Shown: in pieces, positions 1 through 64,000 of the stretch
Position numbering within the stretch: the first letter of the stretch is position 1
How the letters are laid out: each line of letters begins with the position of its first letter
Assembly: GCA_008632985.1 (NCBI GenBank)
Contig: QPGO01000238.1
Span: 1 to 64,000 of the forward strand
Reading direction: 5' to 3'
Length of the DNA stretch: 64,000 nucleotides
From: Psammoneis japonica
Taxonomy: Eukaryota
Notes under the pieces: model-generated
Told to the model about the DNA's origin: nothing
The model's database searches: none
What the model saw: only the letters and a program-made list of their open reading frames with translations
Translations under genes and position numbers: made by a program

Positions 1-300
1 CGTGACTGCCAGTCGGCACCAAAAACCGTCTCCAACAAGCGAACCTGCAGCACAAAAGTGCTCTTTGCAACACTTTGGTGCTTCAGTCTTGCACATGAAA
101 GCGCTCCCCAAGCATTTGACGGTCGAACTGTGCACATGAAATCCTCACAGCGGGAGACCCTACACATGCTCCCGTGTGCACTCAATGCACCTCGGTTGCG
201 ACCTTCTTGTTGGGTTGCAAGCCCTCCTTGTCGTCCACCCTCCTCGCTGGGGTCATTCTCGCCATTGTGCAACCCGCCTCGTTGGTCTCCACCTCGTTGC
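1..300 (+). repeat. Dispersed repeat, TpA-converted copy (partner at 6459-6807)
   Basis: Aligns by eye to 6459-6807 (gactgccagtcggcaccaaaaaccgtc...). Most differences are TA in the partner versus TG/CA here. This copy lacks ~60 bp present at ~6678-6727. Confidence 0.9.
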
Positions 301-1149
301 TTGGACCCTTCTTGTTGGGTTCGGCGGGGCCGAACCCTCCTCGTCGGGCTCCACAAGTGCACAGGGCGCGCACCCATGAACGCAGCACTGTCACCCGTCA
401 CCCCTGCATCAGTGGCACTGTGGGATGTGGTTGTGTGTGATGTGTGATGATGTCATCACATGCATTGAGAAGAGAACATTTGCGCTGAGGCGAGTGCACA
501 TGCATGCGCGAGCAATCTCCTGCATCCCACAGCACCCCTAAATCTCGAGCCGCCTCGAAAGGGACCCCACCAATTGAGCACTTTTGGTGCTCTGCAGCAC
601 CGCGAAAAAAGCACGCGTCCCAGCAACCTTGCCATGATGCTTTCAGAATGTTCATCCCCTGCCACTTCTGACGAAGAAGCGACCAACGGCGCTGATGTCA
701 TCAACCCCACTGCAACAGGTGATGTTGTTGAAATTGCCATGCAAGCCCATTGCTTCCGAAATTGTGCCTCATTTGCTGACACTCTGTTTTTCAGCTCCGC
801 TGCCTGCTGAAGCTTCTGGCATGAATGACAGTGCCGCTTCTGCCTTTCCCGCATCTGCCAAGCCCGAAACGTTTCCCAACCCGACTGGTGCAAGAGGCAA
901 TGATGTCGCTTTGTCTCTCATCAGCCCCAAACTGATGAAATCATTTGGCACCAACTGACACCATTTTTGTGTTGCTGCGCAGTGCCTGCCACTCATTCCA
1001 TCACCAACGCCAATGCAATGACCAGTGGTCCGGCGGATGACACCCCCGGTGCCTTTCCTGCTGCGCCCAGTCCATCAGGCAACAACACATGTGTCGTGCA
1101 TTGCTGTTGTGTGCCAAAAATGCCAATGGCGCTGTTGCACTGTCTCACG

Positions 1150-1600
1150 TGCAGCATGCATGCAGACAAAAGGTCATTTTTGTCACGCCCTTTGTGACAT
1201 TTAAAGGCTGTGACACGTCGCCGTGATGCATTGGCTCTCATTGGTGGCTGCATGTTGCACTCCTCTCCATGTGTCACGCATCCATGCGGCTCTTTACTAA
1301 CGTGTGCTGACACTGCACGGTTTTGGCGGAACAGTGTGGGTACGCACGAAGGAACACACAGAACTGCACAGAGTTTTATGTGCTCGACAGTGATCAACGT
1401 TGCTGCAGACAACTCCCGCTCAGGGTTTCGAACCCCTGGCCTCCTGCCCAATGGTTGCGATGAACCACTCCGCTGTGAATTCATGATGCAGCATGCATGC
1501 AGACAAAAGGTCATTTTTGTCACGCCCTTTGTGACATTTAAAGGCTGTAACACGTCGCCGTGATGCATTGACTCTCACCAGTGGCTGTGTGTTGCACACG
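1150..1600 (+). repeat. Direct repeat of ~110 bp (1150-1260 and 1488-1597)
   Basis: gcagcatgcatgcagacaaaaggtcatttttgtcacgccctttgtgacatttaaaggctg occurs twice, with ctgTGac vs ctgTAac between copies. Confidence 0.85.
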
Positions 1601-1699
1601 CCATTTTCACTCATGCTCCACAGTGCATGCCACTGCTTCTGTTGCGAGCACCATTGGTGCATCGGCTTCCCTTGGCGACTTTGCCATGCCCAATGTTGT

Positions 1700-2270
1700 G
1701 ACCCAGGTCAGTCTTTAACGTGTGGCCCAATCAAACCCTCAAGCGATGAAAGCACACGGCTGGTGCAGGTTGCAGTCATGAGCAGGAATGATGCAGAACC
1801 AGTTGCTGAGGCCTCCAGCAGCAATCGGTCGCGAAGGCCAAGGAACCCCTTTCGGAACGAAAGCCCAAAGCTCGCAAATGAATGCATCTCATCCAGGGCA
1901 ATCATTCAAAGCAGACCTTTGTGCAACAAATCCAGAAGCAAGTGCAAGAGTGGTTCATTAGAAACAATGAGCTGAGGGGAGCAAAACAGAAAGACAGTCC
2001 CATGTGCCAACGTTGGCAGGTGGTGCATCATCTCCGTGAAGCGTTTCATGTGAGATGGATTCTCGCAGACCTCACCCAAATGAAAGCTGGTGACAGAGCC
2101 ATGGCTGTGCTGTGGGGAGGCTCTGTGCATTAATTTCCAGCACTGGTCGGAGCCAAGCGACAGCAGGGGGACTGCGGTGAGGACAACACCACGAATGCAA
2201 ACTCCAACAACATCTCGAACAAGCGATTTGCCACCACCTGCAGGTCGGACTGGCAGATGAGGTCTGGTGG
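1700..2270 (-). pseudogene. RecQ-like SF2 helicase fragment
   Basis: One frame across an in-frame TGA (1906-1908) carries motif I VRPAGGGKSL, motif Ia VPLLSLGSDQ, FCSPQ, motif II LDEMH followed by FGLSFRK, and motif III LLMTAT. Confidence 0.75.
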
Positions 2271-3350
2271 AATGTTTGTGAGAAGACTCAATTGAGCTGG
2301 ACCCAAGCAACCACGGTCTGCCAACCATGTGGATGCTTGCCAAAGATGTCGGCAGATGCAGTGTCAAAAGTTTGGGAGGCACAGTTCGAAAATGGGTTGT
2401 GGCCCGCCGTGGTGCAAGCAGTGGCATGCACTGTGGAGCATGAGTGAAAATGGCATGAGACAGCGCAACAGCACCACTGGCATTTTTGGTGCACTACAGC
2501 AACACATGATGCATGTGTTGTCACCTGATGGACCCGGCGCAGCAGGAAAGGCACCGGGGGTGCCATCCGCTGCAATGTTGGTCATGGCGTTGGCACTGGT
2601 GACAAAATCAGTGGTGGGCGCTGCGCAGTCACAGAAAAAAGGTGTCAGTTGGTGCCAAATAATTTCGTCAGCATTGGGCTGATGAGAGACACAAAGCAAC
2701 ACAACTGCCTGTTGCGCCAGTCGGGTGAGGAAAGGTTCCGGGCGTGGCAGCTGCGGGAAAGGCAGAAGCGGCGTTGTCATTCATGCCAGAAGCTTCGTCA
2801 GGCAGTGGAGCTGAAAAAACAGAGTGTCAGCAAATGAGGCATCATTTTGGAAGCAACAGGGCTGCGATGGTAATTTCAACAACGTTGCCTGTTGCAGTGG
2901 GGCAAATGTCATCAGCGCCGTCGGTCGCTTCTTCGTCAGAAGTGGGAGGGGACGAACATTCTGAAAGCACTGTGGTGAGGTTGTTGTGCCGCGTGCTTTT
3001 TTCGTGAAAAAGAGATGGCTGAAAATTGGTCAATTGGTCCTTCAAGGTGGCTCAAGATTTAGGGGAGAGTGCAGGCATCGCTCACTCCCAACTGGGAGGT
3101 CTGCAAGTGGTGCGGAAGAAGACAGAGGGCACAGCTGATCTACAGCAATCGAAATCGTGCAGCGCGCACATCCAGTGTTTGTTGTTTTTCGCATTGTTTC
3201 CACAAGCATTGCATTGCCAACGAATCCAAATAATGTCATTTCTGTGTTTGACCACAAATGCAGTGTTTGTCATTTTCACAAATGAGGTCCGTGAGACATG
3301 AAGACACGTCGGACATTGCTGACATCACACCACATTGCCATTTTAATTGA

Positions 3351-4687
3351 GTGGGCGCACCACAGTTCTTGGCCCATTCATTTTCTACGTGGCCTGGCAC
3401 AACCCAAATCTGTGTAGATTCAGTGCATTTTGCCCTGTGGAACGACTTTTGGGACTGTTTTCTGGCTCGCGGCTCAAAACAACACGCAAAATGACACGGA
3501 CAATGGCGTTTCGCCGATTTCAAAAATGCGGTTGTTTCTGAGGTACTTTGTAGTGTGCTCTCAACGGAAATGTCTCACGTCACAGCATGAGGCATGTGAC
3601 AAGCTCGAGAGCACACAGGTTCGTGTGGGCAGCTGATGGTGGAAATTCTCACTGAAGGTTCGCGTTGACAGCGTCGCTTCTGTTGCATCACGACCGACCT
3701 TGTGTGTTGCCATTCGTGCTGTGTGTTTCGTTGAGGCTTCACACATTGATGCCCGTTTGACTTGCATGTGTTGTCTCTTTCTGCATTGTTCTTTAGTTCT
3801 GTGGGGTCTCCGTCGTCGCAAGGCATCCCAGAAACACTTTTCCTCGTCAAGAATGTCAGTTCTGCAATGCGATGGCCACGGCAATTCCAAAACAAGGCAA
3901 AGTCACAGACACAGCATCAGGCTGACTTCATGACAAATGTGGTGACTTGGGGCTGTGGTGTCAAAAGCTGGACAAGCTCTCAAGAGCTCAGATCCGTCAC
4001 AGTGCATTTTTGACAATGGCTCTCCCCGCCTCCACTTGGTGATGCGGAGTTTGATTCGGCAGACCAGTGCATCATGGCTGTTCTGAAGGTTTGGATTGCT
4101 TCTTTTGGCTGCAAGGCAGTTTGTGAGCTAGAAACATGTGGCTTGCTTGCCCAATTTGTTGGCCAATGCAACAAACTCAGAGGGTGACAGCCAGGGCAGA
4201 TGATCATTTTGTCAAGTCTAAAAAGCAGCTAAAGATTGCATGCCAACAAGAAGAACTAGCTTTAAAATTTTTCATGGGGGCACAGACTTTATTTTGTTGG
4301 GGCATCAAGTCTCCATTGCTGTTCTAGAGTGAACATTGACTGGTGTTGTCACCGCCAACGTGTGAGTTCGCCTTGACAATCGGCTGCACTGTGTTCTGAG
4401 ATTTTGGAACAAAAGACAACTTTTGTCTACATTGCTCCATCATAAGAGAAAGCTCATCAGCTTCCCCTGGCCCTTTTGGAGCAATCGGGTAAGTGAAAGA
4501 GGAGCTGCAGAAAGATGCGGACGACGCCATTTTGATGCGTTGTCGTCAGGTGGTGTCGTCGTGAGGTCGCGTGATGGAGTGCCATGCTTTCTGTTTTGTA
4601 CTGCGTCTGTGTAGGAATGTACGTGATTGGCTCTCTGGTAGTTTCTACGTAAAAAGTGTACCAGGCGATCTCTGGACCGCCCTCTTA
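3351..4687 (+). repeat. ~1.33-kb dispersed repeat, copy A (inverted partner at 10087-11418)
   Basis: Starts gtgggcgcaccacagttct and ends ctctggaccgccctctt. The reverse complement is at 10087-11418, and the ORF track gives identical peptides (4136+ = 10448-, 3980- = 10568+). Confidence 0.9.
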
Positions 4688-6458
4688 ATCCTTCGACTCC
4701 AAACGAGGCCGGTGTCAGGCAGTTCCGACGCACGCCTACCAAGAAAGACCCTCATGACGTCATTTATGACGTAAGTTCAACTCACACTAAATGTTTGAAT
4801 AAAAGTTACCTAAATGCAGTTGTCACGTTTCTTCGCCGATAAAGTCTAACGAACAAGCAATCGTCCGGAACAACAAATGATGAACACTAGATCGGTGACC
4901 CCTGTATGGTTCAGGATTTTTCCTGCAACTGTTAGCATTTGTGAACAAATGTAATTGCCTTTACATTTATACAAATATAAAAATGCCATGACGTGAGCAT
5001 GCATCACCATGACATCACCAACCATGCTCTCCACTGACGAAGGGGTGCAGCACTGTGACATCAACAGTTTTTTGGGACTCCCACTGCTCGAGTGTGGGCA
5101 GGCCCAAGCAATTCTAAAAACCGTTGACGGCCGTCACTGTGCAATTTGGTGGCATTTTGGCACTCCACACATGAGGCATTCATGTGGAAATTGCGTGCGT
5201 GCAAACACCAGGGGAAGCAAGCGCAGAGAAGAGACGACGCGAGCGAAGCACGAGCGAAGAGACCGACAATGATGCAAGTGCCGGAGAGAGACGCAAGGAG
5301 AGCAATCCAACGACATTGCAAGGGCGCAAAAGAGAGAAAAGATCTGTTTGAGTTAGCGCCATGTCTTCAATGAAAAGAACAAAGCAAGAAGACATTGGCG
5401 TGCACAAAAACTTGCACAAAGAAGCAAGGCACCAGCGCGTGCAAAATGGCCACATCTGCGGTGACATGGAACAACACAAGGAGGTGAGAACATGCTTTTC
5501 CACAAATGCAATGCAACAACGAGCAAACGACCAATGGAAACTCACCAGTGGGGTCAAAACTTGGGGTGCCTGGATCGTCAACGGCGGGAGGAACGACGGA
5601 TGAAAGAGAGTCTGGTGGTTCCACGGAGCAGGACGACAAAAGCAGGCGGTGGATCCGCGCGAGCAATGGCAGAAAGTCAGCACTTGGGATCAAGTGACTC
5701 GTCCAGTCCATGAAAGTCATGGTGGTGGCTTGGAGAATGGAGGCAGTGCCATGGCAGGACGGCATGGACCGGGGCAGAAGCAGCGCGCCATGGTGGAACG
5801 GCGACGGAGCCAAAAACGGTGACGGCGACGGTGCAGACCCATGGACTTCGATGTCCCCATCTTCGAGTCCTGTGCATCAAGATGCGGGACAAGGAGGTTC
5901 AAGGTGAGCGCCATTGCGAACGAGAATGGGGGAAAACGAGACTTGGTTCCGCGAGAATCAGAGCTCACCACATTTTGGGGTCATTCTGACCCATTCTAGA
6001 GCCGTGGCTCACTCGCGTGGCATGACCCAATGGCGTGTGACACTGTCAAGCAAGGTAGGGGTCGGGAGGCGGTGCCTTACCGGTCAAATCAGCCAAAAGC
6101 GCCATTGTCGGAGGGAGCGGTGGTTGTCGATCGGCCGCTCGGAAAATTGTGAGCCATCAACTCGACCGCGCACCGTTCGGAGTCGAACAAAATTTCTCGG
6201 TACAAAATGTACACAAATGTACGTCAGTATAAAAATCGTGTAGACGGGTTGTAAGTAGAACCGTTACTGTCTCTATGTAGACTACAAGGATTCTGCCGTT
6301 AAACTATACCAATATGTATAATTCTACGTGGTCGATTTGAATCAATCCCACCAACGTTTTGAATTTCGATCGTAATAACGGCTTTAGGTGCTGAGATGAA
6401 TATAATATATAAGTTTGAATTAAATATCATATATATCGTTAATAATTTTGAATGATTG

Positions 6459-6807
6459 CGCGACTGCCAGTCGGCACCAAAAACCGTCGCCAATAAGTAA
6501 ACCTGCAGTACAAAAGTACTCTTTGCAATACTTTGGTACTTCAGTCTTGCACATGAAAGCGCTCCCTAAGTAGTTAACGGTCGAATTATATATATAAAAT
6601 CCTCACAGCGGGAGACCCTATATACGCTCCCGTGTGCACTCAACGCGCCTCGGTTACGACCTTCTCGTTGGGTTGCACAATGGCGAGAACGACCCACAGC
6701 TTGTCGTGTGGCCTTCTCGTCGGGCTAAAGCCCTCCTCGTCGTCCACCCTCCTCGCTGGGGTCGTTCTCGCCATTGTGCAACCCGCCTCGTCGGTCTCCA
6801 CCTCGTT
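6459..6807 (+). repeat. Dispersed repeat, TpA-retaining copy (partner at 1-300), with an internal 26-bp perfect inverted repeat
   Basis: Homologous to 1-300. gggttgcacaatggcgagaacgaccc (6670-6695) is the reverse complement of 6759-6784. The copy runs into the N gap. Confidence 0.9.
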
Positions 6808-7155
6808 NNNNNNNNNNNNNNNNNNNNNNNNNNNNNNNNNNNNNNNNNNNNNNNNNNNNNNNNNNNNNNNNNNNNNNNNNNNNNNNNNNNNNNNNNNNNN
6901 NNNNNNNNNNNNNNNNNNNNNNNNNNNNNNNNNNNNNNNNNNNNNNNNNNNNNNNNNNNNNNNNNNNNNNNNNNNNNNNNNNNNNNNNNNNNNNNNNNNN
7001 NNNNNNNNNNNNNNNNNNNNNNNNNNNNNNNNNNNNNNNNNNNNNNNNNNNNNNNNNNNNNNNNNNNNNNNNNNNNNNNNNNNNNNNNNNNNNNNNNNNN
7101 NNNNNNNNNNNNNNNNNNNNNNNNNNNNNNNNNNNNNNNNNNNNNNNNNNNNNNN
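6808..7155. other. Assembly gap (348 N)
   Basis: Run of N bases. Confidence 1.
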
Positions 7156-8179
7156 AGCAACTTCAAAAATTGTCAAGTCCCCAAGAGCCAAGAGACGTGA
7201 AAAAAGACAACACACTGTGTACGCAAACAGCACGAACCGCCCATGACAGCGGCAACTTTCGGACTGGTGAGCATAAAAATAACACCATTAGAACCGCAGC
7301 ATTCTTGTTAGTATGTGTTCGTTGTTTCTCTTTTTGTTCAATGCAAGTCCGACACTCTTAAGGGATAATTTCTTCAACTTTCAAGTAGAAAGTTTTGCAC
7401 CGTCCTTCTCGGGCCATTTAGTCCACCTATACTAAAATCATTTAGCTTACATATAACACCGTTCAATCCGCCATATCTAAATTACTCTCTATGGTAGTTT
7501 CTGTGTCATAGAGATCTAGTTTAGGGACCTTATGCATGGCCATCTGCGATGCAAGAAAAGACCTGAAAAATTCTTTCAATACAACAGGTCCATTTTGGAA
7601 AGAAGTACGCAAAGCGTTACCATTTCCTTCTCGACACGTATCATAACTACTTCATATTATCGATTGATGCTACTTCTACAGTCATGAAGTAGAGAGAAGT
7701 TGTCCAAAACAACCACACACCGCCATGGCGACTTGCACAAAAACAATTCTATGTACGCGCGGCTTCAGTAGAAGTACTTGACGTGATGCGTCTGATACAG
7801 TGTACAGTACTGTACGTACCGTACTGTAGGTAGATTGCGTGCGTGCGGCTACCGTACCGGTAGTAGCTGGGGGGGCAATAATGATGTCAACATTACTTAT
7901 TGTGAACAACAAAGTTTTTAGCTGACGTCGTTTGTCCAATCAGATTTCCATACCGCCGTTATGACCGCACTTACCATACCGCGGATACGTTTTCTGATTT
8001 ATGACAATGAAAATACGCTGGGTATATTCTTTAATGTCTGTAGAACATACCCGGGCAAACTGTCAATGATGTGCTACAAGTATGAAGGAGGAGATACGTT
8101 CGTAAAATTGCCTCTTTTTCTGTTGGCGATCATTACATTCTCACTGCAGCGCAAATTTACTGCGGAGCTCGCACGTAGA

Positions 8180-10086
8180 ATTACACGGGCCCAATGTCAC
8201 ACGGAGTCCCACCTAGGACTGGAACCCGTCGTCTGAGATCTGTGATGCCCCCAGGCTTTGGCAACTTGCCAGTGCCGCCTTTTTGTCTCATTTGGAGCAG
8301 CAATGTCCCCAGAACGGACCCAGCCTTGACATCTTTGAGTCTGAGACCCGCGATGCATGCTTTCCTCCATGATCTCAGCACTGTGCAAGCAGCGGCCCAA
8401 TCCAGTGTTGTTTCCTGAATGTGCCGCATGCCATGATGTTGCTTGAGACCTTTGGGACTCACACCGTGAAACCTTTGGCATCAACCCTTTCCTCGACCAC
8501 ACTGGAGATCTCGCACAATTCCTCATGGTCTTTGCCATGCGATGCTTGCTGCGAATGATGCATTGTCCTCCCCGGTGGTGTCACTGTCCGGTCTTGCACA
8601 GTGAAGGACATTCTCCATGGTGTCAGCCAGATGGTGGCCAGCTTGGGATCCCAAGACCAATGGCCAGTGGGTCCTCGCCAACTCAACTTTTGCTCACCCC
8701 AGAGCAACTGAAAGGGTGGCGCAAATGAAGATCCGCCAATGAGGGTGCAACCCATCCTGCTGATGTTGGTTTGTCATGTGTGCATTGTGGCCAAACAAAG
8801 CACAAGCACCTTGAGCTTGCCACGGTCAACATGGCACACATCAGTTTCTTTTTCTTGTGCTGCCCAGGCAAACATGCACGGGAACCACAGTGAAGTCCAA
8901 GAGCAGCCCCTTTTGACTTCAAGATGTGATGTTCCACATCAGCGCTCATCACCTCCATGCGTTGTTGGCTCCGTTCATGCATCTCCACACCACAACTTTT
9001 GCCACCCTTGTGTTTGTGATGCAAAAGAATGAAATTTTTGGTGAAATGATTGGGCACATGGATCAAGCCACGACCCTGCGTCTGGTTGTGCACAAGCCCA
9101 AGATGCGCGCCAGCATGACAAAATTTCCGTTGCTGTGGAAAGTCAGATTTGTCTTGTGTTGTTAATTGCTTGATGCAGGCACCGCATGCGTGCAAATGGT
9201 CAATGTTGCGCATTCAACCAAGGCACAATCTTGCATGGTGACATGCAAGTTGACTCAACCAACACAATCTTGTCACCTGCCACATGTTGTTTTTGCGACG
9301 TGGCTTGCCCCAAGCATCTCCATCTCACCCATTTTTGCGACATGAACAATGGAGTTCTCCTTTGCTGTGGGAAATGATTGCCCTGTGTGCAGCAAATGCT
9401 TTTTCCCAGCTGGTTTTCAACACCACCTGAAAACTTGTCTTCCTTGCAAACTTTCCTTTTCTCAAAGCATTCGCGCTGTTTCTTCCCATCAATCGGATGA
9501 TGCTCATTGTGGCAAACATCTGCAAATGGGAGAATCCGAAGAACCAGATGACGTTGCTGCCTCTTCTGCCCTTGGCCAATGACAGCCAGACATCAACTGC
9601 ATTGCCCATGAGATGATCTGTCAAACACACCAGGCTGAAGCCAATGAGAGAGAAGCAACAAGGCAGCTGCGCCTTGTTTTCTTTTGATTGTGACACTGCT
9701 GTTGTGACTGGGATGATTTGTTTTTGCAACCCACCCTCTGCTCTTGGGCTTTTGCTTGGCCCAGGATGCAAGGGTTGGGACCAACCGGCAAGCTGTCCCA
9801 GCTCATTGCTCCCAGCCTGGTGCACCCACTGTCCAAGTCCAGGCAACTGTGAAAGGTGGACTGGGTGGTGCAGCCACTTTTGTGATGCAGGCATTTCGCA
9901 TCGTTTGTTGCAAGCACCAATCTTTTGACACAAAAGTGTTGCTTTGTGCAGACATGAAGGTTTTGACTTTAATGTCATTTTTCCTGTGGTTTCCTTTGCT
10001 TTCGTTGCAGAAAAGAGCACCCACAATGCAACAATTTTCAGAAATCTTCGGAGCATGTCCACTCATTTTAGAGAAATGTCAGAGGT
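8180..10086. repeat. TpA-depleted degenerate block, probably transposon-derived
   Basis: Almost no TA dinucleotides, strongly TG/CA-rich, many overlapping Cys/His-rich ORFs and no recognisable domain. It abuts the 10087-11418 repeat. Confidence 0.5.
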
Positions 10087-11418
10087 CAAGAGGGCGGTCC
10101 AGAGATTGCCTGGCACACTTTTTACGCAGAAACCACCAGAGAGCCAATCACGTGCATTCCCACACAGACGCAGTGCAAAACAGAAAGCATGGCACTCCAT
10201 CACGCGACCTCACGATGACACCACCTGATGACAACGCATCAAAATGGCGTCGTCCGTGTCTTTCTGCAGCTCCTTTTTCACTCACCCGATTGCTCCAAAA
10301 GGGCCAGGGGAAGCCAGTGAGCTTTCTCTTGTAATGGAGCAATGCAAACAAAAGTTGTTTTTTTATTCCAAAATCTCAGAATGCAGTGCAACCGATTGTC
10401 AAGGCGAACTCACACGTTGGCGGTGACAACACCAGTCAATGTTCACTCTAGAACAACAATGGAGACTTGATGCCCCAACAAAATAAAGTCTGTGCCCCCA
10501 TGAAAAATTTTAAAGCTAGTTCTTCTTGTTGGCATGCAATCTTTAGCTGCTTTTTAGACTTGACAAAATGATCATCTGCCCCGGCTGTCACCCTCTGAGT
10601 TTGTTGCATTGGCCAACAAATTGGGCAAGCAAGCCACATGTTTCTAGCTCACAAACTGCCTTGCAGCCAAAAGAAGCAATCCAAACCTTCAGAACAGCCA
10701 TGATGCACTGGTCTGCCGAATCAAACTCCGCATCACCAAGTGGAGGCGGGGAGAGCCATTGTCAAAAATGCACTGTGACGGATCTGAGCTCTTGAGAGCT
10801 TGTCCAGCTTTTGACACCACAGCCCCAAGTCACCACATTTGTCATGAAGTCAGCCTGATGCTGTGTCTGTGACTTTGCCTCATTTTGGAATTGCCACGGC
10901 CATCGCATTGCAGAGTTGACACTCTTGATGAGGAAAAGTGTTTCTGGGACACCTTGCGACAACGGAGACCCTGCAGAACAAAAGAACAATGCAGAAAGAG
11001 ACAACACATGCAAGTCAAACGGGTGTCAATGTACAAAGCCTCAACGAAACACACAGCACGAATGGCAACACATGAGGTCGGTCGTGATGCAACAGAAACG
11101 ACGAACGCAAACCTTCAGTGAGAATTTCCACCATCAGCTGCCCATGTGAACCTGTGCACTCTCGAGCTTGTCACATGCCTTGTGCCACGACGTAAGACAT
11201 TCCGTTGAGAGTACACTACAAAGTACCTCAGAAACAACCGTATTTTTGAAATCGGCGAAACGCCATTGTCCGTGTTATTTTGCGTGTTATTTTGAGCCGC
11301 GAGCCAGAAAACAGTCCCAAAAGTCGTTCTACAGGGCAAAATGTACTGAATCTACACAGATTTGGGTTGTACCAGGCCACGTAGAAAATGAACGGGCCGA
11401 GAACTGTGGTGCGCCCAC
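10087..11418 (-). repeat. ~1.33-kb dispersed repeat, copy B (inverted relative to 3351-4687)
   Basis: Reverse-complement match to 3351-4687 along its whole length. Confidence 0.9.
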
Positions 11419-11944
11419 TTGACATTTTCCGAGTGGGGTGATAGATGCTGTGCTCGTACTATGTACGTCGACATTACGTTGGGCACATACTTGCGTAGAA
11501 ACGATACTCTGTTGCACTGCACTGTAACTTCAACAAGAAATTGCTATGCTTTATATGGCATGAAGGTTTTCATTATTTGTTGTATGTGTCTTTGAGTTCA
11601 ATGCTCTTCTTTCAGTTTCGGAGTCGTACATTCAAAAGACAATCGCATCTCAAAGCAAGAAGTCCCGGGTCTAGAAAAGATGCATTGCGTTCGCAGCACG
11701 AATTGCAAAGATCTAATCTTTTCACGTCAATTCCTACGCATCAACTACTACACCAACTTTTGATTGCGACACCAGTTTGATGCGCTTGAGGAGAAAGATC
11801 CACAATAACAATAGAGAGAAGCGAAGAAGCACACGACGTTGTAGTTCTCAAAGGTGCTTGATCTGGCTGGAGCATTGGCAGCCAAAGCGGTCCATCCGAA
11901 TTTGACACCAAAAGGTCCAGAGTCCAAACCATCAACGAACACAC

Positions 11945-14900
11945 ATGTCGGATGACGCAGAGCAGCCGCTTTTTGGCAAGGAAGAGGAAAACGATGAGGA
12001 AGAGCGTCCACTTTTAGATAAAGAGGAGAAGGAATTTCTTCTGAAGCAGATGGAGGACGAGAAATATGAAGAACTCCTACCTGAAGACACCTACAGCTTG
12101 TTTGTGTTCGCCAAGGACCCACGTGATTGGAAGTGGCCCCCCAAGGACCCGCGTGATTGGAAATTGCCAGTTCACTTTCCGCCATTTGTGCTGGCAGGGT
12201 CTGTTGTCGCTATCCAGTTTTCAACACTGGCTTTCCTTATGGTGGATGTCATGAGAGAAGGAGAAAAAGAAAACCGTCTGGGTATTCCTGCTGATGTGGC
12301 ATGGCAGGTTCGGGCTTGCCAGCTCCTCGCCATACTCATTGCTGTGCTAAGTCAGGACAATGTCACCGATTCTCTGTCTATGGTGTGCTTAAACGGCTTC
12401 GATGACCGCAAGATGGATGATGACATCAAGAAGGATGTTGCCATCAAGATGGATGATATGGAGAAGGATGCTGCCGTCAAGATGGATGATGATATCAAGA
12501 AGAATGTTGACGTCGAGGAGGATGATAAAGATGAGAAGGACGATGGAAGAAACGAGAACGACGCGTTGGACATCGAGAATAGTGATGGCATCGAGGCCAG
12601 TGGCACAAACGAGTGCGACGGTCGTGTCGAAGACCCTATCGACGAGTTTCTTGGGAAACCATTATCCCGGTTTTCGTGGAATGCGTCAGCTTTCCTTCGT
12701 TTCATCGAGGGTTGTTATGGCCTTGCTGTAACCTTCATGCTCATTGTGCAAACCGAGACAGCTAGAGACGTGTTACTGAACTTCACCGCGGTCGAATTTG
12801 TTTCTACACTGGACAACACGGTGTTCGCTTTGGCCAAGAAGGGTTTTGCGGGAAGCCAATGCAAAGAGTTTGCCAAGAAGGTTGGTGAGGTGAAGTGTCT
12901 GAGTAAAAATACAAGTGACGACGATTCAGGCGAGAAGGTTACTAGTGGGAAATGTCAGAGAGAACATGCAAATGATGCAAGTGAAGAAGGCTCAAATAGT
13001 GCGCCTGCTTGGGTGACGAGCAAATTCAAGGGCATTTGGCACGCATTGAAGGGCATTTGGCGTAATCAAATATGGCGCAATCGGCGCTTTCTTGCGCTAC
13101 CAATTATCCTCGTGGTCATGCTTGGGTTTTGGTGGTGGCTTACGTCGAAGCAAGCAGCAGGTGAATACCAGAGCAAGACAATCTTTGTCCAGTTTGGCGA
13201 TGATCGGATCCGCGAACTAGCATACTTTAGCGGCCTCTATATAAGGGGTGAGAAGAAGGATGGCTACTTCCAATACGTCGAATCAGGTCCTGGAGATGGA
13301 AAGGATGAAGTCAGTGCCAAATTTGGATATTGTGACAAGGAAAGCGCTTGGGTGTTTGCTCACAGCAACGAGAGAGGAAAGGAACCAGTTCTTTGTGATG
13401 ACTGGAAAGCGAAGTCCGAGGAAACCGTATCATACGACATTCGGACCACAGCGCATTCTGCATGGGTTGTAAAAACGGAATCACACCCAATGCCCTTGGG
13501 CCACTTTTTTCTCCAAGATTACGATTGTAAGGACGATGACTTTTGCGGTGGCGATGGGACGTGCGACGGGAAAAAAAAATGCGATTGCACCGACAGCAAC
13601 CGGTATGGCGTGCGTTGCGAGTTTTCGGAGGCACCGTGCACTACATTATTAACCACCAATCCTTTTCCAAAATCTTCTGAGGGCGATCATGTATACCGCT
13701 GGCCAGAGAGATTTGACAAGGTTCCCGACACGCTCGTGTACCACCGTCCCGTTTTCTTCGGCAAGTCGAAATACACACACAAGCGTGATCATACTAATGA
13801 AACCGTCGCGGTGTTGTTTTTCAATGGAAGACGTTGGGAACTACGCACGCCATCCCCCCGGGAAAAAATGACACTGAGGAAAATTTGAAGTCTTCTTTCA
13901 AAGGTAACTTCATGCGTTCTGGACGGAATCAGTCGGAAACGCATCGTTTTTTGAGAGCGAATCGTCTGATGCCGACACGGCTAATGATTTCATGAATCCG
14001 ATTCGGCTCGAATGGTTTTATGCGGGAAGAAAGCCTCCACAGCCTGTTGACGGCACTGTCTTCGTCTGTCCTAAACTCGATGATGGCAACATAGGAGAGG
14101 CTGTGCGTAATTGGATCTCTGATGAGGAAGAGGCAAGGAAAGTTAACGGCAGTATATCTGAATGGGACACGTCCAACGTGACAAACATGTATGCCCTCTT
14201 TGCCGTCAATGCCACCGATGCCGATGTCTTTGTTGCCGAAGAACGCAACTTCACTGCAGACATTTCGAAGTGGAACACATCCTTGGTGAAGAACATGTCG
14301 TCCATGTTCGCAGGCGCCTCGTCCTTCAATCAGAACCTCTCGTCATGGAACACCTCTTCTGTCACTTCCATGGATAGAATGTTCGAAGGAGCAACCGAAT
14401 TCAATCAAGTGCTGTTGGAGTGGAACACTTCCTTGGTGAAGGACATGTCGTCCATGTTCGCAGGCGCCTCGTCTTTCAATCGGAACCTCTCGTCATGGAA
14501 CACCCATTCTGTCACTTCCATGGATAGAATGTTCGAAGGAGCAACCGAATTCAATCAAGTGCTATCGGAGTGGAACACATCCTCTGTGACGGGACATGTC
14601 ATCCATGTTCGCAGGCGCCTCGTCTTTCAATCGGAACCTCTCGTCGTGGGCAACCTCTTCGGTGACCGCAATGGAGAGAATGTTTGAAGGAGCCACCAAG
14701 TTCAATCAAGAGATGAAATGGGACACGTCTTCTGTAACAACAATGTCAGCAATGTTTGAAGGTGCATCGTCTTTCAATCAGTCCCTCTCGTCTTGGGACA
14801 CCTCTTCTGTGCTTGCCATGAATAGAATGTTTTCTAGAGCAACTGACTTCAACCAAGTTTTGGAGTGGGATACGTCATCGGCGACCGATATGACAGCCAT

Positions 14901-15927
14901 GTTTGCAAGCGCGTCGTCTTTCAACCAAGATGTCTCGTCGTGGCAAACCTCTTCGGTGACTGACATGACAGAAATGTTTTTCGAGGCTACGTCTTTCAAC
15001 GGCAACTTGACTTTGTGGAACACGTCGTCGGTGAAATCAATGTTCAACATGTTTGCATATGCGAGGGCTTTCAATAAAGAGCTTTGCTGGAACCTGCCTG
15101 ATGGGACAGAAGTCACGGGGATGTTTAGAAACACCAGTGGAGGAAAGTTCAAGTTCGGTGATGGTTGCGTCGACCCGGCATACCGTAATGAATCGGAGTC
15201 GCAGTCAATAGTTTTCTCGGATGCCGTCTTTAGAGTTGCTGTGAGGGAATGGCTCGACGAAAACGTTACTAAGGAAAATTATGGCCCCATTCAAGACTGG
15301 AACACTTCCCGTGTTACAGACATGTCGTTTGTGTTTGCTGATGCGACTAGTTTTAATGATAACATCTCAACGTGGGAAACGTCCTCCGTGACGAACATGA
15401 GGAGGATGTTCTCCTATGCCTCTTCTTTCAATCAAAGACTTGACTGGGACACTTCTTCTGTGACTGACATGGCAGCAATGTTTTTCAATGCAACGTCTTT
15501 CAACCAAGACCTGTCGAAATGGAACACGTCTTCGGTGACAACAATGGGCAACATGTTTGCTCGCTCCAATTTCAATGGAAATATATCGAATTGGACCACA
15601 TCGAATGTGCAAACCATAGGCCAGATGTTCTGGGAAAACAAAGCTTTCAACCAAGACCTGTCGTCATGGAATGTGTCCTCTGTGCGCTCCATGTATGGCA
15701 CGTTTTTGAGGGCAAATTTGTTCAACCAAGACCTCTCAGATTGGAATGTTTCTTCTGTTACGAACATGAATTGGCTTTTTGGGCTTTCGTCTCTCAATCA
15801 AGCACCTTTCTGTTGGACATTGCATCCCGAAGTGACGGCCAAGTTTGTGTTTTGTCGGACCAAAGGTTCATTTGCTGAAGGTTGCGTCAACGATGAAGAT
15901 CGTGCGGAATCGCAGCAGTGCAAGTAA
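11945..15927 (+). CDS. Large membrane protein with TM segments, an EGF-like Cys cluster and C-terminal DUF285/BspA-type repeats; split by apparent frameshifts (~13860, ~13910, ~14590)
   Basis: Three consecutive ORFs (11945-13888, 13992-14687, 14596-15927). TM segments with [14 protein letters not shown], then CGGDGTC..CDC..YGVRCE, then many WNTSSVTxMxxMFxxAxxFNQxL repeats. The breaks lie at short homopolymers (e.g. gtgacGGGacatg). Confidence 0.8.
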
Positions 15928-16439
15928 TGAGATTTTTGTTGTGTTAACGTGGCATCTAGAACACTCATTTTACCGGTACATCAACATTGAACCCTCCCAA
16001 GGTAAAACTTGTTCAACAAAATCATTATATATTCTCACTCTATTCGTATGACTACATTAAATAATGCGCTTTTCTTCCCTCTCTAGTCAGCAATTCCATA
16101 GTCAATAAAAATAATCTTCTGAACCTACAGTACGAGTTAATCTGCAGAATCCATAAGCTTCCTGCTTGAGAGCTTGCAAATGCAGCGACAATGCCCAGTG
16201 GCAAGCTGAGAGCACCTGAGATTGGCTGTTGCCCTGAGCAGTTGTTGAAACAACAAATTGCTCTTTGTCAGTCTATTCGGTATAACTACATAATACGCAT
16301 TTCTTCCCTCTACTAAAGTAAGCAACAAGATGTCGAGCGAGGGACCCATGTCTGTTCATCAGACTCTTTCCATGGATTTGGTATAATTTCCCTGTCTCCA
16401 ACAGAGACCATCCGCGAGATTGGATTCAAGCTCTTTAGT

Positions 16440-17660
16440 GTGCATGGCCACATTGCCCTGAGTAGTTGTTGCTTGAAACAACCGATTGCAATCGTGAAAG
16501 ATTTTCAGCATTGTCATCTCAAAAGGCTGGGGAAGCCACCCCACAACGAGGTTTGGGAAATGAACACCAGCGACAAAAAAGAATACAGTGAAGAAGATCA
16601 ACCATTTGAACCAACTCGTTATCGCATCAAACGCGACAAAAAGGATGTATTGAAGAAGATCCATCCTTTGAGCCAACTCGTTATCGCAATTAAACTCGGT
16701 TTTCACACCTGCTCATTATTTGTCGCTGTCAGATTCCCCCATGCAAGGTTTTAGCTCACCACAACTGTCCATCTCGGGTAATTTTATCTCATGTTGCTTT
16801 GGGTGACGGTTGAGAAGCAGATCTCTGCCTCATTTGCATTGGTGTTCCCGCGAGAAGTTAAAACTACCCCACCGGTGTTGCGAGAAGGTGACTTCAAGCT
16901 CTTAAGCACATGACAATTGCCCTGACTAGTCGGTTTTGAAACAACTGATTGTAATCGTGAAAAATTTGAAACATTGTCATCTCAAAGGCAAGGTTTTAGT
17001 TCACCTTACTGTCCAACTCAGGTCATTTTATCTCATGTTGCTTTGGGTGACGGTTGAGAAGCAGATCTCTGCCTCATTTGCATTGGTGGTCCCGCGAGAA
17101 GTTAAAACTACCCACCGGTGTTGCGAGAACGTGACTTCAAGCTCGTTAGCCCATGAAAATTGCCCTGACTAGGCATTGAAACAACTGATTGTAATCGTGA
17201 AAAAATTGCAACGTGAAAATCTCAAAGGCAAGGTTTTAGTTCACCAAACTGTCCATCTCAAATCATTTATCTCATGTTGCTTTGGGTGACGGTTGAGAAG
17301 CAGATCTCTGTCAAGCTCGTAAGCGCATGACAATTGCCCTGACTAGGTGTTGAAACAACTGATTGCAATCGTGAAAAATTTGCATCATTGTCATCTCAAA
17401 GGCTAGAGATGATAGCCGCCCCACAACGCGGTTAAGGAAATAACACCAGCGAAAAAAGAGAATGGTGAGAAAATCCACCTTTTGAGCAAACTCGTTATCC
17501 CAACAAATTAAACTCGGTTTCCCCACGAGGTCATTATTTTGTCTCTTTCAGATTCAGCAAGGGCTTAGCTCACCACACTGTCCATCTCAGGACATTTTGT
17601 CTCATGTTGCTTTAGCTGCCGCTTCAGAAGCCATCATAATATCTGCCTCCTTTGCAATTT
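16440..17660 (+). repeat. Local tandem/complex duplications with a ~240-bp unit
   Basis: ctcatgttgctttgggtgacggttgagaagcagatctctg at ~16788, ~17032 and ~17271 (degenerate at ~17601). gaaacaactgattg.aatcgtgaaaaa also recurs. Confidence 0.85.
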
Positions 17661-19181
17661 GCATCGTGGTCATTATCCCTTTGAGTCCAGTTCCACACTG
17701 GTACATGGTTTCTTTAGATCTGCAAGGTAACCCAAAAACAAAGAAGAGACTCAAGAAATAGCTGCAGGTCTTTATCAACTTGTGGAATTGGCCAAATATT
17801 TTGCGCAGATCGGATGTTGAATGCTATCGCCCGTGCAATTTGGGGGACGTCCAGCCAGTGCTGGCCGAAGAAGGTTGGCCGCTTCGGTGAACGCTGGACA
17901 GTCTCGACGTCTTTTTTCGTACCGTAGAAATTGCACTGACAAAACCACGATTTCAATTCCTTTGCACCAGCCTTTCAGTACATTTTCAATTACAGTTCTA
18001 TGCATTTGGTCACTCGGACACAGGATGAATGAAAGCTAGGACATGGCATGCAGAAGGAGCAAAAACAAGAAATAGCCTAAGATAGACAGACAATGCACCT
18101 CCTCAGCTTGCCCGACAATTCTTCTGTCACACATAGTTTTTGCTGACATCATTTGAGATTTCCTCCATGCTGTGATAGTAACTCAAAATAACTTTCATAT
18201 TCAGTTCCTCTCAATCCATAGCAATGATGGAAATCGAGAGAACTCATCTGAAATTCTATTAGTTTTTAACTTGGAGATTGAAGGTTCAAGAGCGTATGAG
18301 CTGTCCATTTTTATTGCAGCGAAAGAGGCTAGAGAACAAAACGAAAAAATGAAGCACGGCTATCTGTAGAGACAGATTCTCTTAGTCGAATCAATGTTAC
18401 ATAATTCTGAAAACTCCAAATGGCAAAATTTAAAATAGAAACCAGCAGAATTGCGCTATTGGATCTATGAATGACGACTAACAAATGCTGCTCGGAGTTT
18501 TTACCAGATTTTCAACATTCTTTAATCTACTGCCAGGCATATAACATTATTATTTCTTTCATACGACTCGTGCTTGCATCCGTAATTATGGGGTGTAAAA
18601 ACGCGCGACCCCTCAAAAAAATTACAGCCAACAATTACCCGTACTGAGGCATGTAATTTTTGCCTGTAATTTTTAGTAAGCTGCCTGTAATTTTTCGTAC
18701 GAAAACAGACTCATCATCGTCCATGACGGCAACAAACATCAGAATGTCGAACAACAATGGCAACCAACAATCAACGACAAGCTTCAACCAGTAAGAGATG
18801 TAAGAACTCGTTGATGGGGAACTATTATGATATATTTATGAAAGAAATAATGACGAAAAACGATGAGATTGCCATCAACGGACAACAAAATGAAGGCAAG
18901 TTCATGCCATTTCAGAAGAAAACACGTCATACGTTATTGTAAATGGACTAGACTTGTCAGAACAATGATTTGATGTGTGTAAGATCGCAGCGGAGCCGCC
19001 GAACGCCATGGTGTTTTGATGCTGTCAATAGAATGTTCAGCTACGTGTACAAATAAGTTGATTCAAATTAAAAATATAGAGTTATTCCTACTCAGCTATC
19101 AACAATTTTTGAGGAGTATATATTCAATGTACAGTGTATATCATTTCTTGCAGAATTACAGACATCCAATTTCACACTCTA

Positions 19182-19287
19182 GCAGTCGTGAGAAAATCGG
19201 GTGTCATTTTGGGGTGTAAATTTGCGCGATTCGCTTATTTACACCCCCAAATTACACCCCGAATTAAACCCCAATTTCCACGACTGC
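19182..19287. repeat. ~106-bp imperfect palindrome
   Basis: Outer arms gcagtcgtg...cacgactgc and inner arms ggggtgtaaat...atttacacccc. A related ggggtgtaaa motif lies at ~18589. Confidence 0.7.
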
Positions 19288-19811
19288 GACGGGTCTTAGC
19301 CGCAAGCGTTTACAGTGAAGAAGGTAGAAATCACTGTGGATCTTTATCCAACTCTTCGAGAAATACCTAGAATTTTTTTGCGAAAAGGAGAAAATTCACG
19401 TAGAATATCTTGTTTGTCGTGTTTTCGCGTGCTTACTTTTTTGTGACAAACCCAACGATGTTCACCATTCGGCAAAATTCCATAATTGGTAAATGTTCAC
19501 CGTATTTCTGAAAACGGAATTTTGAAGTTTTCATCCTAACCCTTAAGCATAGAATCGTGTTGCTTACGTAAAAGTCATCATGTAAAGTGTCAATGGTTTC
19601 AGGGGAGAACAACTCCTTGAGGCATCGGTCGAACGTAATTTTTGTACCATTGGAAATGGCTTTTTTTTAAGATAAAGTTTCCTCAGAGTCTAACAAAAAT
19701 TATTCTTCTCCATAATTTCTACATGATTTTCAGCACTAGCAAATGAAGCTCCGACGACCAATGTGATGGCCACGAGGGGTCGACAGTGATGCAGCGCATT
19801 CTGGTCTCTTT

Positions 19812-19996
19812 CAGGGTTGTATGGTTTACCAATCAAAAAGAATAAGCGTAAGTTTACTATAAGAATACAACAAAAAGCTCTCTATTCGTCTTTAGTCTAC
19901 CCAGGGTTGTATGGTTTACCAATCAAAAAGAATAAGCGTAAGTTTACTACAGTATACGAATACAACAAAAAGCTCTCTATTCGTCTTTAGTCTACC
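19812..19996 (+). repeat. Tandem duplication of a ~90-bp unit, 2 copies
   Basis: cagggttgtatggtttaccaatcaaaaagaataagcgtaagtttacta...tattcgtctttagtctacc occurs twice. Confidence 0.9.
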
Positions 19997-20814
19997 CTGA
20001 TGAACGAATTTGCCTTGAATTCTGTCTAACCGTAGGGCGATTCACAATCAATAACAAAATACCTCCTTATGGCGTTATACAGATGCCGGATCTTTCCATT
20101 GTTTTTGATTGTTGGGGTTGGTTGACCATAATATCATGATGGATAGCTTAGTAAGCGGCAGATGCATCGTATTTCATTGTCATCATCAGGTGAAGCTTTT
20201 CGGTGGCTTAGAGCTTATCAGCCAGTATGTTCCTACCTAGACAGTGCCGTAGAGGTATTTTACCTGAAAAAAAAAAGAATCGCGAGTTTCTCGATTTAAC
20301 GCACGAGTCATTTCCCCGGGTTTGTCATTTGATGGTCCATATTATGAATTTTCAAGCTAAAACACCAGCTGTGAAGTGCCAAATTCGAGTCTCTATTCCT
20401 ACTTCCCGTTTATGCTGGGGTCATGTAGGCGATCATGCTCATTTTGACTGGATGCCACTGCTCATGTCTCCCTTATCAATTGCCATCCATCTGAGGCTAA
20501 AAGCATGAATTGTTGTCGTGTTCGAACCAGAAGACTTTCTTTCCCGTTTCTACTCCCAATTGCGATTCTGAAAAAATCAAAACTCCATATTTTCTGCTTC
20601 TCAGGTATAGCTGTCACATGCGTGTCCCTCGAATTGATCTCCTACACCACCTTCATCCACTGTACCTGCTTTAGCTTCACTCTTGGTTGTCACCTCATAT
20701 TCATTGTCTGCCCTCATGTGCCAAAATGCGAAGATAGTGAGAAACTTAGTCAACCTCATTTTCACATCGATTCTTTTTGTCTAGCAATTTTTTGCTCATC
20801 TCAGGTCATTTTAA

Positions 20815-21271
20815 CCCTTCAACCACCGGACTTGAGCAAATCTCCACGGGTGGAGATTTGCTCCCTTACGTCACAAATATAGTAAAATAGGTATTTTCAG
20901 ATATAAATAATATTTTATTCGCGCGATTTTGTTTTGGAACGCGCATTCGCCGAAAATCTGGGGGAACCCTTTTGTAATTTAGAAAGTTCAATGTCGACTT
21001 TTAACACCGGGTTTTTTGCAAGCTTCATCTATGGATAGAGAGGAACTAAATCTCAACCTTTAACAATGCAGGTTATCATGAACTACTATCACAAATAGAG
21101 AAATAATACCACACCCTTGGAGCAAAGTAAATGCACGTGGTATACTTTACGTAGATTCTACGCGATGTGACATTTTTATACCACGTTCATTATATTATTA
21201 TAAAAGTGCATGACACGTCACAAATCCCTAAGTAGAGCAAGTGGAGATTTGCTCCCCTGGTGGTTGAAGGG
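20815..21271. mobile_element. Non-autonomous piggyBac-type MITE (457 bp)
   Basis: TTAA on both sides (20811-20814, 21272-21275), a perfect 13-bp TIR CCCTTCAACCACC/GGTGGTTGAAGGG, and a subterminal IR gagcaaatctccac/gtggagatttgctc. TTAA TSDs and CCC termini are piggyBac hallmarks. Confidence 0.9.
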
Positions 21272-21299
21272 TTAAGAAAATTCAAATTGTCTCATGCAC

Positions 21300-24200
21300 T
21301 TGAGGTTGTCACCTCATGCTCATCGTCTGCCCTCATGAGCACGAAAGAATCATGAGAAACTTGGTCAATCTCATTTTCACATTGATCTTTTTTGTCTGGC
21401 AAATTTTTGGTCATCTCAGGGCCTTTTTTTAAATGCAAATTGTCTCACATGCCTGCAACTTCAAAAAATGCCACAGTTGCAATGACATGACATGTTTGAG
21501 AGAAGCACCCCTTTTCAGCCCTCAGTCTTTTCATCTAAATTTGCTTTTGCTTCCAAGTGCTCTGGTTGGCGACACGTGGGTTTTGGCTGTCTGAGAGATG
21601 TCTGAGGGGGAGAGACCAGGCTTTCATGAACAGCAGCACCTTTTTCCAGAACTTGGCAGCTCTGTTCAGGCCAGCTTGGGTGAGCTTGGCAGGACTCTGG
21701 TTGGCTTTGAGGAATCCGAGTGTAATCTTGGAGGGTGTGTGTGCCATCAAAGCTCTCACAGAACCCTGGGGGAACCCGGTCAAGAAAAAACAGCAAACGG
21801 TTGAAGAATCAAACAAACCAAGACCAGCCCATGGCAGTTGCATCATGTCTTTTGAAGGTTTTGCCGTTGCCCCTTCAACATCAGCTGTTGCTTCCACGCC
21901 AGGATTGGAGGATTGTGCAAAGTCATTTGCTTGTCAAAACCGTCCCGTGGCAAAGCGCAGCGACAGTGAGGGCGATGCTGTGATCGAATCTGACGACCCG
22001 TTTTCAAAGGAGGTGAAAAAAACATGGAGCAGATCACAGGCTGCAACCGCAGCCAATCGTCTGCTGCAAGAGAGCAGGATGGAAAGACACCCAGCTGCTC
22101 CAACGCAGAAAAGAAACATTCGGGACACATCACCACGATGGATGAAATTGCCAAGCATGTGACCAGCACACCACAGTGGCCTTTGGATCGCAAGACCAAG
22201 TGGTTCACGCCGGTGCCAATCCCAGAGAATCTCAAAAAGGGCCGGGTGTGGAACCTGGCACCATGATCTGCAATGTGCAGGGAGGGGGGGGGGGGGCGAG
22301 GGCCCCCCAAGGGCCCCCCAATCTGTCATTGTGTGGGAGTTTGGAATTTGCCAGCTGCTCTTGCAATGCCGGCACTCTGCCTGGGCATTTGTTGCTCGCT
22401 GTGGCTGTTGCACAGGTGCTGTCATTTTGCAACCCCTCAAGACCCCCAAGATCAAGAACAAGAAGAAGCAGCCTGGGGCGCACATGGCCATGTTTGCTTT
22501 CAGGCATCCTTCTCCTGACCCCCAAGATCAAGAACAAGAAGAAGCAGCCTGGGGCGCACATGGCCGTGTTTGCTCTCAGGCATCCTTCTCCTGCCTCCTG
22601 CTCCACCACGATCTTGAACAAGAAGAAGCAGCCTGGGGTGCACATGGCGTGTTCGCTCTCTGCCACCCTTCTCCCACCTCCTGCTCCACCATGATTTTGC
22701 AAAGTTCTTCTCGCAACTGAGACTCCTTCTGCTCGCAGCGAGCCCAGCCCTCCTGACCACTTTTCTCTTCAGAGCTTGCTCAGTCTCTGCCTTCACTCCT
22801 GCTCTCATGATTTTCTCTTTGTGGCAGGTTTGTCATGCACCACACCCCGCCATGAGCTTCAGCCCAAAGTTTTGTGTGTGAACAAGGAATGGAAGCAAGG
22901 TCTTCTCCTGGCACTCGCCACCCATGCAGAGCTTCAAGTGGAGGACAAGAAAAAGAACGTGCTGGAAAACTCAACGAGAAGTGACCACGCAGCATGGCAG
23001 GAGGTGTCTTGCTCTGGTTTCTTGTGGCCCTCAGATTTGCAGAAAAGCAAAGGGACAACTTGCACCCTGTCCTAAATCTGGGATCACAGTCATCAGGTCC
23101 ATCATGCTTTGTGGTGACTGGGCCTCAACAAGTTCCACAGACTGGAGATGTGTCTCATGACATGTGGAGCACCTGTCGATTGGTTGCACAAGGTGAGACA
23201 GAAGCAAGATGGCACCTGCTTTTGTGTGTGTGATGCACAATCATCAGCTCCATCTTGACAAGTGCCCACAGCCCATCTCCACACCTTTTTTGCTCCACCA
23301 GTTTCAACTCAGTTTCTCTTGAGTCCATCTTGTTCAAGGGGGTGTCTCACTTTGGTTTCTTGTGGCCTTCGGATCTGCAGAAGAGTGAGGGTGCAACTTG
23401 CACCTTGTCAATCTGGGGTCGCAGTCATCAGGTCCATGCTTTGTGGTGACAAGGCCTCAAAGAGTTTTGCAAACTGAAGATGCACCTCCGTCTTGACAAG
23501 TGCTCACAGTCCATCTCCACACCTTTTTTGCTCCACTGGTTTTGACTCAGTTTCTCTTCAGCCTGTCTTGTTCAAGGGGGCACTTCACTTTGGTTTCTGG
23601 TGGCCTTCGGATCTGCACAAGAGAAGTGAGAGAATGACTTGCACCTCATCAATTCGCAGTCATCAGGTCCATGCTTTGTGGCAACGAGGCCTCAAAGAGT
23701 TTTACAAACTGAAGACATGCCTCGCGATGTGTGGGGCACCCATCGATTGGTTGTGCCAGGCAAAACAGCTGCAAGATTGCACCCATTTGTGCGCACTGCA
23801 CACAATGCATGGGCATCAGCTCCATCTCAACAAGTGCTCACAGCCCATCTCCGCACCTTTTTTGCTTTTGTCTGAAGCTGTTTTGGCTTCCATGCACTCC
23901 AGCTGACAACACCTGGGTTTTTTTGGCAAAGAAATGTCTGAAGGGGAAAGACCAGGCTTTCATGGACAGCAGCACCTTTTTCCAGAACTTGGCAGCTCTG
24001 TTCAGGCCAGCTCAGGTGAGCTTGGCAGGACTCCAGTTGGCGCCAACAAGCAACAGATTTTGGCAGTGTTCATCTTGTTCATTGTGAAGCCTTGAAATGG
24101 TCTCTTGTTGGATCCTCTGGCATGCCCACCAATCTGCCACTGTGCTGGAGTCTGGAGCTTGCCAGCTGCTCTCACAACCTGAGCATTTGTTGCTTGCTGA

Positions 24201-24770
24201 GACTGTTGCGCAGGTGCTGTCATTTTGTCAACCCTTCAAGACCCTCATGCACGTGGCTGTGCTCAACCTGCCACAAGCAGCACAGGTTGGACCTGGTTGT
24301 CAAAAGTCAGAAAAATGACTGCTCGCCATTGCCGCCATTGTGACGACAAGGCACCGCCATTCATTCAGGGCAAGCAGCAGCACGTTCGGCATCACACTGG
24401 GTTGGCAAGCACCCCAGCAGCACGCTTGAGACTTGTTGGAAAACCAGTGGGCAAGGTGAGGGAGGCATGTGGTGCAAGCATGGCCGAAGAGGGTCTGCCA
24501 CCGGTTGAGGACTTTGGCAGAAGGCAATGCCATGTTTGAAGCTTTCTCCTTGGCTTGGGCCCTCTGCTTCTTCCAAATGACACAAGAGGAGGGTGGAATG
24601 TGATGCAAGCGTGGCCGAAGAGGGTCTGCCGGTTGAGGACTTTGGCAGAAGGTGACGCCATGTTCAAAGCTTTCTCCTTGGCTTGAGCCCTCTGCTGCTT
24701 CCAAATGATGTGCTCTTCCTCCATCGTAAAAGGCGAGGCACCCGGTGGCAACCATGGCGGCAAGGTGCAA
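21300..24770. repeat. TpA-depleted degenerate block with internal duplications
   Basis: A ~75-bp unit occurs about 3 times (22441-22695, gaacaagaagaagcagcctgggg). 21545-21705 resembles 23880-24040, and further repeats lie at 23000-23870 and 24480-24715. Confidence 0.75.
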
Positions 24771-25799
24771 GGTGCGTTACGTACATTTTATGTGGACATA
24801 CATTTTTTTTAAATGTTGCTACAGCATGTTTCAATCGTACGTCAATCGTGGGTTCGTACGAAGGACAGATCAGTCACACAGAATTGCAAATACGATCGCT
24901 TGGCGATGTTGACATCACACGTGTCAACAGCAATCGTACCCGGACAATCTGTTGTCACAATTGTATTCCCCGAAAGGCCTTTTAGTCTGTAGAAGTAGTG
25001 CAAAAGCTTCAGGCCATTGAGAACTCGTTCGGAGAAACCCAAAATGATTGAGTGAAATCCAATCTCATAATTTTCACTTTTTGCACCTTGTTCTGCTTTC
25101 GTTTGCACTCATTTTTTGAACACAGAGCAGGGGCCATGAGGATGTGGGGCTGGCCACTGCGTTGTTGACATTGCGGTTGGCTGTGAGACCTCATGAGGAG
25201 TTGTTGTCGCTGACAGCAAGATGAGCTTGCCACCAGCCTCGTTGCTCCCAGAAGGCTGGACAGTGCCATCAGAGCACTCTTGAGCTGCTTCAAGTGCGGT
25301 TGATCAAGTCCTCAATGAGCTCCTCTTTTTGTGGCTTCTCTTGGTTTGTTCTGAGGCCTTTTCTTTTTCTTTCACATGACTTTCATGCTGGCTCTCTTCT
25401 TGGCGCAGCTGTTCCTCATGCTGGCCCTCTTTTTTCTGCAACAGCTCTGCGTGCTGGCACCCCTCAGCACACTTGATCTTTCTCCTCCCACTCCATCACA
25501 ATCTTGCAAAGATCTTCTCACAACTGAGGTTCCTTCTGCTTGTGCTGACCCCAATCCTCCTGAAATGCCCTCTGCGCTGGCATCAAGGCAGTGCTTGATT
25601 TGTGCTGATGATGTGGTGGTGGCATGAGTGCGACACCTTGCTCTGCCAGTTTTTGAAAGCTGTGCCTGTCATGCTGAATCACTTGCTTTTGCTGCTTCTG
25701 CTCCACTGCCTTCTTGACAGGATCAACTTTTCAGGCCATCATCCTCCACAGCACTCTTCAAAGCTCTGTGTCTCCTTCATTGCGGGGCTTTGTCCTCCA

Positions 25800-28700
25800 C
25801 AGTGCACTCTGCTCAGCTGATTGAGCTCATTTTGCGGGTGTTGATCAATCAGTTCTCATCACAGCCCACACAGTGCAAGTTTGAATGATGCTCCTGTCCC
25901 CAGCCCTTGACCTTGGAACACAGCATTGCCCAAGTGCTTGTGGTGCAGCAAGTGATGTCCACCACCATGCACAAAAATCTGCCGGCTCTGCACCAAAGCA
26001 TGGAGAGCTGGAGGACTTGCAGCAAAGTCCACCCCTCTTCCTTGCAGCACAGCATTGTCTGGGTGCTCATGCCATTGTGTGCTTGCTAGAATCCACCAGC
26101 TTTGTGCCAAGCACAGAGAGATTGGCTGCGCAACTCTTTTCCATGCAGTGGAGGTGATCTTTGCAGCCTTTGTGCTCTCCCAGTTCTCACATGCATCTTT
26201 CAGATCAGAGCAAGAGGCTGGCTGCCAAGGCATCAAAATGTGCAAAGCAAGACTTTAACTTCTTGTGCAAGGAATCTCCTGCAAGCTGGCAGAGTTTGCA
26301 GAACATGAAGACTCTGTCTGATGGTGACCAGCTTGCACAGAAAGCCCACCAACGATCTTCCATTCCATCATGTGCAGGATCTCAACCTTTTTTTTTAGAC
26401 AATGGAGAAGCAATCAGTTGTTGCTTGCACAGCTCACACAGATTGTGCCATGTCATGTTGCTTCCATCACTTGGCTTGAAGAGAGCCAGGGTTCGCTGCC
26501 ACTCATTGAGCACAGAGGCAGGCATGTCATCATTCTCCACCTTGGCAGCAGTGACCATCAAAGCAGCATTGGGGGCACAGGAGCTTCTTGTGGTGGACAG
26601 CTGTGCACTTGGTTGTCTTGCTGCTGACAACACAACCACCAGCAATGTGGAATGCACAGACACAGCTTGCCCTCATGAAGCACCAGCTGAGGAAGACAAG
26701 GGTGAGCTCCAGTGTGCTGCAAGCTGGAAGGAAAGCACCAGCTTTCTTTTGGCTTGTGTCATGGTCCACATCAGTGCTGCAAATGTGAGCTTCTTCAACA
26801 AGTTTCCAGGGCAATTCCCCCACAATTCCTCAGGATGTCAAGGACAAGTTTGCTCAACCAGACAAAGGGCATGTCAAGCTTGATGAAGACAATGAAGCAG
26901 GCTCTCTTTCTTGTTAATTTGCCAAGATTGCCACTGAGGCAAGAAAGATTCATGACTTTCACATGGCCCTTTCTGCATGTCACAAAGGTCATGCCCTGGT
27001 GCAAGTGTCACATCTGGGCTCTGTTGCAATCTTGGAGTTCACCAATGAAGTCTTCCATGCAATCAGGCACGCAACCTGTTGCTCTTTTGTCAACCCCAAC
27101 TGGCCCAGAATCAGTGTCGAAGGCCACTGTGTGTCACAAGATGGTTTCATGCTGAGCCTGCATCACCACCACAACCACAGTCAATGCTGCAGCATGATGT
27201 TGGCTCATGATCGCTTGGGGCTCTTAAGCATGTCTGTGGACTGGCAGAGTTTTTGGATTCTCCCTCTTCTGGATGAGCCAGTGTTGGCACTGGTGGCCCA
27301 GATGGGGCATGCAATTTGTTCTCCAATCTTGTGCAATGTGTTGGTCAAATGTTGCCAACCAGAGTGCAGCCTGCACCATCGCTTGCACTTGGGTGGGCAG
27401 AATGGCAGATGCCCTGGGATGTTGCAACAGAATGACAAGCAGTTGACAAGGATGGCAGCTGATGGACTGCAATGAGCGCATGCCATTGAACAGTCTGCGA
27501 TGATCAGTGACAGCACAGCATCACAAGGTTTCTAATTGCACTTCCATCTGGCACTCAATCACAGCAGTCACAACCGTGGCCATGCTCTGGAAGTCATTTG
27601 GATTTTTTGTCTGACCCCTCTTCATCAATGACTGCCTTGCATGCCTTGGCTGGCTCAAGGTGTCTCTTGTTGTTGCCCTTGTGGCTGAACTTCTTGGCAT
27701 GATGTCCATCCTCACTGTTCTTGTCTTCAGCTGGCCTTTTCTTGTTGCACTCCAGGTCAAATGCACAATTCTCAGGAGTGTGCTTGAGCCACTTGCCATG
27801 GTGGCCATCTCCAAGGTCCTTGCAGCAGCAACAGCATGGTGCACCATTCCAATGCCTTGGTTTGGAGATCACATCCTTGGCAGGGTGCAAGTTCTCTTTC
27901 ACCCACATTGGCGCAGCCCCCTTGTCACCATCTTTGCCTTTACCATGCTTGGAATCATCCCCATGGTGTTTCCAGCAGTGTCCTGCTTTTTGGCTTGCTT
28001 TTCAACACCTTTCACCTTGGCTCACAAGGCAAGCATCTTTTCCTCTTCTTTGCTGGACAAGTTCTGCTTCTTCTTCTGAACTGAGTTCTCATGCTTGTCT
28101 GCAAGCATCATGAGGTGAGTTGGCATGATGTCTGATGTCCTTGCCACCCTCATGCTCCTCTTGCTTGTTTCCAATGCACTTGACAAAGCTCTCATCTGAA
28201 GCAGCCAAACTCCCTTTGAACAGATTCATCAGGAGGTCTTCCATGGTTTCACCATGAGACCTCAACGTCGCAAGCAGAAGAGCCAAACTTCATGATGTCA
28301 TGACCAATTGTGAGAAAATGTTGGTCAAGCTCCACGAGTTTCATGTGGGTCATGCTTGTGGCTGTGTTCATGTCAAAACGTGACTTTTGAATGATGACCT
28401 TGAGAAGCAAACAACCAGAAAGCTTGTCTCTGATCTTGTGGGACTTGTCATGGATGTGCAGCACCTCATCCTTTCCACTTTTTTGAGATCAAGTTGATGA
28501 GACAGTTGTGTCCGAGAATGGCACTGTCTTGGGCCCCTTTGCAGGAGCTCACAATGCATGACTCCTTGTGTCTCTTGATGTGTTCCAAGCTGACCTCACC
28601 ACAATTGGTGAGCAGGTTTGAGTGCGTTGCATCAGGATCATCAGGGTCCTTGGGTGTCATGAAAATTCCAGTCACCAGGTCATTTCATCCAAGCAAGCTG

Positions 28701-28950
28701 GCCCTGTCCTCAATGTCATTGAGGAACTGAAAGAGTTTGCCTGGAGTGCAGTGGAACATCTCCCCACTTGGCAGCTCTTCCAAACCAGTTTGGAAGAGCC
28801 TTTGTCCAGCACTCTTACAAAAGCCAATTGCTCCCTAAGTCACCTGAGCCAGAGTTGGAGCAAATGGAATGTCCTCATCAGATGATGAGGATGACACCAC
28901 ACTTAAAGCATCTGACACATCTCTTGTCTTCAGTGCAAAGGAAGTGCGTC
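25800..28950 (-). mobile_element. Old, heavily degenerate LTR-retrotransposon (probably copia-like) gag/protease remnant
   Basis: Minus-strand fragments resemble diatom copia gag: NLLTNCGEVSLEHI..AQDSAIL, LSGCLLLKVIIQ..DMNTAT, GETMEDLLMNLFKG.LAASD..FVKCI, and a Zn-knuckle-like GKW..H.PENC. A protease-like FDTDSGPVGVDKRA lies at ~27080-27120. Both TA and CG are depleted, and the ends are not defined. Confidence 0.6.
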
Positions 28951-31128
28951 ATGACATCCAGAGCACAGTCAACAGACAAAGTGTGATGATGAACATTGGA
29001 CATGGGGCGATTCCAGGTGCTGGTGTTGCAGTGGCTAAATTGAGATTGTGAGGAGAGGAAGCTCTCTGTGTCTCTTTTTTGAGGTCCTTTGAGTGACATT
29101 GATCCCAATGGTGCAAGTCACATTGCAACGGTGAGTCACAATGACTGCCATGATGATTTGACAATCTTCACAGCAAGTTCCTCCCCAGCAATGACTTGCA
29201 CTCAGGGTCAAAAAGTGAACAGCAGCTGTTCAGGCAGATCTTGAAGAAGCACAACAAGTGCCATTTTAAAAGCCAATGGCTGAAAAGCACAAGCTCAAAA
29301 TGAGCAAGTCAAAGAGAAGAAGTGGTTTGCATTTGCCTTGGTTTTTGCACGACACCTTTGTTGAAGAAAAGCAGACTGCTCCAAAATCTCTTGGTTGCTG
29401 ATGCATGAGAAGTGTCTCAAATGTGCCAAGGCACTGGGAACTGATGGAAAACTCAAGGCACCTGCAGGTTGGATTGCAAAGACCTCAAAAAATCATGACA
29501 AGGTTGAAACCAATTTTTGCAGAAAAGCAAAATGAGAGAGATCAGATGCAGAAGCAGGTGATGTCACAAAATGATGGAGATTGAGTGAATTTTTGCCAGT
29601 GTTTTGATGAAAGAGAATGTCCCTCCAGAATGTGCATGGAGTGCCAACTGGGTGGGGCTGTTTCCAAAATGTCCAAACTGAGGTGCACATGGACAAAGCT
29701 GCCAAGAAAGAAATTTGCAAGTGTCAAGCAAATGAAGGATGAGACACAAGCAACCCTCACAGTTTGCACCTCACATGCACCATCAGTGGGAAAGCTCCCA
29801 TTGACTTCACAGTGGCTGACAGTGTTGCAAAACCACTGGTGCCACACACAGATGAACATCAGATCACAGGGTTTTGTTGCAGCAGCAGCATTCTTTGGTG
29901 CACTGGCGACATCTTCTGGCCTTGTTGTTTGTGCATGCATGGCAATGCACGCGCGCAGCTCTCTTTCTCAACAACTGCAGTGCACACATTGAACAATTGA
30001 TGAGGGCACACTGTGAAGGTGACCTCACAAGAGCATTGTGAGAGCACACTGTGAAGGTGACCTCACAAGAGCTCCCCCCCCCCACTCAATGTCACTGGCC
30101 AGCTGAAGCGGGGGCGATGGCCAGTCTCAAAGTGTGCTGCAAGACTCTCCTTCTCACAGAGCTGTCAGAGATGTTTGACATTGGAGGTGGCTGTGAGAGT
30201 GTTGAGCTCACCACCAGTGGAGGTGCTGCCGGCAAGCAACATTGTTGAAGTTGCGAAAGAGTTGTCTTTGGCAGCAAAGCTCCTCATTTGCTTGGCTCAC
30301 CTGGAACAAAGATGATGAACATGCTTGCACCACCAACACAATGAAACATTGCTGGTGCAAGGCCAACATGCATCCTGCATCCTGGCACAACAAACAGGCA
30401 GACACACCAATGATGACCATGGCACTCAAAAGCGTCAGCAGATGAAGTGCTCAGGCGCACCAAAAGGGAGCAGGCATTGTGAAATGTGGTTGATGTTTTG
30501 TGCAACAGGCAAGCAGCAAAGCACTCCACTTGCACCACCCAATGTCATTTTTTAAAAATCTGTTTGATTTGAACTGTGGCCACACATTTGCACAGGGCCA
30601 GCATTGTGTCATTGCACTCTGCAAAACACAGCAAAAGCAGATTGATGATTTGTGCAACAGGCAAGTGCTCCACTTGCAGCACCCAACATCAATTTTTTTA
30701 AAAATCTGTTTGATTTGAACTGTGACCACATGTCCCCACATCTGCGCAGGGCCAGCATTGCATCATTGCACTCTGCAATGCACAGCCAACAGCTTGCAGA
30801 ATTCGGGCACAATTGCACCATTGCACTCTGCGCAATGAAGCCAAGTGCTCTCCCAGGATTCCGGAACAAAGACAATGGACATGCTTGCACCAACTCAATG
30901 AAGCATTGCTGGCACAAGGCTGACACACACCCTGGCACCACAGGCAGATGTCAGTGATGACGTTGGCACACGCAAGCATCAGTGGATGAGGCACTCAGGA
31001 GAGTGGAGCACAAGAAGTCAAGGGAGGGTGTTGTCGAAAAATCAGATTGAAAATTTGTTCAGTGGGCAAGCAAAATGCTCCACTTGTGCCCTGCAATCTT
31101 GACCATTTTAAATCTGTTCAATTTGAGC

Positions 31129-31404
31129 TGACAGGATTTGAACAGGATTTGGGTGCGCGCGAAATGTCGCGCACTGTTTAGTTCACCGCGCACAGTTTTG
31201 TGTGCTTTAGTTCCGCGCATTCGCGCGCGATGTAGTTTGCTTTCGAGCCACAAGGCTCACAAGAATAATGACAGTAGCCCGATTGTGCCGACTTGCACGT
31301 CTTTCGGCTCCTGCAACGGTCTCTGAGCGGAGACTCATCTGCCATTTAGACAGCAGTGAGGAGTTGTTGTTTGAATTCTTGCCATTTGCCTTCAATTTCT
31401 GTCA
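31129..31404 (+). repeat. 5' LTR
   Basis: TG...CA termini. It aligns without gaps to 37951-38226 with ~15 substitutions, all transitions. Confidence 0.97.
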
Positions 31405-32342
31405 GATTGACAGTCTTGCTCATTGTCAACCCATTGAGCAACCGCCATCGTCGTCGTTGATTTACTGACGACGCTGTCTCAATTCTGCGTGGACCTCCAT
31501 GTGTGTTCTACGTACATCGGCAAGTCTACGCGCATTCAACACCAGGGCATCGGCAGGAAGTTAACGTCACCATCAAGTCTCCTTGCCGCTGGACATCTGG
31601 ATTGATTGTGCTCCCTTTGATCGCTGAAGACATGCATTCAACGGTCACATCCAAGTCTGTCCTTGATCCTCATCCCTTGACACACCCATTCAACGGTTAA
31701 CGGTCAAGAACCCTGCACATTCAAGGATCTCCGTCGCTGAAGACATGCACACACACACATCTTCACGGCCAAGGACTTGAACCCACTCTTCGGACTGCGG
31801 CTTTGCTGCCACTCTACAAGCACGCCGAGTCCATTGTGCCTGATCCACCCCAGACTGCTGGTGCTCTGCAGTTCTGCTGGGTCCACCAGGACGACTGTGA
31901 GAGCAAGCAGTCCGTGATTGCAGCCTGCGTTGGGGCGAGGGTGTTTTCCCGCGCTTGTTCGTTCGTCCACAGCGCCCAACGCCTGCGTCAACTGGCCAGC
32001 CTGATCGGGAAATCCAACTGACATAAAATGAGAATGGTTCGGGGGTCTTGTCCACCTCCAGTCAGCTCACCTGCAGGGGTTTACAACCCGCTGCTCCGCT
32101 CGCCAGCAACCCAAAGCGCCGCCAGCTGCGGGTTCGGACGTGCCGGCACAACTCTACGGACCAGACAGGAAGTTTAGCACTTGACAACGAACGGGACAGC
32201 ACAGCCCGGCGACTTCTGATTTTAAGGTAGTTCGAGATTTCAAGTCAAGTCTGTTTCAAGTCAAGTCCATTCTCACCCAAGTTTCAAGTCTGCCTTCGCT
32301 TCCCAACAAGAATTGCTTGTCCTGACACCACTTTTGTCTGCC

Positions 32343-35300
32343 ATGGTTCTCACTCGTCAGCAACAAACCGATGGTTTCGAGCACGTTGTTGGAACCGTGC
32401 TTGCCCAAGGTGCTGGGAGCCCTCTTCATTTGGCTTTGGCCCAAGACGGCACGGACTCGTGTCAAGAACTGTTCACGTTCATGCCGTCCCAAATCGACTC
32501 ACTTGAGTGCGACAACGGCACCAATGTGATCCCTTTGCCCCGCGGTTATAAGAACATGTTAGCAGCCCCAGTCAGTCTGTACATTGTCAAAGCACATGAA
32601 GGTCTTGACGTTGCCAATGACTCCTCGTTGTTCACGCATGACGAGTTCCTTGCCCACCGCCTCAGCCCCGACTGCATGTCTTCTGTGTCCATCGGCAGCT
32701 CACCCCTCGCACCTCCGCATGTCACCAACCCGACCAAGGCACGCGACCCGGTGCAAGACTTCAAGCGAGGCATCAAGCGTGATCCCACCGCTTTCACAGC
32801 TCTCAAATCCGACAAGCAGTGGCACACTTGGCACACCTCACTTGTGGCACAAGCCCGTGCCCAAGACGTCGAGTGCATTCTAGACTCGTCGTACAAACCG
32901 ACCAGCCCCGAAGACAAACTGCTCTTTGCTGAACAGCAAAAGCACATGTTCGCCGTCTTCAAACGCATTCTTCTCACCGACAAGGGCAAGGCTCTCATTC
33001 GCGAAAATGTGGGGTCTTCTGATGCCCAGACCATCTGCCGCGCCTTGTCTGAGCATGCGCTCGCCTCCACCCGCGCATCTGTCGAGTCCTCCACCTTGCT
33101 CACGCACCTTGCCACCGCACGTCTTGGTGATGGCACTTGGAAAGGTCCGACCCACGGGTTCATCCTTCATTGGCAAGATCAGTTGCGCAAGTGCGAGGCA
33201 CTCATCCCGGCCAGTGACCACTTCTCTGAAGGACAGAAGCGCATCATGCTCAAGAATGCCGCACACCCTGTCGAGGAACTCCGTGCTGTCAAGAACCAAG
33301 CTGATCAGCATCGTGCGCAGAGTGGCAAGAGCCTCACACACGATCAATGCTGTGGCTTGCTCCTCTCCGCGGCAGCTCAATGCGACAGTGCGTTTCAACC
33401 CAAGACGACACCTTGAGCTCCCCGATGCGCCATGTGCGCACACGACGTCTGCTCCGAGGAACCGTCCGACGATGTGTTCTGCGACATTGACAGCGACATT
33501 GACGTCCTTCAGGCCAATGCTGCCTGCGCCCGTGGTCCCAGCCTCACCGGTGACCAATGGAAACGCCTCCCTCCCGACCACCAACGGATTTGGGATTCGT
33601 TGCCCCATTCCTCCAAGGCGATCATCCTTGAGCATTCTCGTCCGCCTCCCCGCAACCCGCGAGCCAGCAACTGCCATGAGTCCATTGCGGCCAACCTTCA
33701 CGACCAACGCCTTGGGAGTGACGGTGATGTCAACTTGTCCAACACGACTCCTGCTGACTCTGGTGACTCCGCTCCAAATGTGGATGCCACCTCGGATGAT
33801 CCCATCCTGGCGCACCTCACCAAGCGCAAGCCACTGCCACCCGGTGATCTGCAACATCTGTTGTCTCCTAACCAAGCCCCCAACGCTAGTCGACCGGGGC
33901 CATCCGCCGCTCCCTCTACCCCGCTAGCTCCTGCCGATGACACAGAACTTAACGGCCGCACTTGCCGCCGCGTTGACAACCACAATGTCATTCACTCTGC
34001 CTCTGCTCATCGCTCCACACGCACTGGCGCTCTAGTTGATCGTGGGGCCAACGGCGGCATTGCTGGCGACGACGTTCGCGTCATTGCACGCACCTCTCGC
34101 CAAGTCGATTTTCAGGGCATTGACGACCACCAGTTGGTGGACATCCCCATTGTCACCGCTGGTGCCGTCATTGAGACCCAGCGTGGTCCCGTCATCGCCA
34201 TCCTCCATCAGTGCGCATGCACGGGCAAGGGCAAGACCATTCATTCCTGCGGCCTGTTCGAATGGTACAAACAGGATGTCAACGATCGCTCTGTCAAGGT
34301 GCCCAACGGCTTGCAACGTGTTGCCACTCCTGATGGCCATGTCATCCCCATTGACATCAAGGGCGGCCTGCCTTGTGTTGCCATGCGACCTCACACTGAC
34401 ACCAAATGGGACACCCTGCCCCATGTCATCCTCACCGGTGATGACACATGGGATCCTTCCGTCCTCGATCACTCTGTCACTGATGACGACCAGTGGTGCG
34501 ACGCGATCTCTGACCTGCAGGACGATCCCACTGCCAACCCATTTGACGAGTGCGGCAACTGCCGTCATCGTGTCGTTGTCAACGAGACCATCATGTCCGC
34601 TTCCTTGTCTGCCGATCACGCGTCCGCCCTCGATGATCATCTCATTCCGAATGACGACGTGTTCTACGAGTGTCATCTACACGCGATTGACCCCAAGGAC
34701 GATGACGTTCCGCCCCCGGAGCGCACTGTGCAGCCCAAGGACCCCCCCTTCGAGTCTCTTCGGCCTTGCTTTGGCTTCCCACCTGCCGATGCGGTCCATC
34801 GCACTTTTGACTGCACCACGCAGTGCGTCCGCATGCCCGCCGGCACACACCTTAGGAAGGCCTGCAAATCACCCAACCCCGCCCTTAATGTGCACCGCCA
34901 CAACGAGCCCATCGCCACTGACACCGTTTGTGCCGACACTCCGGCCGTCGACTCTGGTTGCACCAGCGCCCAACTGTTTGTTGGCACCGAGTCTACCGTC
35001 ACTGACGTCCACGGCACCAAGACGGACAAGGAGTTTGTCAACACACTCAAGGATCAGATCCGTGAGCGTGGTGCCCCATCCAAACTCATTAGCGACCGTG
35101 CTCAAGTTGAGATCAGCAACAAGGTGCTCAGGATTCTACGAGCCCTCTTCATCTCCAGCTGGCAAAGTGAGCCTCACCAGCAACACCAAAACTTTGCCGA
35201 GCGTCGATGCCAGACCGTGAAGCGCATGGCGAACACTGTCATGGATCGTTTCGGTTCGCCTGCCCACACATGGCTGCTGGCACTCATGCACGTGTGCTTC

Positions 35301-38003
35301 ACACTCAACCACACAGCGTCCCCACGTCTCCACTGGTGCACGCCCCTCGAGACTCTCACTGGCTCCACCCCGGACATCAGCCCATTGCTTCACTTTCACT
35401 GGTGGGAACCCGTGCACTTCCACCTCGATGACTCCGATTGGCCATCCGAATCCCGTGAGTTGCATGGACGCTTTGTTGGCATTGCTGAGCATGTCGGCCA
35501 CCAGATGACCTTCAAGATTCTCTCTGACGAGACTCAGAAGATCCTCTGCCGGTCCAACGTACGATCCGCTGCCACCGATCCTGCCGTTCGAAACCTGCGT
35601 CTTGATCCTCCTGATGGGGAGCCACCTGAACCCATCATCAAATCTTGCCATGACGACAACCCCGTCGATTCTCCTGATGGGGAGATCAGGACACCCAAGA
35701 TGCCAGTTTTCGATCCGCAAGACATCATCGGACGCACCTTCCTCATGCAGCCACAAGAGGACGGACAACGCCACAGAGCTTGCATCGTCAAGGCCGTCGA
35801 AGACCACGAATGGAAAGTGAACGGCAATCCCGAGCTCACTAAGTTCGTCTGCTCTGTCAACAACGATGAATGCGAGGAAGTCCTTGCCTGCAACAACATC
35901 ATGAATCACATTGAGCAAGAAGACGAAGACACTGCTGTTTGGAAATTTCGACGCATCGTGTCACACGAAGGACCTCTGAAGCCTCATGACCCAACCTGGA
36001 AAGGCTCAAGCTACAACACAATGCTTGAATGGGAAAGTGGGGAGATCACGTCCGAGCCTCTTGCCATCATCGCCAAGGACGACCCCGTCACCTGCGCCAT
36101 CCATGCACGAGAGAACGGACTTCTCGACACTGATGGCTGGAAGCGGTTCCGCACCATCGCGAGGCGCCAGAAGAAGCCATTTCGCGTGGCCAACCAAGCC
36201 AAGCTTCGCTCCTTCCGCACTGCACCTCGCTACAAGTGCGGATGCGAAGTTCCCCGGAACTGCAAACACGCCATGTCACTGGACGAACGCAATGGCAACC
36301 GCAAATGGGGAGACGCAACTAATCTCGAGATGGACCAACTCGGGGAATACGAAGTCTTCCATGACTGCGGGCCCTTCGAGTCTTCCACTCCTCCTGCTGG
36401 ACACAAGAAGATCCGAGTGCACCCAGTGTGCGACGTGAAACACGACGGTCGCCACAAGGCACGACTCGCAGCCGATGGGCACCTCACGGACGTACCCATC
36501 GACAGTGTCCACTCCGGAGTGGTCTCCCTCCGTGGCCTTCGGCTGATGATTTTCCTGGCCGAACTCAACGAGTTGGAGACATGGGCCACCGACATTGGCA
36601 ATGCCCACCTTGAAGCCACCACCAAGGAGAAGCTCTACATTGCAGCCGGACCCAAATTTGGCAAACTCGAAGGACACATCCTTGTCATCCACAAGGCCCT
36701 GCATGGACTGCACAGCTCCAGTCTCCGGCGCTTCGCCGACTGCCTGCGAGCTGAAGGCTTCTTCCCCTGCCGCGCCGAACCCGACATTTGGATGCGCAGG
36801 AACGGCGACCACTGTGAGTGCATTGCCGTTTGTGTGGATGACCTCGCCATTGCTGTGAAGGACCCTCAATCTTTCGTTGACACTCTCACAGAAAAGCACA
36901 AGTTCAAGCTCAAGGGCACGGGACCCATTGAGTTCCATCTGGGTTGCGACTTTTCCCGGGATCCTGACGGCACCTTGTGCCTGTCTCCGCGCAAGTGCAT
37001 CGAGTGCATGGTCAACAGCTGCACCCGACTGTTTGGGGAGAAACCCACCACCAACGCCCTGTCACCTCTGGAGAAGGGTGACCACCCCGAACTGGACACT
37101 TCCGAACTGCTGGAGCCCGATGGCATTCACAAGTTCCAGTCTCTTGTTGGTTCACTCCAATGGGCAGTGTCCCTTGGTCGAATTGACATCACCACGGCCG
37201 TCATGTCACTCTCTAGCTTCCGAGCTGCGCCCCGTCAAGGCCACTTGGATCGTGCCAAACGCGTCTGTGGGCACCTCTCCAAGATGCGACACGGCGCTCT
37301 CCGCGTTCGTACGGAAGAGCCCGACCATTCGGATCTCCCTGCTCCAGCCTGTGAATGGATGCATTCCGTGCACGGCGAAGCAGAAGAGATGATCCCGAAG
37401 GATGCTCCACCGCCCCTTGGCAAGTTCATCACTGCCACCCACTGCGTCGATGCAAACTTGTGCCATTGCATGCTCACCAGACGCTCTGTCATGGGAATGC
37501 TCCACTTCCTCAACAAATTCCCGGCTGATTGGTTCTCTAAGAAGCAAGCCACCGTGGAGACTGCGACCTGCGGGTCTGAATTTGTTGCCGCAAGGACTTG
37601 TGTCGAGCAGATTGTCGACCTGCGCATCACCCTGCGCTGCCTTGGCGTCCCGATCCACAACGTCAGTTACATGTTCAGTGACAACAAGTCGGTTGTAGAC
37701 AGTGCCACCATCCCACACTCCAAGTTACACAAGCGACACACCGCACTGTCGTTCCACCGTGTGCGCGAGGCAATTGCCTCTGGTTGCCTTGAGCTCCACT
37801 TCATCGAAGGCTCCCACAACCCTGCTGACATTCTCAGCAAGCATTGGGGTTGCTCCCAAATCTGGGACCTTCTCCACCCCCTCATGTCCTGGAACTTCAT
37901 TCCATCCGAAGTCGAGTCTGTTTCTGTGGCTCCTCAAGCAAACTGGGGAGTGACAGGATTTGAGCAGGATTCAGGTGCACGCGAAATGTCGCGCGCTGTT
38001 TAG
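32343..38003 (+). pseudogene. Copia gag-pol (gag, protease, integrase, chromo-like domain, RT, RNase H) with one in-frame TGA and pervasive Tyr->Cys/His changes
   Basis: ORFs 32313-33416 and 33432-38003 share a frame across TGA 33414-33416. Motifs: FKRGIKRDP (gag), LVDRGANGG (PR), ATDTV..ISDRAQ..QNFAE (IN), KARLAADGH, DIGNAHL, CVDDL (RT), VDANL, SDNKS, NPADILSK (RH). Confidence 0.93.
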
Positions 38004-38226
38004 TTTGCCGCGCACAGTTTTGTGTGCTTTAGTTCCACGCGTTCGCGCGCGATGCAGTTTGCTTTCGAGCCACAAGGCTCACAAGAACAACAACAGCAGC
38101 CCGATTGTGCCGACTTGCACGTCTTTCGGCTCCTGCGACGGTCTCTGAGCGGAGACTCATCTGCCATTTAGACAGCAGTGAGGAGTTGTTGTTTGAATTC
38201 TTGCCATTTGCCTTCAATTTCTGTCA
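37951..38226 (+). repeat. 3' LTR
   Basis: Preceded by a PPT, ends CTGTCA and is followed by the TSD TGAGC. Confidence 0.97.
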
Positions 38227-38686
38227 TGAGCTGTGTGAGACACAGCTCAGGTTGATTTTTCATGCTGCCCTCCTCGCTCTGTGGCGGGCTTGGCATCCAA
38301 CAGCTGATGACTCCAAAATGCTGTGCATTGATGAAATCCTGCTCACTGCATTTCAAGCATGACATTTGTTTCCCTGGAGTGCTGCAAACTGCAAACACCC
38401 CAGAGAGCTGGATAAAAAGATGGTCTTGTTTTTTCTTACTTTGGTTGGTGCCAAGCTGAGTCAGAATAGAAGCATGCACGCAAGAGGGCGTTTCAGGGTG
38501 TCCGTCTGTCGTCCAATGGTCATTGTACATTGCAGTGATTGACACTTTCCGCTCTTTGGACAAGCTCTAATGCTGACTGTAAGAGTAGAGGAGTCGTCTA
38601 CCCCTCGAGCGCGCGAGAGGCTTCTTCTCGCAAAATACAGCCAGTGACATACAGTAGCATCAGTCAGTTCTGCTTCTGTTGCTGTG

Positions 38687-39740
38687 ATGAAATGGTCGAA
38701 TGTCCGTATCTCGGTTTTGCTGTGTTCTCTACTGGTGGTGGGTTGGACTTGCAAAGAAGCTCCTCAATTGAAAGGAACGCAACTCGAAGTGACTGAAGAA
38801 AAGTCGGAACCTGCCACGGGCTTTGTTCATTACATGACGACCCGGAGCTCTGGCTGGAACAACCAGCGCCAGGGTGCTATGATGGCCTGGATGGTTGCCC
38901 ACTTTACGGGGCACACGCTTGAGCTTAAACCATTCCATCCAGCTAGCACCGGTATCCGGCCATGGAGACCTGTGGAATCATTCTTGTTTGGAAAAGCGCG
39001 TTGGTGTGAGAAATGTTCCTAGCAACAAAACATCAGAAGGATATGATTACATCATCAGATTGTCAAGCGTCTTTGCCAACTACTCAGACTTACAGGCTTT
39101 GAAAGCACATAAAAGAATCACCTATGACAAGGGCTATGCATACATCGATCGTGCCTTCCCCTGGCTTAATCCATCGCAAGAGGTGTTCTCCCATCTGATA
39201 GATTCCTTCTCCTATAACTTAAACATTCAAAAAATAGCGGAACTGGTGGCGAAAAGAATTGGTCGGCCCTACGTTGGCGTGCACATTCGAAAAGATAGAG
39301 TTCCAGCAAGCAACTGTTCAGCATTGGGTCTTTAGGTTAGTTTTGTCAAGGATTTCAAAAGCTGGAAATACCATTTCAGACGTTGTGAGGGACTAAACTG
39401 GACCAATGTGGTGGACAGAATGTTTCCAAAACTTGATGATGACCACCAGATCTACATTGCTCATGACAGCAGAAGCAGGATGGACCCGACCGTGCTTGGC
39501 CGGAATTTTCTGCAGTCGTTTGACTTTGCTTTTGTCCGCCAGCTATCTCCTGCAATCATGTCAGCTGTGGAACAAGAAGTCATGATTCGGGCAGAGTATT
39601 TTATTCCATCCATGTATTCCTCATGGAGTGAATATGTAATCTACAAGCGTGTCGTTGCAGGCAAAGCTGATGGAATGCAAAACTATCAAGTTTGGAAGGA
39701 CAAGAACAAATTGTATTATGCACAACGTCTTGGTTCATGA
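38687..39740 (+). pseudogene. O-fucosyltransferase-like glycosyltransferase with a frameshift (~38990) and an in-frame TAG (39333-39335)
   Basis: N-terminal signal anchor plus SGWNNQ, YVGVHIR, IYIAHD and VEQEVMIRAEYFI..YSSWS, which are typical of the O-FucT family. The lesions could be real, assembly errors or an unrecognised short intron. Confidence 0.65.
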
Positions 39741-40773
39741 CGAATGTACTTGTAACCGCCTCTCTCCAACACCAGGCAAAATGAGGCTCTCATATCTTAT
39801 ACCTTCAGCTCTGAGGGACCCACCATTTCATGTAGAGAGTAGCTGATTCATTCACTGCTGACGAGGTAGCTTTAGACCGTTGTGCAAAGTGCCGGTTCAT
39901 CGAGTCACTCGTCAGCATACCGGAGTGCCCCACGGATGCATCTATGCGAGGCCAGTGTTTCCGTGCTATTGTTTGTACCTGGCATTCGATAAGCTGGGAA
40001 AGCATCGCCGTCTCACTCAAGTAAAAATTAGCAGCGAATTTGATTTCAACAACTAGACCTACGAGTATTCTACCGGTATAACATGAAGGTACAGAATAAA
40101 TGCTGAAATCAAACGTTGCCGACTCGAAAACACGCAAATACTCTAGCTTTGTCCATATTGTTGTCGTGAGCACCAGCTTATCAGTTTGGCAAAAGAAGCC
40201 GAAGTATGCCCGCTTTCTCAAGCGCGAAGATGATATCGTGGAACTTCATACATGCATGTAGACGATAGGCAATGAATAAACACGGCTCCCAGAAATTCAG
40301 TCAATCATTCACTACGACGACAAGATGCCTTAAAAGTTGTAGTGAGACCTTTGGTGTCGTAAATCTCATGACGCCGAGCACCAAGTTTCAGCATCGCAGA
40401 GTAGATTGCAAATCTTGCGGTCGTCGGAACCGATCATACAGATGTTGATGCTTTAGTGGAAATGGACTTGTTTTGCTCCAAACTATGTACAATAGTGTAA
40501 TCCTTTCGATACTGTCATCGAACCCAGTGTTCCGTATTACATACGGACTCAAGTTAAAGCCAATTGAGGAACGCTACCGGGTATGTGCGTTTGGCCATAG
40601 GATCGACTCCGATCCAACCGATGACCTTGACCTCAAAGACGTGTTTCAAGAACGTATCTCATAAAAGTTCCACGTACAAAATCTTTGCATGCCGTGGGAA
40701 TGGATAGTTGATGAATGCCGTCAACCAGACAGATATTAGATATTGTAGAGATTGCACAGAACTTTGACCATTT

Positions 40774-41469
40774 TCAATGCACCTTGACGTGACTGCTTTC
40801 TCCCCGAATCAGAGTTACCCCATATGGTATCATTGCCACGGCCATGAGACAGGTCGCCACTAGATTGATAATTTCCGCCCCATCCGGAAAGCCAATGAAC
40901 AAGACACTGACGAAGAGCAGCCTCAGTTGCCATTGAGGTAAACTCTGGCTGCGCATCATGCCCCACACTTGGACCAAGACGCCCAACGCCATGAGAATCA
41001 TTCCCCACATTAAAAACATGTACCCCTCAAAGGAAAAAACAGCCACGAGGCCCGGCAGCAGTTGCTCAAAGTCCTCTTCTTCCAACCCCTCCAGAGCAAT
41101 CATTGTGAAGCACACCGCGCCCTTGCTGGCCGCCAACAAGACGACACCAAAGACTGCAAAGGCGGCACCAAAGAGTCCCAAAAATGAATTGGATGAATGT
41201 CCCAGTAAATACATGTAGTGCAGCGTAATGGGAATCATGAGCGTCGTGCTGAGTGCCACGAGGGCGTGGCCCACGCGAAGGAGTGCATTCTCATGTTCGC
41301 GACGGATCCATTCTTCGGGCTCAAGCCCGCGAATTCGTGGCTGCAGCAGGTTGGGGTGTGCCCAAAAGCAAAAGATCCAAGTCAGTGGAAAGAGGATAAA
41401 GCACAGGCCAGTACCGATGCGCTCCATTGCCCCGACAGTCAACGCGGACGAGTGGAGCATCTGGAGCAT
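40774..41469 (-). CDS. Multi-pass membrane protein of unknown function
   Basis: Intronless ORF with about 6 hydrophobic segments. The first ATG is at 41469, and Tyr content is normal. Confidence 0.75.
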   Translation of the reverse strand: MLQMLHSSALTVGAMERIGTGLCFILFPLTWIFCFWAHPNLLQPRIRGLEPEEWIRREHENALLRVGHALVALSTTLMIPITLHYMYLLGHSSNSFLGLFGAAFAVFGVVLLAASKGAVCFTMIALEGLEEEDFEQLLPGLVAVFSFEGYMFLMWGMILMALGVLVQVWGMMRSQSLPQWQLRLLFVSVLFIGFPDGAEIINLVATCLMAVAMIPYGVTLIRGESSHVKVH

Positions 41470-41607
41470 CGTCGATTTTTTCTTCAATGTTATTTCTGCG
41501 TTTGGGCAAGTTTGTTTTGTTTGGGATGTCGCGGTTCGCAGTGTCGCCACGCACGCACGCGGCAGAGCACACACAGCGCAGATTTTGGGCCCTTTTGGGC
41601 CCTGCCT

Positions 41608-41780
41608 ACGTACTGTACCCTCTACTCTACTCTCTAGAGCTAGCTCTAGCTAGAGAGTAGAGCTAGAGAGAGTAGAGTAGTAGAGCTACAGCACTACCTC
41701 TACTCTCTCTAGAAATAGCTATTAATAGCTAATAGAGAGCTACTAGAGTAGAGAGTAGCTACCGGCAGTACACAGTAGAG
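41608..41780. other. TA/CTAG-rich low-complexity palindromic tract upstream of the 40774-41469 gene
   Basis: ctctactctctag...ctagagagtagag inverted pair and dense TAG/CTA/TAC runs. Confidence 0.7.
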
Positions 41781-42794
41781 TGGCTTGCGAAAAGATGCAG
41801 CATGCGTGCGGTTCCAGTTTCCACAGTTTCCAAGTTTGCTTTCCAAAGAGATAAAGACTGATCAAAAAAAAAAAAAGAAGCGTTGAGATTTGAGCTCAAC
41901 TTCACCAGTACAGGTGCGGTTATTACATGGCAAGCCCATCCCATTTCTGGCATGTTGATGCTGAATTTAGCCATCGGCAACATTTGAGCTCAAGCTTCAC
42001 CAGTGCATGCGCGGCCATTTCACTGCGATTTGTTCATCCCAATTCTGGTAGATGGAACTCAAGGAGATTTATCCTGACATTGCCGAGGAGATAGAAACCG
42101 AGATTGAGAATTGCGCTTGGTTCAAGGATGAGGTTCAGAAGTAGATTGAGATGCCGTAGGTCCAGACTTTATCGCAGATGACGCAGCCCATGCTCTTGTT
42201 AGGGACACATTCTTTTGGCACTCTTTCTGCATTTAGCATTTCGACCCAAGACCTGTTTGATGCGGCAAGTACGAACACATTGAGAAAGAAATCCAGGATG
42301 TCGATTGTTTTGGGGCAACGAAACAAGAACCTAAGAACCCCATGGTGAAGCAGAGCGGGAACATTTTGTAATGCTTTAAGCTGTCATAAACTATAGAAGA
42401 TGTTTAGATGTTTCAGATAGATGACATAGATGTGCAATTCGGCGAGCACTTCGGTACTGAAGTCCTGGTCTCCCGCAATAATTGAATGGGAGTTCGCAAC
42501 ATTTGCTCACGTGTTGCTCATCGTTGAAACGTAAAATGAAATTCTGTTCTCCCGCAACGCTTGAGAGGGAATAGTTAATGCTTGGTCAAGAGTTGCTTGT
42601 CGTTCAAATGCACAATGCAGTCCCACTGACGAATCAAAAGTTCAGCTCACCGGCCATTCTTAAGTGGGGATATGTAACACTCATGAAATCGTAGATGTTT
42701 GTGAAAACGAAAATGCAGTTTAACCTCTGATCTCCCGCCATGAGTTCTTCGTGAGGTGTGTGAATTCGATTCGGGTGCTCCGTGATCGTGCCAC

Positions 42795-45016
42795 TTACTC
42801 GTCACTAAAATAGATGTACTTCCAATGGGAGGCGGGGACGCGATCACGCAAGCGAACAGGCAGCTTTACTCTCCCGCCATGCTTTCCAATGTCTAGCGAG
42901 TCCTTAAATGCACGTCCCAACATCAACTTGTCAGGGTCCCGAAAGTCTTCGATATTTTTGTATTCATTGCTGAGCCTTTTCGTCAGCATGTCAAGTTCCT
43001 TCAAACGCGACACATTAGCAACAACATCCTGCGCTCTGTCAAACCACGAATTCTTGGTTTTCAAAAGGTGCCTCTTGACCCATTTCCACCCTTTTTTGTT
43101 CTCCAAATCATTCGCCCTGGCGTACTCTACTAGAACCTCTGGGTCTTCTTCTCTCAGGTCGTCATCTTTGCACTGGACCCTTTGCCATTCTGAAGATCCG
43201 TCTTCCCACAGTATTTTAACTTCAAGCGTCTTGTCCGACCCCTTGTGACCGATTATCTTGGCAATCCCCGGTGAATCCACCATTGGGAGTGTCTTGCTGA
43301 ACCCCTTCCAGCCGTTCGTGTGCAAGAGATCATTTTCGGCAGCATAGCGAGCCAAAATGTCCGGGATCTCCTTTTTGAGTTCGGATAGATTTCTCCATTC
43401 AACCCCTCCTCCTTGCCAACGGATTTTAACTTGTGTTTTCCCACCTTTGACGCGGTGGGCTTCAATCCTTTCCGGGTAAGCACGGCCCTCCATTATCTCA
43501 TCGCGAGTGTATTCCTTTTCGTCGCCGTGACCAAAGTTCACAACATATTTCTCGCCGTCTTTTCTCACCACTGTGCCTCTCTTCAAGTTCACAACATATT
43601 TCTCGCCGTCTTTTCTCACCACTGTGCCTCTCTTCTTCTTCTCATTCACCGAGTCTACGAACTCGGTTCCGAAGATGTCGTCAACACCCCCATCGTTGGC
43701 TACAACTGATGGTGAGCTGGCAGTCATGCTGGAAACTAAATCCTCATCCCAGCATACGAAGTACTGGTCGCCGTCAAGGTCGCCACCCAATTTTTCCGGG
43801 AGAGATTTCTCGCCTGCCTGGCTGCAAGAAAATACCACAATTCCAAAATGGAGAGAGCAGAGTAACTTCCAGTCTTCTGTTTTCATTCCGTTTGGTCTGC
43901 GTCGAATACTTTCAACTAGCAGGCTGTCATCAATCTCCGTGTTTGGAGATCGTGTGACAAAGATCTGCTCTTGGGCCGATTCTTCACCGCGTCCCGAGAT
44001 GAAAATAGTGCCATGAGGCAGCGAACCGGTCGGGTCTGCAACGCCAGCGCACCAAGCATGTTTGTGCAGATCCCAGGATTTCGTTGAACTACAACAATAG
44101 TCCTCTAGCATGTCACGAGGGACTCCCCGGGCCAGCATCATCTTACGTATTGAGACAGGTGGCGCTTTTAGAGCATTCGAGGGTTCTCCTGTTGGGTCTT
44201 TTAGATTCGGATTTAAGCTGCACTCAATGCGTTCGCAGATAGTCGAAGGAAACGTTCTGATGACATCGACATACACCCATCGCTGCGAACGCGTCTTGAG
44301 TAGAGAGGCGTTGACCTTCTTCAAAGACAGTGGCAGTTGCACTCGTTTGATGCCATGTTTCCTCACCAACGTGCCCTTGAATATGCCAAGACCGGGCGCA
44401 ACCACTCGAACTTGTATAGCGCAAATCAATGCACCCTCCTTTTTTCTTCCGAAAAGCTTTTGGATAATATCTTTGGGAATAAAACCACTTCCTTCATTTC
44501 CGTTTTCCTGGATTTCTTCAAACTCAGAAATGTCCATTTTAAACTGGTAGGGAACTTTCAATTTGCCCTTTGAACGCGCAGCGGGAGACACCAGCAGTTC
44601 GAATCGGGATGCGACTTTTGTAGGGGATAGCTCCTGGAAATTCGCGATCTTTTCCATTTCCTTGCGAACCTTGTTCTTCGACATTGATACGTAGTAGGCT
44701 TTCACGTACATTCCCTGGTCGTCTTTCCCGTTAAACTTGTGCGATGATGCTCCTTTTTCCAACTTGGAGCAGATTAGGGTGCAATCCTCACCTGCCACCT
44801 TGCGCTGCTTTTCAAGAGGGGGGCTTTTCATGCTGACGTTTCCCACCTTAATTATCTTCAATTTCCCGCCAAAGAGCCAACGAAGAAAGAACTCGTCCGT
44901 GCTTTCCTCGAAGCAGCAAAACATGTACTGTTAGATGCGGTACATATTATTCTAGAAGAAGTTGAAAACAATGATAGAGACAGACATACTGTAGGAAGAT
45001 GATAGCTAGAGAGCAT
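42795..45016 (-). CDS. Cellular (RNAi-type) RNA-dependent RNA polymerase with two C-terminal chromo-like domains
   Basis: IQVR..GIFKG, GVADPTGSL..GTIFI, FVTRSP and the catalytic GGDLDGDQYFVCWD. Two repeats follow the pattern I..H.....V.I.W..G..EW.......P.....YA..NDL....GWK. A putative 62-nt GT-AG intron (44989-44928) adds MLSSYHLPT; this 5' exon is uncertain. Confidence 0.85.
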
Positions 45017-45399
45017 AGTAGCACAGACGGGCTCAGAGCTGGCCTGGCTGGGCTGGATGGGTTTTGGTGTGGCATAGTAGCACACGAGACCACTTCCGAT
45101 GATAACCCCGCTGAGATACAGCACAGATGTGCTGTGCACTGTGCACTCACGTAGAATCAGTACTGGCGCCTACAGAGCATACTATAGACCGAAGTACACG
45201 TCACGCGTGGTCGTGGGTAGTCGTGGTATTGATCGTACCTGGTCGTACTTGTAGTCGTAGAAAAGCAACGGAGGCACTGCCGCTCACCAGAATTGAGAGT
45301 CGCTCGTCGAAACGCGAACGAGTGAAGCACGGCGCGATACCACTGTAGACAATGATGAACAACGCTATGTATTTCTATGTATTGGTAAGTCCTGTCCTC

Positions 45400-47508
45400 T
45401 TACAGTTTTGCCATATCGAATGTAGGCTTGTGATTGACACCCTTGTTGCACGTCCTGAACTTTGACAGGGGCCCAGAATTCTCTTGCAAAAAACAATCAA
45501 CCTTGCCGTCGTAGCAGTCGTCAAGGCACTGTACGACCCTAGCGGCTCGATATGCAAAGCTTTTGATAGGATCTTCCAAGGACTTACCGGCGCGCACCTG
45601 ATCTTTCACGTCCTGGCATGCATCCACAAATACCTGAACCTTGGTAGCAGCGTCCTTGGTGGATTTAAATTCAGATTGGTAGTCACGATCAAACTGTACG
45701 ACGGTGTCACCTGTGGACTTGGTTTTTTTGGTGTTCCTTTCATCTTGAGCTGGGTCAGTAGCAGCTCGCTTCTCCCTTGCACTGTTGGTATTGGTGAGTA
45801 CTTCAAAAGTTGTAGACTGTGCAGCACGCACTCTTTCTGCAGCCGACTTGTCGTGCATTCGCATCACCACCTCTGCCTTGCTAGATCCAAGCTCACGAAT
45901 CAAGAACTGCTTCATTTCTTCTTCATCAGACAAGTCCGGGGTGTATGATGTAGCTTTTGTGAACAGCTGCTTGACAGTCAATAAGTTGCTCTGCTGCACA
46001 CCAAGCAGTTCCGTCACGTACCAATCAGCAAGTTCTGGTAGAGGCTTGCGGCACCTGGCAGAGTCTACCATGACGGATGCAAATGAAGAAAGATGCTTCA
46101 TATGGATGGGCTCCCATTTACCAACACGGTGAGCATCCTTGTCCTTTTCCCCATCAACTAGAGCCTTCAGTGTACCACTGTCAGAAAGGTAAGTCGCGGT
46201 ACTTGATATGTTCTTGTGACGAGCGCTCAGCAATGTGTTCGCTTCGGCCATCTCACCCAGCCGCCCTCCGTCACGCGTAGAGCCCCATTCAGCAAACGCA
46301 AAGCCAGTCCTTCGAAGAATGTGTGTTCCAATGATTTCAGTTGACATCTTATCAATGTCTCTTCCCAGAATGGTTTCGCAAGCAAACTTGAAAAAATCCA
46401 GGAGCGAGTCGCATGGAAAATTTTCGTCGTGATGTTCCTTGTTGAGCTCCAACTCGTCTCTAGTGGGAAACAACTTGCCCGACTTGATGCCGGAATAATG
46501 CATCCAAAGGAGAACAGCAATAGTTCCTGAGAATTCAGGACATTCTTCATCGTCCCAAATCATGAAATGAAGATCCTTCTCGTCACGCTTGCCACGGATT
46601 TTGGTGCAGAGACCCTTGACGGCATTTTCCGACACTTGGAAGTACTCGGTGACAAACTTTTCAACCGTCATCTCCAAAACTTCTTCACAGCGTAGAAATA
46701 ACTTTGTACCAACAATAATGATAGTCCAAAGCATTAGATGATACTTGTCATTATGTGACAAACAGTAGTCTCGAATAGCCCGCACCTCGCCCGGCAAGAA
46801 TGCAAAAGCACTTCTAGCTTCGTAGTAGTTTGATGCGTAGTCTTGCCATTGGTCAATTGCAGCCTTGAAATCTTCATGTTTGGTGGCATTTCCACGACGC
46901 CAGAAATGGGGATCACCAGGGTGTTTGCGGCATCCAGTGCCCTTTCGGGCTTCCTCCTCGCCAATCTCATGACAAGCAGTGCACATTTCTCGGCATTCGC
47001 CATTGGTCGTTTCGTAGTGCTTGTGAAGCTTGCTCATGGCAGTGCGGAAGAGCCCAATGGAAGAATGACCTTTCCAATCACCAATGCAGGTGATAGGGTT
47101 TCCATACCGGTCCTTTACAGGAGCGTTCGTGCGGTTGTGAAGCAGTGGTTCGCCTTTTTGTTTTGTCCTGAACTGAGTAAACTGGATTGCTGTATCCAAA
47201 TTCGAAGGAAAAGGATCTGATGGACACAAGTCACGTGCCGGCAGCATGGCACTTTCAGAATCATCAATCAGGTAGCAGAAGTCACGAAAAAGCCTCCATA
47301 TGGGTTCATACCGTGCAATAGAACTAGTCGCAACAGCGTCAGTGCCTACTTCGCCGGTCTTTTTGTTCTTTCCTGTAATTGCAAGTTTTGGTGACGTTGT
47401 GTCAAGCTTGTACTTCTTCAGTGTCTTATTCAAGCTCGACTCACCAAGAGAGCGGGTTTGCTGCGTTATTTTGAATCCGCCGCCCTTCAAAATAACGTAA
47501 GATGTCAT
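45400..47508 (-). CDS. Tyrosine recombinase (DNA breaking-rejoining) protein, Crypton-like
   Basis: Catalytic residues in canonical order: LFLR.EE (R), RGKRD (K), THILRRTG (HxxR), ARHK (H), ATYL (Y). Long intact ORF with the first ATG at 47508. Confidence 0.8.
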   Translation of the reverse strand: MTSYVILKGGGFKITQQTRSLGESSLNKTLKKYKLDTTSPKLAITGKNKKTGEVGTDAVATSSIARYEPIWRLFRDFCYLIDDSESAMLPARDLCPSDPFPSNLDTAIQFTQFRTKQKGEPLLHNRTNAPVKDRYGNPITCIGDWKGHSSIGLFRTAMSKLHKHYETTNGECREMCTACHEIGEEEARKGTGCRKHPGDPHFWRRGNATKHEDFKAAIDQWQDYASNYYEARSAFAFLPGEVRAIRDYCLSHNDKYHLMLWTIIIVGTKLFLRCEEVLEMTVEKFVTEYFQVSENAVKGLCTKIRGKRDEKDLHFMIWDDEECPEFSGTIAVLLWMHYSGIKSGKLFPTRDELELNKEHHDENFPCDSLLDFFKFACETILGRDIDKMSTEIIGTHILRRTGFAFAEWGSTRDGGRLGEMAEANTLLSARHKNISSTATYLSDSGTLKALVDGEKDKDAHRVGKWEPIHMKHLSSFASVMVDSARCRKPLPELADWYVTELLGVQQSNLLTVKQLFTKATSYTPDLSDEEEMKQFLIRELGSSKAEVVMRMHDKSAAERVRAAQSTTFEVLTNTNSAREKRAATDPAQDERNTKKTKSTGDTVVQFDRDYQSEFKSTKDAATKVQVFVDACQDVKDQVRAGKSLEDPIKSFAYRAARVVQCLDDCYDGKVDCFLQENSGPLSKFRTCNKGVNHKPTFDMAKL

Positions 47509-47899
47509 CGTCGAGTGTGTGTTTTCTCTCTCGCGAACGAGAAATGCGAGTTTTTGATGATTTTCTTTTGGCGCGCCCCTCGAGTTTTCGAATGACCCTT
47601 TGGACAAAGCTACTTAGGGACGAAAGAAAGTCAAAAATTACTTATCAGTGCACCGCTGTGCACCGGAAACTATGCCAGTGCACTTGAAGTGCACCGCCCC
47701 CTTCAACTAAGCACACGTCACTATCTCAAAATATCACCCCCCCTCTGGTGCCTATAGATACTTTTCTCGGTACGCTACGCCACCAAAAGATTTCAAAACT
47801 AAAGAGGAACAGCGCTGTGCACTCTATGAGCCGATTACACCGACACACAAACATGATCAGCATTCTCATTTCTGAGCAAGGATGGATCAAAAATGAGGG

Positions 47900-49700
47900 C
47901 GGACATTTGTGGGCCCACACTTCGCCGTGTTGTTTTGACCTTTCTCGAAACACCCCCAAATCCAAACACTCATCTGTTTCCCGGGAAATGCCGACAAGTG
48001 GCATTCATTGACAGGCTGTGAGACACCATCTCTTCAGTCAGCTGCACTCCCCAGCCCCGCCATGTCATGGGACTCCGTGTGGCATGGACCTGCGTGAGCT
48101 CCGCAGTGAAATTGTCAAGGAATGAACACATGAATGATCACCAGCAGAAGAAGAGGCAAATTTTGCGAACATGTCTCCTCCTCCACACTTTAACGGGGTT
48201 GGCCACTGCTTTTTTAGCTCAAATTTCGCCGAACAGCAGCTCGTGATTTGCATGATTTTTTAAAATTCCACCATGCTTCGCCATGGTGAAAACAGCAAGC
48301 CATGAGTCTGTGATGAAAGTTTGTCAGTGTCATGCTCTCATTGGTGTTGCAATTGCCATGTGTTGCATGATCAACGTCAGTCGAGAGTGTGATGCCAGCA
48401 AACTGTGTTTTCGAGAAAAAGATTGATGGTTGCTCCTGTCATCATCGTGCTGCAATCACAGTGGCTGATGTTCTCATTTTTGTGCATGATCAGTTGCAAA
48501 TGTGGAGAACAATTTTTGCATTCAAAAATAAAAAAACTGCAAACAATCTTGTTCAAATGGCACGGCAATGTCAGGACAAACCCGGGGTGGGCCACATCAT
48601 TTGCAGTTTGCCCAGGCATGTTCTTCAGACACAAAAGAACACAACCGGCCCATTTTTGCTCTCATGAAGAATGATGAAGAAAATGGAAAGCCTTTGGCTT
48701 CACAAAACAGGGAGCACAAAGCAATTTTGCAGAACACAGCACACAAAAATGTGCGCGCACAACATGCGGTGCGATCCGAAAAACTCTCATGTCACAGCCC
48801 ACCAGCAGTCGCGCAAGGTCCCGCCCAGAGCCAGAGCAATGACTTTGGCAGAGGTTCTGACTTCAAGGTCACAGCCACCTGTGACATGTTGCCTTTTTTG
48901 CCTCCCAGACCAAGGGTCACTTTGTGGCTGCAAGCTTGGGTTTTGTGCATTTTGCTTCCCAAAAGGAAGAAGTTTTGAGCAGTTTTCAAAAGTTGAGCCG
49001 CATTGGCGGATGGTCTGTCTTGTGTTTGAGGTGGCATCAAGAGATGTCAAGGGGCTTGGCTTTGGTTGCAACCTCAGAAGAGCAATTGTGATGACAACAT
49101 TGGCTGCTTTTTAGACTGTTCTCAGCACTCACATTTGCGGATGGTTTGTCTTGTGTCAGGTGGCGCATGTCAAGAAATGTCTCAGGAGTTTTTTTCTTCT
49201 TCTGGCACTCTCTGCTTCGGCTGGAACCTCAGATTTGTGGTTGTGACAACAACATTGGCTTCTCTTCAGCTGTCTCCAGGCTCATTTTGCCCACTGAAAG
49301 GTGAGTTTGGCTGGGTTTGTTCACACGAACACACACGTGCACAGCCGCCGCAGACAGCTGAGGGGCGCAAAGAGGTGGGGCTCTGCTGAGTCCAACAATT
49401 TAGCCACTGTTTCCTGTCACATGCAGTTTTCACAAATGCAAACCCTGCCACTGACCTGAAATGACAACAGGGAGAGAGCAACAGGCTCAACGAGCACGGT
49501 TTGATTGCGGGTGGCGGGAACAACGGATGATTTCCCAGTGGGGGTCGCGCCACGACTCCCTCTCGCGGGACTCGCATCCTCCACCTTGATTCCTTGAAGC
49601 AAGGCGTGACAATGCTGGGTGCATGCATGCGCGCTATGCCGCGACCTTCAATCGTGCACAGCGACCAAAAAGTGAGATGGCAAAAACTGCACACGGATCG
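47900..49700. repeat. TpA-depleted degenerate block upstream of the recombinase
   Basis: Very few TA dinucleotides. Internal duplication cattggcggatggtctgtcttgtgt / catttgcggatggtttgtcttgtgt (49001-49110 vs 49132-49265). Confidence 0.5.
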
Positions 49701-49784
49701 TTTCAAATCACATCACAGCAACTCTTGCCCCTCTCACAAAACCACCATCTGCAATCCAACAAAGTACTCTCTAATCTCTCAAAA

Positions 49785-50330
49785 ATGACGAAGCTCATTT
49801 CTTTTGCCCTGCTCTTCACCACTGTCGTCTTGTCAACCGCCACGACCGTCGAGGAGGATAACGTGGTTCGTTCCCAGTGCAGAAGCATCTATGAGACCGC
49901 ATTTCCTCCCAGCCGCTGGACGACTCTAGAGGATGTAGAAGCTTTTGCGAAATTACATTCCACCAATCCTGGAAACTATTTTGCCTGCCCTGTTGGGGTT
50001 GAGGAGCGTACCTTGACCAATTATGCTCCACAAGACATTATGAATTGGGTGGAGACGCACGGATTTACCCCATCAGACGGTTTTCGCTACAGCAGTACCA
50101 TTGCTGGCCCCATTTTTGTTTCGGGCAAAACATGCAGCTTTCAAAATGACTTCATTGGACTTTTCGGGGGATCCTGCCTCGTTACGGCTGCTGGCTATCA
50201 GACGATGGAACTTGACGAAGAAGGCAAGATGTATCGGTGGGCGCATTACTGGGATTTCAATAACTTTGATGCTGATGTCGCAAAGTGCATGGAAAAACTC
50301 AAGACCGCGACCTCGTTTGTGGATGCTTGA
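49785..50330 (+). CDS. Secreted protein, possibly SnoaL/NTF2-like fold
   Basis: Signal peptide MTKLISFALLFTTVVLSTA. The C-terminal MELDEEGKMYRWAHYWD resembles the SnoaL-like D..GKI....YWD pattern. Confidence 0.7.
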   Translation: MTKLISFALLFTTVVLSTATTVEEDNVVRSQCRSIYETAFPPSRWTTLEDVEAFAKLHSTNPGNYFACPVGVEERTLTNYAPQDIMNWVETHGFTPSDGFRYSSTIAGPIFVSGKTCSFQNDFIGLFGGSCLVTAAGYQTMELDEEGKMYRWAHYWDFNNFDADVAKCMEKLKTATSFVDA

Positions 50331-50525
50331 TCGCTAGTGGCCCTATCTTGAAACTTTTCATAGTTTACCTTGACTTTATTCATATCACATTATATAAAAC
50401 AGGTTTGAAGTTTGAATATTTAAGCCACACAATCTCTTCATTAGCTTCTCCATGTACGGAGAGTAGCTGGACGACAAAAAACAACCGCAGCAATAGAATC
50501 AATAATTCCAGGGCGCAACTCTCTC

Positions 50526-51523
50526 TCATGACGGCCAAGGTTGTGGTGAAAAGACTTTGGAAACAATTGTCCACTCATCGTTGTCATGCTTGCAGCTCAG
50601 CAACAAGTGATCCACAACGATGTTGGATTGTGTGCCATTGCCCACATGCACTGTTGCTGATGCCGCGGTATGACATGGTAACACGTCAATTTGAACAATG
50701 GCATCATGCAATTTGCTTTCCTTGGAATGAGGCGTTTGTTGTGACACGCCCTTTAAATAGGATTCCAATGAAATCTCCAACAAGGATCCTACCGGGGCGG
50801 ACCAATCCGTGGGTGGTTCGTCTGGATCAGAAGCTCCAGCTGTAAGCAGCGATGCTTTTGTATCGAACAGCACCTCTGCTCGTTGCTTGTCTTTTCTCCA
50901 CCACCATGTTCAATCGATAAGTAGGTTTGCAGTGTGTTATGGAGAGAAACAATTGAATCGTTGTTTTTCATTAGGTTTTCGGAAGAAGACGATGATTCCA
51001 ATGACCTGAGAATTTGCCAACCATCATTTGGTAAAACCCTATTGTTGCTTGGAGAATCATCAAGACGAAGCATAGATATGTACTTATAGAATCCATTCGT
51101 TTCTTGAATTTTGGCGAGTGCCGTTCGATTGTCTGCAAACGCCAGCCACTCGAGTTTGGCGGGAGAAACGTGATTGCTACTGCGTTGTCGTTGTGCTTGC
51201 GACGGCGTCAGCGCGACTCCTCCTCCTCTCCAAACAAGTCCCTTGGGGTGCCATGTGGTATCAAGTGTGTCTCTGTACCCACCTTGTGACGACGACTCGA
51301 GCAATCTCAAAATGTTTTGCGTCGCCCGTGCCGCATCCAACCCAAGCTCGATCGGTTCACGTGGACCTGTTTGAGGAGGTGCTGCGTGCAACAATTCACC
51401 ACTTCCATGGTTCATGTGCGTACGAAAATTATCGAGTATTGCACTCGTTTTGTCAGTCAGAGAGAGTCTACTGGCTAGAGGAGTCGCTCGGAGCAAGCAA
51501 CGAGATGGCAACAGGGACGCCAT
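50526..51523 (-). CDS. Protein with two NTF2-like (putative lumazine-binding) domains and one apparent frameshift (~50892)
   Basis: WHPKG..ALAKI..YISMLRL..GWQI, then YL..EHGGG / LF..KASLL..IVQIDV..AASATV..DHLLL..WTIVSKVF. The break lies in an A-run (gaAAAgac). Confidence 0.65.
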
Positions 51524-52053
51524 GGTGATAAATGAATTTCATGAATGAAATACGGTAGGTGGGCGCTAAATTAGGACGGGAGCCTAACCAGCATAATGAG
51601 AACGTTTCTTTCGTACGCCTACCGGTACTCTCTAGCTACTCAGTAGCTGTCGCTCTATCTGTGGCTAATGGCAAGGCCTCGATGGTATCATAACTGGCTC
51701 TAACTAGCTATATTCTGCAGCCCTGGAGCCCTCTATGTCACAGTCATTGTCAATGGTACGCTCAGAAAAAGAGTTGACAAGTGTGGCACCTGCGTTGATT
51801 GTCCTCTGTCCTTCTGCATTGTCCCAAAAGGGAGACGTGGCTTCTCGCAAATCAAACCCTTCTATAGGACGGCAATGCTACAGTGGAGATGGTGTGACTT
51901 CCACTTGAGAGAAACGTTGTGTCCGCCAATGATGGCAGTCACGAAGAATGCCCTCCTTGTACGAGTCATCCGGTCACATTCACAAAAATTCTCTCCCAAT
52001 ACGACCATCCTAAGCGACTGCTAAGAAATACAGCACATGAGCTTCTTTAATCG

Positions 52054-53205
52054 TCAGGCCAACAGGGATGTTCGACGCGTAAGAATGGATTGGATTGCCA
52101 ATCGACAAACGTCAGTCTTGCAGGCCAGTTCCTTCAAGTCTTGCAAAATTTCATAATCTTCATGATAGTACTGTGCAAGACACCTTTTGCCCATGGGTGA
52201 TAGAGGAGCACGATACTTGTCGGTTGTAACGGATGAATGCAGTCTTGACAGGGATGTTCTAGAGGCATTGTTCCTCTGCATCTCGCAATCCATTTGAACA
52301 ACATTGGCTTGTCGCAAGGCAAAGTCAGACGCATTCAAGAATTCGGCATGGGCATGGATCCAACGAACCGCATGATCAATTTGCCTGTAATAGTCAAAAT
52401 TCTCCTCCAGCACAATTGGCATGATGGACGACGCCGATGTTTTCCACAAGTCGATTCCCAACCAATCCTTTATGGAAAATCGAGCGTGTACAATTTGTTT
52501 CAGATCCATCCTGGCGTCCACCGTAGAATCGCAAAGGGCTTCTGCCAAGAGGTTTGCATTTCTCTTGTACTTGTCAAAAATTATTTCCTGCTCGGCACGC
52601 ACATGAGAACGATTCTGACAATGCTTGTCGGGAGCACCTGCTGCAAAACCCGGTTTGCGATTGTCGCCGTGTGGATTGCACAGGACAAGGTCTCGCCAAT
52701 AAAAGGCAGAAAGAAAGCGATCAATTGGATCTCGAATGGTAACGACAAATAATGCCGCCGTATCTGACACCAAGCGATTGGTACAAGGAACCGGATGACA
52801 TTCGTTGGTTTTAATCCGCCATGCACGAAGTGTTCGGTCTCGAAATGCACCGCCTCCGGCTTTTCCAACGTGCAACAGCGAGAATTTATCTCTTGATATA
52901 GATATCATCTGTATAGTATTCAGTGCTTGCTCATTTTTTGAGGACTGCGAGGTACATTCTGTGCCGAGATCGTTTTGGATCAATGGCGTAGATATATTCT
53001 TGTGGCGTTGCGACGAAGGTATGATCTTTGTCTGCACCAGTTCATGGTGTTGTAATTTGCTCCTCGGAACCGTCACGCCCATTAGTGCAGCAAAAGCAAT
53101 CACAGCAACTAGAACCACTGAAAAGAAAACTGCTCTTGCCATTGTCATGGCGCTTGTCTTGCTTGTGCAACGGCAGTGATTGCCGATCATCATCGTGTGT
53201 GGCAT
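52054..53205 (-). CDS. Golgi-type sulfotransferase (Sulfotransfer_2-like)
   Basis: Type II TM anchor, 5'-PSB LLHVGKAGG, 3'-PB VTIRDPIDRFLSAF and C-terminal YYHEDYEI. Confidence 0.85.
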   Translation of the reverse strand: MPHTMMIGNHCRCTSKTSAMTMARAVFFSVVLVAVIAFAALMGVTVPRSKLQHHELVQTKIIPSSQRHKNISTPLIQNDLGTECTSQSSKNEQALNTIQMISISRDKFSLLHVGKAGGGAFRDRTLRAWRIKTNECHPVPCTNRLVSDTAALFVVTIRDPIDRFLSAFYWRDLVLCNPHGDNRKPGFAAGAPDKHCQNRSHVRAEQEIIFDKYKRNANLLAEALCDSTVDARMDLKQIVHARFSIKDWLGIDLWKTSASSIMPIVLEENFDYYRQIDHAVRWIHAHAEFLNASDFALRQANVVQMDCEMQRNNASRTSLSRLHSSVTTDKYRAPLSPMGKRCLAQYYHEDYEILQDLKELACKTDVCRLAIQSILTRRTSLLA

Positions 53206-53328
53206 AGGCTCAAGTTCGTACTGTACAGCATTTTCAACATGGCCGTGAGCCTGGTAAAGATTTCATGCTCGTGGCTGGTTAACGACAAGCCCATAGCCCA
53301 ATCTCTTTGTCTGACTTCGAGCCAAAGT

Positions 53329-53448
53329 AAGCTAAATGGTTAGTGTAAATCGTTAAGTGTCATTTCCACTTCGACACAAAGAAAGCTAAATGGTTAGTGT
53401 AAATCGTTAAGTGTCATTTCCACTTCCATACAAAGACAGCTAAATGCT
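53329..53448 (+). repeat. Tandem repeat with a 54-bp period, about 2.2 copies
   Basis: aagctaaatggttagtgtaaatcgttaagtgtcatttccacttc occurs twice. Confidence 0.9.
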
Positions 53449-53889
53449 TAACGGTAGTGGTCAGATTTCAAAATCTGAGCAATACAGAAATGTCAATGAT
53501 GAATAAGGATTTTAGATTGCTTCTGCCGTAAATATCATTACGCCAATGCCACTAATGAATTCACAAATGAATTTGTATTCCATCCTTTTCCTGAACTTTG
53601 ATCTATCGGCATTTTCGATACGAGTGCTCGACGCGATGACAATGAGGCATGCTTGTATGTGTCATGGCCATAAGCTGTGAGGCGTACCGTCACATTTGGA
53701 TTGAACTCGGGGATCTTGATGTCGAAAGTAGCCATTTGTTTGACATTCGTGATTTTTCATCGCCCACAAACTGGGATTTCAACTGAGTCGAGTTGATGTT
53801 GGACGTGTTTCAAAGCACTGCGTTTGATGAAACAATTGAGGGCTCTGGAATTATGGCATTTTATGCCATGGAGACTTAAAACAGCAAAT

Positions 53890-56800
53890 GGGTTGACAAT
53901 CAAGCAGTGATCGGGTTTGCCAACATTTCCAAAAATGTGACAACAAAAGTTGCATCACTCAACAACCAACAACATCTCAAGAGATGGAAACAAGAAAAGT
54001 GACTCCTCTTTGCACTTGAATTAAAAGAGACAACAATGCACAACAAACATTTGAGAAGGACAAGAAGCTCTTGAATGCATGGAACCAGAAGAGAGTCAAT
54101 GAATCGCTCTTGTTTTGAACCTCTTGACCTGTTCTGTCCATGATGGTGGTTGGCTGAAAGGTTGGTGGTGGTTTTTTTGTGTGACTTGCAGCTTGAGGCA
54201 TGTTGATGCATGAACACATGGCCCATGTGTGGTGTCACCTTTGGAAAGTGCCACTTGTGGAGCTTGAGTGGACAACTCTCTGTGCTCAAGCTTTGTCCGC
54301 CAAATGCTCCATCAAAGTCCAGATGATGCTGCCACATCCCACCCGACCATTGACACAAAACAGTTCTTGCAAAATGTTGTTGCCCATTTCCCTCTTCCTC
54401 TGCAGAGCAGCCCTCTTGGTGACAGTGCTGCCCACATGCCAGAATGTGCTCAAGAATGCTTTCCATTTTGCCAGCAAAGATGCCCAACGCGGGGCTGTGT
54501 GGGCTCGAATCTCTCTCAAGACAAGCTGACATTTGTGCCTGGCACTGGCGGCAATGCTCAGCCCTCCTTCCTGTTTGACTTCCCAGGAGTGTGCCCAGAT
54601 CTCCTGCGTGCTGAGTGGCTCAACCACAAGAGTCGCTGTCTTTGTCAGTTTTGTCAGCAGGATGTGCCAAGGCTGCTCTGGCCATGTGTGCGCAAGGACA
54701 GCTGCGACAGTGCTTTCTGCTGTCAGCAAAGAGTGTGAGCTGGCTGGACTGCCCAACCCCACACTTCACAGCTCCTTGGCAGTCACTCCAAATCAAGTGC
54801 CAACTTGGGGTCAACTGCACCTGGCTGGCTGCAATGCAAAGACAGCTGTGGCAGCACTTTGTGACAACAAAGAGAGTGCGAGCTGGCTGGGCTCCCAACC
54901 CCACACTTCACAGCCCCTCAGCACTGGATCCCAATCAAATGCCAACTTGGGGCCAATGGCTGTGAAGCCATCATTGCAAATCCCTGTGCCTGCCCCCTCA
55001 CACAGCTTTGCACAGGGTCAACATTTGTGGCCTTTGCAAGATGGGCCCTGGCTGGCTGCTGGCTCTTCAGCCACACGGCTTGCACAACAAGCCACCACAA
55101 CACAGAGCACTGTGGGGTGAGTGCAGCACAGCCCAAACAAGCACACCATGCTGAGATCACCCAGAGTTGGCTGCTGTCCTGGGGCTCCATTCAAAGCTGG
55201 GCTGGGCTGCTTGGCTCCTTGGTGTGCAGCACATGCTTGGCATCACACTCTTGTTGCCAAGCAGCCACATGGCATGTGCCCACCATTTGTGCCTGCAACA
55301 GTGACCCCAGCCACAAAGAAGCCAACAAAAAGTTGAACCTGGTTTTGTGGTTGAAGAGTGAAGAAACTGTGAGTGAAGTTTGGTTCAAGATTTGTTGGCA
55401 ATGCCAAGTGGGCAACCAAAGAGAGGCGCCAAAAATGGCCATTCTCGCTCATTTCTCAAGAGGAGCTTGCGCTCATGATGCAGGGTCTGAAGCAAGCACC
55501 AGCCAAGACAACAGTTTTTTCTCTCTGCCCCACTTAAAACACAGCCTTTGAGTCAATGTGGTGCTCCTTCAACAACTCACGCACACTGGGAAGAGCAGCT
55601 GGAGCCAGGGCAGCTGGCCTGGCAGGGCTTGGCTGACACCCAAGCTGGGCTGCTCAGCCTGGTGGCACACACTCAGTGCCACATTGTCACCCTCCTGCAA
55701 CTGCAATGTGCCCCACTCTTTGCACCTGCAGCAACCACCCTGGATCAAAAGAAGCCAGTGCAACTCTGGCCATGGTTGCATGGTCAATTGTGTGTGTGTG
55801 TTCAACGGTTGATTCCCCTCTTTTTTTCTCTTTTCCTTTAACCGGCCACGAACATGAAAAAATTGCCGTGAGCCTCTGCGCGACGGTGTGCAACCAACAA
55901 TCGGGCCCCCCAGCTTGCCCCCACATGCGGTGCAAATCGCTGGACGATTGCCCGTGGATTGCCATCTGTCGCTCTCTGACTCTTCTCTCCTCCAGTGGCT
56001 GATGCTCCTGACTGAGCACTCTGGTTGGTTGTGGCACAAGCCACAAGCACCAGACCTCAAGCTGGAGCTCCATTGCATGGAACCCGGAAATGGAGCTCCA
56101 GCCAGAGAGCCGCAAGGGTGCTGGGCGGCACAGGCTGCAAGCGAAAACTCGCTCTCGTGACTCATCAACATGCAACGCAGCGTTGATGAAAGAAAAGAAT
56201 GAGCTTGCTGCAGCTCAAGAGGTGCTTGCAGCCATGTGTGCAACTTCCATGGTGCTCAGAGTGTCGCAGAAGTTGCAAAACAATTGCTGGACGATTGCCC
56301 TCCGTTGCTCGTCTCTCTGACTCTTCTCTCCTCCTCCAGTGGCTGATGCTCCTGACTGAGCACTCTGGTTGGTTGTGGCACAAGCCACAAGCACCAGACC
56401 TCAAGCCAGAGCTCTGTTGCAGGGAACATGGAAATGGAGCTCTCCAGCCAGAGAGCCGCCACCCCACAGGGGCAGGAGGCCACACAAGAGGAGAGAGAGA
56501 GGCTGGAGAGCAGCAGGGAAGAGAAATGAAAGGAGGCCAGTGCAATGCAGTGCAGCAAGTGGGGGGGAGCACAATGACTGGCAAAGGTCAGTTGCTGCCA
56601 GCAAACACTGCTCAAGCAGACTGGCCACAAGGATCATGCATCGTGGCTGTCAAAAGATGATGACCCAATGAGGCACCTGAGCAGCCAAAGAAGTGGCTGG
56701 GAGACAGTCTGTCACAGTGGGTGACAAACCACTTGTTGGCCAAAGGTGTGACGAATGTGCCATGCATCCAAAAGAATCTCCTTGGTCCAGTCCTTTGGGA

Positions 56801-58010
56801 CGAGGCACCCAACACAGCATGACCAGAAGTCATCACAGCAAGGCTGCCAGAAGCAATTGCAGAGCAACTGCAAGTCGTGTTGAGCCCAAGCAGGAATGGT
56901 CACCCAGCTGCAGCACCAGAAGCCTTTGGTTGAGGCCTTGGCCAAATGTTGAAGGCTGAAGAACACCCGGCAGAGGTGGACAGTTATGGGTCAGTGGCCA
57001 AAGTGGGTGATCAAGTGTTTGCACCACAGAGACAAAGGCTGAGGGGTCAGGCTGGGTTGCCCTGCTGCAAACAATGCTTGGGAAGAGTGAGCGGTGCAAC
57101 ATGCCACAAACTGACTCATGAGGCCACTGCCACCACTGTCCCCCCCTTCGCTTGCACTGGTGATGTTGCCCATGCTAGAGCCACCACCAGCCATCTGATG
57201 CTGCATTGCTTTGTTGGCAATGAGAGGGGTGCGAGGCTCTGGGCACTCCCAACAGACAACTTTTGGCAAGCACTGCTGCAGGAAAGGGTCAACGGACCAA
57301 ACAATGAAGTGGTTCAGAGCATTTTGATGCCTGGAGATGATGGCACCAGAGGTCAAAGCACTGCTTCACTGGGCACATGCCAAGACAGCTGCCTGCTGGG
57401 CAGACACCATCCCAGGCCTTGCTTTCACAGTCCAGATGCTGAGCCCATTCATCCAGCAGGTCCAGATTGGCACTTGTTGCGGATGTGATCCCTGTGAAGC
57501 TGGAGGGCCATGTCCTTTCAACCACAGCCAGTTTGGAGGAGGCCAGAATCATCATGGATGCATCCTGCAGCAAGGGGCAGGCCAAGGAAGTGGTGAACTG
57601 AGCAGCACGTGGAATGAGCTCTGCACAGAACTCCTCCAGAAAGGCCGACACAGCAGCAAACCATTTGGTGAGGAGGGGATGGTCCGTCCAAGGCAGCCAA
57701 GATGGAGGAAGACCAGATCTGTCTAACTAGAAGATCAAAGCAGGGGGGGCAATGAAAAAAAAAGTGCAGGAGAGCACACCAGATTGGAGTGCTTGCCTGG
57801 GCATCAGACAGATTAGGTGGGACTGGCAAATCCCCTGCGCAGAGTTGTGCAATGACCGCTGGACTGCCTCGGAGCATGCCCTCTGGCAAAGCCAGCAGCA
57901 GGCCAATGGCTGCCACTGGGGTGCTGCAAGGAACTTCTAGCCAGGAGAGGGCCCTGGGTCCATCAAAGGACCAGGCCACTGCCACATTTCGGAGTGAAGA
58001 CCGAGCCACA
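53890..58010. repeat. TpA- and CpG-depleted degenerate block, probably an old transposon
   Basis: TA nearly absent over ~4 kb. Internal duplication 55940-56115 vs 56287-56460. No domain recognised. Confidence 0.6.
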
Positions 58011-58713
58011 CTGGAAACAATGCCACATGAGAATTACGATGAGCAAATGCCGAGAATACTCATGGCTCATTTCAAGAATTCAGCAATAGAGATGCTGCCG
58101 TGTCAATCATCGCCCACACAAAAGTTCTCCAAACAAACATTTTCCTATGACTTGGCAATGATGACGAAAGAAGGATCATGGATTATGTGCGGTCACAAGG
58201 ACTCAAACCATCTCTTTAGTGTTTGTAATGCTTGTGTAGCATCCTTATGAAGAGAACCAAATACCTCACCATCACAACAAGCTATCTCGGCTTTTTGGGT
58301 TGGAAGTTCGTGGATGCGGTAAAATTTGTTGTCGTCCTGTTTGTGCTCAACTCGACAAACCAAAAGAACGAGGAAGAAAAAAGGTACCCGTCCACAATTT
58401 GGCACAACTCCGTCAGGCCGTTCTTGGCGACAAGGCGCTGCTCCGGGACGTTGTGATTGCCAACAATTTTAGCGCCACGACCGGAACGTCCGAACCGGCG
58501 GCGATGTGCCTGGGACAGCAAAGACGCGTGTTTGGCCGTCTTTCGGCTTGATGATCGAATCGTATTCGTCTTGGCAATCGTAGAAATCGATGCTCTATCT
58601 TAGTACTTTGTTGCAGCCTCTCTCAAGGATGCTCTTGTCTCTTCTTTTTACTTAATATGTTCAGTTTTCTGTTTCTGTAGATCCGCCAGTATATAGCTGC
58701 ACTGTTGCGTGCT

Positions 58714-60135
58714 CTACATGAATTTGTCAACTGAATCCAATACATCTAAGAGATCAACCGTCAAATCGTTGCCATTCCGCAAGAGTGGGACATTGCTTCC
58801 ATCTGGATACTGGACGCCTTGTACAAGGTGGGCCGCGGGAATTGTAACATAGGCGTTTGCAGGGTTGTGTTGAAAATCAATCAGTAGGGGCGCTCCAAGA
58901 TTTCCAGCACCACGGCAAAAGGCACTTTTCGTCTTGGGATTCAAGTCCATTGTGCCAAAGTTCCACACTCCGACGACTGGATAGGGTGCCAGAGCATTGT
59001 GTGATCGGCGCCACAAGATGGCAACAGCAGGTATCGGGCTGTTTTGCACCAGTCTTTGCCTTCTGTAAATTTTGATACCCAGAACGTACATGCCGTGTGG
59101 CTGCTGAATATACTTGTCAAGCTGTAGCATCAGCGCCTTCGGGTCCCGGTTCCCGAGCTCTAGTTCAACCACAAGGGGCGATCGAAGACGTACGATAGTT
59201 TGATTTTGCTGCAGAGGGTAGGACCGCTGAAGGACCCCGTCCGGGGCGAAAGTCCCTCCGTCCACCAAGCGAAGCTTTCCATCAGAAATCACTGCGAAGG
59301 CTTTTCCACTCCCATTCCTGTACTGTTTGGAAAAGTAAACCAGGTCTCCAACTATGGTTCCGACTCCAGCACCGTAGGCTGGACCGGAGGCCAGCTTGAC
59401 GATAAACAAGTCTCCCCCTTCGGTTAAGTAGTACCACAGCTTATCAACATCATCGATACCCTGGAGAGCGGAACGGGTCTCACCATCGGAAGGGATCTTC
59501 GAACGCCCACGGGAGACTACAATGAAAGGAGAAATGTTGTCTGGAAGTTCTTCATTCTCACTTTTCACCCATCGTTTGTGGAATTCAATTGCGGCCTTTC
59601 GAAGCTGTTGATCGGAGAAAGGCCCGGGCAGGTAGCCTTCCGCGTCCGCACTCAAGCTTCCGTAATACGAGAGTTCCAAAGAGAGTGCGCCTTCGAACGC
59701 ACACGAACGTTTCTCGTCGCGTTGGCTATCAATGTCGATGCTATCACGACCTTCGGCTGCACTGTGGCCATTTTTCGCACCAGCAGCCCGCGATCTTCCA
59801 TTTCCATAGTGCGCGGAAACTTCAACCCCATATTGAGAACAAGACATGGCGCCGATTAAATCCGTACAGTACGTAGAAGCAAAATGAGAGAGTAGAAAGG
59901 TCAAACAGATGAAAAGAGATGTTTGGACACAGTATAGCCGATACGAAGGTTTTCTTTTGCTCCATCGAGCTTCGAGCTCGTTTTTTATTTGTGCGATTTG
60001 CGAGGCCGTGATTGAGCCGTCGTCATCTTTGTGATGCTGCACGGCGTGCGCATCAATTGGGCTCCCTTGAGCTTGCACCAGAAGCTGCACAACAAGAGCC
60101 AAAAGTCCTGAAAGATTGCACTCCCCAAATGACAT
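58714..60135 (-). CDS. Protein with a C-terminal PD-(D/E)xK restriction-endonuclease-like (Uma2-like) domain; 5' structure uncertain
   Basis: IVKLASGPAYG, FAPDG, SPLVVELELGN, LDKYI and YVLGIKIY match the Uma2/CR-REase-like pattern. Confidence 0.55.
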   Translation of the reverse strand: MSFGECNLSGLLALVVQLLVQAQGSPIDAHAVQHHKDDDGSITASQIAQIKNELEARWSKRKPSYRLYCVQTSLFICLTFLLSHFASTYCTDLIGAMSCSQYGVEVSAHYGNGRSRAAGAKNGHSAAEGRDSIDIDSQRDEKRSCAFEGALSLELSYYGSLSADAEGYLPGPFSDQQLRKAAIEFHKRWVKSENEELPDNISPFIVVSRGRSKIPSDGETRSALQGIDDVDKLWYYLTEGGDLFIVKLASGPAYGAGVGTIVGDLVYFSKQYRNGSGKAFAVISDGKLRLVDGGTFAPDGVLQRSYPLQQNQTIVRLRSPLVVELELGNRDPKALMLQLDKYIQQPHGMYVLGIKIYRRQRLVQNSPIPAVAILWRRSHNALAPYPVVGVWNFGTMDLNPKTKSAFCRGAGNLGAPLLIDFQHNPANAYVTIPAAHLVQGVQYPDGSNVPLLRNGNDLTVDLLDVLDSVDKFM

Positions 60136-60139
60136 ACAT

Positions 60140-61530
60140 TGTGTTTCGTTTTGCAGCCCACCTCCGGATCCTCACCCCTTGCCCACCAACACATGGGGAC
60201 ATCAATCATCCCCAGACAAAGACGTCAAGGTTGTTGCAATGGGAATGAAAAAGTGGGTGTCATGTGAATGGGGAGCGGTGGCTGGAGTCAGGTTTGGACA
60301 TGCATTGAGAAGCATCAATTGCTTGGCCAAGGCTTTGGTGATGGCAAATCCAATTCCATGCAAGCCCCACTGGGAGGTGTTGTGGCATGGAGACTGGACA
60401 AATGCTTGTGGTGAGCAAAGAGCATGGGAGCAGGAGACAAGGGCTCAGGGATGCTGAAAAGAGGATCCAGTGGTCCAGAGCAGCTCAGGAGGCAGCACCA
60501 GGATGATGGTGGCAGAAGTGCTGAGAAGCAGGGGGCAGACAAAAAAGCCAAAGATGCCAAGGTGTGTTTGTGGCATGTCTTGGTGAGGGGTTGGCACAGG
60601 AGAGGGATTTTGGGATGGGGTCATTCAAGCAGCAAGATGGGCACAGAGGGTGCACCAGAGAAGGCTGCAGAGGCTGCTGGTGCAAGTTGTGTGAACCAAC
60701 ATCAGTGAGGCATTTGAGGGGTGAGAGATGTGAGAATTTGGCAGATTTGCAGTGGGGGTGACAGAGGATTCTTGTGGCAAATGCCAGAAAGGGGCCAAAA
60801 GAAGAATGGTCTGGAGGGTGGCAAAGAGGCCATCTTGAATGTTGTTTGAGAGTGTGAATTTTTGTGCCAAAGGGAGTGACAACAGAAGGCATGGTCTCCA
60901 TGTGGGCCAGCTTGTCCCATGTGTGAAGGGTGTTGGATGGGAAAAAAGGGGGGCAAGGGAAGATGGAGAGGTTGTGAAAGAGTGGGCAAGGGCAAGCTGC
61001 ATGATGAGGAGTGGAGCAACACACCAAGGGGTGGCAGCAGTCCTTGCCACCTGCAGACAATGCCAGCACATGTGAGAGGAAGCAAGCACGCAGCAGGAGG
61101 GGCACGGGGTTGCCTGCAAGGTGTTGAAGGAAAGCACATCTGTGTTGCTGGACCTGGGTTCAGGTGGGAAAGGGCCAGTCAAAGGAAGGGGAGGAGTTGC
61201 CTGGATTGAAATTAAAGTGCACATCAGAGATGTGAGGAGGTGCAGGAGGGAGGACAGTGTGCAGGTGTGGCACAGAGAGCTCTTGGTCTGGACATCTTGG
61301 AGTTGGGTGGAGGGGCGGTCAAGGTTGGTGTTGGAGGCGGGGCAGCTTTCTGACTCAAGCAGGTGATGGCAACATCAGCACCACTGCCCAAGGGTTGGCC
61401 AAGGAAGGGGCTGGTTTTGATCTCGGGTGGCATGCAAAAGGAATGACGAGACCACCTTTGACACCAATGCCAAATCATTAGCCAAAGGGAGGACACACCC
61501 TAATTTAAAGTTTGTGCCTTGTGCACTGCA
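60140..61530. repeat. TpA- and CpG-depleted degenerate block
   Basis: Almost no TA and G-rich on the + strand, ending just before the ACC 3' region. Confidence 0.5.
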
Positions 61531-61811
61531 CAATCAAAGTAAAAAAGACTGATAGAAGATTCTGTCAGATCCAAGATTGAACTTTCGTTGTCCATTGAAA
61601 AATTGTGGTTGATTGAAAACCATCATGTTCTTTCGAAAGATGAGAGCCGTGTATGTCAGACCATTGTCAGAGAAGAACGCACAGCACAAGTGGCAACGCT
61701 CCGAACGAGCGGCGAGTTGGCGATATCGCAGCGCGGAAGAACCATCGTCTCCTACTCGCTCCATACGTTAAACTTTTAGTTTACTTCAACATCCATCGTT
61801 CTAAAACTAAT

Positions 61812-64000
61812 TCAATCTTCACGATCAAGCTCTTCCTGAATGGCCTTCATCTTGGCCCTGAGATTGTCGTCACGAAGGGCTCGAAGCTTGGCGCGAATGG
61901 CGCTCTCTTTTTGGGTGTAGAATTCCACCGTGGTTAAATCATCGTTCCATTCGTCCGCGCCGACCATGTTGGCCAACACTTCCTTGGCGTCGTTGAAACT
62001 CATGGATCCTTCTTGTTGCATTTGCTTGACAAACGCATCTTCCAACATGCGACGCTTCGCTCGATTGTAAAAGTATTCACGAGAACGCTCCCACGGTACA
62101 ACATCACGAATGACTTGCTTGGCCTTCATTCGACCAGTCTTGTCGTGCAAATCGCAAAATTCCGTGGCGGCCTGGAGGTAGACTGGCTTGAGCAACTCTT
62201 CACGAGCCTTGATTTGCTCCTTGAGCGACTCTACGGTATCCACGTCCATTGAGTCTGTCATTTCGAGCTCTGAATCCAAGACTTGTAGCTGAGCATCGTT
62301 CTCGTGCATGACCACCAGCTGATCCGCTGCACGGAACTTGATCTCGGCAATGCCTGCAGGAAAGTTGCATGGGGAGAAAATGAGAGTACGGTACGAGCGT
62401 GAGCAAGCAAGAAACAACGTTTTGATGACTTACCAGATGGCTCAAGGATACCACCACGAGATTCGGGATCTGCGTACATTTCCATCTGGGCCTTGTTAAT
62501 GGTTGGATCCAACACCACCCAAGAACCTCCACGAAGTTCTCCGTGAGGTGGAATATAAATGTAGACTGGATTTGTGCATTCGCACAAGGCATCAACAATC
62601 ATGGAACCAAACTTCAATACTTCCATGGCCATGTCTCGACTTCCACCACTAAAGCCTCTCCAGTTGGCGAAAATCATGATTGGCAGGCCTTCCTTGTCAA
62701 AGTCGCGAATGGACTGAGCCGTCTTGAATGCAGAGTCGGGGTACCACACCTTTCCGGCTTGGGGTAAGACAGATTCGCTCGATTCAGGATTAGCAGGATC
62801 GGCCGGTATAACTTGCTCCACTTGGCGAGTTTCGACGGCAATTGCTCCCATGGGTATTCCACCAACGCGACCTCGGCCAACTACAACACTCTTACCCCAT
62901 CCAGGTAGATACTCTTTGAAGCTTCCCTTATCGAAGAAACCGGGACGAGACGGAGTACCAGTGAAGATCAGGCGTGGATCATAGGGAGTTCGGGAAGGAC
63001 GCCACATGACATTACGATTCGGTGGATCGGCAAAATTGCGACAGGCAGGAAGATCTCCCACTGTTTTTGGAACGTAGCTGAGCCACTCGAGAATCGCATC
63101 AACACCTTCTTGGTCGTTGTCAACCTGCAAATGCGAGACACCATTCGGAATCATCACCTGCGGACCACCGAGCTGATCTTGTGAATTATACACCGCCCGA
63201 CCCAGCAGCTTATTCAACGCAGCAAAGCCTGTGAGAATAATCGGACCATTTGTCTTTTGAATGATTCGCTGTCCAAGGCGTACAAGATAGGCTCCGATTC
63301 CAACACTGCGACCAGTTACGTAGCTCAAGGTGAATACCTCCTCGTATGCTCGAGACGTTTCGCCAGCAATCTTGCCGCTTCCTTGGAGATTCTCGACTCC
63401 AATTCCATGCACGGTCCCAATGACATCATCTACAGCCCATCCCTCAGGAACCTTGTGCGCATTGACTGCTCCTTCTGGCAGAGCTTTGTAGTCGCCATCG
63501 GTGAGATATAGATACTCAAAGCCCTTCGATGGATTCGACTTGTCGTAAAACTTGAGTTTGATCTTTGACTTGAGGTCATCATAGAGACCAATCCGGGCAC
63601 CGGCATTGCAGGCAATGTAGACACGAGGAATCTTGCGTTCGCGAGCATACTCAGAAGCCTTGCAATACACTTCATCTTCGTCAACAGAGAACGAGCCACT
63701 CTTGACTGTAACATCGTTCGCGACAACGACAACGTCGCGGCCTTCGGGGTACTCTGGAGTCTTCATTGTTACGTGCCATGCAAGCATGCCGACCTTGTTT
63801 GTACCAATCGGTCTGAATCCCGGTTCGAGTTTTCCATTTTCTCCTTCAATAAGCTCAGTCGACTTGAATATATCTTTCGGCATTTCGATGGATGGATTCC
63901 TTTGCATAAATGGCTGCGGTTCTTTTTGCGCTTTGATATACGTGTTCCACTGCTGCACTAAGCCAACCTCGAGTAAACTCAGAAAATCATAAACATACGC
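61812..64000 (-). CDS. ACC: Acetyl-CoA carboxylase (multidomain eukaryotic type), carboxyltransferase region; gene continues beyond the window; intron 62354-62433
   Basis: YVYDF, NDVT..SGSF, NAGARIG, GIGVENL.GSG.IAGETS, GRSVGIGAYLVRLGQR, NWRGFSGG, GELRGGSWVV, GGILEP|GIAEIKFR and FCDLHD..GRM. An 80-nt GT-AG intron joins the frames correctly. Confidence 0.97.

Follow-up and report, generated by a model that had tools for sequence, protein, structure and literature searches.

TpA-specific hypermutation of integrated viral DNA has been described in the chlorarachniophyte Bigelowiella natans (Mettrop et al., bioRxiv 10.64898/2026.01.13.699255). According to the main text of this preprint, two integrated viral regions accounted for 231 of the 302 mutations newly acquired by mutation-accumulation lines; these were almost without exception A→G or T→C, and every such change lay on TpA. 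They arose at ~6e-7 per site per generation, ~1000-fold over background, and in some lines only. The same text reports 124 clusters of TpA-poor, CpA+TpG-rich windows in the B. natans genome and an enrichment of reverse-transcriptase and transposase domains among the TpA-poor genes, and it proposes an ADAT2-like deaminase.

Here we describe the same signature in a 64,000-bp stretch of DNA (hereafter the window) which, judged from its protein similarities, is diatom-like and not Bigelowiella. The acetyl-CoA carboxylase (ACCase) fragment at its end is 74% identical to the protein of Seminavis robusta, 70-73% to Amphiprora and Helicotheca transcriptomes and 88% to a metagenome protein. The coordinates of all features are compiled in Table 1.

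Table 1. Position and properties of features in the window (rho, odds ratio of the dinucleotide).
Feature	Position	Strand	Properties
Repeat copy A, converted	1..298	+	1 TpA left; CA 29, TG 26 in aligned part; cut off by window start
Repeat copy B, unconverted	6459..6807	+	TpA 18, CpG 25 in aligned part; 51-bp stretch missing in A; stops at N gap 6808-7155
1.3-kb inverted repeat pair	3350-4686 and 10088-11419		69 transitions, 1 transversion
TpA-depleted tract	1..4218		25 TA, rho TA 0.10, rho CG 0.63, rho CA/TG 1.70; contains copy A and left part of 1.3-kb repeat 3350-4686
TpA-depleted tract	4979..5996		2 TA, rho TA 0.04
Undepleted stretch with copy B	5997..8214		rho TA 0.94, rho CG 1.22, rho CA/TG 1.05; multi-copy in sequencing run
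TpA-depleted tract	8215..11192		14 TA, rho TA 0.07, rho CG 0.45; contains most of inverted 1.3-kb repeat copy 10088-11419
TpA- and CpG-depleted tract, unclassified repeats	21274..24726		5 TA, rho TA 0.02, rho CG 0.31
Old TpA- and CpG-depleted tract, copia insertion site	25069..31128, remainder 38227-38412		TA 0.25%, CG 0.84% of dinucleotides
Copia 5' LTR	31129..31404	+	TG..CA ends; 5-bp target duplication TGAGC at 31124-31128; 6 TA left
Copia polyprotein frame	32343..37913	+	open but for one in-frame TGA at 33414-33416; RVT_2 domain
Copia 3' LTR	37951..38226	+	target duplication TGAGC at 38227-38231; 3 TA left
TpA-depleted tract	47837..49764		7 TA, rho TA 0.06
TpA- and CpG-depleted tract	53878..58034		9 TA, rho TA 0.04, rho CG 0.21
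TpA- and CpG-depleted tract	59987..61478		2 TA, rho TA 0.03, rho CG 0.19
ACCase fragment	62258-64000	-	closest named proteins from diatoms

A pairwise alignment of positions 1-300 with 6459-6810 was tabulated per position and per dinucleotide. It comprises 298 positions and one 51-bp stretch exclusive to copy B, and the copies differ at 29 positions by 27 transitions and 2 transversions. The original prediction for this pair, a near-complete exchange of TpA for TpG/CpA, proved to be real: the 18 TpA of copy B are CA (9), TG (7), CG (1) and TA (1) in copy A, so that 16 of the 18 read CA or TG and one more reads CG. The latter is the single TA/CG double change (agTAa/agCGa) that had been predicted, and every site example quoted in the prediction was found at its place in the alignment. 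All 31 CpA/TpG of copy B are identical in copy A. A CpG signature, which like the 51-bp indel had not been part of the prediction, was also evident. The 25 CpG of copy B are CG (16), TG (6), CA (2) and CT (1) in copy A; this second signature, CG in B and TG/CA in A, thus comprises 8 sites, with 0 sites showing the opposite case. Changes were found at 18 of 36 positions within the TpA of copy B and at 9 of 50 within its CpG, compared with 2 of 212 elsewhere (Fisher 1.4e-15 for TpA and 7e-6 for CpG over the remaining positions). The two copies are almost identical save at two self-complementary YpR steps, TpA and CpG. A gap of 348 N (6808-7155) lies immediately 3' of copy B, and hence homology past position 298 is unreadable.

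The depletion of TpA extends far beyond the repeat pair. A two-state HMM on TA positions, with emission rates of 0.035 and 0.003 and a switch rate of 1e-4 chosen by us, delimited 8 depleted tracts that cover 32,588 of 64,000 bp and contain 135 TA, compared with 1309 TA outside. Within these tracts rho(TpA) is 0.02-0.10 and rho(CpA/TpG) 1.6-1.8. In 1-kb steps, long stretches such as 22001-23000 and 25001-31000 reach rho(TpA) of 0.00-0.06 and rho(CpA/TpG) of 1.6-2.0; the genic parts of the window have ~0.5 and ~1.2. The YpR total is nearly the same in depleted and normal DNA (24.35% and 24.07% of dinucleotides) and only its distribution differs (TA -3.8 points, CG -1.6, CA+TG +5.7 in depleted DNA), which is what in-place transitions inside YpR steps would give. 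For CpG, rho is 0.19-0.31 in the old tracts compared with 0.85-1.22 in normal DNA. Among the 75 ORFs of at least 110 aa in depleted tracts other than copia, none scored above a Pfam cut-off, and a transposon origin of these tracts is assumed from their repetition.

For the polarity of the exchange, the copia element provided a test against homologs. A protein search returned 1362 relatives, the best 120 of which were listed; these were 58-69% identical, except for one at 44%. The alignment used the first 40 of the 120 listed homologs >1700 aa, the remaining 80 being left out, and columns with the same residue in at least 80% of these 40 homologs were taken as conserved (679 columns, 37 of them Tyr). 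At the 37 conserved Tyr columns the window element has Cys 15 times, His 14 times, Tyr 5 times and Phe 3 times. The codons at the converted columns are TGY for the 15 Cys and CAY for the 14 His. The element retains Cys at 5 of 5 and His at 25 of 26 columns conserved for these residues, and all remaining residue classes at 80% or more of their conserved columns. Eight homologs subjected to the same column test as a control kept 35-39 Tyr each. Likewise, the Tyr content is 3.0-5.0% in all 120 listed homologs compared with 0.46% in the window copia; over the reading frame 33417-38003, Tyr amounts to 0.5%, Cys to 3.7% and His to 5.5%. The YVDD motif of the reverse transcriptase has become CVDD. 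Because conserved Tyr has turned into Cys or His in this element while the controls keep it, TA is the ancestral and TG/CA the derived state in copia, the opposite of fungal repeat-induced point mutation (RIP).

These results agree with the earlier claim that TA is ancestral, which had been derived from a loss of conserved Tyr codons in copia and now holds against homologs (29 of 37 Tyr columns are Cys or His). The claim had spoken of several copia proteins; tblastn with 5 homologs detected a single copia locus in the window. It had further specified A→G on both strands. That both strands are affected was confirmed by the occurrence of TGY as well as CAY codons, but A→G is indistinguishable from T→C since TpA is self-complementary. 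The TGA at 33414-33416 is the sole in-frame stop among ~1850 copia codons, despite the 29 altered conserved Tyr columns.

The copia LTRs, flanked by a perfect 5-bp target duplication, allow the changes to be placed in time. The 15 differences within the LTR pair are all transitions, 14 of them within TA, CG, CA or TG steps; the three TA common to both LTRs all lie within TTTAG. As both LTRs belong to one insertion, conversion took place at least partly after integration, on DNA. Ordinary divergence of the LTRs is ~1 site in 274, while about nine tenths of TpA have been lost, showing that the TpA conversion rate is orders of magnitude above ordinary substitution. The young copia contains 56 TA and 486 CG, corresponding to a loss of ~90% of TpA at a rho CpG of still 0.75-0.98. 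It is nested in an older tract (25069-31128 and 38227-38412) depleted of both TA and CG. Since the copia retains its 486 CG and the surrounding older tract has lost both dinucleotides, loss of TpA is quicker than loss of CpG and separable from it.

In the 1.3-kb inverted repeat, the left part of copy 1 and the complementary part of copy 2 are converted, with the switch at the tract edges 4218 and 11192. Conversion is therefore tract-wise, with edges cutting through repeat units. At 13 sites of this pair one copy has CA and the other TG, a difference that needs two changes per site. By our estimate CpG decay is too rare in the pair to account for them, and the most plausible reading of these sites is that a shared ancestral TA was converted in the two copies by separate events. 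The two strands are affected to much the same extent: 8 of 9 depleted segments have similar numbers of CA and TG, and no significant strand-coordinated clustering of TG or CA outcomes was found in 4 series (p 0.13-1.0).

Conversion also depends on the neighbouring bases. The base before a surviving tract TA is A in 5% (26% in normal DNA) and T in 43% (23% in normal DNA), and tetranucleotide survival departs from normal DNA with a chi-square p of 1e-23. Presupposing that the ancestral tracts resembled present-day normal DNA, apparent TA survival was 0 for ATAT, 0.006 for ATAG, 0.011 for ATAC, 0.058 for ATAA, 0.075 for GTAA, 0.084 for GTAC, 0.108 for CTAC, 0.217 for CTAG, 0.298 for CTAA and 0.398 for TTAA. 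Survival is thus lowest, and conversion most complete, with T as the next base; TTAA, CTAA and CTAG tend to persist. The base 3' of the target A modulates conversion in the order T >> C > G > A, and a model using only the base after the target A reproduces the survival values within about a factor of two by our arithmetic.

We compared positions 1-6807 with public sequencing data. One run (Logan contigs, one sample) contains 0.40 of the sampled words of 1-620 and yielded 3344 contig pieces that could be placed on 1-6807 at a likeness of at least 80%, 695 of them at least 99% alike; two further runs gave 13 and 0 pieces. The 3344 aligned pieces indicate that 1-6807 is multi-copy, the surroundings of copy B included. 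Among 40 of the 881 variant rows, 8 sites have CA or TG in the window and TA in the contigs, with 0 cases of the reverse; at 5 of these 8 sites TA makes up at least 0.73 of the summed contig depth. None of the 40 rows falls on a site diagnostic for copies A and B. The inserted letters of one contig represent a third copy, which has TG at the site that is CG in A and TA in B, and CA at site 51; it does not decide the polarity. Exact-word scans of metagenome contigs with stretches common to A and B gave 0 matches. At 1136-1589 the summed contig depth was 58,000-113,000, whereas the rest of 1-6807 had hundreds to thousands, which points to a short repeat of very high copy number; 1150-1260 and 1487-1597 are 94% alike.

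For the flagged pair itself, which is polarised by analogy and not by an outgroup, TA is very likely the ancestral state. This is indicated by the asymmetry of the conversion (17 of 18 TA converted, compared with 16 of 47 CA/TG if the direction were reversed), by the tract context, with rho(TpA) of 0.10 around copy A and 0.94 around copy B, by the example of copia and by the 5 other sites in 1-6807 at which TA predominates in the contigs. Copy B is probably near the ancestral state, and copy A, lying in a targeted tract, would have lost 17 of its 18 TpA and, more slowly, 8 of 25 CpG. The single site with CG in A and TA in B requires a step other than the TpA type and counts against this explanation. 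An alternative for the pair alone is a RIP-like polarity, in which the ancestor had CA/TG and C→T changes produced TpA from CpA in copy B and removed CpG in copy A. Two copies give a symmetric context, distributing the 27 transitions over both copies allows every one of them to be written as C→T, and copy B lies in AT-richer DNA (GC 0.37 at 6001-8000). Nevertheless, an ancestor with ~1 TpA in 298 bp would itself be the anomaly, and copy B would have converted just 16 of 47 CA/TG while retaining all 25 CpG. Moreover, the tract of copy B (rho TA 0.94, rho CA/TG 1.05) resembles other non-coding stretches in these values and has no RIP-type excess of TpA, and the sole polarised test in the window, the copia Tyr columns, goes the opposite way. 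We consider this reading of the pair improbable.

For the window as a whole, it is likely that a DNA-level hypermutation turns TpA into TpG/CpA over whole repeat and transposon tracts of a diatom-like genome. This would amount to an A:T→G:C transition on either strand of the palindromic TpA, spread along entire tracts. The chemistry might be an enzymatic deamination of adenine to hypoxanthine, which is read as G, with a TadA/ADAT2-like protein as candidate enzyme. The natural substrate of the TadA/ADAT2 family, A34 of tRNA, is known to come directly after the invariant U33, and such an enzyme would explain the T before the target A. Presumably the enzyme would be directed to silenced, probably CpG-methylated chromatin; diatom transposons carry CpG methylation. 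The effect would be an irreversible disabling of mobile elements through erasure of Tyr codons (including the catalytic one), TA-containing stops and TA-rich signals. No new in-frame stop could arise in this way, so that ruined elements would retain long open frames. The separate loss of CpG would most simply be ordinary 5-methylcytosine decay. More tentatively, and with chances that we put somewhat below even, diatoms, and perhaps also the wider SAR group including Bigelowiella, could possess a RIP-like defence working in the opposite chemical direction: a natural enzyme that acts on chromosomal DNA by deaminating the adenine of TpA, is directed against transposon tracts that have been silenced, prefers T-A-T and erases ~90% of TpA before ordinary mutations accumulate.

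The same process and polarity could also result from thymine-directed chemistry, whereby the T of TpA is modified, for example by TET/JBP-type oxidation to 5-hydroxymethyluracil, and mispairs with G to give T→C. As TpA is palindromic, a T→C change is at the same time an A→G change of the opposite strand, and the data do not separate the two; in dinoflagellates, 5-hydroxymethyluracil reportedly occurs preferentially at TpA and TpC. Yet 5-hydroxymethyluracil pairs well with A, we know of no such base in diatoms, and excision of the base during repair should also give rise to transversions, which make up just 1 of 70 and 0 of 15 differences in the young pairs; we therefore regard this chemistry as unlikely. 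Editing before integration is far less probable still. Here, A-to-I hyperediting of RNA by an ADAR-like enzyme, or editing of cDNA, would be inherited as A→G by the integrating retroelement. It would fit a retrotransposon as the best-characterised target, and it can draw on the preference of ADAR for U 5' of the edited A as mentioned in the Discussion of the B. natans preprint (10.64898/2026.01.13.699255). Editing of the sense strand, however, predicts Tyr→Cys only and is excluded by the equal strand hits (Cys 15, His 14). ADAR-type fixation, with changes on the transcribed strand only and identical LTRs, was rejected for the same reason and because the two LTRs of the copia insertion carry 15 differences. 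Conversion tracts also cut across the 1.3-kb repeat. Finally, ADAR favours G 3' of the edited A, whereas T is favoured after TA in the window.

Systematic miscalls at modified bases in repeats, an artefact of assembly or base calling, are very improbable too. Repeats are error-prone, a 348-N gap lies beside copy B and the compared run may be the assembly's own source and hence not independent. On the other hand, 695 of the 3344 contig pieces match the window at 99% or more, and miscalls would not give TG and CA in equal shares, preserve reading frames or respect a target-site duplication. Hardly any weight is given to an intrinsic composition, by which selection against TA would have kept the tracts, as DNA of foreign or mobile origin, poor in TpA from the outset. 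Although skewed dinucleotide use occurs in some viruses and transposons, the relatives of the copia have normal Tyr content, sister copies in the window are distinguished by exactly this exchange of TA and CA/TG, and the YpR total is conserved. Neither repetition nor mobile origin alone accounts for the targeting, since the multi-copy stretch with copy B and a Crypton-like ORF candidate in normal DNA (45400-47613) are unconverted.

Several further features were noted in the window. The latter ORF (minus strand) encodes 737 aa without interruption, has no Pfam match and adjoins an RdRP gene at 42795-44930. By language-model features its nearest clusters carry NDC10_II, Phage_integrase, DUF3435 or DUF3504, and as a lead it may be a Crypton-like tyrosine-recombinase relative. 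At 43056-43472 (minus strand), the reverse transcriptase of copia homologs shows weak tblastn similarity to the Pfam RdRP ORF (27-37% over 50-170 aa, E 3e-7 to 2e-4), possibly by chance. A DUF285/BspA-type leucine-rich-repeat gene at 13908-15927 (plus strand) contains internal tandem copies at 14265-15560, and the closest database matches to it are surface proteins of bacteria and archaea, with at most 47% identity. A direct-repeat array with 77-92% identity occupies 16425-17656 in normal, AT-richer DNA.

Depleted tracts have consequences for annotation. As TAA and TAG are gone, they yield long spurious ORFs in all six frames, which is a trap for gene callers, and transposon proteins score weakly against profiles since their Tyr is lost. 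Stop-to-stop ORFs of 110-240 aa without family match were seen in several frames on both strands at 22001-31000 and 54001-58000. Dating by LTR divergence would be inflated as well, because only 1 of the 15 LTR differences lies outside TA, CG, CA or TG steps.

The same signature, saturating, on a retrotransposon and repeats of a diatom-like genome would mean that the process extends beyond a single species and beyond viral inserts, and suggests a wider genome-defence process. It offers a second genome for presence/absence comparison toward the enzyme and brings the problem to a group in which laboratory species can be transformed. The mechanistic constraints added here are that the process acts post-integration, on both strands and in tracts, prefers T after TA and is quicker than CpG decay. 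If the reading as an adenine deaminase is true, this would be the first case of a natural DNA adenine deaminase serving in eukaryotic genome defence, and new base-editing enzymes might be obtained from it.

Like fungal RIP, the process in the window produces near-exclusive transitions in one dinucleotide context, hits repeats and transposons on both DNA strands, saturates and ruins coding. RIP, however, makes TpA from CpA and creates stops, whereas the process here destroys TpA, removes TAA and TAG and cannot create an in-frame stop. Fungal RIP also requires duplication and a premeiotic stage, and here the multi-copy stretch with copy B is untouched. RIP was therefore rejected on the opposite polarity in copia, the rho(TpA) of 0.02-0.10 in the tracts and the single in-frame stop in ~1850 codons; a fungal host is likewise at odds with the ACCase fragment, whose best named relatives are diatoms. 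Animal APOBEC (C→U on cDNA) and ADAR (A→I on dsRNA) share with the process here a deaminase-type hypermutation of mobile or viral nucleic acids, and ADAR likewise prefers U before the edited A. These enzymes act before integration and on one strand, in contrast to the LTRs that diverged after integration and the equal strands observed here. Decay of 5-methylcytosine at CpG would account for the second signature (the 8 sites with CG in B and TG/CA in A, and the rho CpG of 0.19-0.31 in old tracts), but it cannot remove TpA and lags behind the loss of TpA in the young copia.

In full-text literature searches for the signature, the 2026 B. natans preprint alone described it and a diatom report was not found; two diatom transposon papers (PMC2806351, 10.1101/2025.10.24.684338), searched by term, yielded neither hypermutation nor dinucleotide bias. 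The accounts of B. natans and of the window agree, as far as the main text of the preprint goes, in T/A→C/G transitions that turn TpA into TpG and CpA and in local tracts poor in TpA and rich in CpA+TpG. That main text is without a next-base effect, tract edges inside repeats, LTR evidence or CpG loss ('CpG' and 'retrotransposon' have 0 matches in it). The evidence differs in type, with de novo mutations in B. natans and a fossil record alone here. Using the two 5% cut-offs of the preprint on 1-kb intervals (rho TA at most 0.43, rho CA/TG at least 1.52), 24 of 64 intervals pass, a count that is approximate as our CA/TG rho is the mean of two values; they include 4 clusters of at least 3 intervals in 64 kb, compared with the 124 given for the whole B. 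natans genome in that text. Unlike in B. natans, the host here is diatom-like with genes that are long uninterrupted ORFs, and the target is an LTR retrotransposon together with unclassified repeats, not the giant-virus or virophage insert described in the preprint's main text. The depletion is also deeper, with rho TpA of 0.02-0.10 compared with 0.45 for the NCLDV region in the same source (10.64898/2026.01.13.699255). The signature thus has one earlier description, in B. natans, and is extended here to a new host group and new targets at a much greater depth.

Follow-up and report, generated by a model that had tools for sequence, protein, structure and literature searches.

The closest described system is that of the chlorarachniophyte Bigelowiella natans (a rhizarian; Mettrop et al., bioRxiv 10.64898/2026.01.13.699255). 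There, integrated viruses are hypermutated de novo from TpA to TpG or CpA, with a rate of about 6e-7 per site and generation. According to the available text of that preprint, A>G and T>C made up 230 of the 231 viral-region mutations, each of these 230 lying on TpA, the mutated target was single-copy, and TpA-poor coding sequences were enriched for reverse transcriptase (RT) and DDE domains. This is so far the only report of an A:T-directed mutational genome defense, from one unrelated alga and in a preprint that is not peer-reviewed. Our literature search found no report of TpA>TpG/CpA hypermutation in diatoms.

Fungal RIP is similar to the diatom process described here: in both, domain-wide hypermutation by transitions destroys mobile DNA and can be recognized from a dinucleotide signature. 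However, RIP turns C to T mostly at CpA and creates TpA, the opposite direction to that seen in the diatom, where TpA is destroyed and CpA and TpG are enriched; on this ground it was rejected. RIP also requires duplicated sequence and a sexual phase, whereas one stripped stretch in the diatom is single-copy by read depth. Decay of methylated CpG (5mC) acts in the same diatom domains and also yields TpG and CpA, but it is unable to remove TpA. ADAR acting on RNA, which prefers a 5′ U, and APOBEC acting on cDNA also leave clusters of deaminase-type transitions in retroelements. In animals these enzymes work on RNA or one cDNA strand, before integration and with a strand bias, while the diatom changes lie on both strands, post-date integration and extend into non-repeated flanking DNA. 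ADAR-type RNA editing fixed by retrotransposition was rejected because both strands are changed and because LTRs and alleles differ at TA-derived sites. Mutagenesis by a diversity-generating retroelement (adenine to any base) was rejected on transversions, of which the LTR pair has 0 and a 1331-bp repeat pair has 2.

The present analysis covers a 64-kb window, the whole stretch of DNA studied, on one contig of a diatom (stramenopile) nuclear genome. A first-pass annotation had described a domain-targeted, reverse-of-RIP signature here and called it undescribed; the direction and the domain targeting stand, and the claim of novelty gives way to the B. natans precedent. We consider it highly probable that a young copia element in this window was disabled in place by DNA-level TpA>TpG/CpA hypermutation, that is, by A:T>G:C changes on either strand. 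Domain borders were taken from the calls of a two-state segmentation of the window, which assigned 33.2 kb to stripped and 30.8 kb to normal DNA (one 500-bp bin called stripped is mostly an N gap), in agreement with the earlier estimate of roughly half. Stripped domains have a TpA o/e of 0.03–0.14 vs 0.50–0.59 in gene-bearing normal segments, with sharp borders between them. Per kb, the ratio is 0.08–0.17 over 33001–38000 and 0.36–0.79 in gene regions, and the neighboring genes are indeed normal in TA as first annotated. Where TpA is lost, TG and CA o/e per kb reach 1.2–2.1; by segment, TG and CA o/e are 1.4–2.0 in stripped domains vs 1.1–1.3 in most normal ones. TpA is also slightly under-represented throughout the window, genes included (about 0.5–0.6). 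TpA-stripping of the copia element and of about half of the window is thus confirmed as an observation.

The element (31129–38226, target-site duplication TGAGC; Table 1) is a young Ty1/copia LTR retrotransposon, with direct LTRs ending in TG..CA, a 5-bp target-site duplication and an RVT_2 domain within a gag-pol polyprotein. A tblastn search with P0001 (1859 aa) returned a single HSP over 32343–37913, corresponding to P0001 residues 1–1850, and thus full-length collinearity. The gag-pol frame begins at 32343, upstream of the pol ORF, which corrects the first-pass annotation. Pfam models for integrase and protease all fell short of E 0.001. In the reads, a 1721-nt contig (depth 58) joins 31123 to 38227 with 10 differences in the flanks, and the insertion is therefore polymorphic, with one allele carrying the element and the other lacking it. 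The perfect target-site duplication and the empty-site allele in the reads mark the insertion as young. All read evidence comes from the contigs of a single sample, possibly the same sample as the window's assembly, and does not amount to independent proof. Summed read depth of the element family is 50,000–240,000 vs about 58 for unique flanks, so the family is apparently present in very many copies. Of 40 listed places, 11 carry TG or CA in the window while TA makes up 10–70% of the family depth there; TpA mutated independently in many family copies, a point in favor of the hypermutation reading.

Table 1 Coordinates of the copia element, its parts and the stripped domains of the window
Feature	Position	Strand	Evidence or remark
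Stripped domain	1..4200		TA o/e 0.10
Stripped domain	5001..6200		TA o/e 0.09
Stripped domain	8201..11200		TA o/e 0.08; inverted partner (10088-11419) of repeat 3350-4686
Older TpA- and CpG-stripped domain, insertion target of element	21301..31123		TA o/e 0.03-0.04, CG o/e 0.15-0.31
Target-site duplication TGAGC, left copy	31124..31128		Identical to 38227-38231; empty-site contig keeps one copy
5′ LTR, 276 bp, TG...CA ends	31129..31404	+	6 TA; less mutated LTR; 94.6% identical to 3′ LTR
Gag-like N-terminal part of gag-pol frame	32343..33413	+	tblastn with P0001 and translation
In-frame TGA, sole stop in gag-pol	33414..33416	+	Translation; no frameshift
Pol ORF, 1523 aa, 7 Tyr	33432..38003	+	ORF call; 31/35 conserved Tyr replaced (15 Cys, 12 His, 4 Phe)
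Reverse transcriptase domain, Pfam RVT_2, residues 988-1180	36393..36971	+	E 4.4e-17
RT catalytic motif CVDD	36831..36842	+	93/120 public fragments read YVDDL
3′ LTR, 276 bp	37951..38226	+	3 TA; more mutated LTR
Target-site duplication TGAGC, right copy	38227..38231		Perfect 5-bp match to left copy
Older stripped domain, far side of insertion	38227..38400		Contiguous with 31123 in empty-site contig
Stripped domain	47901..49700		TA o/e 0.06
Stripped domain	53901..58000		TA o/e 0.04, CG o/e 0.20; 8/9 retained TA are YTAR
Stripped domain	60001..61500		TA o/e 0.04, CG o/e 0.17

Loss of Tyr from pol reflects the same process at the protein level. The ORF, first annotated with about seven Tyr, has exactly 7 (0.46%), together with 55 Cys (3.61%) and 84 His (5.52%); the best 120 long homologues have 3.03–4.97% Tyr (median 3.88), with medians of 0.98% Cys and 3.48% His. 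Among the 670 conserved columns, at which at least 80% of 20 homologues agree, the ORF is identical at 589. Of the 35 conserved Tyr columns, four are kept, 15 read Cys, 12 His and four Phe. All kept Tyr codons are TAC, the Cys replacements are TGY and the His replacements CAY, as expected from the A:T>G:C changes at TpA on both strands that had been claimed. Every motif quoted in support of that claim was found, including ECIAVCVDD (36816–36842), in which the YVDD of the RT active site has been destroyed. The 81 substituted conserved columns comprise 32 explained only by TA>TG/CA, 10 by CpG>TG/CA, 6 other transitions, 16 transversions and 17 with multiple changes. By the codon table, TpA>TpG/CpA is unable to create a new stop codon; the ORF has therefore stayed open despite the loss of 31 of 35 conserved Tyr, that of YVDD included. 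The element retains 45 TA in 6,800 bp vs about 267 expected at normal-DNA density (Poisson P 2e-63), and its TpA o/e of 0.14 compares with 0.43–1.02 in all 79 related loci.

These relatives, which we take to be diatom copia-like (CoDi) LTR retrotransposons, resemble the element in their short LTRs, their 5-bp target-site duplication and an RVT_2-bearing gag-pol of about 1,850 aa; the best of them, found in marine and other metagenomes, show 53–69% identity. In contrast to the element, TpA and Tyr content is ordinary in every one of the 79 related loci and 120 long homologues, and judged by these comparisons TpA and Tyr poverty is not a family trait. The Tyr>Cys/His signature does recur in other public copia fragments, from unrelated JGI, ENA and Logan assemblies, a further new finding.

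Repeat pairs within the window indicate when and how the changes arose. Between the two LTRs, 6 of 9 visible TA-derived sites have diverged (three TA vs CA, three TG vs CA), compared with 5 of 23 CpG sites and 1 of 212 others (Fisher P 4e-9), this last difference being a transition. Because the LTRs have moved apart at TA-derived sites and are near-identical elsewhere, the TpA changes arose in DNA, after integration. In the 1331-bp pair (3350–4686 vs 11419–10088), 32 of 44 TA-derived, 13 of 58 CpG and 12 of 1127 other sites differ, with 19 TA<>CA and 13 TG<>CA differences vs 10 other transitions and the two transversions. A control repeat in normal DNA (16743–17071 vs 16988–17310) differs at none of 8 TA sites and at 24 of 289 others. 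Divergence in the stripped pairs thus reaches 67–73% of visible TA-derived sites vs 0.5–1.1% of other sites, and TpA change is hundreds of times faster than background as a divergence ratio, which is not a measured rate. CpG decay of the 5mC type runs in the same domains and is slower than TpA loss, the young element having a CG o/e of 0.85 vs a TA o/e of 0.14; this is new here.

TpA loss depends on flanking bases. ATAT, GTAT and ATAG are nearly gone, while TTAA, TTAG, CTAA and CTAG survive best, and YTAR accounts for 74 of 135 retained TA in stripped DNA vs 197 of 1055 in normal DNA (P 5e-18), including 12 of 15 over 25001–31100. The resistance of YTAR sites is new relative to the available B. 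natans text. A per-strand TAY target, which would favor a deaminase reading one strand, is not supported, as it correctly predicted only 13 of 23 polarized single changes.

No transposable element protein could be recognized in the other stripped domains, where 99 ORFs yielded no real Pfam match and tblastn no copia match. A mobile origin is established for 31129–38226 and assumed for the rest. The stretch 38170 to 38412 contains no TA at all, and an unmutated island (24701–25000) lies within the domain 21301..31123. The bin 30500–30816 of the older flank has a read depth of 99 vs 58–120 for unique bins, and this single-copy depth argues against a need for present-day repetition. The repeat targeting proposed in the first-pass annotation is therefore not supported. 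An LTR-like repeat at the left end of the window (1–298) has 1 TA, and its copy at 6459–6807 has 19; that this copy is unmutated despite being repeated counts against our explanation.

By analogy, the diatom process appears to be of the same kind as that measured de novo in B. natans, as far as the available text of the preprint describes it. Common to both are A>G or T>C changes that turn TpA, on either strand, into TpG or CpA, bounded domains (foreign DNA there, a copia element here), and long-term TpA loss with CpA and TpG gain. RT domains are found among the TpA-poor coding sequences of B. natans, and the element stripped here bears one. The excess over background is about 1000-fold in B. 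natans, to be set beside the large divergence ratio at TpA-derived sites in the diatom. The two differ in host, in main target (a very high-copy LTR retrotransposon family here vs integrated viruses) and in depth, with a TA o/e of 0.03–0.14 here vs 0.45 for the B. natans NCLDV region; flanking-base dependence and parallel CpG decay are seen here and are absent from the available preprint text. Real-time de novo events were recorded in B. natans, while the diatom signature is read from sequence and from the contigs of one sample.

In the diatom, TpA is converted to TpG or CpA within sharply bordered domains, and adjoining genes are spared. Silenced chromatin, rather than sequence repetition, may mark the domain, and an enzyme may deaminate adenine to hypoxanthine in DNA at TpA, a chemistry that we put forward tentatively. 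Alternatively, the thymine of TpA could be modified in silenced DNA (5-hydroxymethyl- or 5-formyl-uracil, made by a TET/JBP-type enzyme), mispair with G and give T>C, which we regard as unlikely. In dinoflagellates, 5hmU is reported to favor TpA and TpC, and 5-formyluracil is reported to mispair with G. As TpA is self-complementary, sequence cannot separate T>C from A>G; the outcome is symmetric (Y>C 15, Y>H 12; TG 1.53 and CA 1.37) and the direction of change is independent of a flanking purine or pyrimidine. Against thymine chemistry, the B. natans authors prefer adenine deamination, in the available text solely from an ADAT2 homologue (Mettrop et al., bioRxiv 10.64898/2026.01.13.699255).

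Editing of retrotransposon RNA or cDNA before integration, by an ADAR-like or single-stranded DNA deaminase, would insert copies already poor in TA. It would suit the very high copy number of this retroelement family, and LTR differences could in principle stem from replication intermediates. Such editing is nevertheless very unlikely, as the single-copy older flank is stripped even more than the element and its alleles differ (TG vs CA at 30955–30956), both strands are changed about equally, and the sharp borders ignore element ends, sparing the 5′ LTR and leader and the islands 4201–5000 and 24701–25000. In B. natans, too, the events occur in situ in single-copy DNA, according to the preprint text.

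Misreading of a modified base at TpA in heterochromatin, or mis-assembly of collapsed repeats, would mean that the genome truly reads TA. The platform of the sole read run is not on record, the run is possibly the source of the assembly, and an N gap in the window adjoins the oddly unmutated LTR copy. We find an artefact highly improbable, since contigs built from the reads (word depth about 58x) show the same stripped unique flank for both alleles and contain 62% of the words sampled from the stretch, the pattern is specific to domains, genes having normal TA, and the protein-level signature recurs in the unrelated assemblies; the B. natans mutations, for their part, are described as heritable de novo changes seen by Illumina. 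Ordinary composition, whether through selection against TpA/UpA or GC-biased gene conversion in the element family, accords with the mild TpA under-representation seen everywhere but has next to no credibility, given that relatives are not stripped, that conserved Tyr, the catalytic one among them, have been destroyed, that the LTRs came to differ at TA sites once duplicated, and that gene conversion of this type has, to our knowledge, no dinucleotide specificity.

Post-integration TpA hypermutation, found here in a diatom, at far greater depth, in a family apparently of very high copy number and across about half of a 64-kb window, suggests a process that is widespread across the SAR supergroup and shapes diatom genome composition. 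It also provides a second host for finding the enzyme by comparative genomics, and the flanking-base rule is a pattern that any candidate must reproduce. For annotators there is a warning. Stripped elements keep long ORFs on both strands with Cys or His in place of Tyr and diverge fast from their own copies, and therefore can be mistaken for genes or missed as repeats. It is possible, though we would not call it probable, that diatoms and chlorarachniophytes share an enzyme-driven, chromatin-targeted A:T editing at TpA that puts transposons and integrated viruses permanently out of action in vegetative cells. If so, the enzyme would be findable by comparing genomes with and without the signature, and the process would be the counterpart, at A:T pairs, of 5mC decay and RIP and, by making no stop codons, would turn dead elements into long open frames.

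The focal element, a Ty1/copia LTR retrotransposon (31129-38226), lies in DNA that has lost most of its TpA. It holds 45 TpA in 6.8 kb [observed/expected ratio (o/e) 0.14]; at the TpA density of normal DNA in the window there would be ~267. A two-state segmentation of the window assigned 33.2 kb to stripped DNA, in which TpA has given way to TpG or CpA, and 30.8 kb to normal DNA, one 500-bp "stripped" bin being mostly an N gap. Stripped DNA has a TA o/e of 0.03-0.14 with TG and CA o/e of 1.4-2.0; the gene-bearing normal segments have a TA o/e of 0.50-0.59. At 100-bp resolution the domains have sharp edges, which are not simply the ends of elements; TA o/e is still 0.39 across 31101-31600, the 5' LTR plus leader. 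The focal element sits inside an older domain with o/e values of 0.03-0.04 for TpA and 0.15-0.31 for CpG. Since the older domain has lost both dinucleotides and the young element keeps a CG o/e of 0.85, TpA loss outpaces CpG decay. The other stripped domains contain 99 ORFs of 100 aa or more, none with a credible Pfam family (two matches were at chance level), and a tblastn search of the window with 12 copia proteins matched nothing beyond the focal element except a weak patch within the RdRP gene. One bin, 14201-14800, was segmented as stripped yet has normal CpG and only a mild TG/CA excess; its composition probably reflects coding bias, not hypermutation.

The first-pass annotation had described a tyrosine-poor pol ORF with cysteine or histidine at conserved tyrosine positions, and the counts agree with it. 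The ORF has 7 Tyr (0.46%), 55 Cys (3.61%) and 84 His (5.52%); the best 120 long homologues have 3.03-4.97% Tyr, with medians of 0.98% for Cys and 3.48% for His. The ORF is identical at 589 of the 670 columns that count as conserved (shared by 80% or more of 20 homologues). Only 4 of the 35 conserved Tyr columns are kept, while 27 read Cys (15, TGY) or His (12, CAY) and 4 read Phe. The RT motif is CVDD in the element and YVDDL in 93 of 120 public fragments. For the 81 substituted conserved columns, TA>TG/CA is the sole explanation in 32 and CpG>TG/CA in 10; the rest comprise 6 other transitions, 16 transversions and 17 columns in which more than one change is needed.

Both strands are affected about equally (15 Tyr to Cys and 12 Tyr to His; TG o/e 1.53, CA o/e 1.37), and the Cys and His outcomes did not form strand-coordinated clusters (12 runs, 14.3 expected, P = 0.24). 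Flanking bases alter TpA susceptibility, which is the only claim about a context rule that we keep. Relative to normal DNA, TpA survival per kb was 0.40 for TTAA, 0.37 for TTAG, 0.31 for CTAA, 0.22 for CTAG, 0.21 for CTAC, 0.15 for TTAC, 0.11 for ATAA and GTAC, 0.06 for GTAG, 0.05 for TTAT, 0.03 for CTAT and GTAA, 0.02 for ATAC, and 0 for ATAT, GTAT and ATAG. YTAR makes up 74 of the 135 retained TA in stripped DNA and 197 of 1055 in normal DNA (P = 5e-18), and 12/15 and 8/9 in the two oldest domains. A per-strand "TAY" target fits these survival data, but the direction of change does not support it: polarised single changes were 7 TG and 7 CA at RTAR and 6 TG and 3 CA at YTAY (Fisher P = 0.67), 13 of 23 lay in the predicted direction, and a purine or pyrimidine before Tyr codons was not associated with the His or Cys outcome (P = 0.26). 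Adenine deamination is our tentative suggestion for the chemical step behind this two-stranded pattern; chemistry on the thymine side of the pair is a less probable one.

The LTRs of an element are identical at insertion. Between the two LTRs here, differences fall at 6 of 9 TA-derived sites, 5 of 23 CpG sites and 1 of 212 other sites (Fisher P = 4e-9 for TA-derived against other sites). The six TA-derived differences divide evenly into TA versus CA and TG versus CA, and the latter imply that one TpA was altered independently on opposite strands. The arms of an inverted repeat (3350-4686 versus 11419-10088) differ at 32 of 44 TA-derived sites (19 singles and 13 TG/CA doubles), 13 of 58 CpG sites and 12 of 1127 others. 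A control repeat in normal DNA (16743-17071 versus 16988-17310) shows 0 of 8, 2 of 9 and 24 of 289, respectively, that is, 8.3% divergence at other sites with zero TA-type differences. TG/CA doubles were also present in 8 of 9 further repeat pairs compared within stripped DNA. The TpA changes followed integration and are fast; editing before integration is unlikely. A further LTR-like repeat has a left copy with 1 TpA and a right copy, beside an N gap, with 19 TpA and a local TA o/e of 1.17, the two showing 16 TA<>TG/CA differences. The right copy may have inserted recently and still be unmutated, or it may be a consensus into which many copies collapsed at the end of a contig; taking the majority base per column across copies that mutated independently would bring TA back.

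The focal feature is a complete LTR retrotransposon (table), and its host is a diatom. The acetyl-CoA carboxylase fragment at the end of the window shares 70-74% identity with named Seminavis, Amphiprora and Helicotheca proteins and 88% with one unnamed protein; the window genes have long, uninterrupted exons and one encodes a DUF285 repeat protein. No tRNA genes or Rfam families were found within the 64-kb window.

Coordinates of the retrotransposon and other features in the window
Feature	Position (strand)	Remarks
LTR pair	31129-31404 and 37951-38226	direct repeats, 276 bp each, 94.6% identical, TG start, CA end
Target-site duplication (TSD), TGAGC	31124-31128 and 38227-38231	perfect 5-bp duplication around the LTRs
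gag-pol frame	32343-38003	collinear with residues 1-1850 of a 1859-aa public gag-pol protein; no frameshift
In-frame stop	33414-33416	TGA, the only one in the gag-pol frame
pol ORF	33432-38003 (+)	1523 aa; Pfam RVT_2
Older stripped domain	21301-31123 and 38227-38400	surrounds the element
Islands	4201-5000, 24701-25000, 31101-31600	inside or at edge of stripped domains; unmutated, TpA in all flank contexts, normal CpG
Inverted repeat	3350-4686 and 10088-11419	1.3 kb, 94% identical; arms independently, partly stripped; no protein match
LTR-like repeat	1-298 (left) and 6459-6807 (right)	N gap at 6808-7155
DUF285 repeat-protein gene	14590-15927 (+)	five tandem 150-nt repeats at 14250-14994
RdRP gene	42795-44930 (-)	Pfam RdRP; 4.5 kb from the element; patch 43053-43475 weakly similar (E 1e-4 to 1e-6) to copia pol residues ~1200-1375
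Other ORFs	11906-13888 (+), 45400-47613 (-), 58714-60171 (-)	660, 737 and 485 aa; normal-composition DNA; no Pfam family
Acetyl-CoA carboxylase fragment	62258-64000	

Read evidence came from contigs of one public run of one sample, which contain 62% of the window's sampled words; the run is possibly the assembly's own source, so this evidence is non-independent. A 1721-nt read contig joins 31123 directly to 38227 (30701-31123 plus 38227-39524), giving an empty site with one TSD copy. Its word depth of 58 equals that of the unique flanks, and it differs from the window flanks at 10 of 1721 positions (0.6%), one pair being TG versus CA (30955-30956). As the empty-site allele is in the sample at single-copy depth, the insertion is hemizygous or polymorphic. 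The background divergence between the LTRs (0.5%) is similar in magnitude to that between the alleles, and the insertion is young. The family is very abundant, with a summed depth over the element of 50,000-240,000 (~58 outside), and its copies differ nearly always by transitions. Of the 40 variant places listed, 11 read TG or CA in the window, with TA in 10-70% of the family depth; at three more, the window has CA and other copies TG. Many copies of a source that carried TA, each mutated on its own, would produce such TA/TG/CA mixtures. A sequencing or assembly artefact is unlikely.

TA>TG and TA>CA never make a stop codon, and they abolish TAA and TAG. For this reason the pol ORF is open despite its dead active site, and with TGA as the sole stop left, 12 ORFs of 150 aa or more overlap across 32313-37718 in several frames on both strands; an annotator could mistake these for genes. 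The openness of the frame thus cannot be taken as evidence of selection. Selection on composition is an unlikely source of the stripping.

All 79 related metagenome loci have a TA o/e of 0.43-1.02, in a scan biased against stripped copies since one of its two seed patterns needs Tyr. Judged by these relatives, TpA stripping is not a family property. Several of the loci are CpG-poor yet TpA-bearing, and thus CpG decay alone leaves TpA unstripped. A search for the DNA of other stripped elements gave two loci in genome contigs, neither of them stripped, and no locus in viral contigs. Among 120 short public RT fragments (58-72% identity to pol), 4 read HVDDL and 3 CVDDL. Seven of these copia protein fragments, labelled here by P-numbers, retain less than half of 11 conserved Tyr columns (P0260 0/11, P0330 1/9, P0282 3/11, P0331 3/9, P0306 3/8, P0332 4/10 and P0333 4/10), with replacements nearly all Cys or His and 83-87% of other conserved residues retained. 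P0295 differs from the intact P0366 (YVDD; common 90% cluster) at 18 of 205 residues, including two Y>C, three Y>H, three I>V, two V>A, R>C and R>H. Copies of one JGI/ENA family differ at the YVDD tyrosine, some having Cys there and some His. The Tyr>Cys/His signature, with I>V and V>A, occurs in JGI, ENA and Logan copia RT fragments (P0260/P0361, P0330, P0282, P0331, P0306, P0332, P0333/P0364 and P0295), which may come from other species or from other families of the same species.

In the literature searched, TpA hypermutation was matched by one preprint alone, on the chlorarachniophyte Bigelowiella natans (Mettrop et al., bioRxiv 10.64898/2026.01.13.699255), and no diatom report was found; PMC4504042 and PMC9258296 are irrelevant to it as far as their accessible text goes. 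According to the accessible text of the preprint, two integrated viral regions in B. natans mutation-accumulation lines mutate at ~6e-7 per site per generation, 230 of their 231 mutations are A>G or T>C changes, each of the 230 at a TpA. It also describes a 324-CDS subgroup nearly without TpA, enriched for RT and DDE domains, and its authors propose an ADAT2-like DNA adenine deaminase as a candidate only; that text makes no mention of diatoms or wider sequence context (10.64898/2026.01.13.699255). The first-pass annotation had proposed an undescribed TpA A->G system: the TpA-specific changes are real here, and "undescribed" falls to what that text reports (10.64898/2026.01.13.699255). Its phrase "reverse of RIP" is apt in that the direction of change, TpA lost with TG/CA in excess, is opposite to that of fungal repeat-induced point mutation (RIP). 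A dependence on repetition, as in RIP, has no support here: the older stripped flank has a read depth of 99 (bin 30500-30816), a single-copy value, and the repeated LTR-like copy 6459-6807 is unmutated. We consider it likely that the TpA>TpG/CpA hypermutation recorded in this diatom DNA is real, came after integration, is targeted to domains and is of the B. natans kind. Relative to what the accessible preprint text describes, several things are new: the host belongs to the diatom lineage, the stripping differs in depth and scale, its target is a retrotransposon, a flanking-base rule applies, and CpG decay coexists with it.
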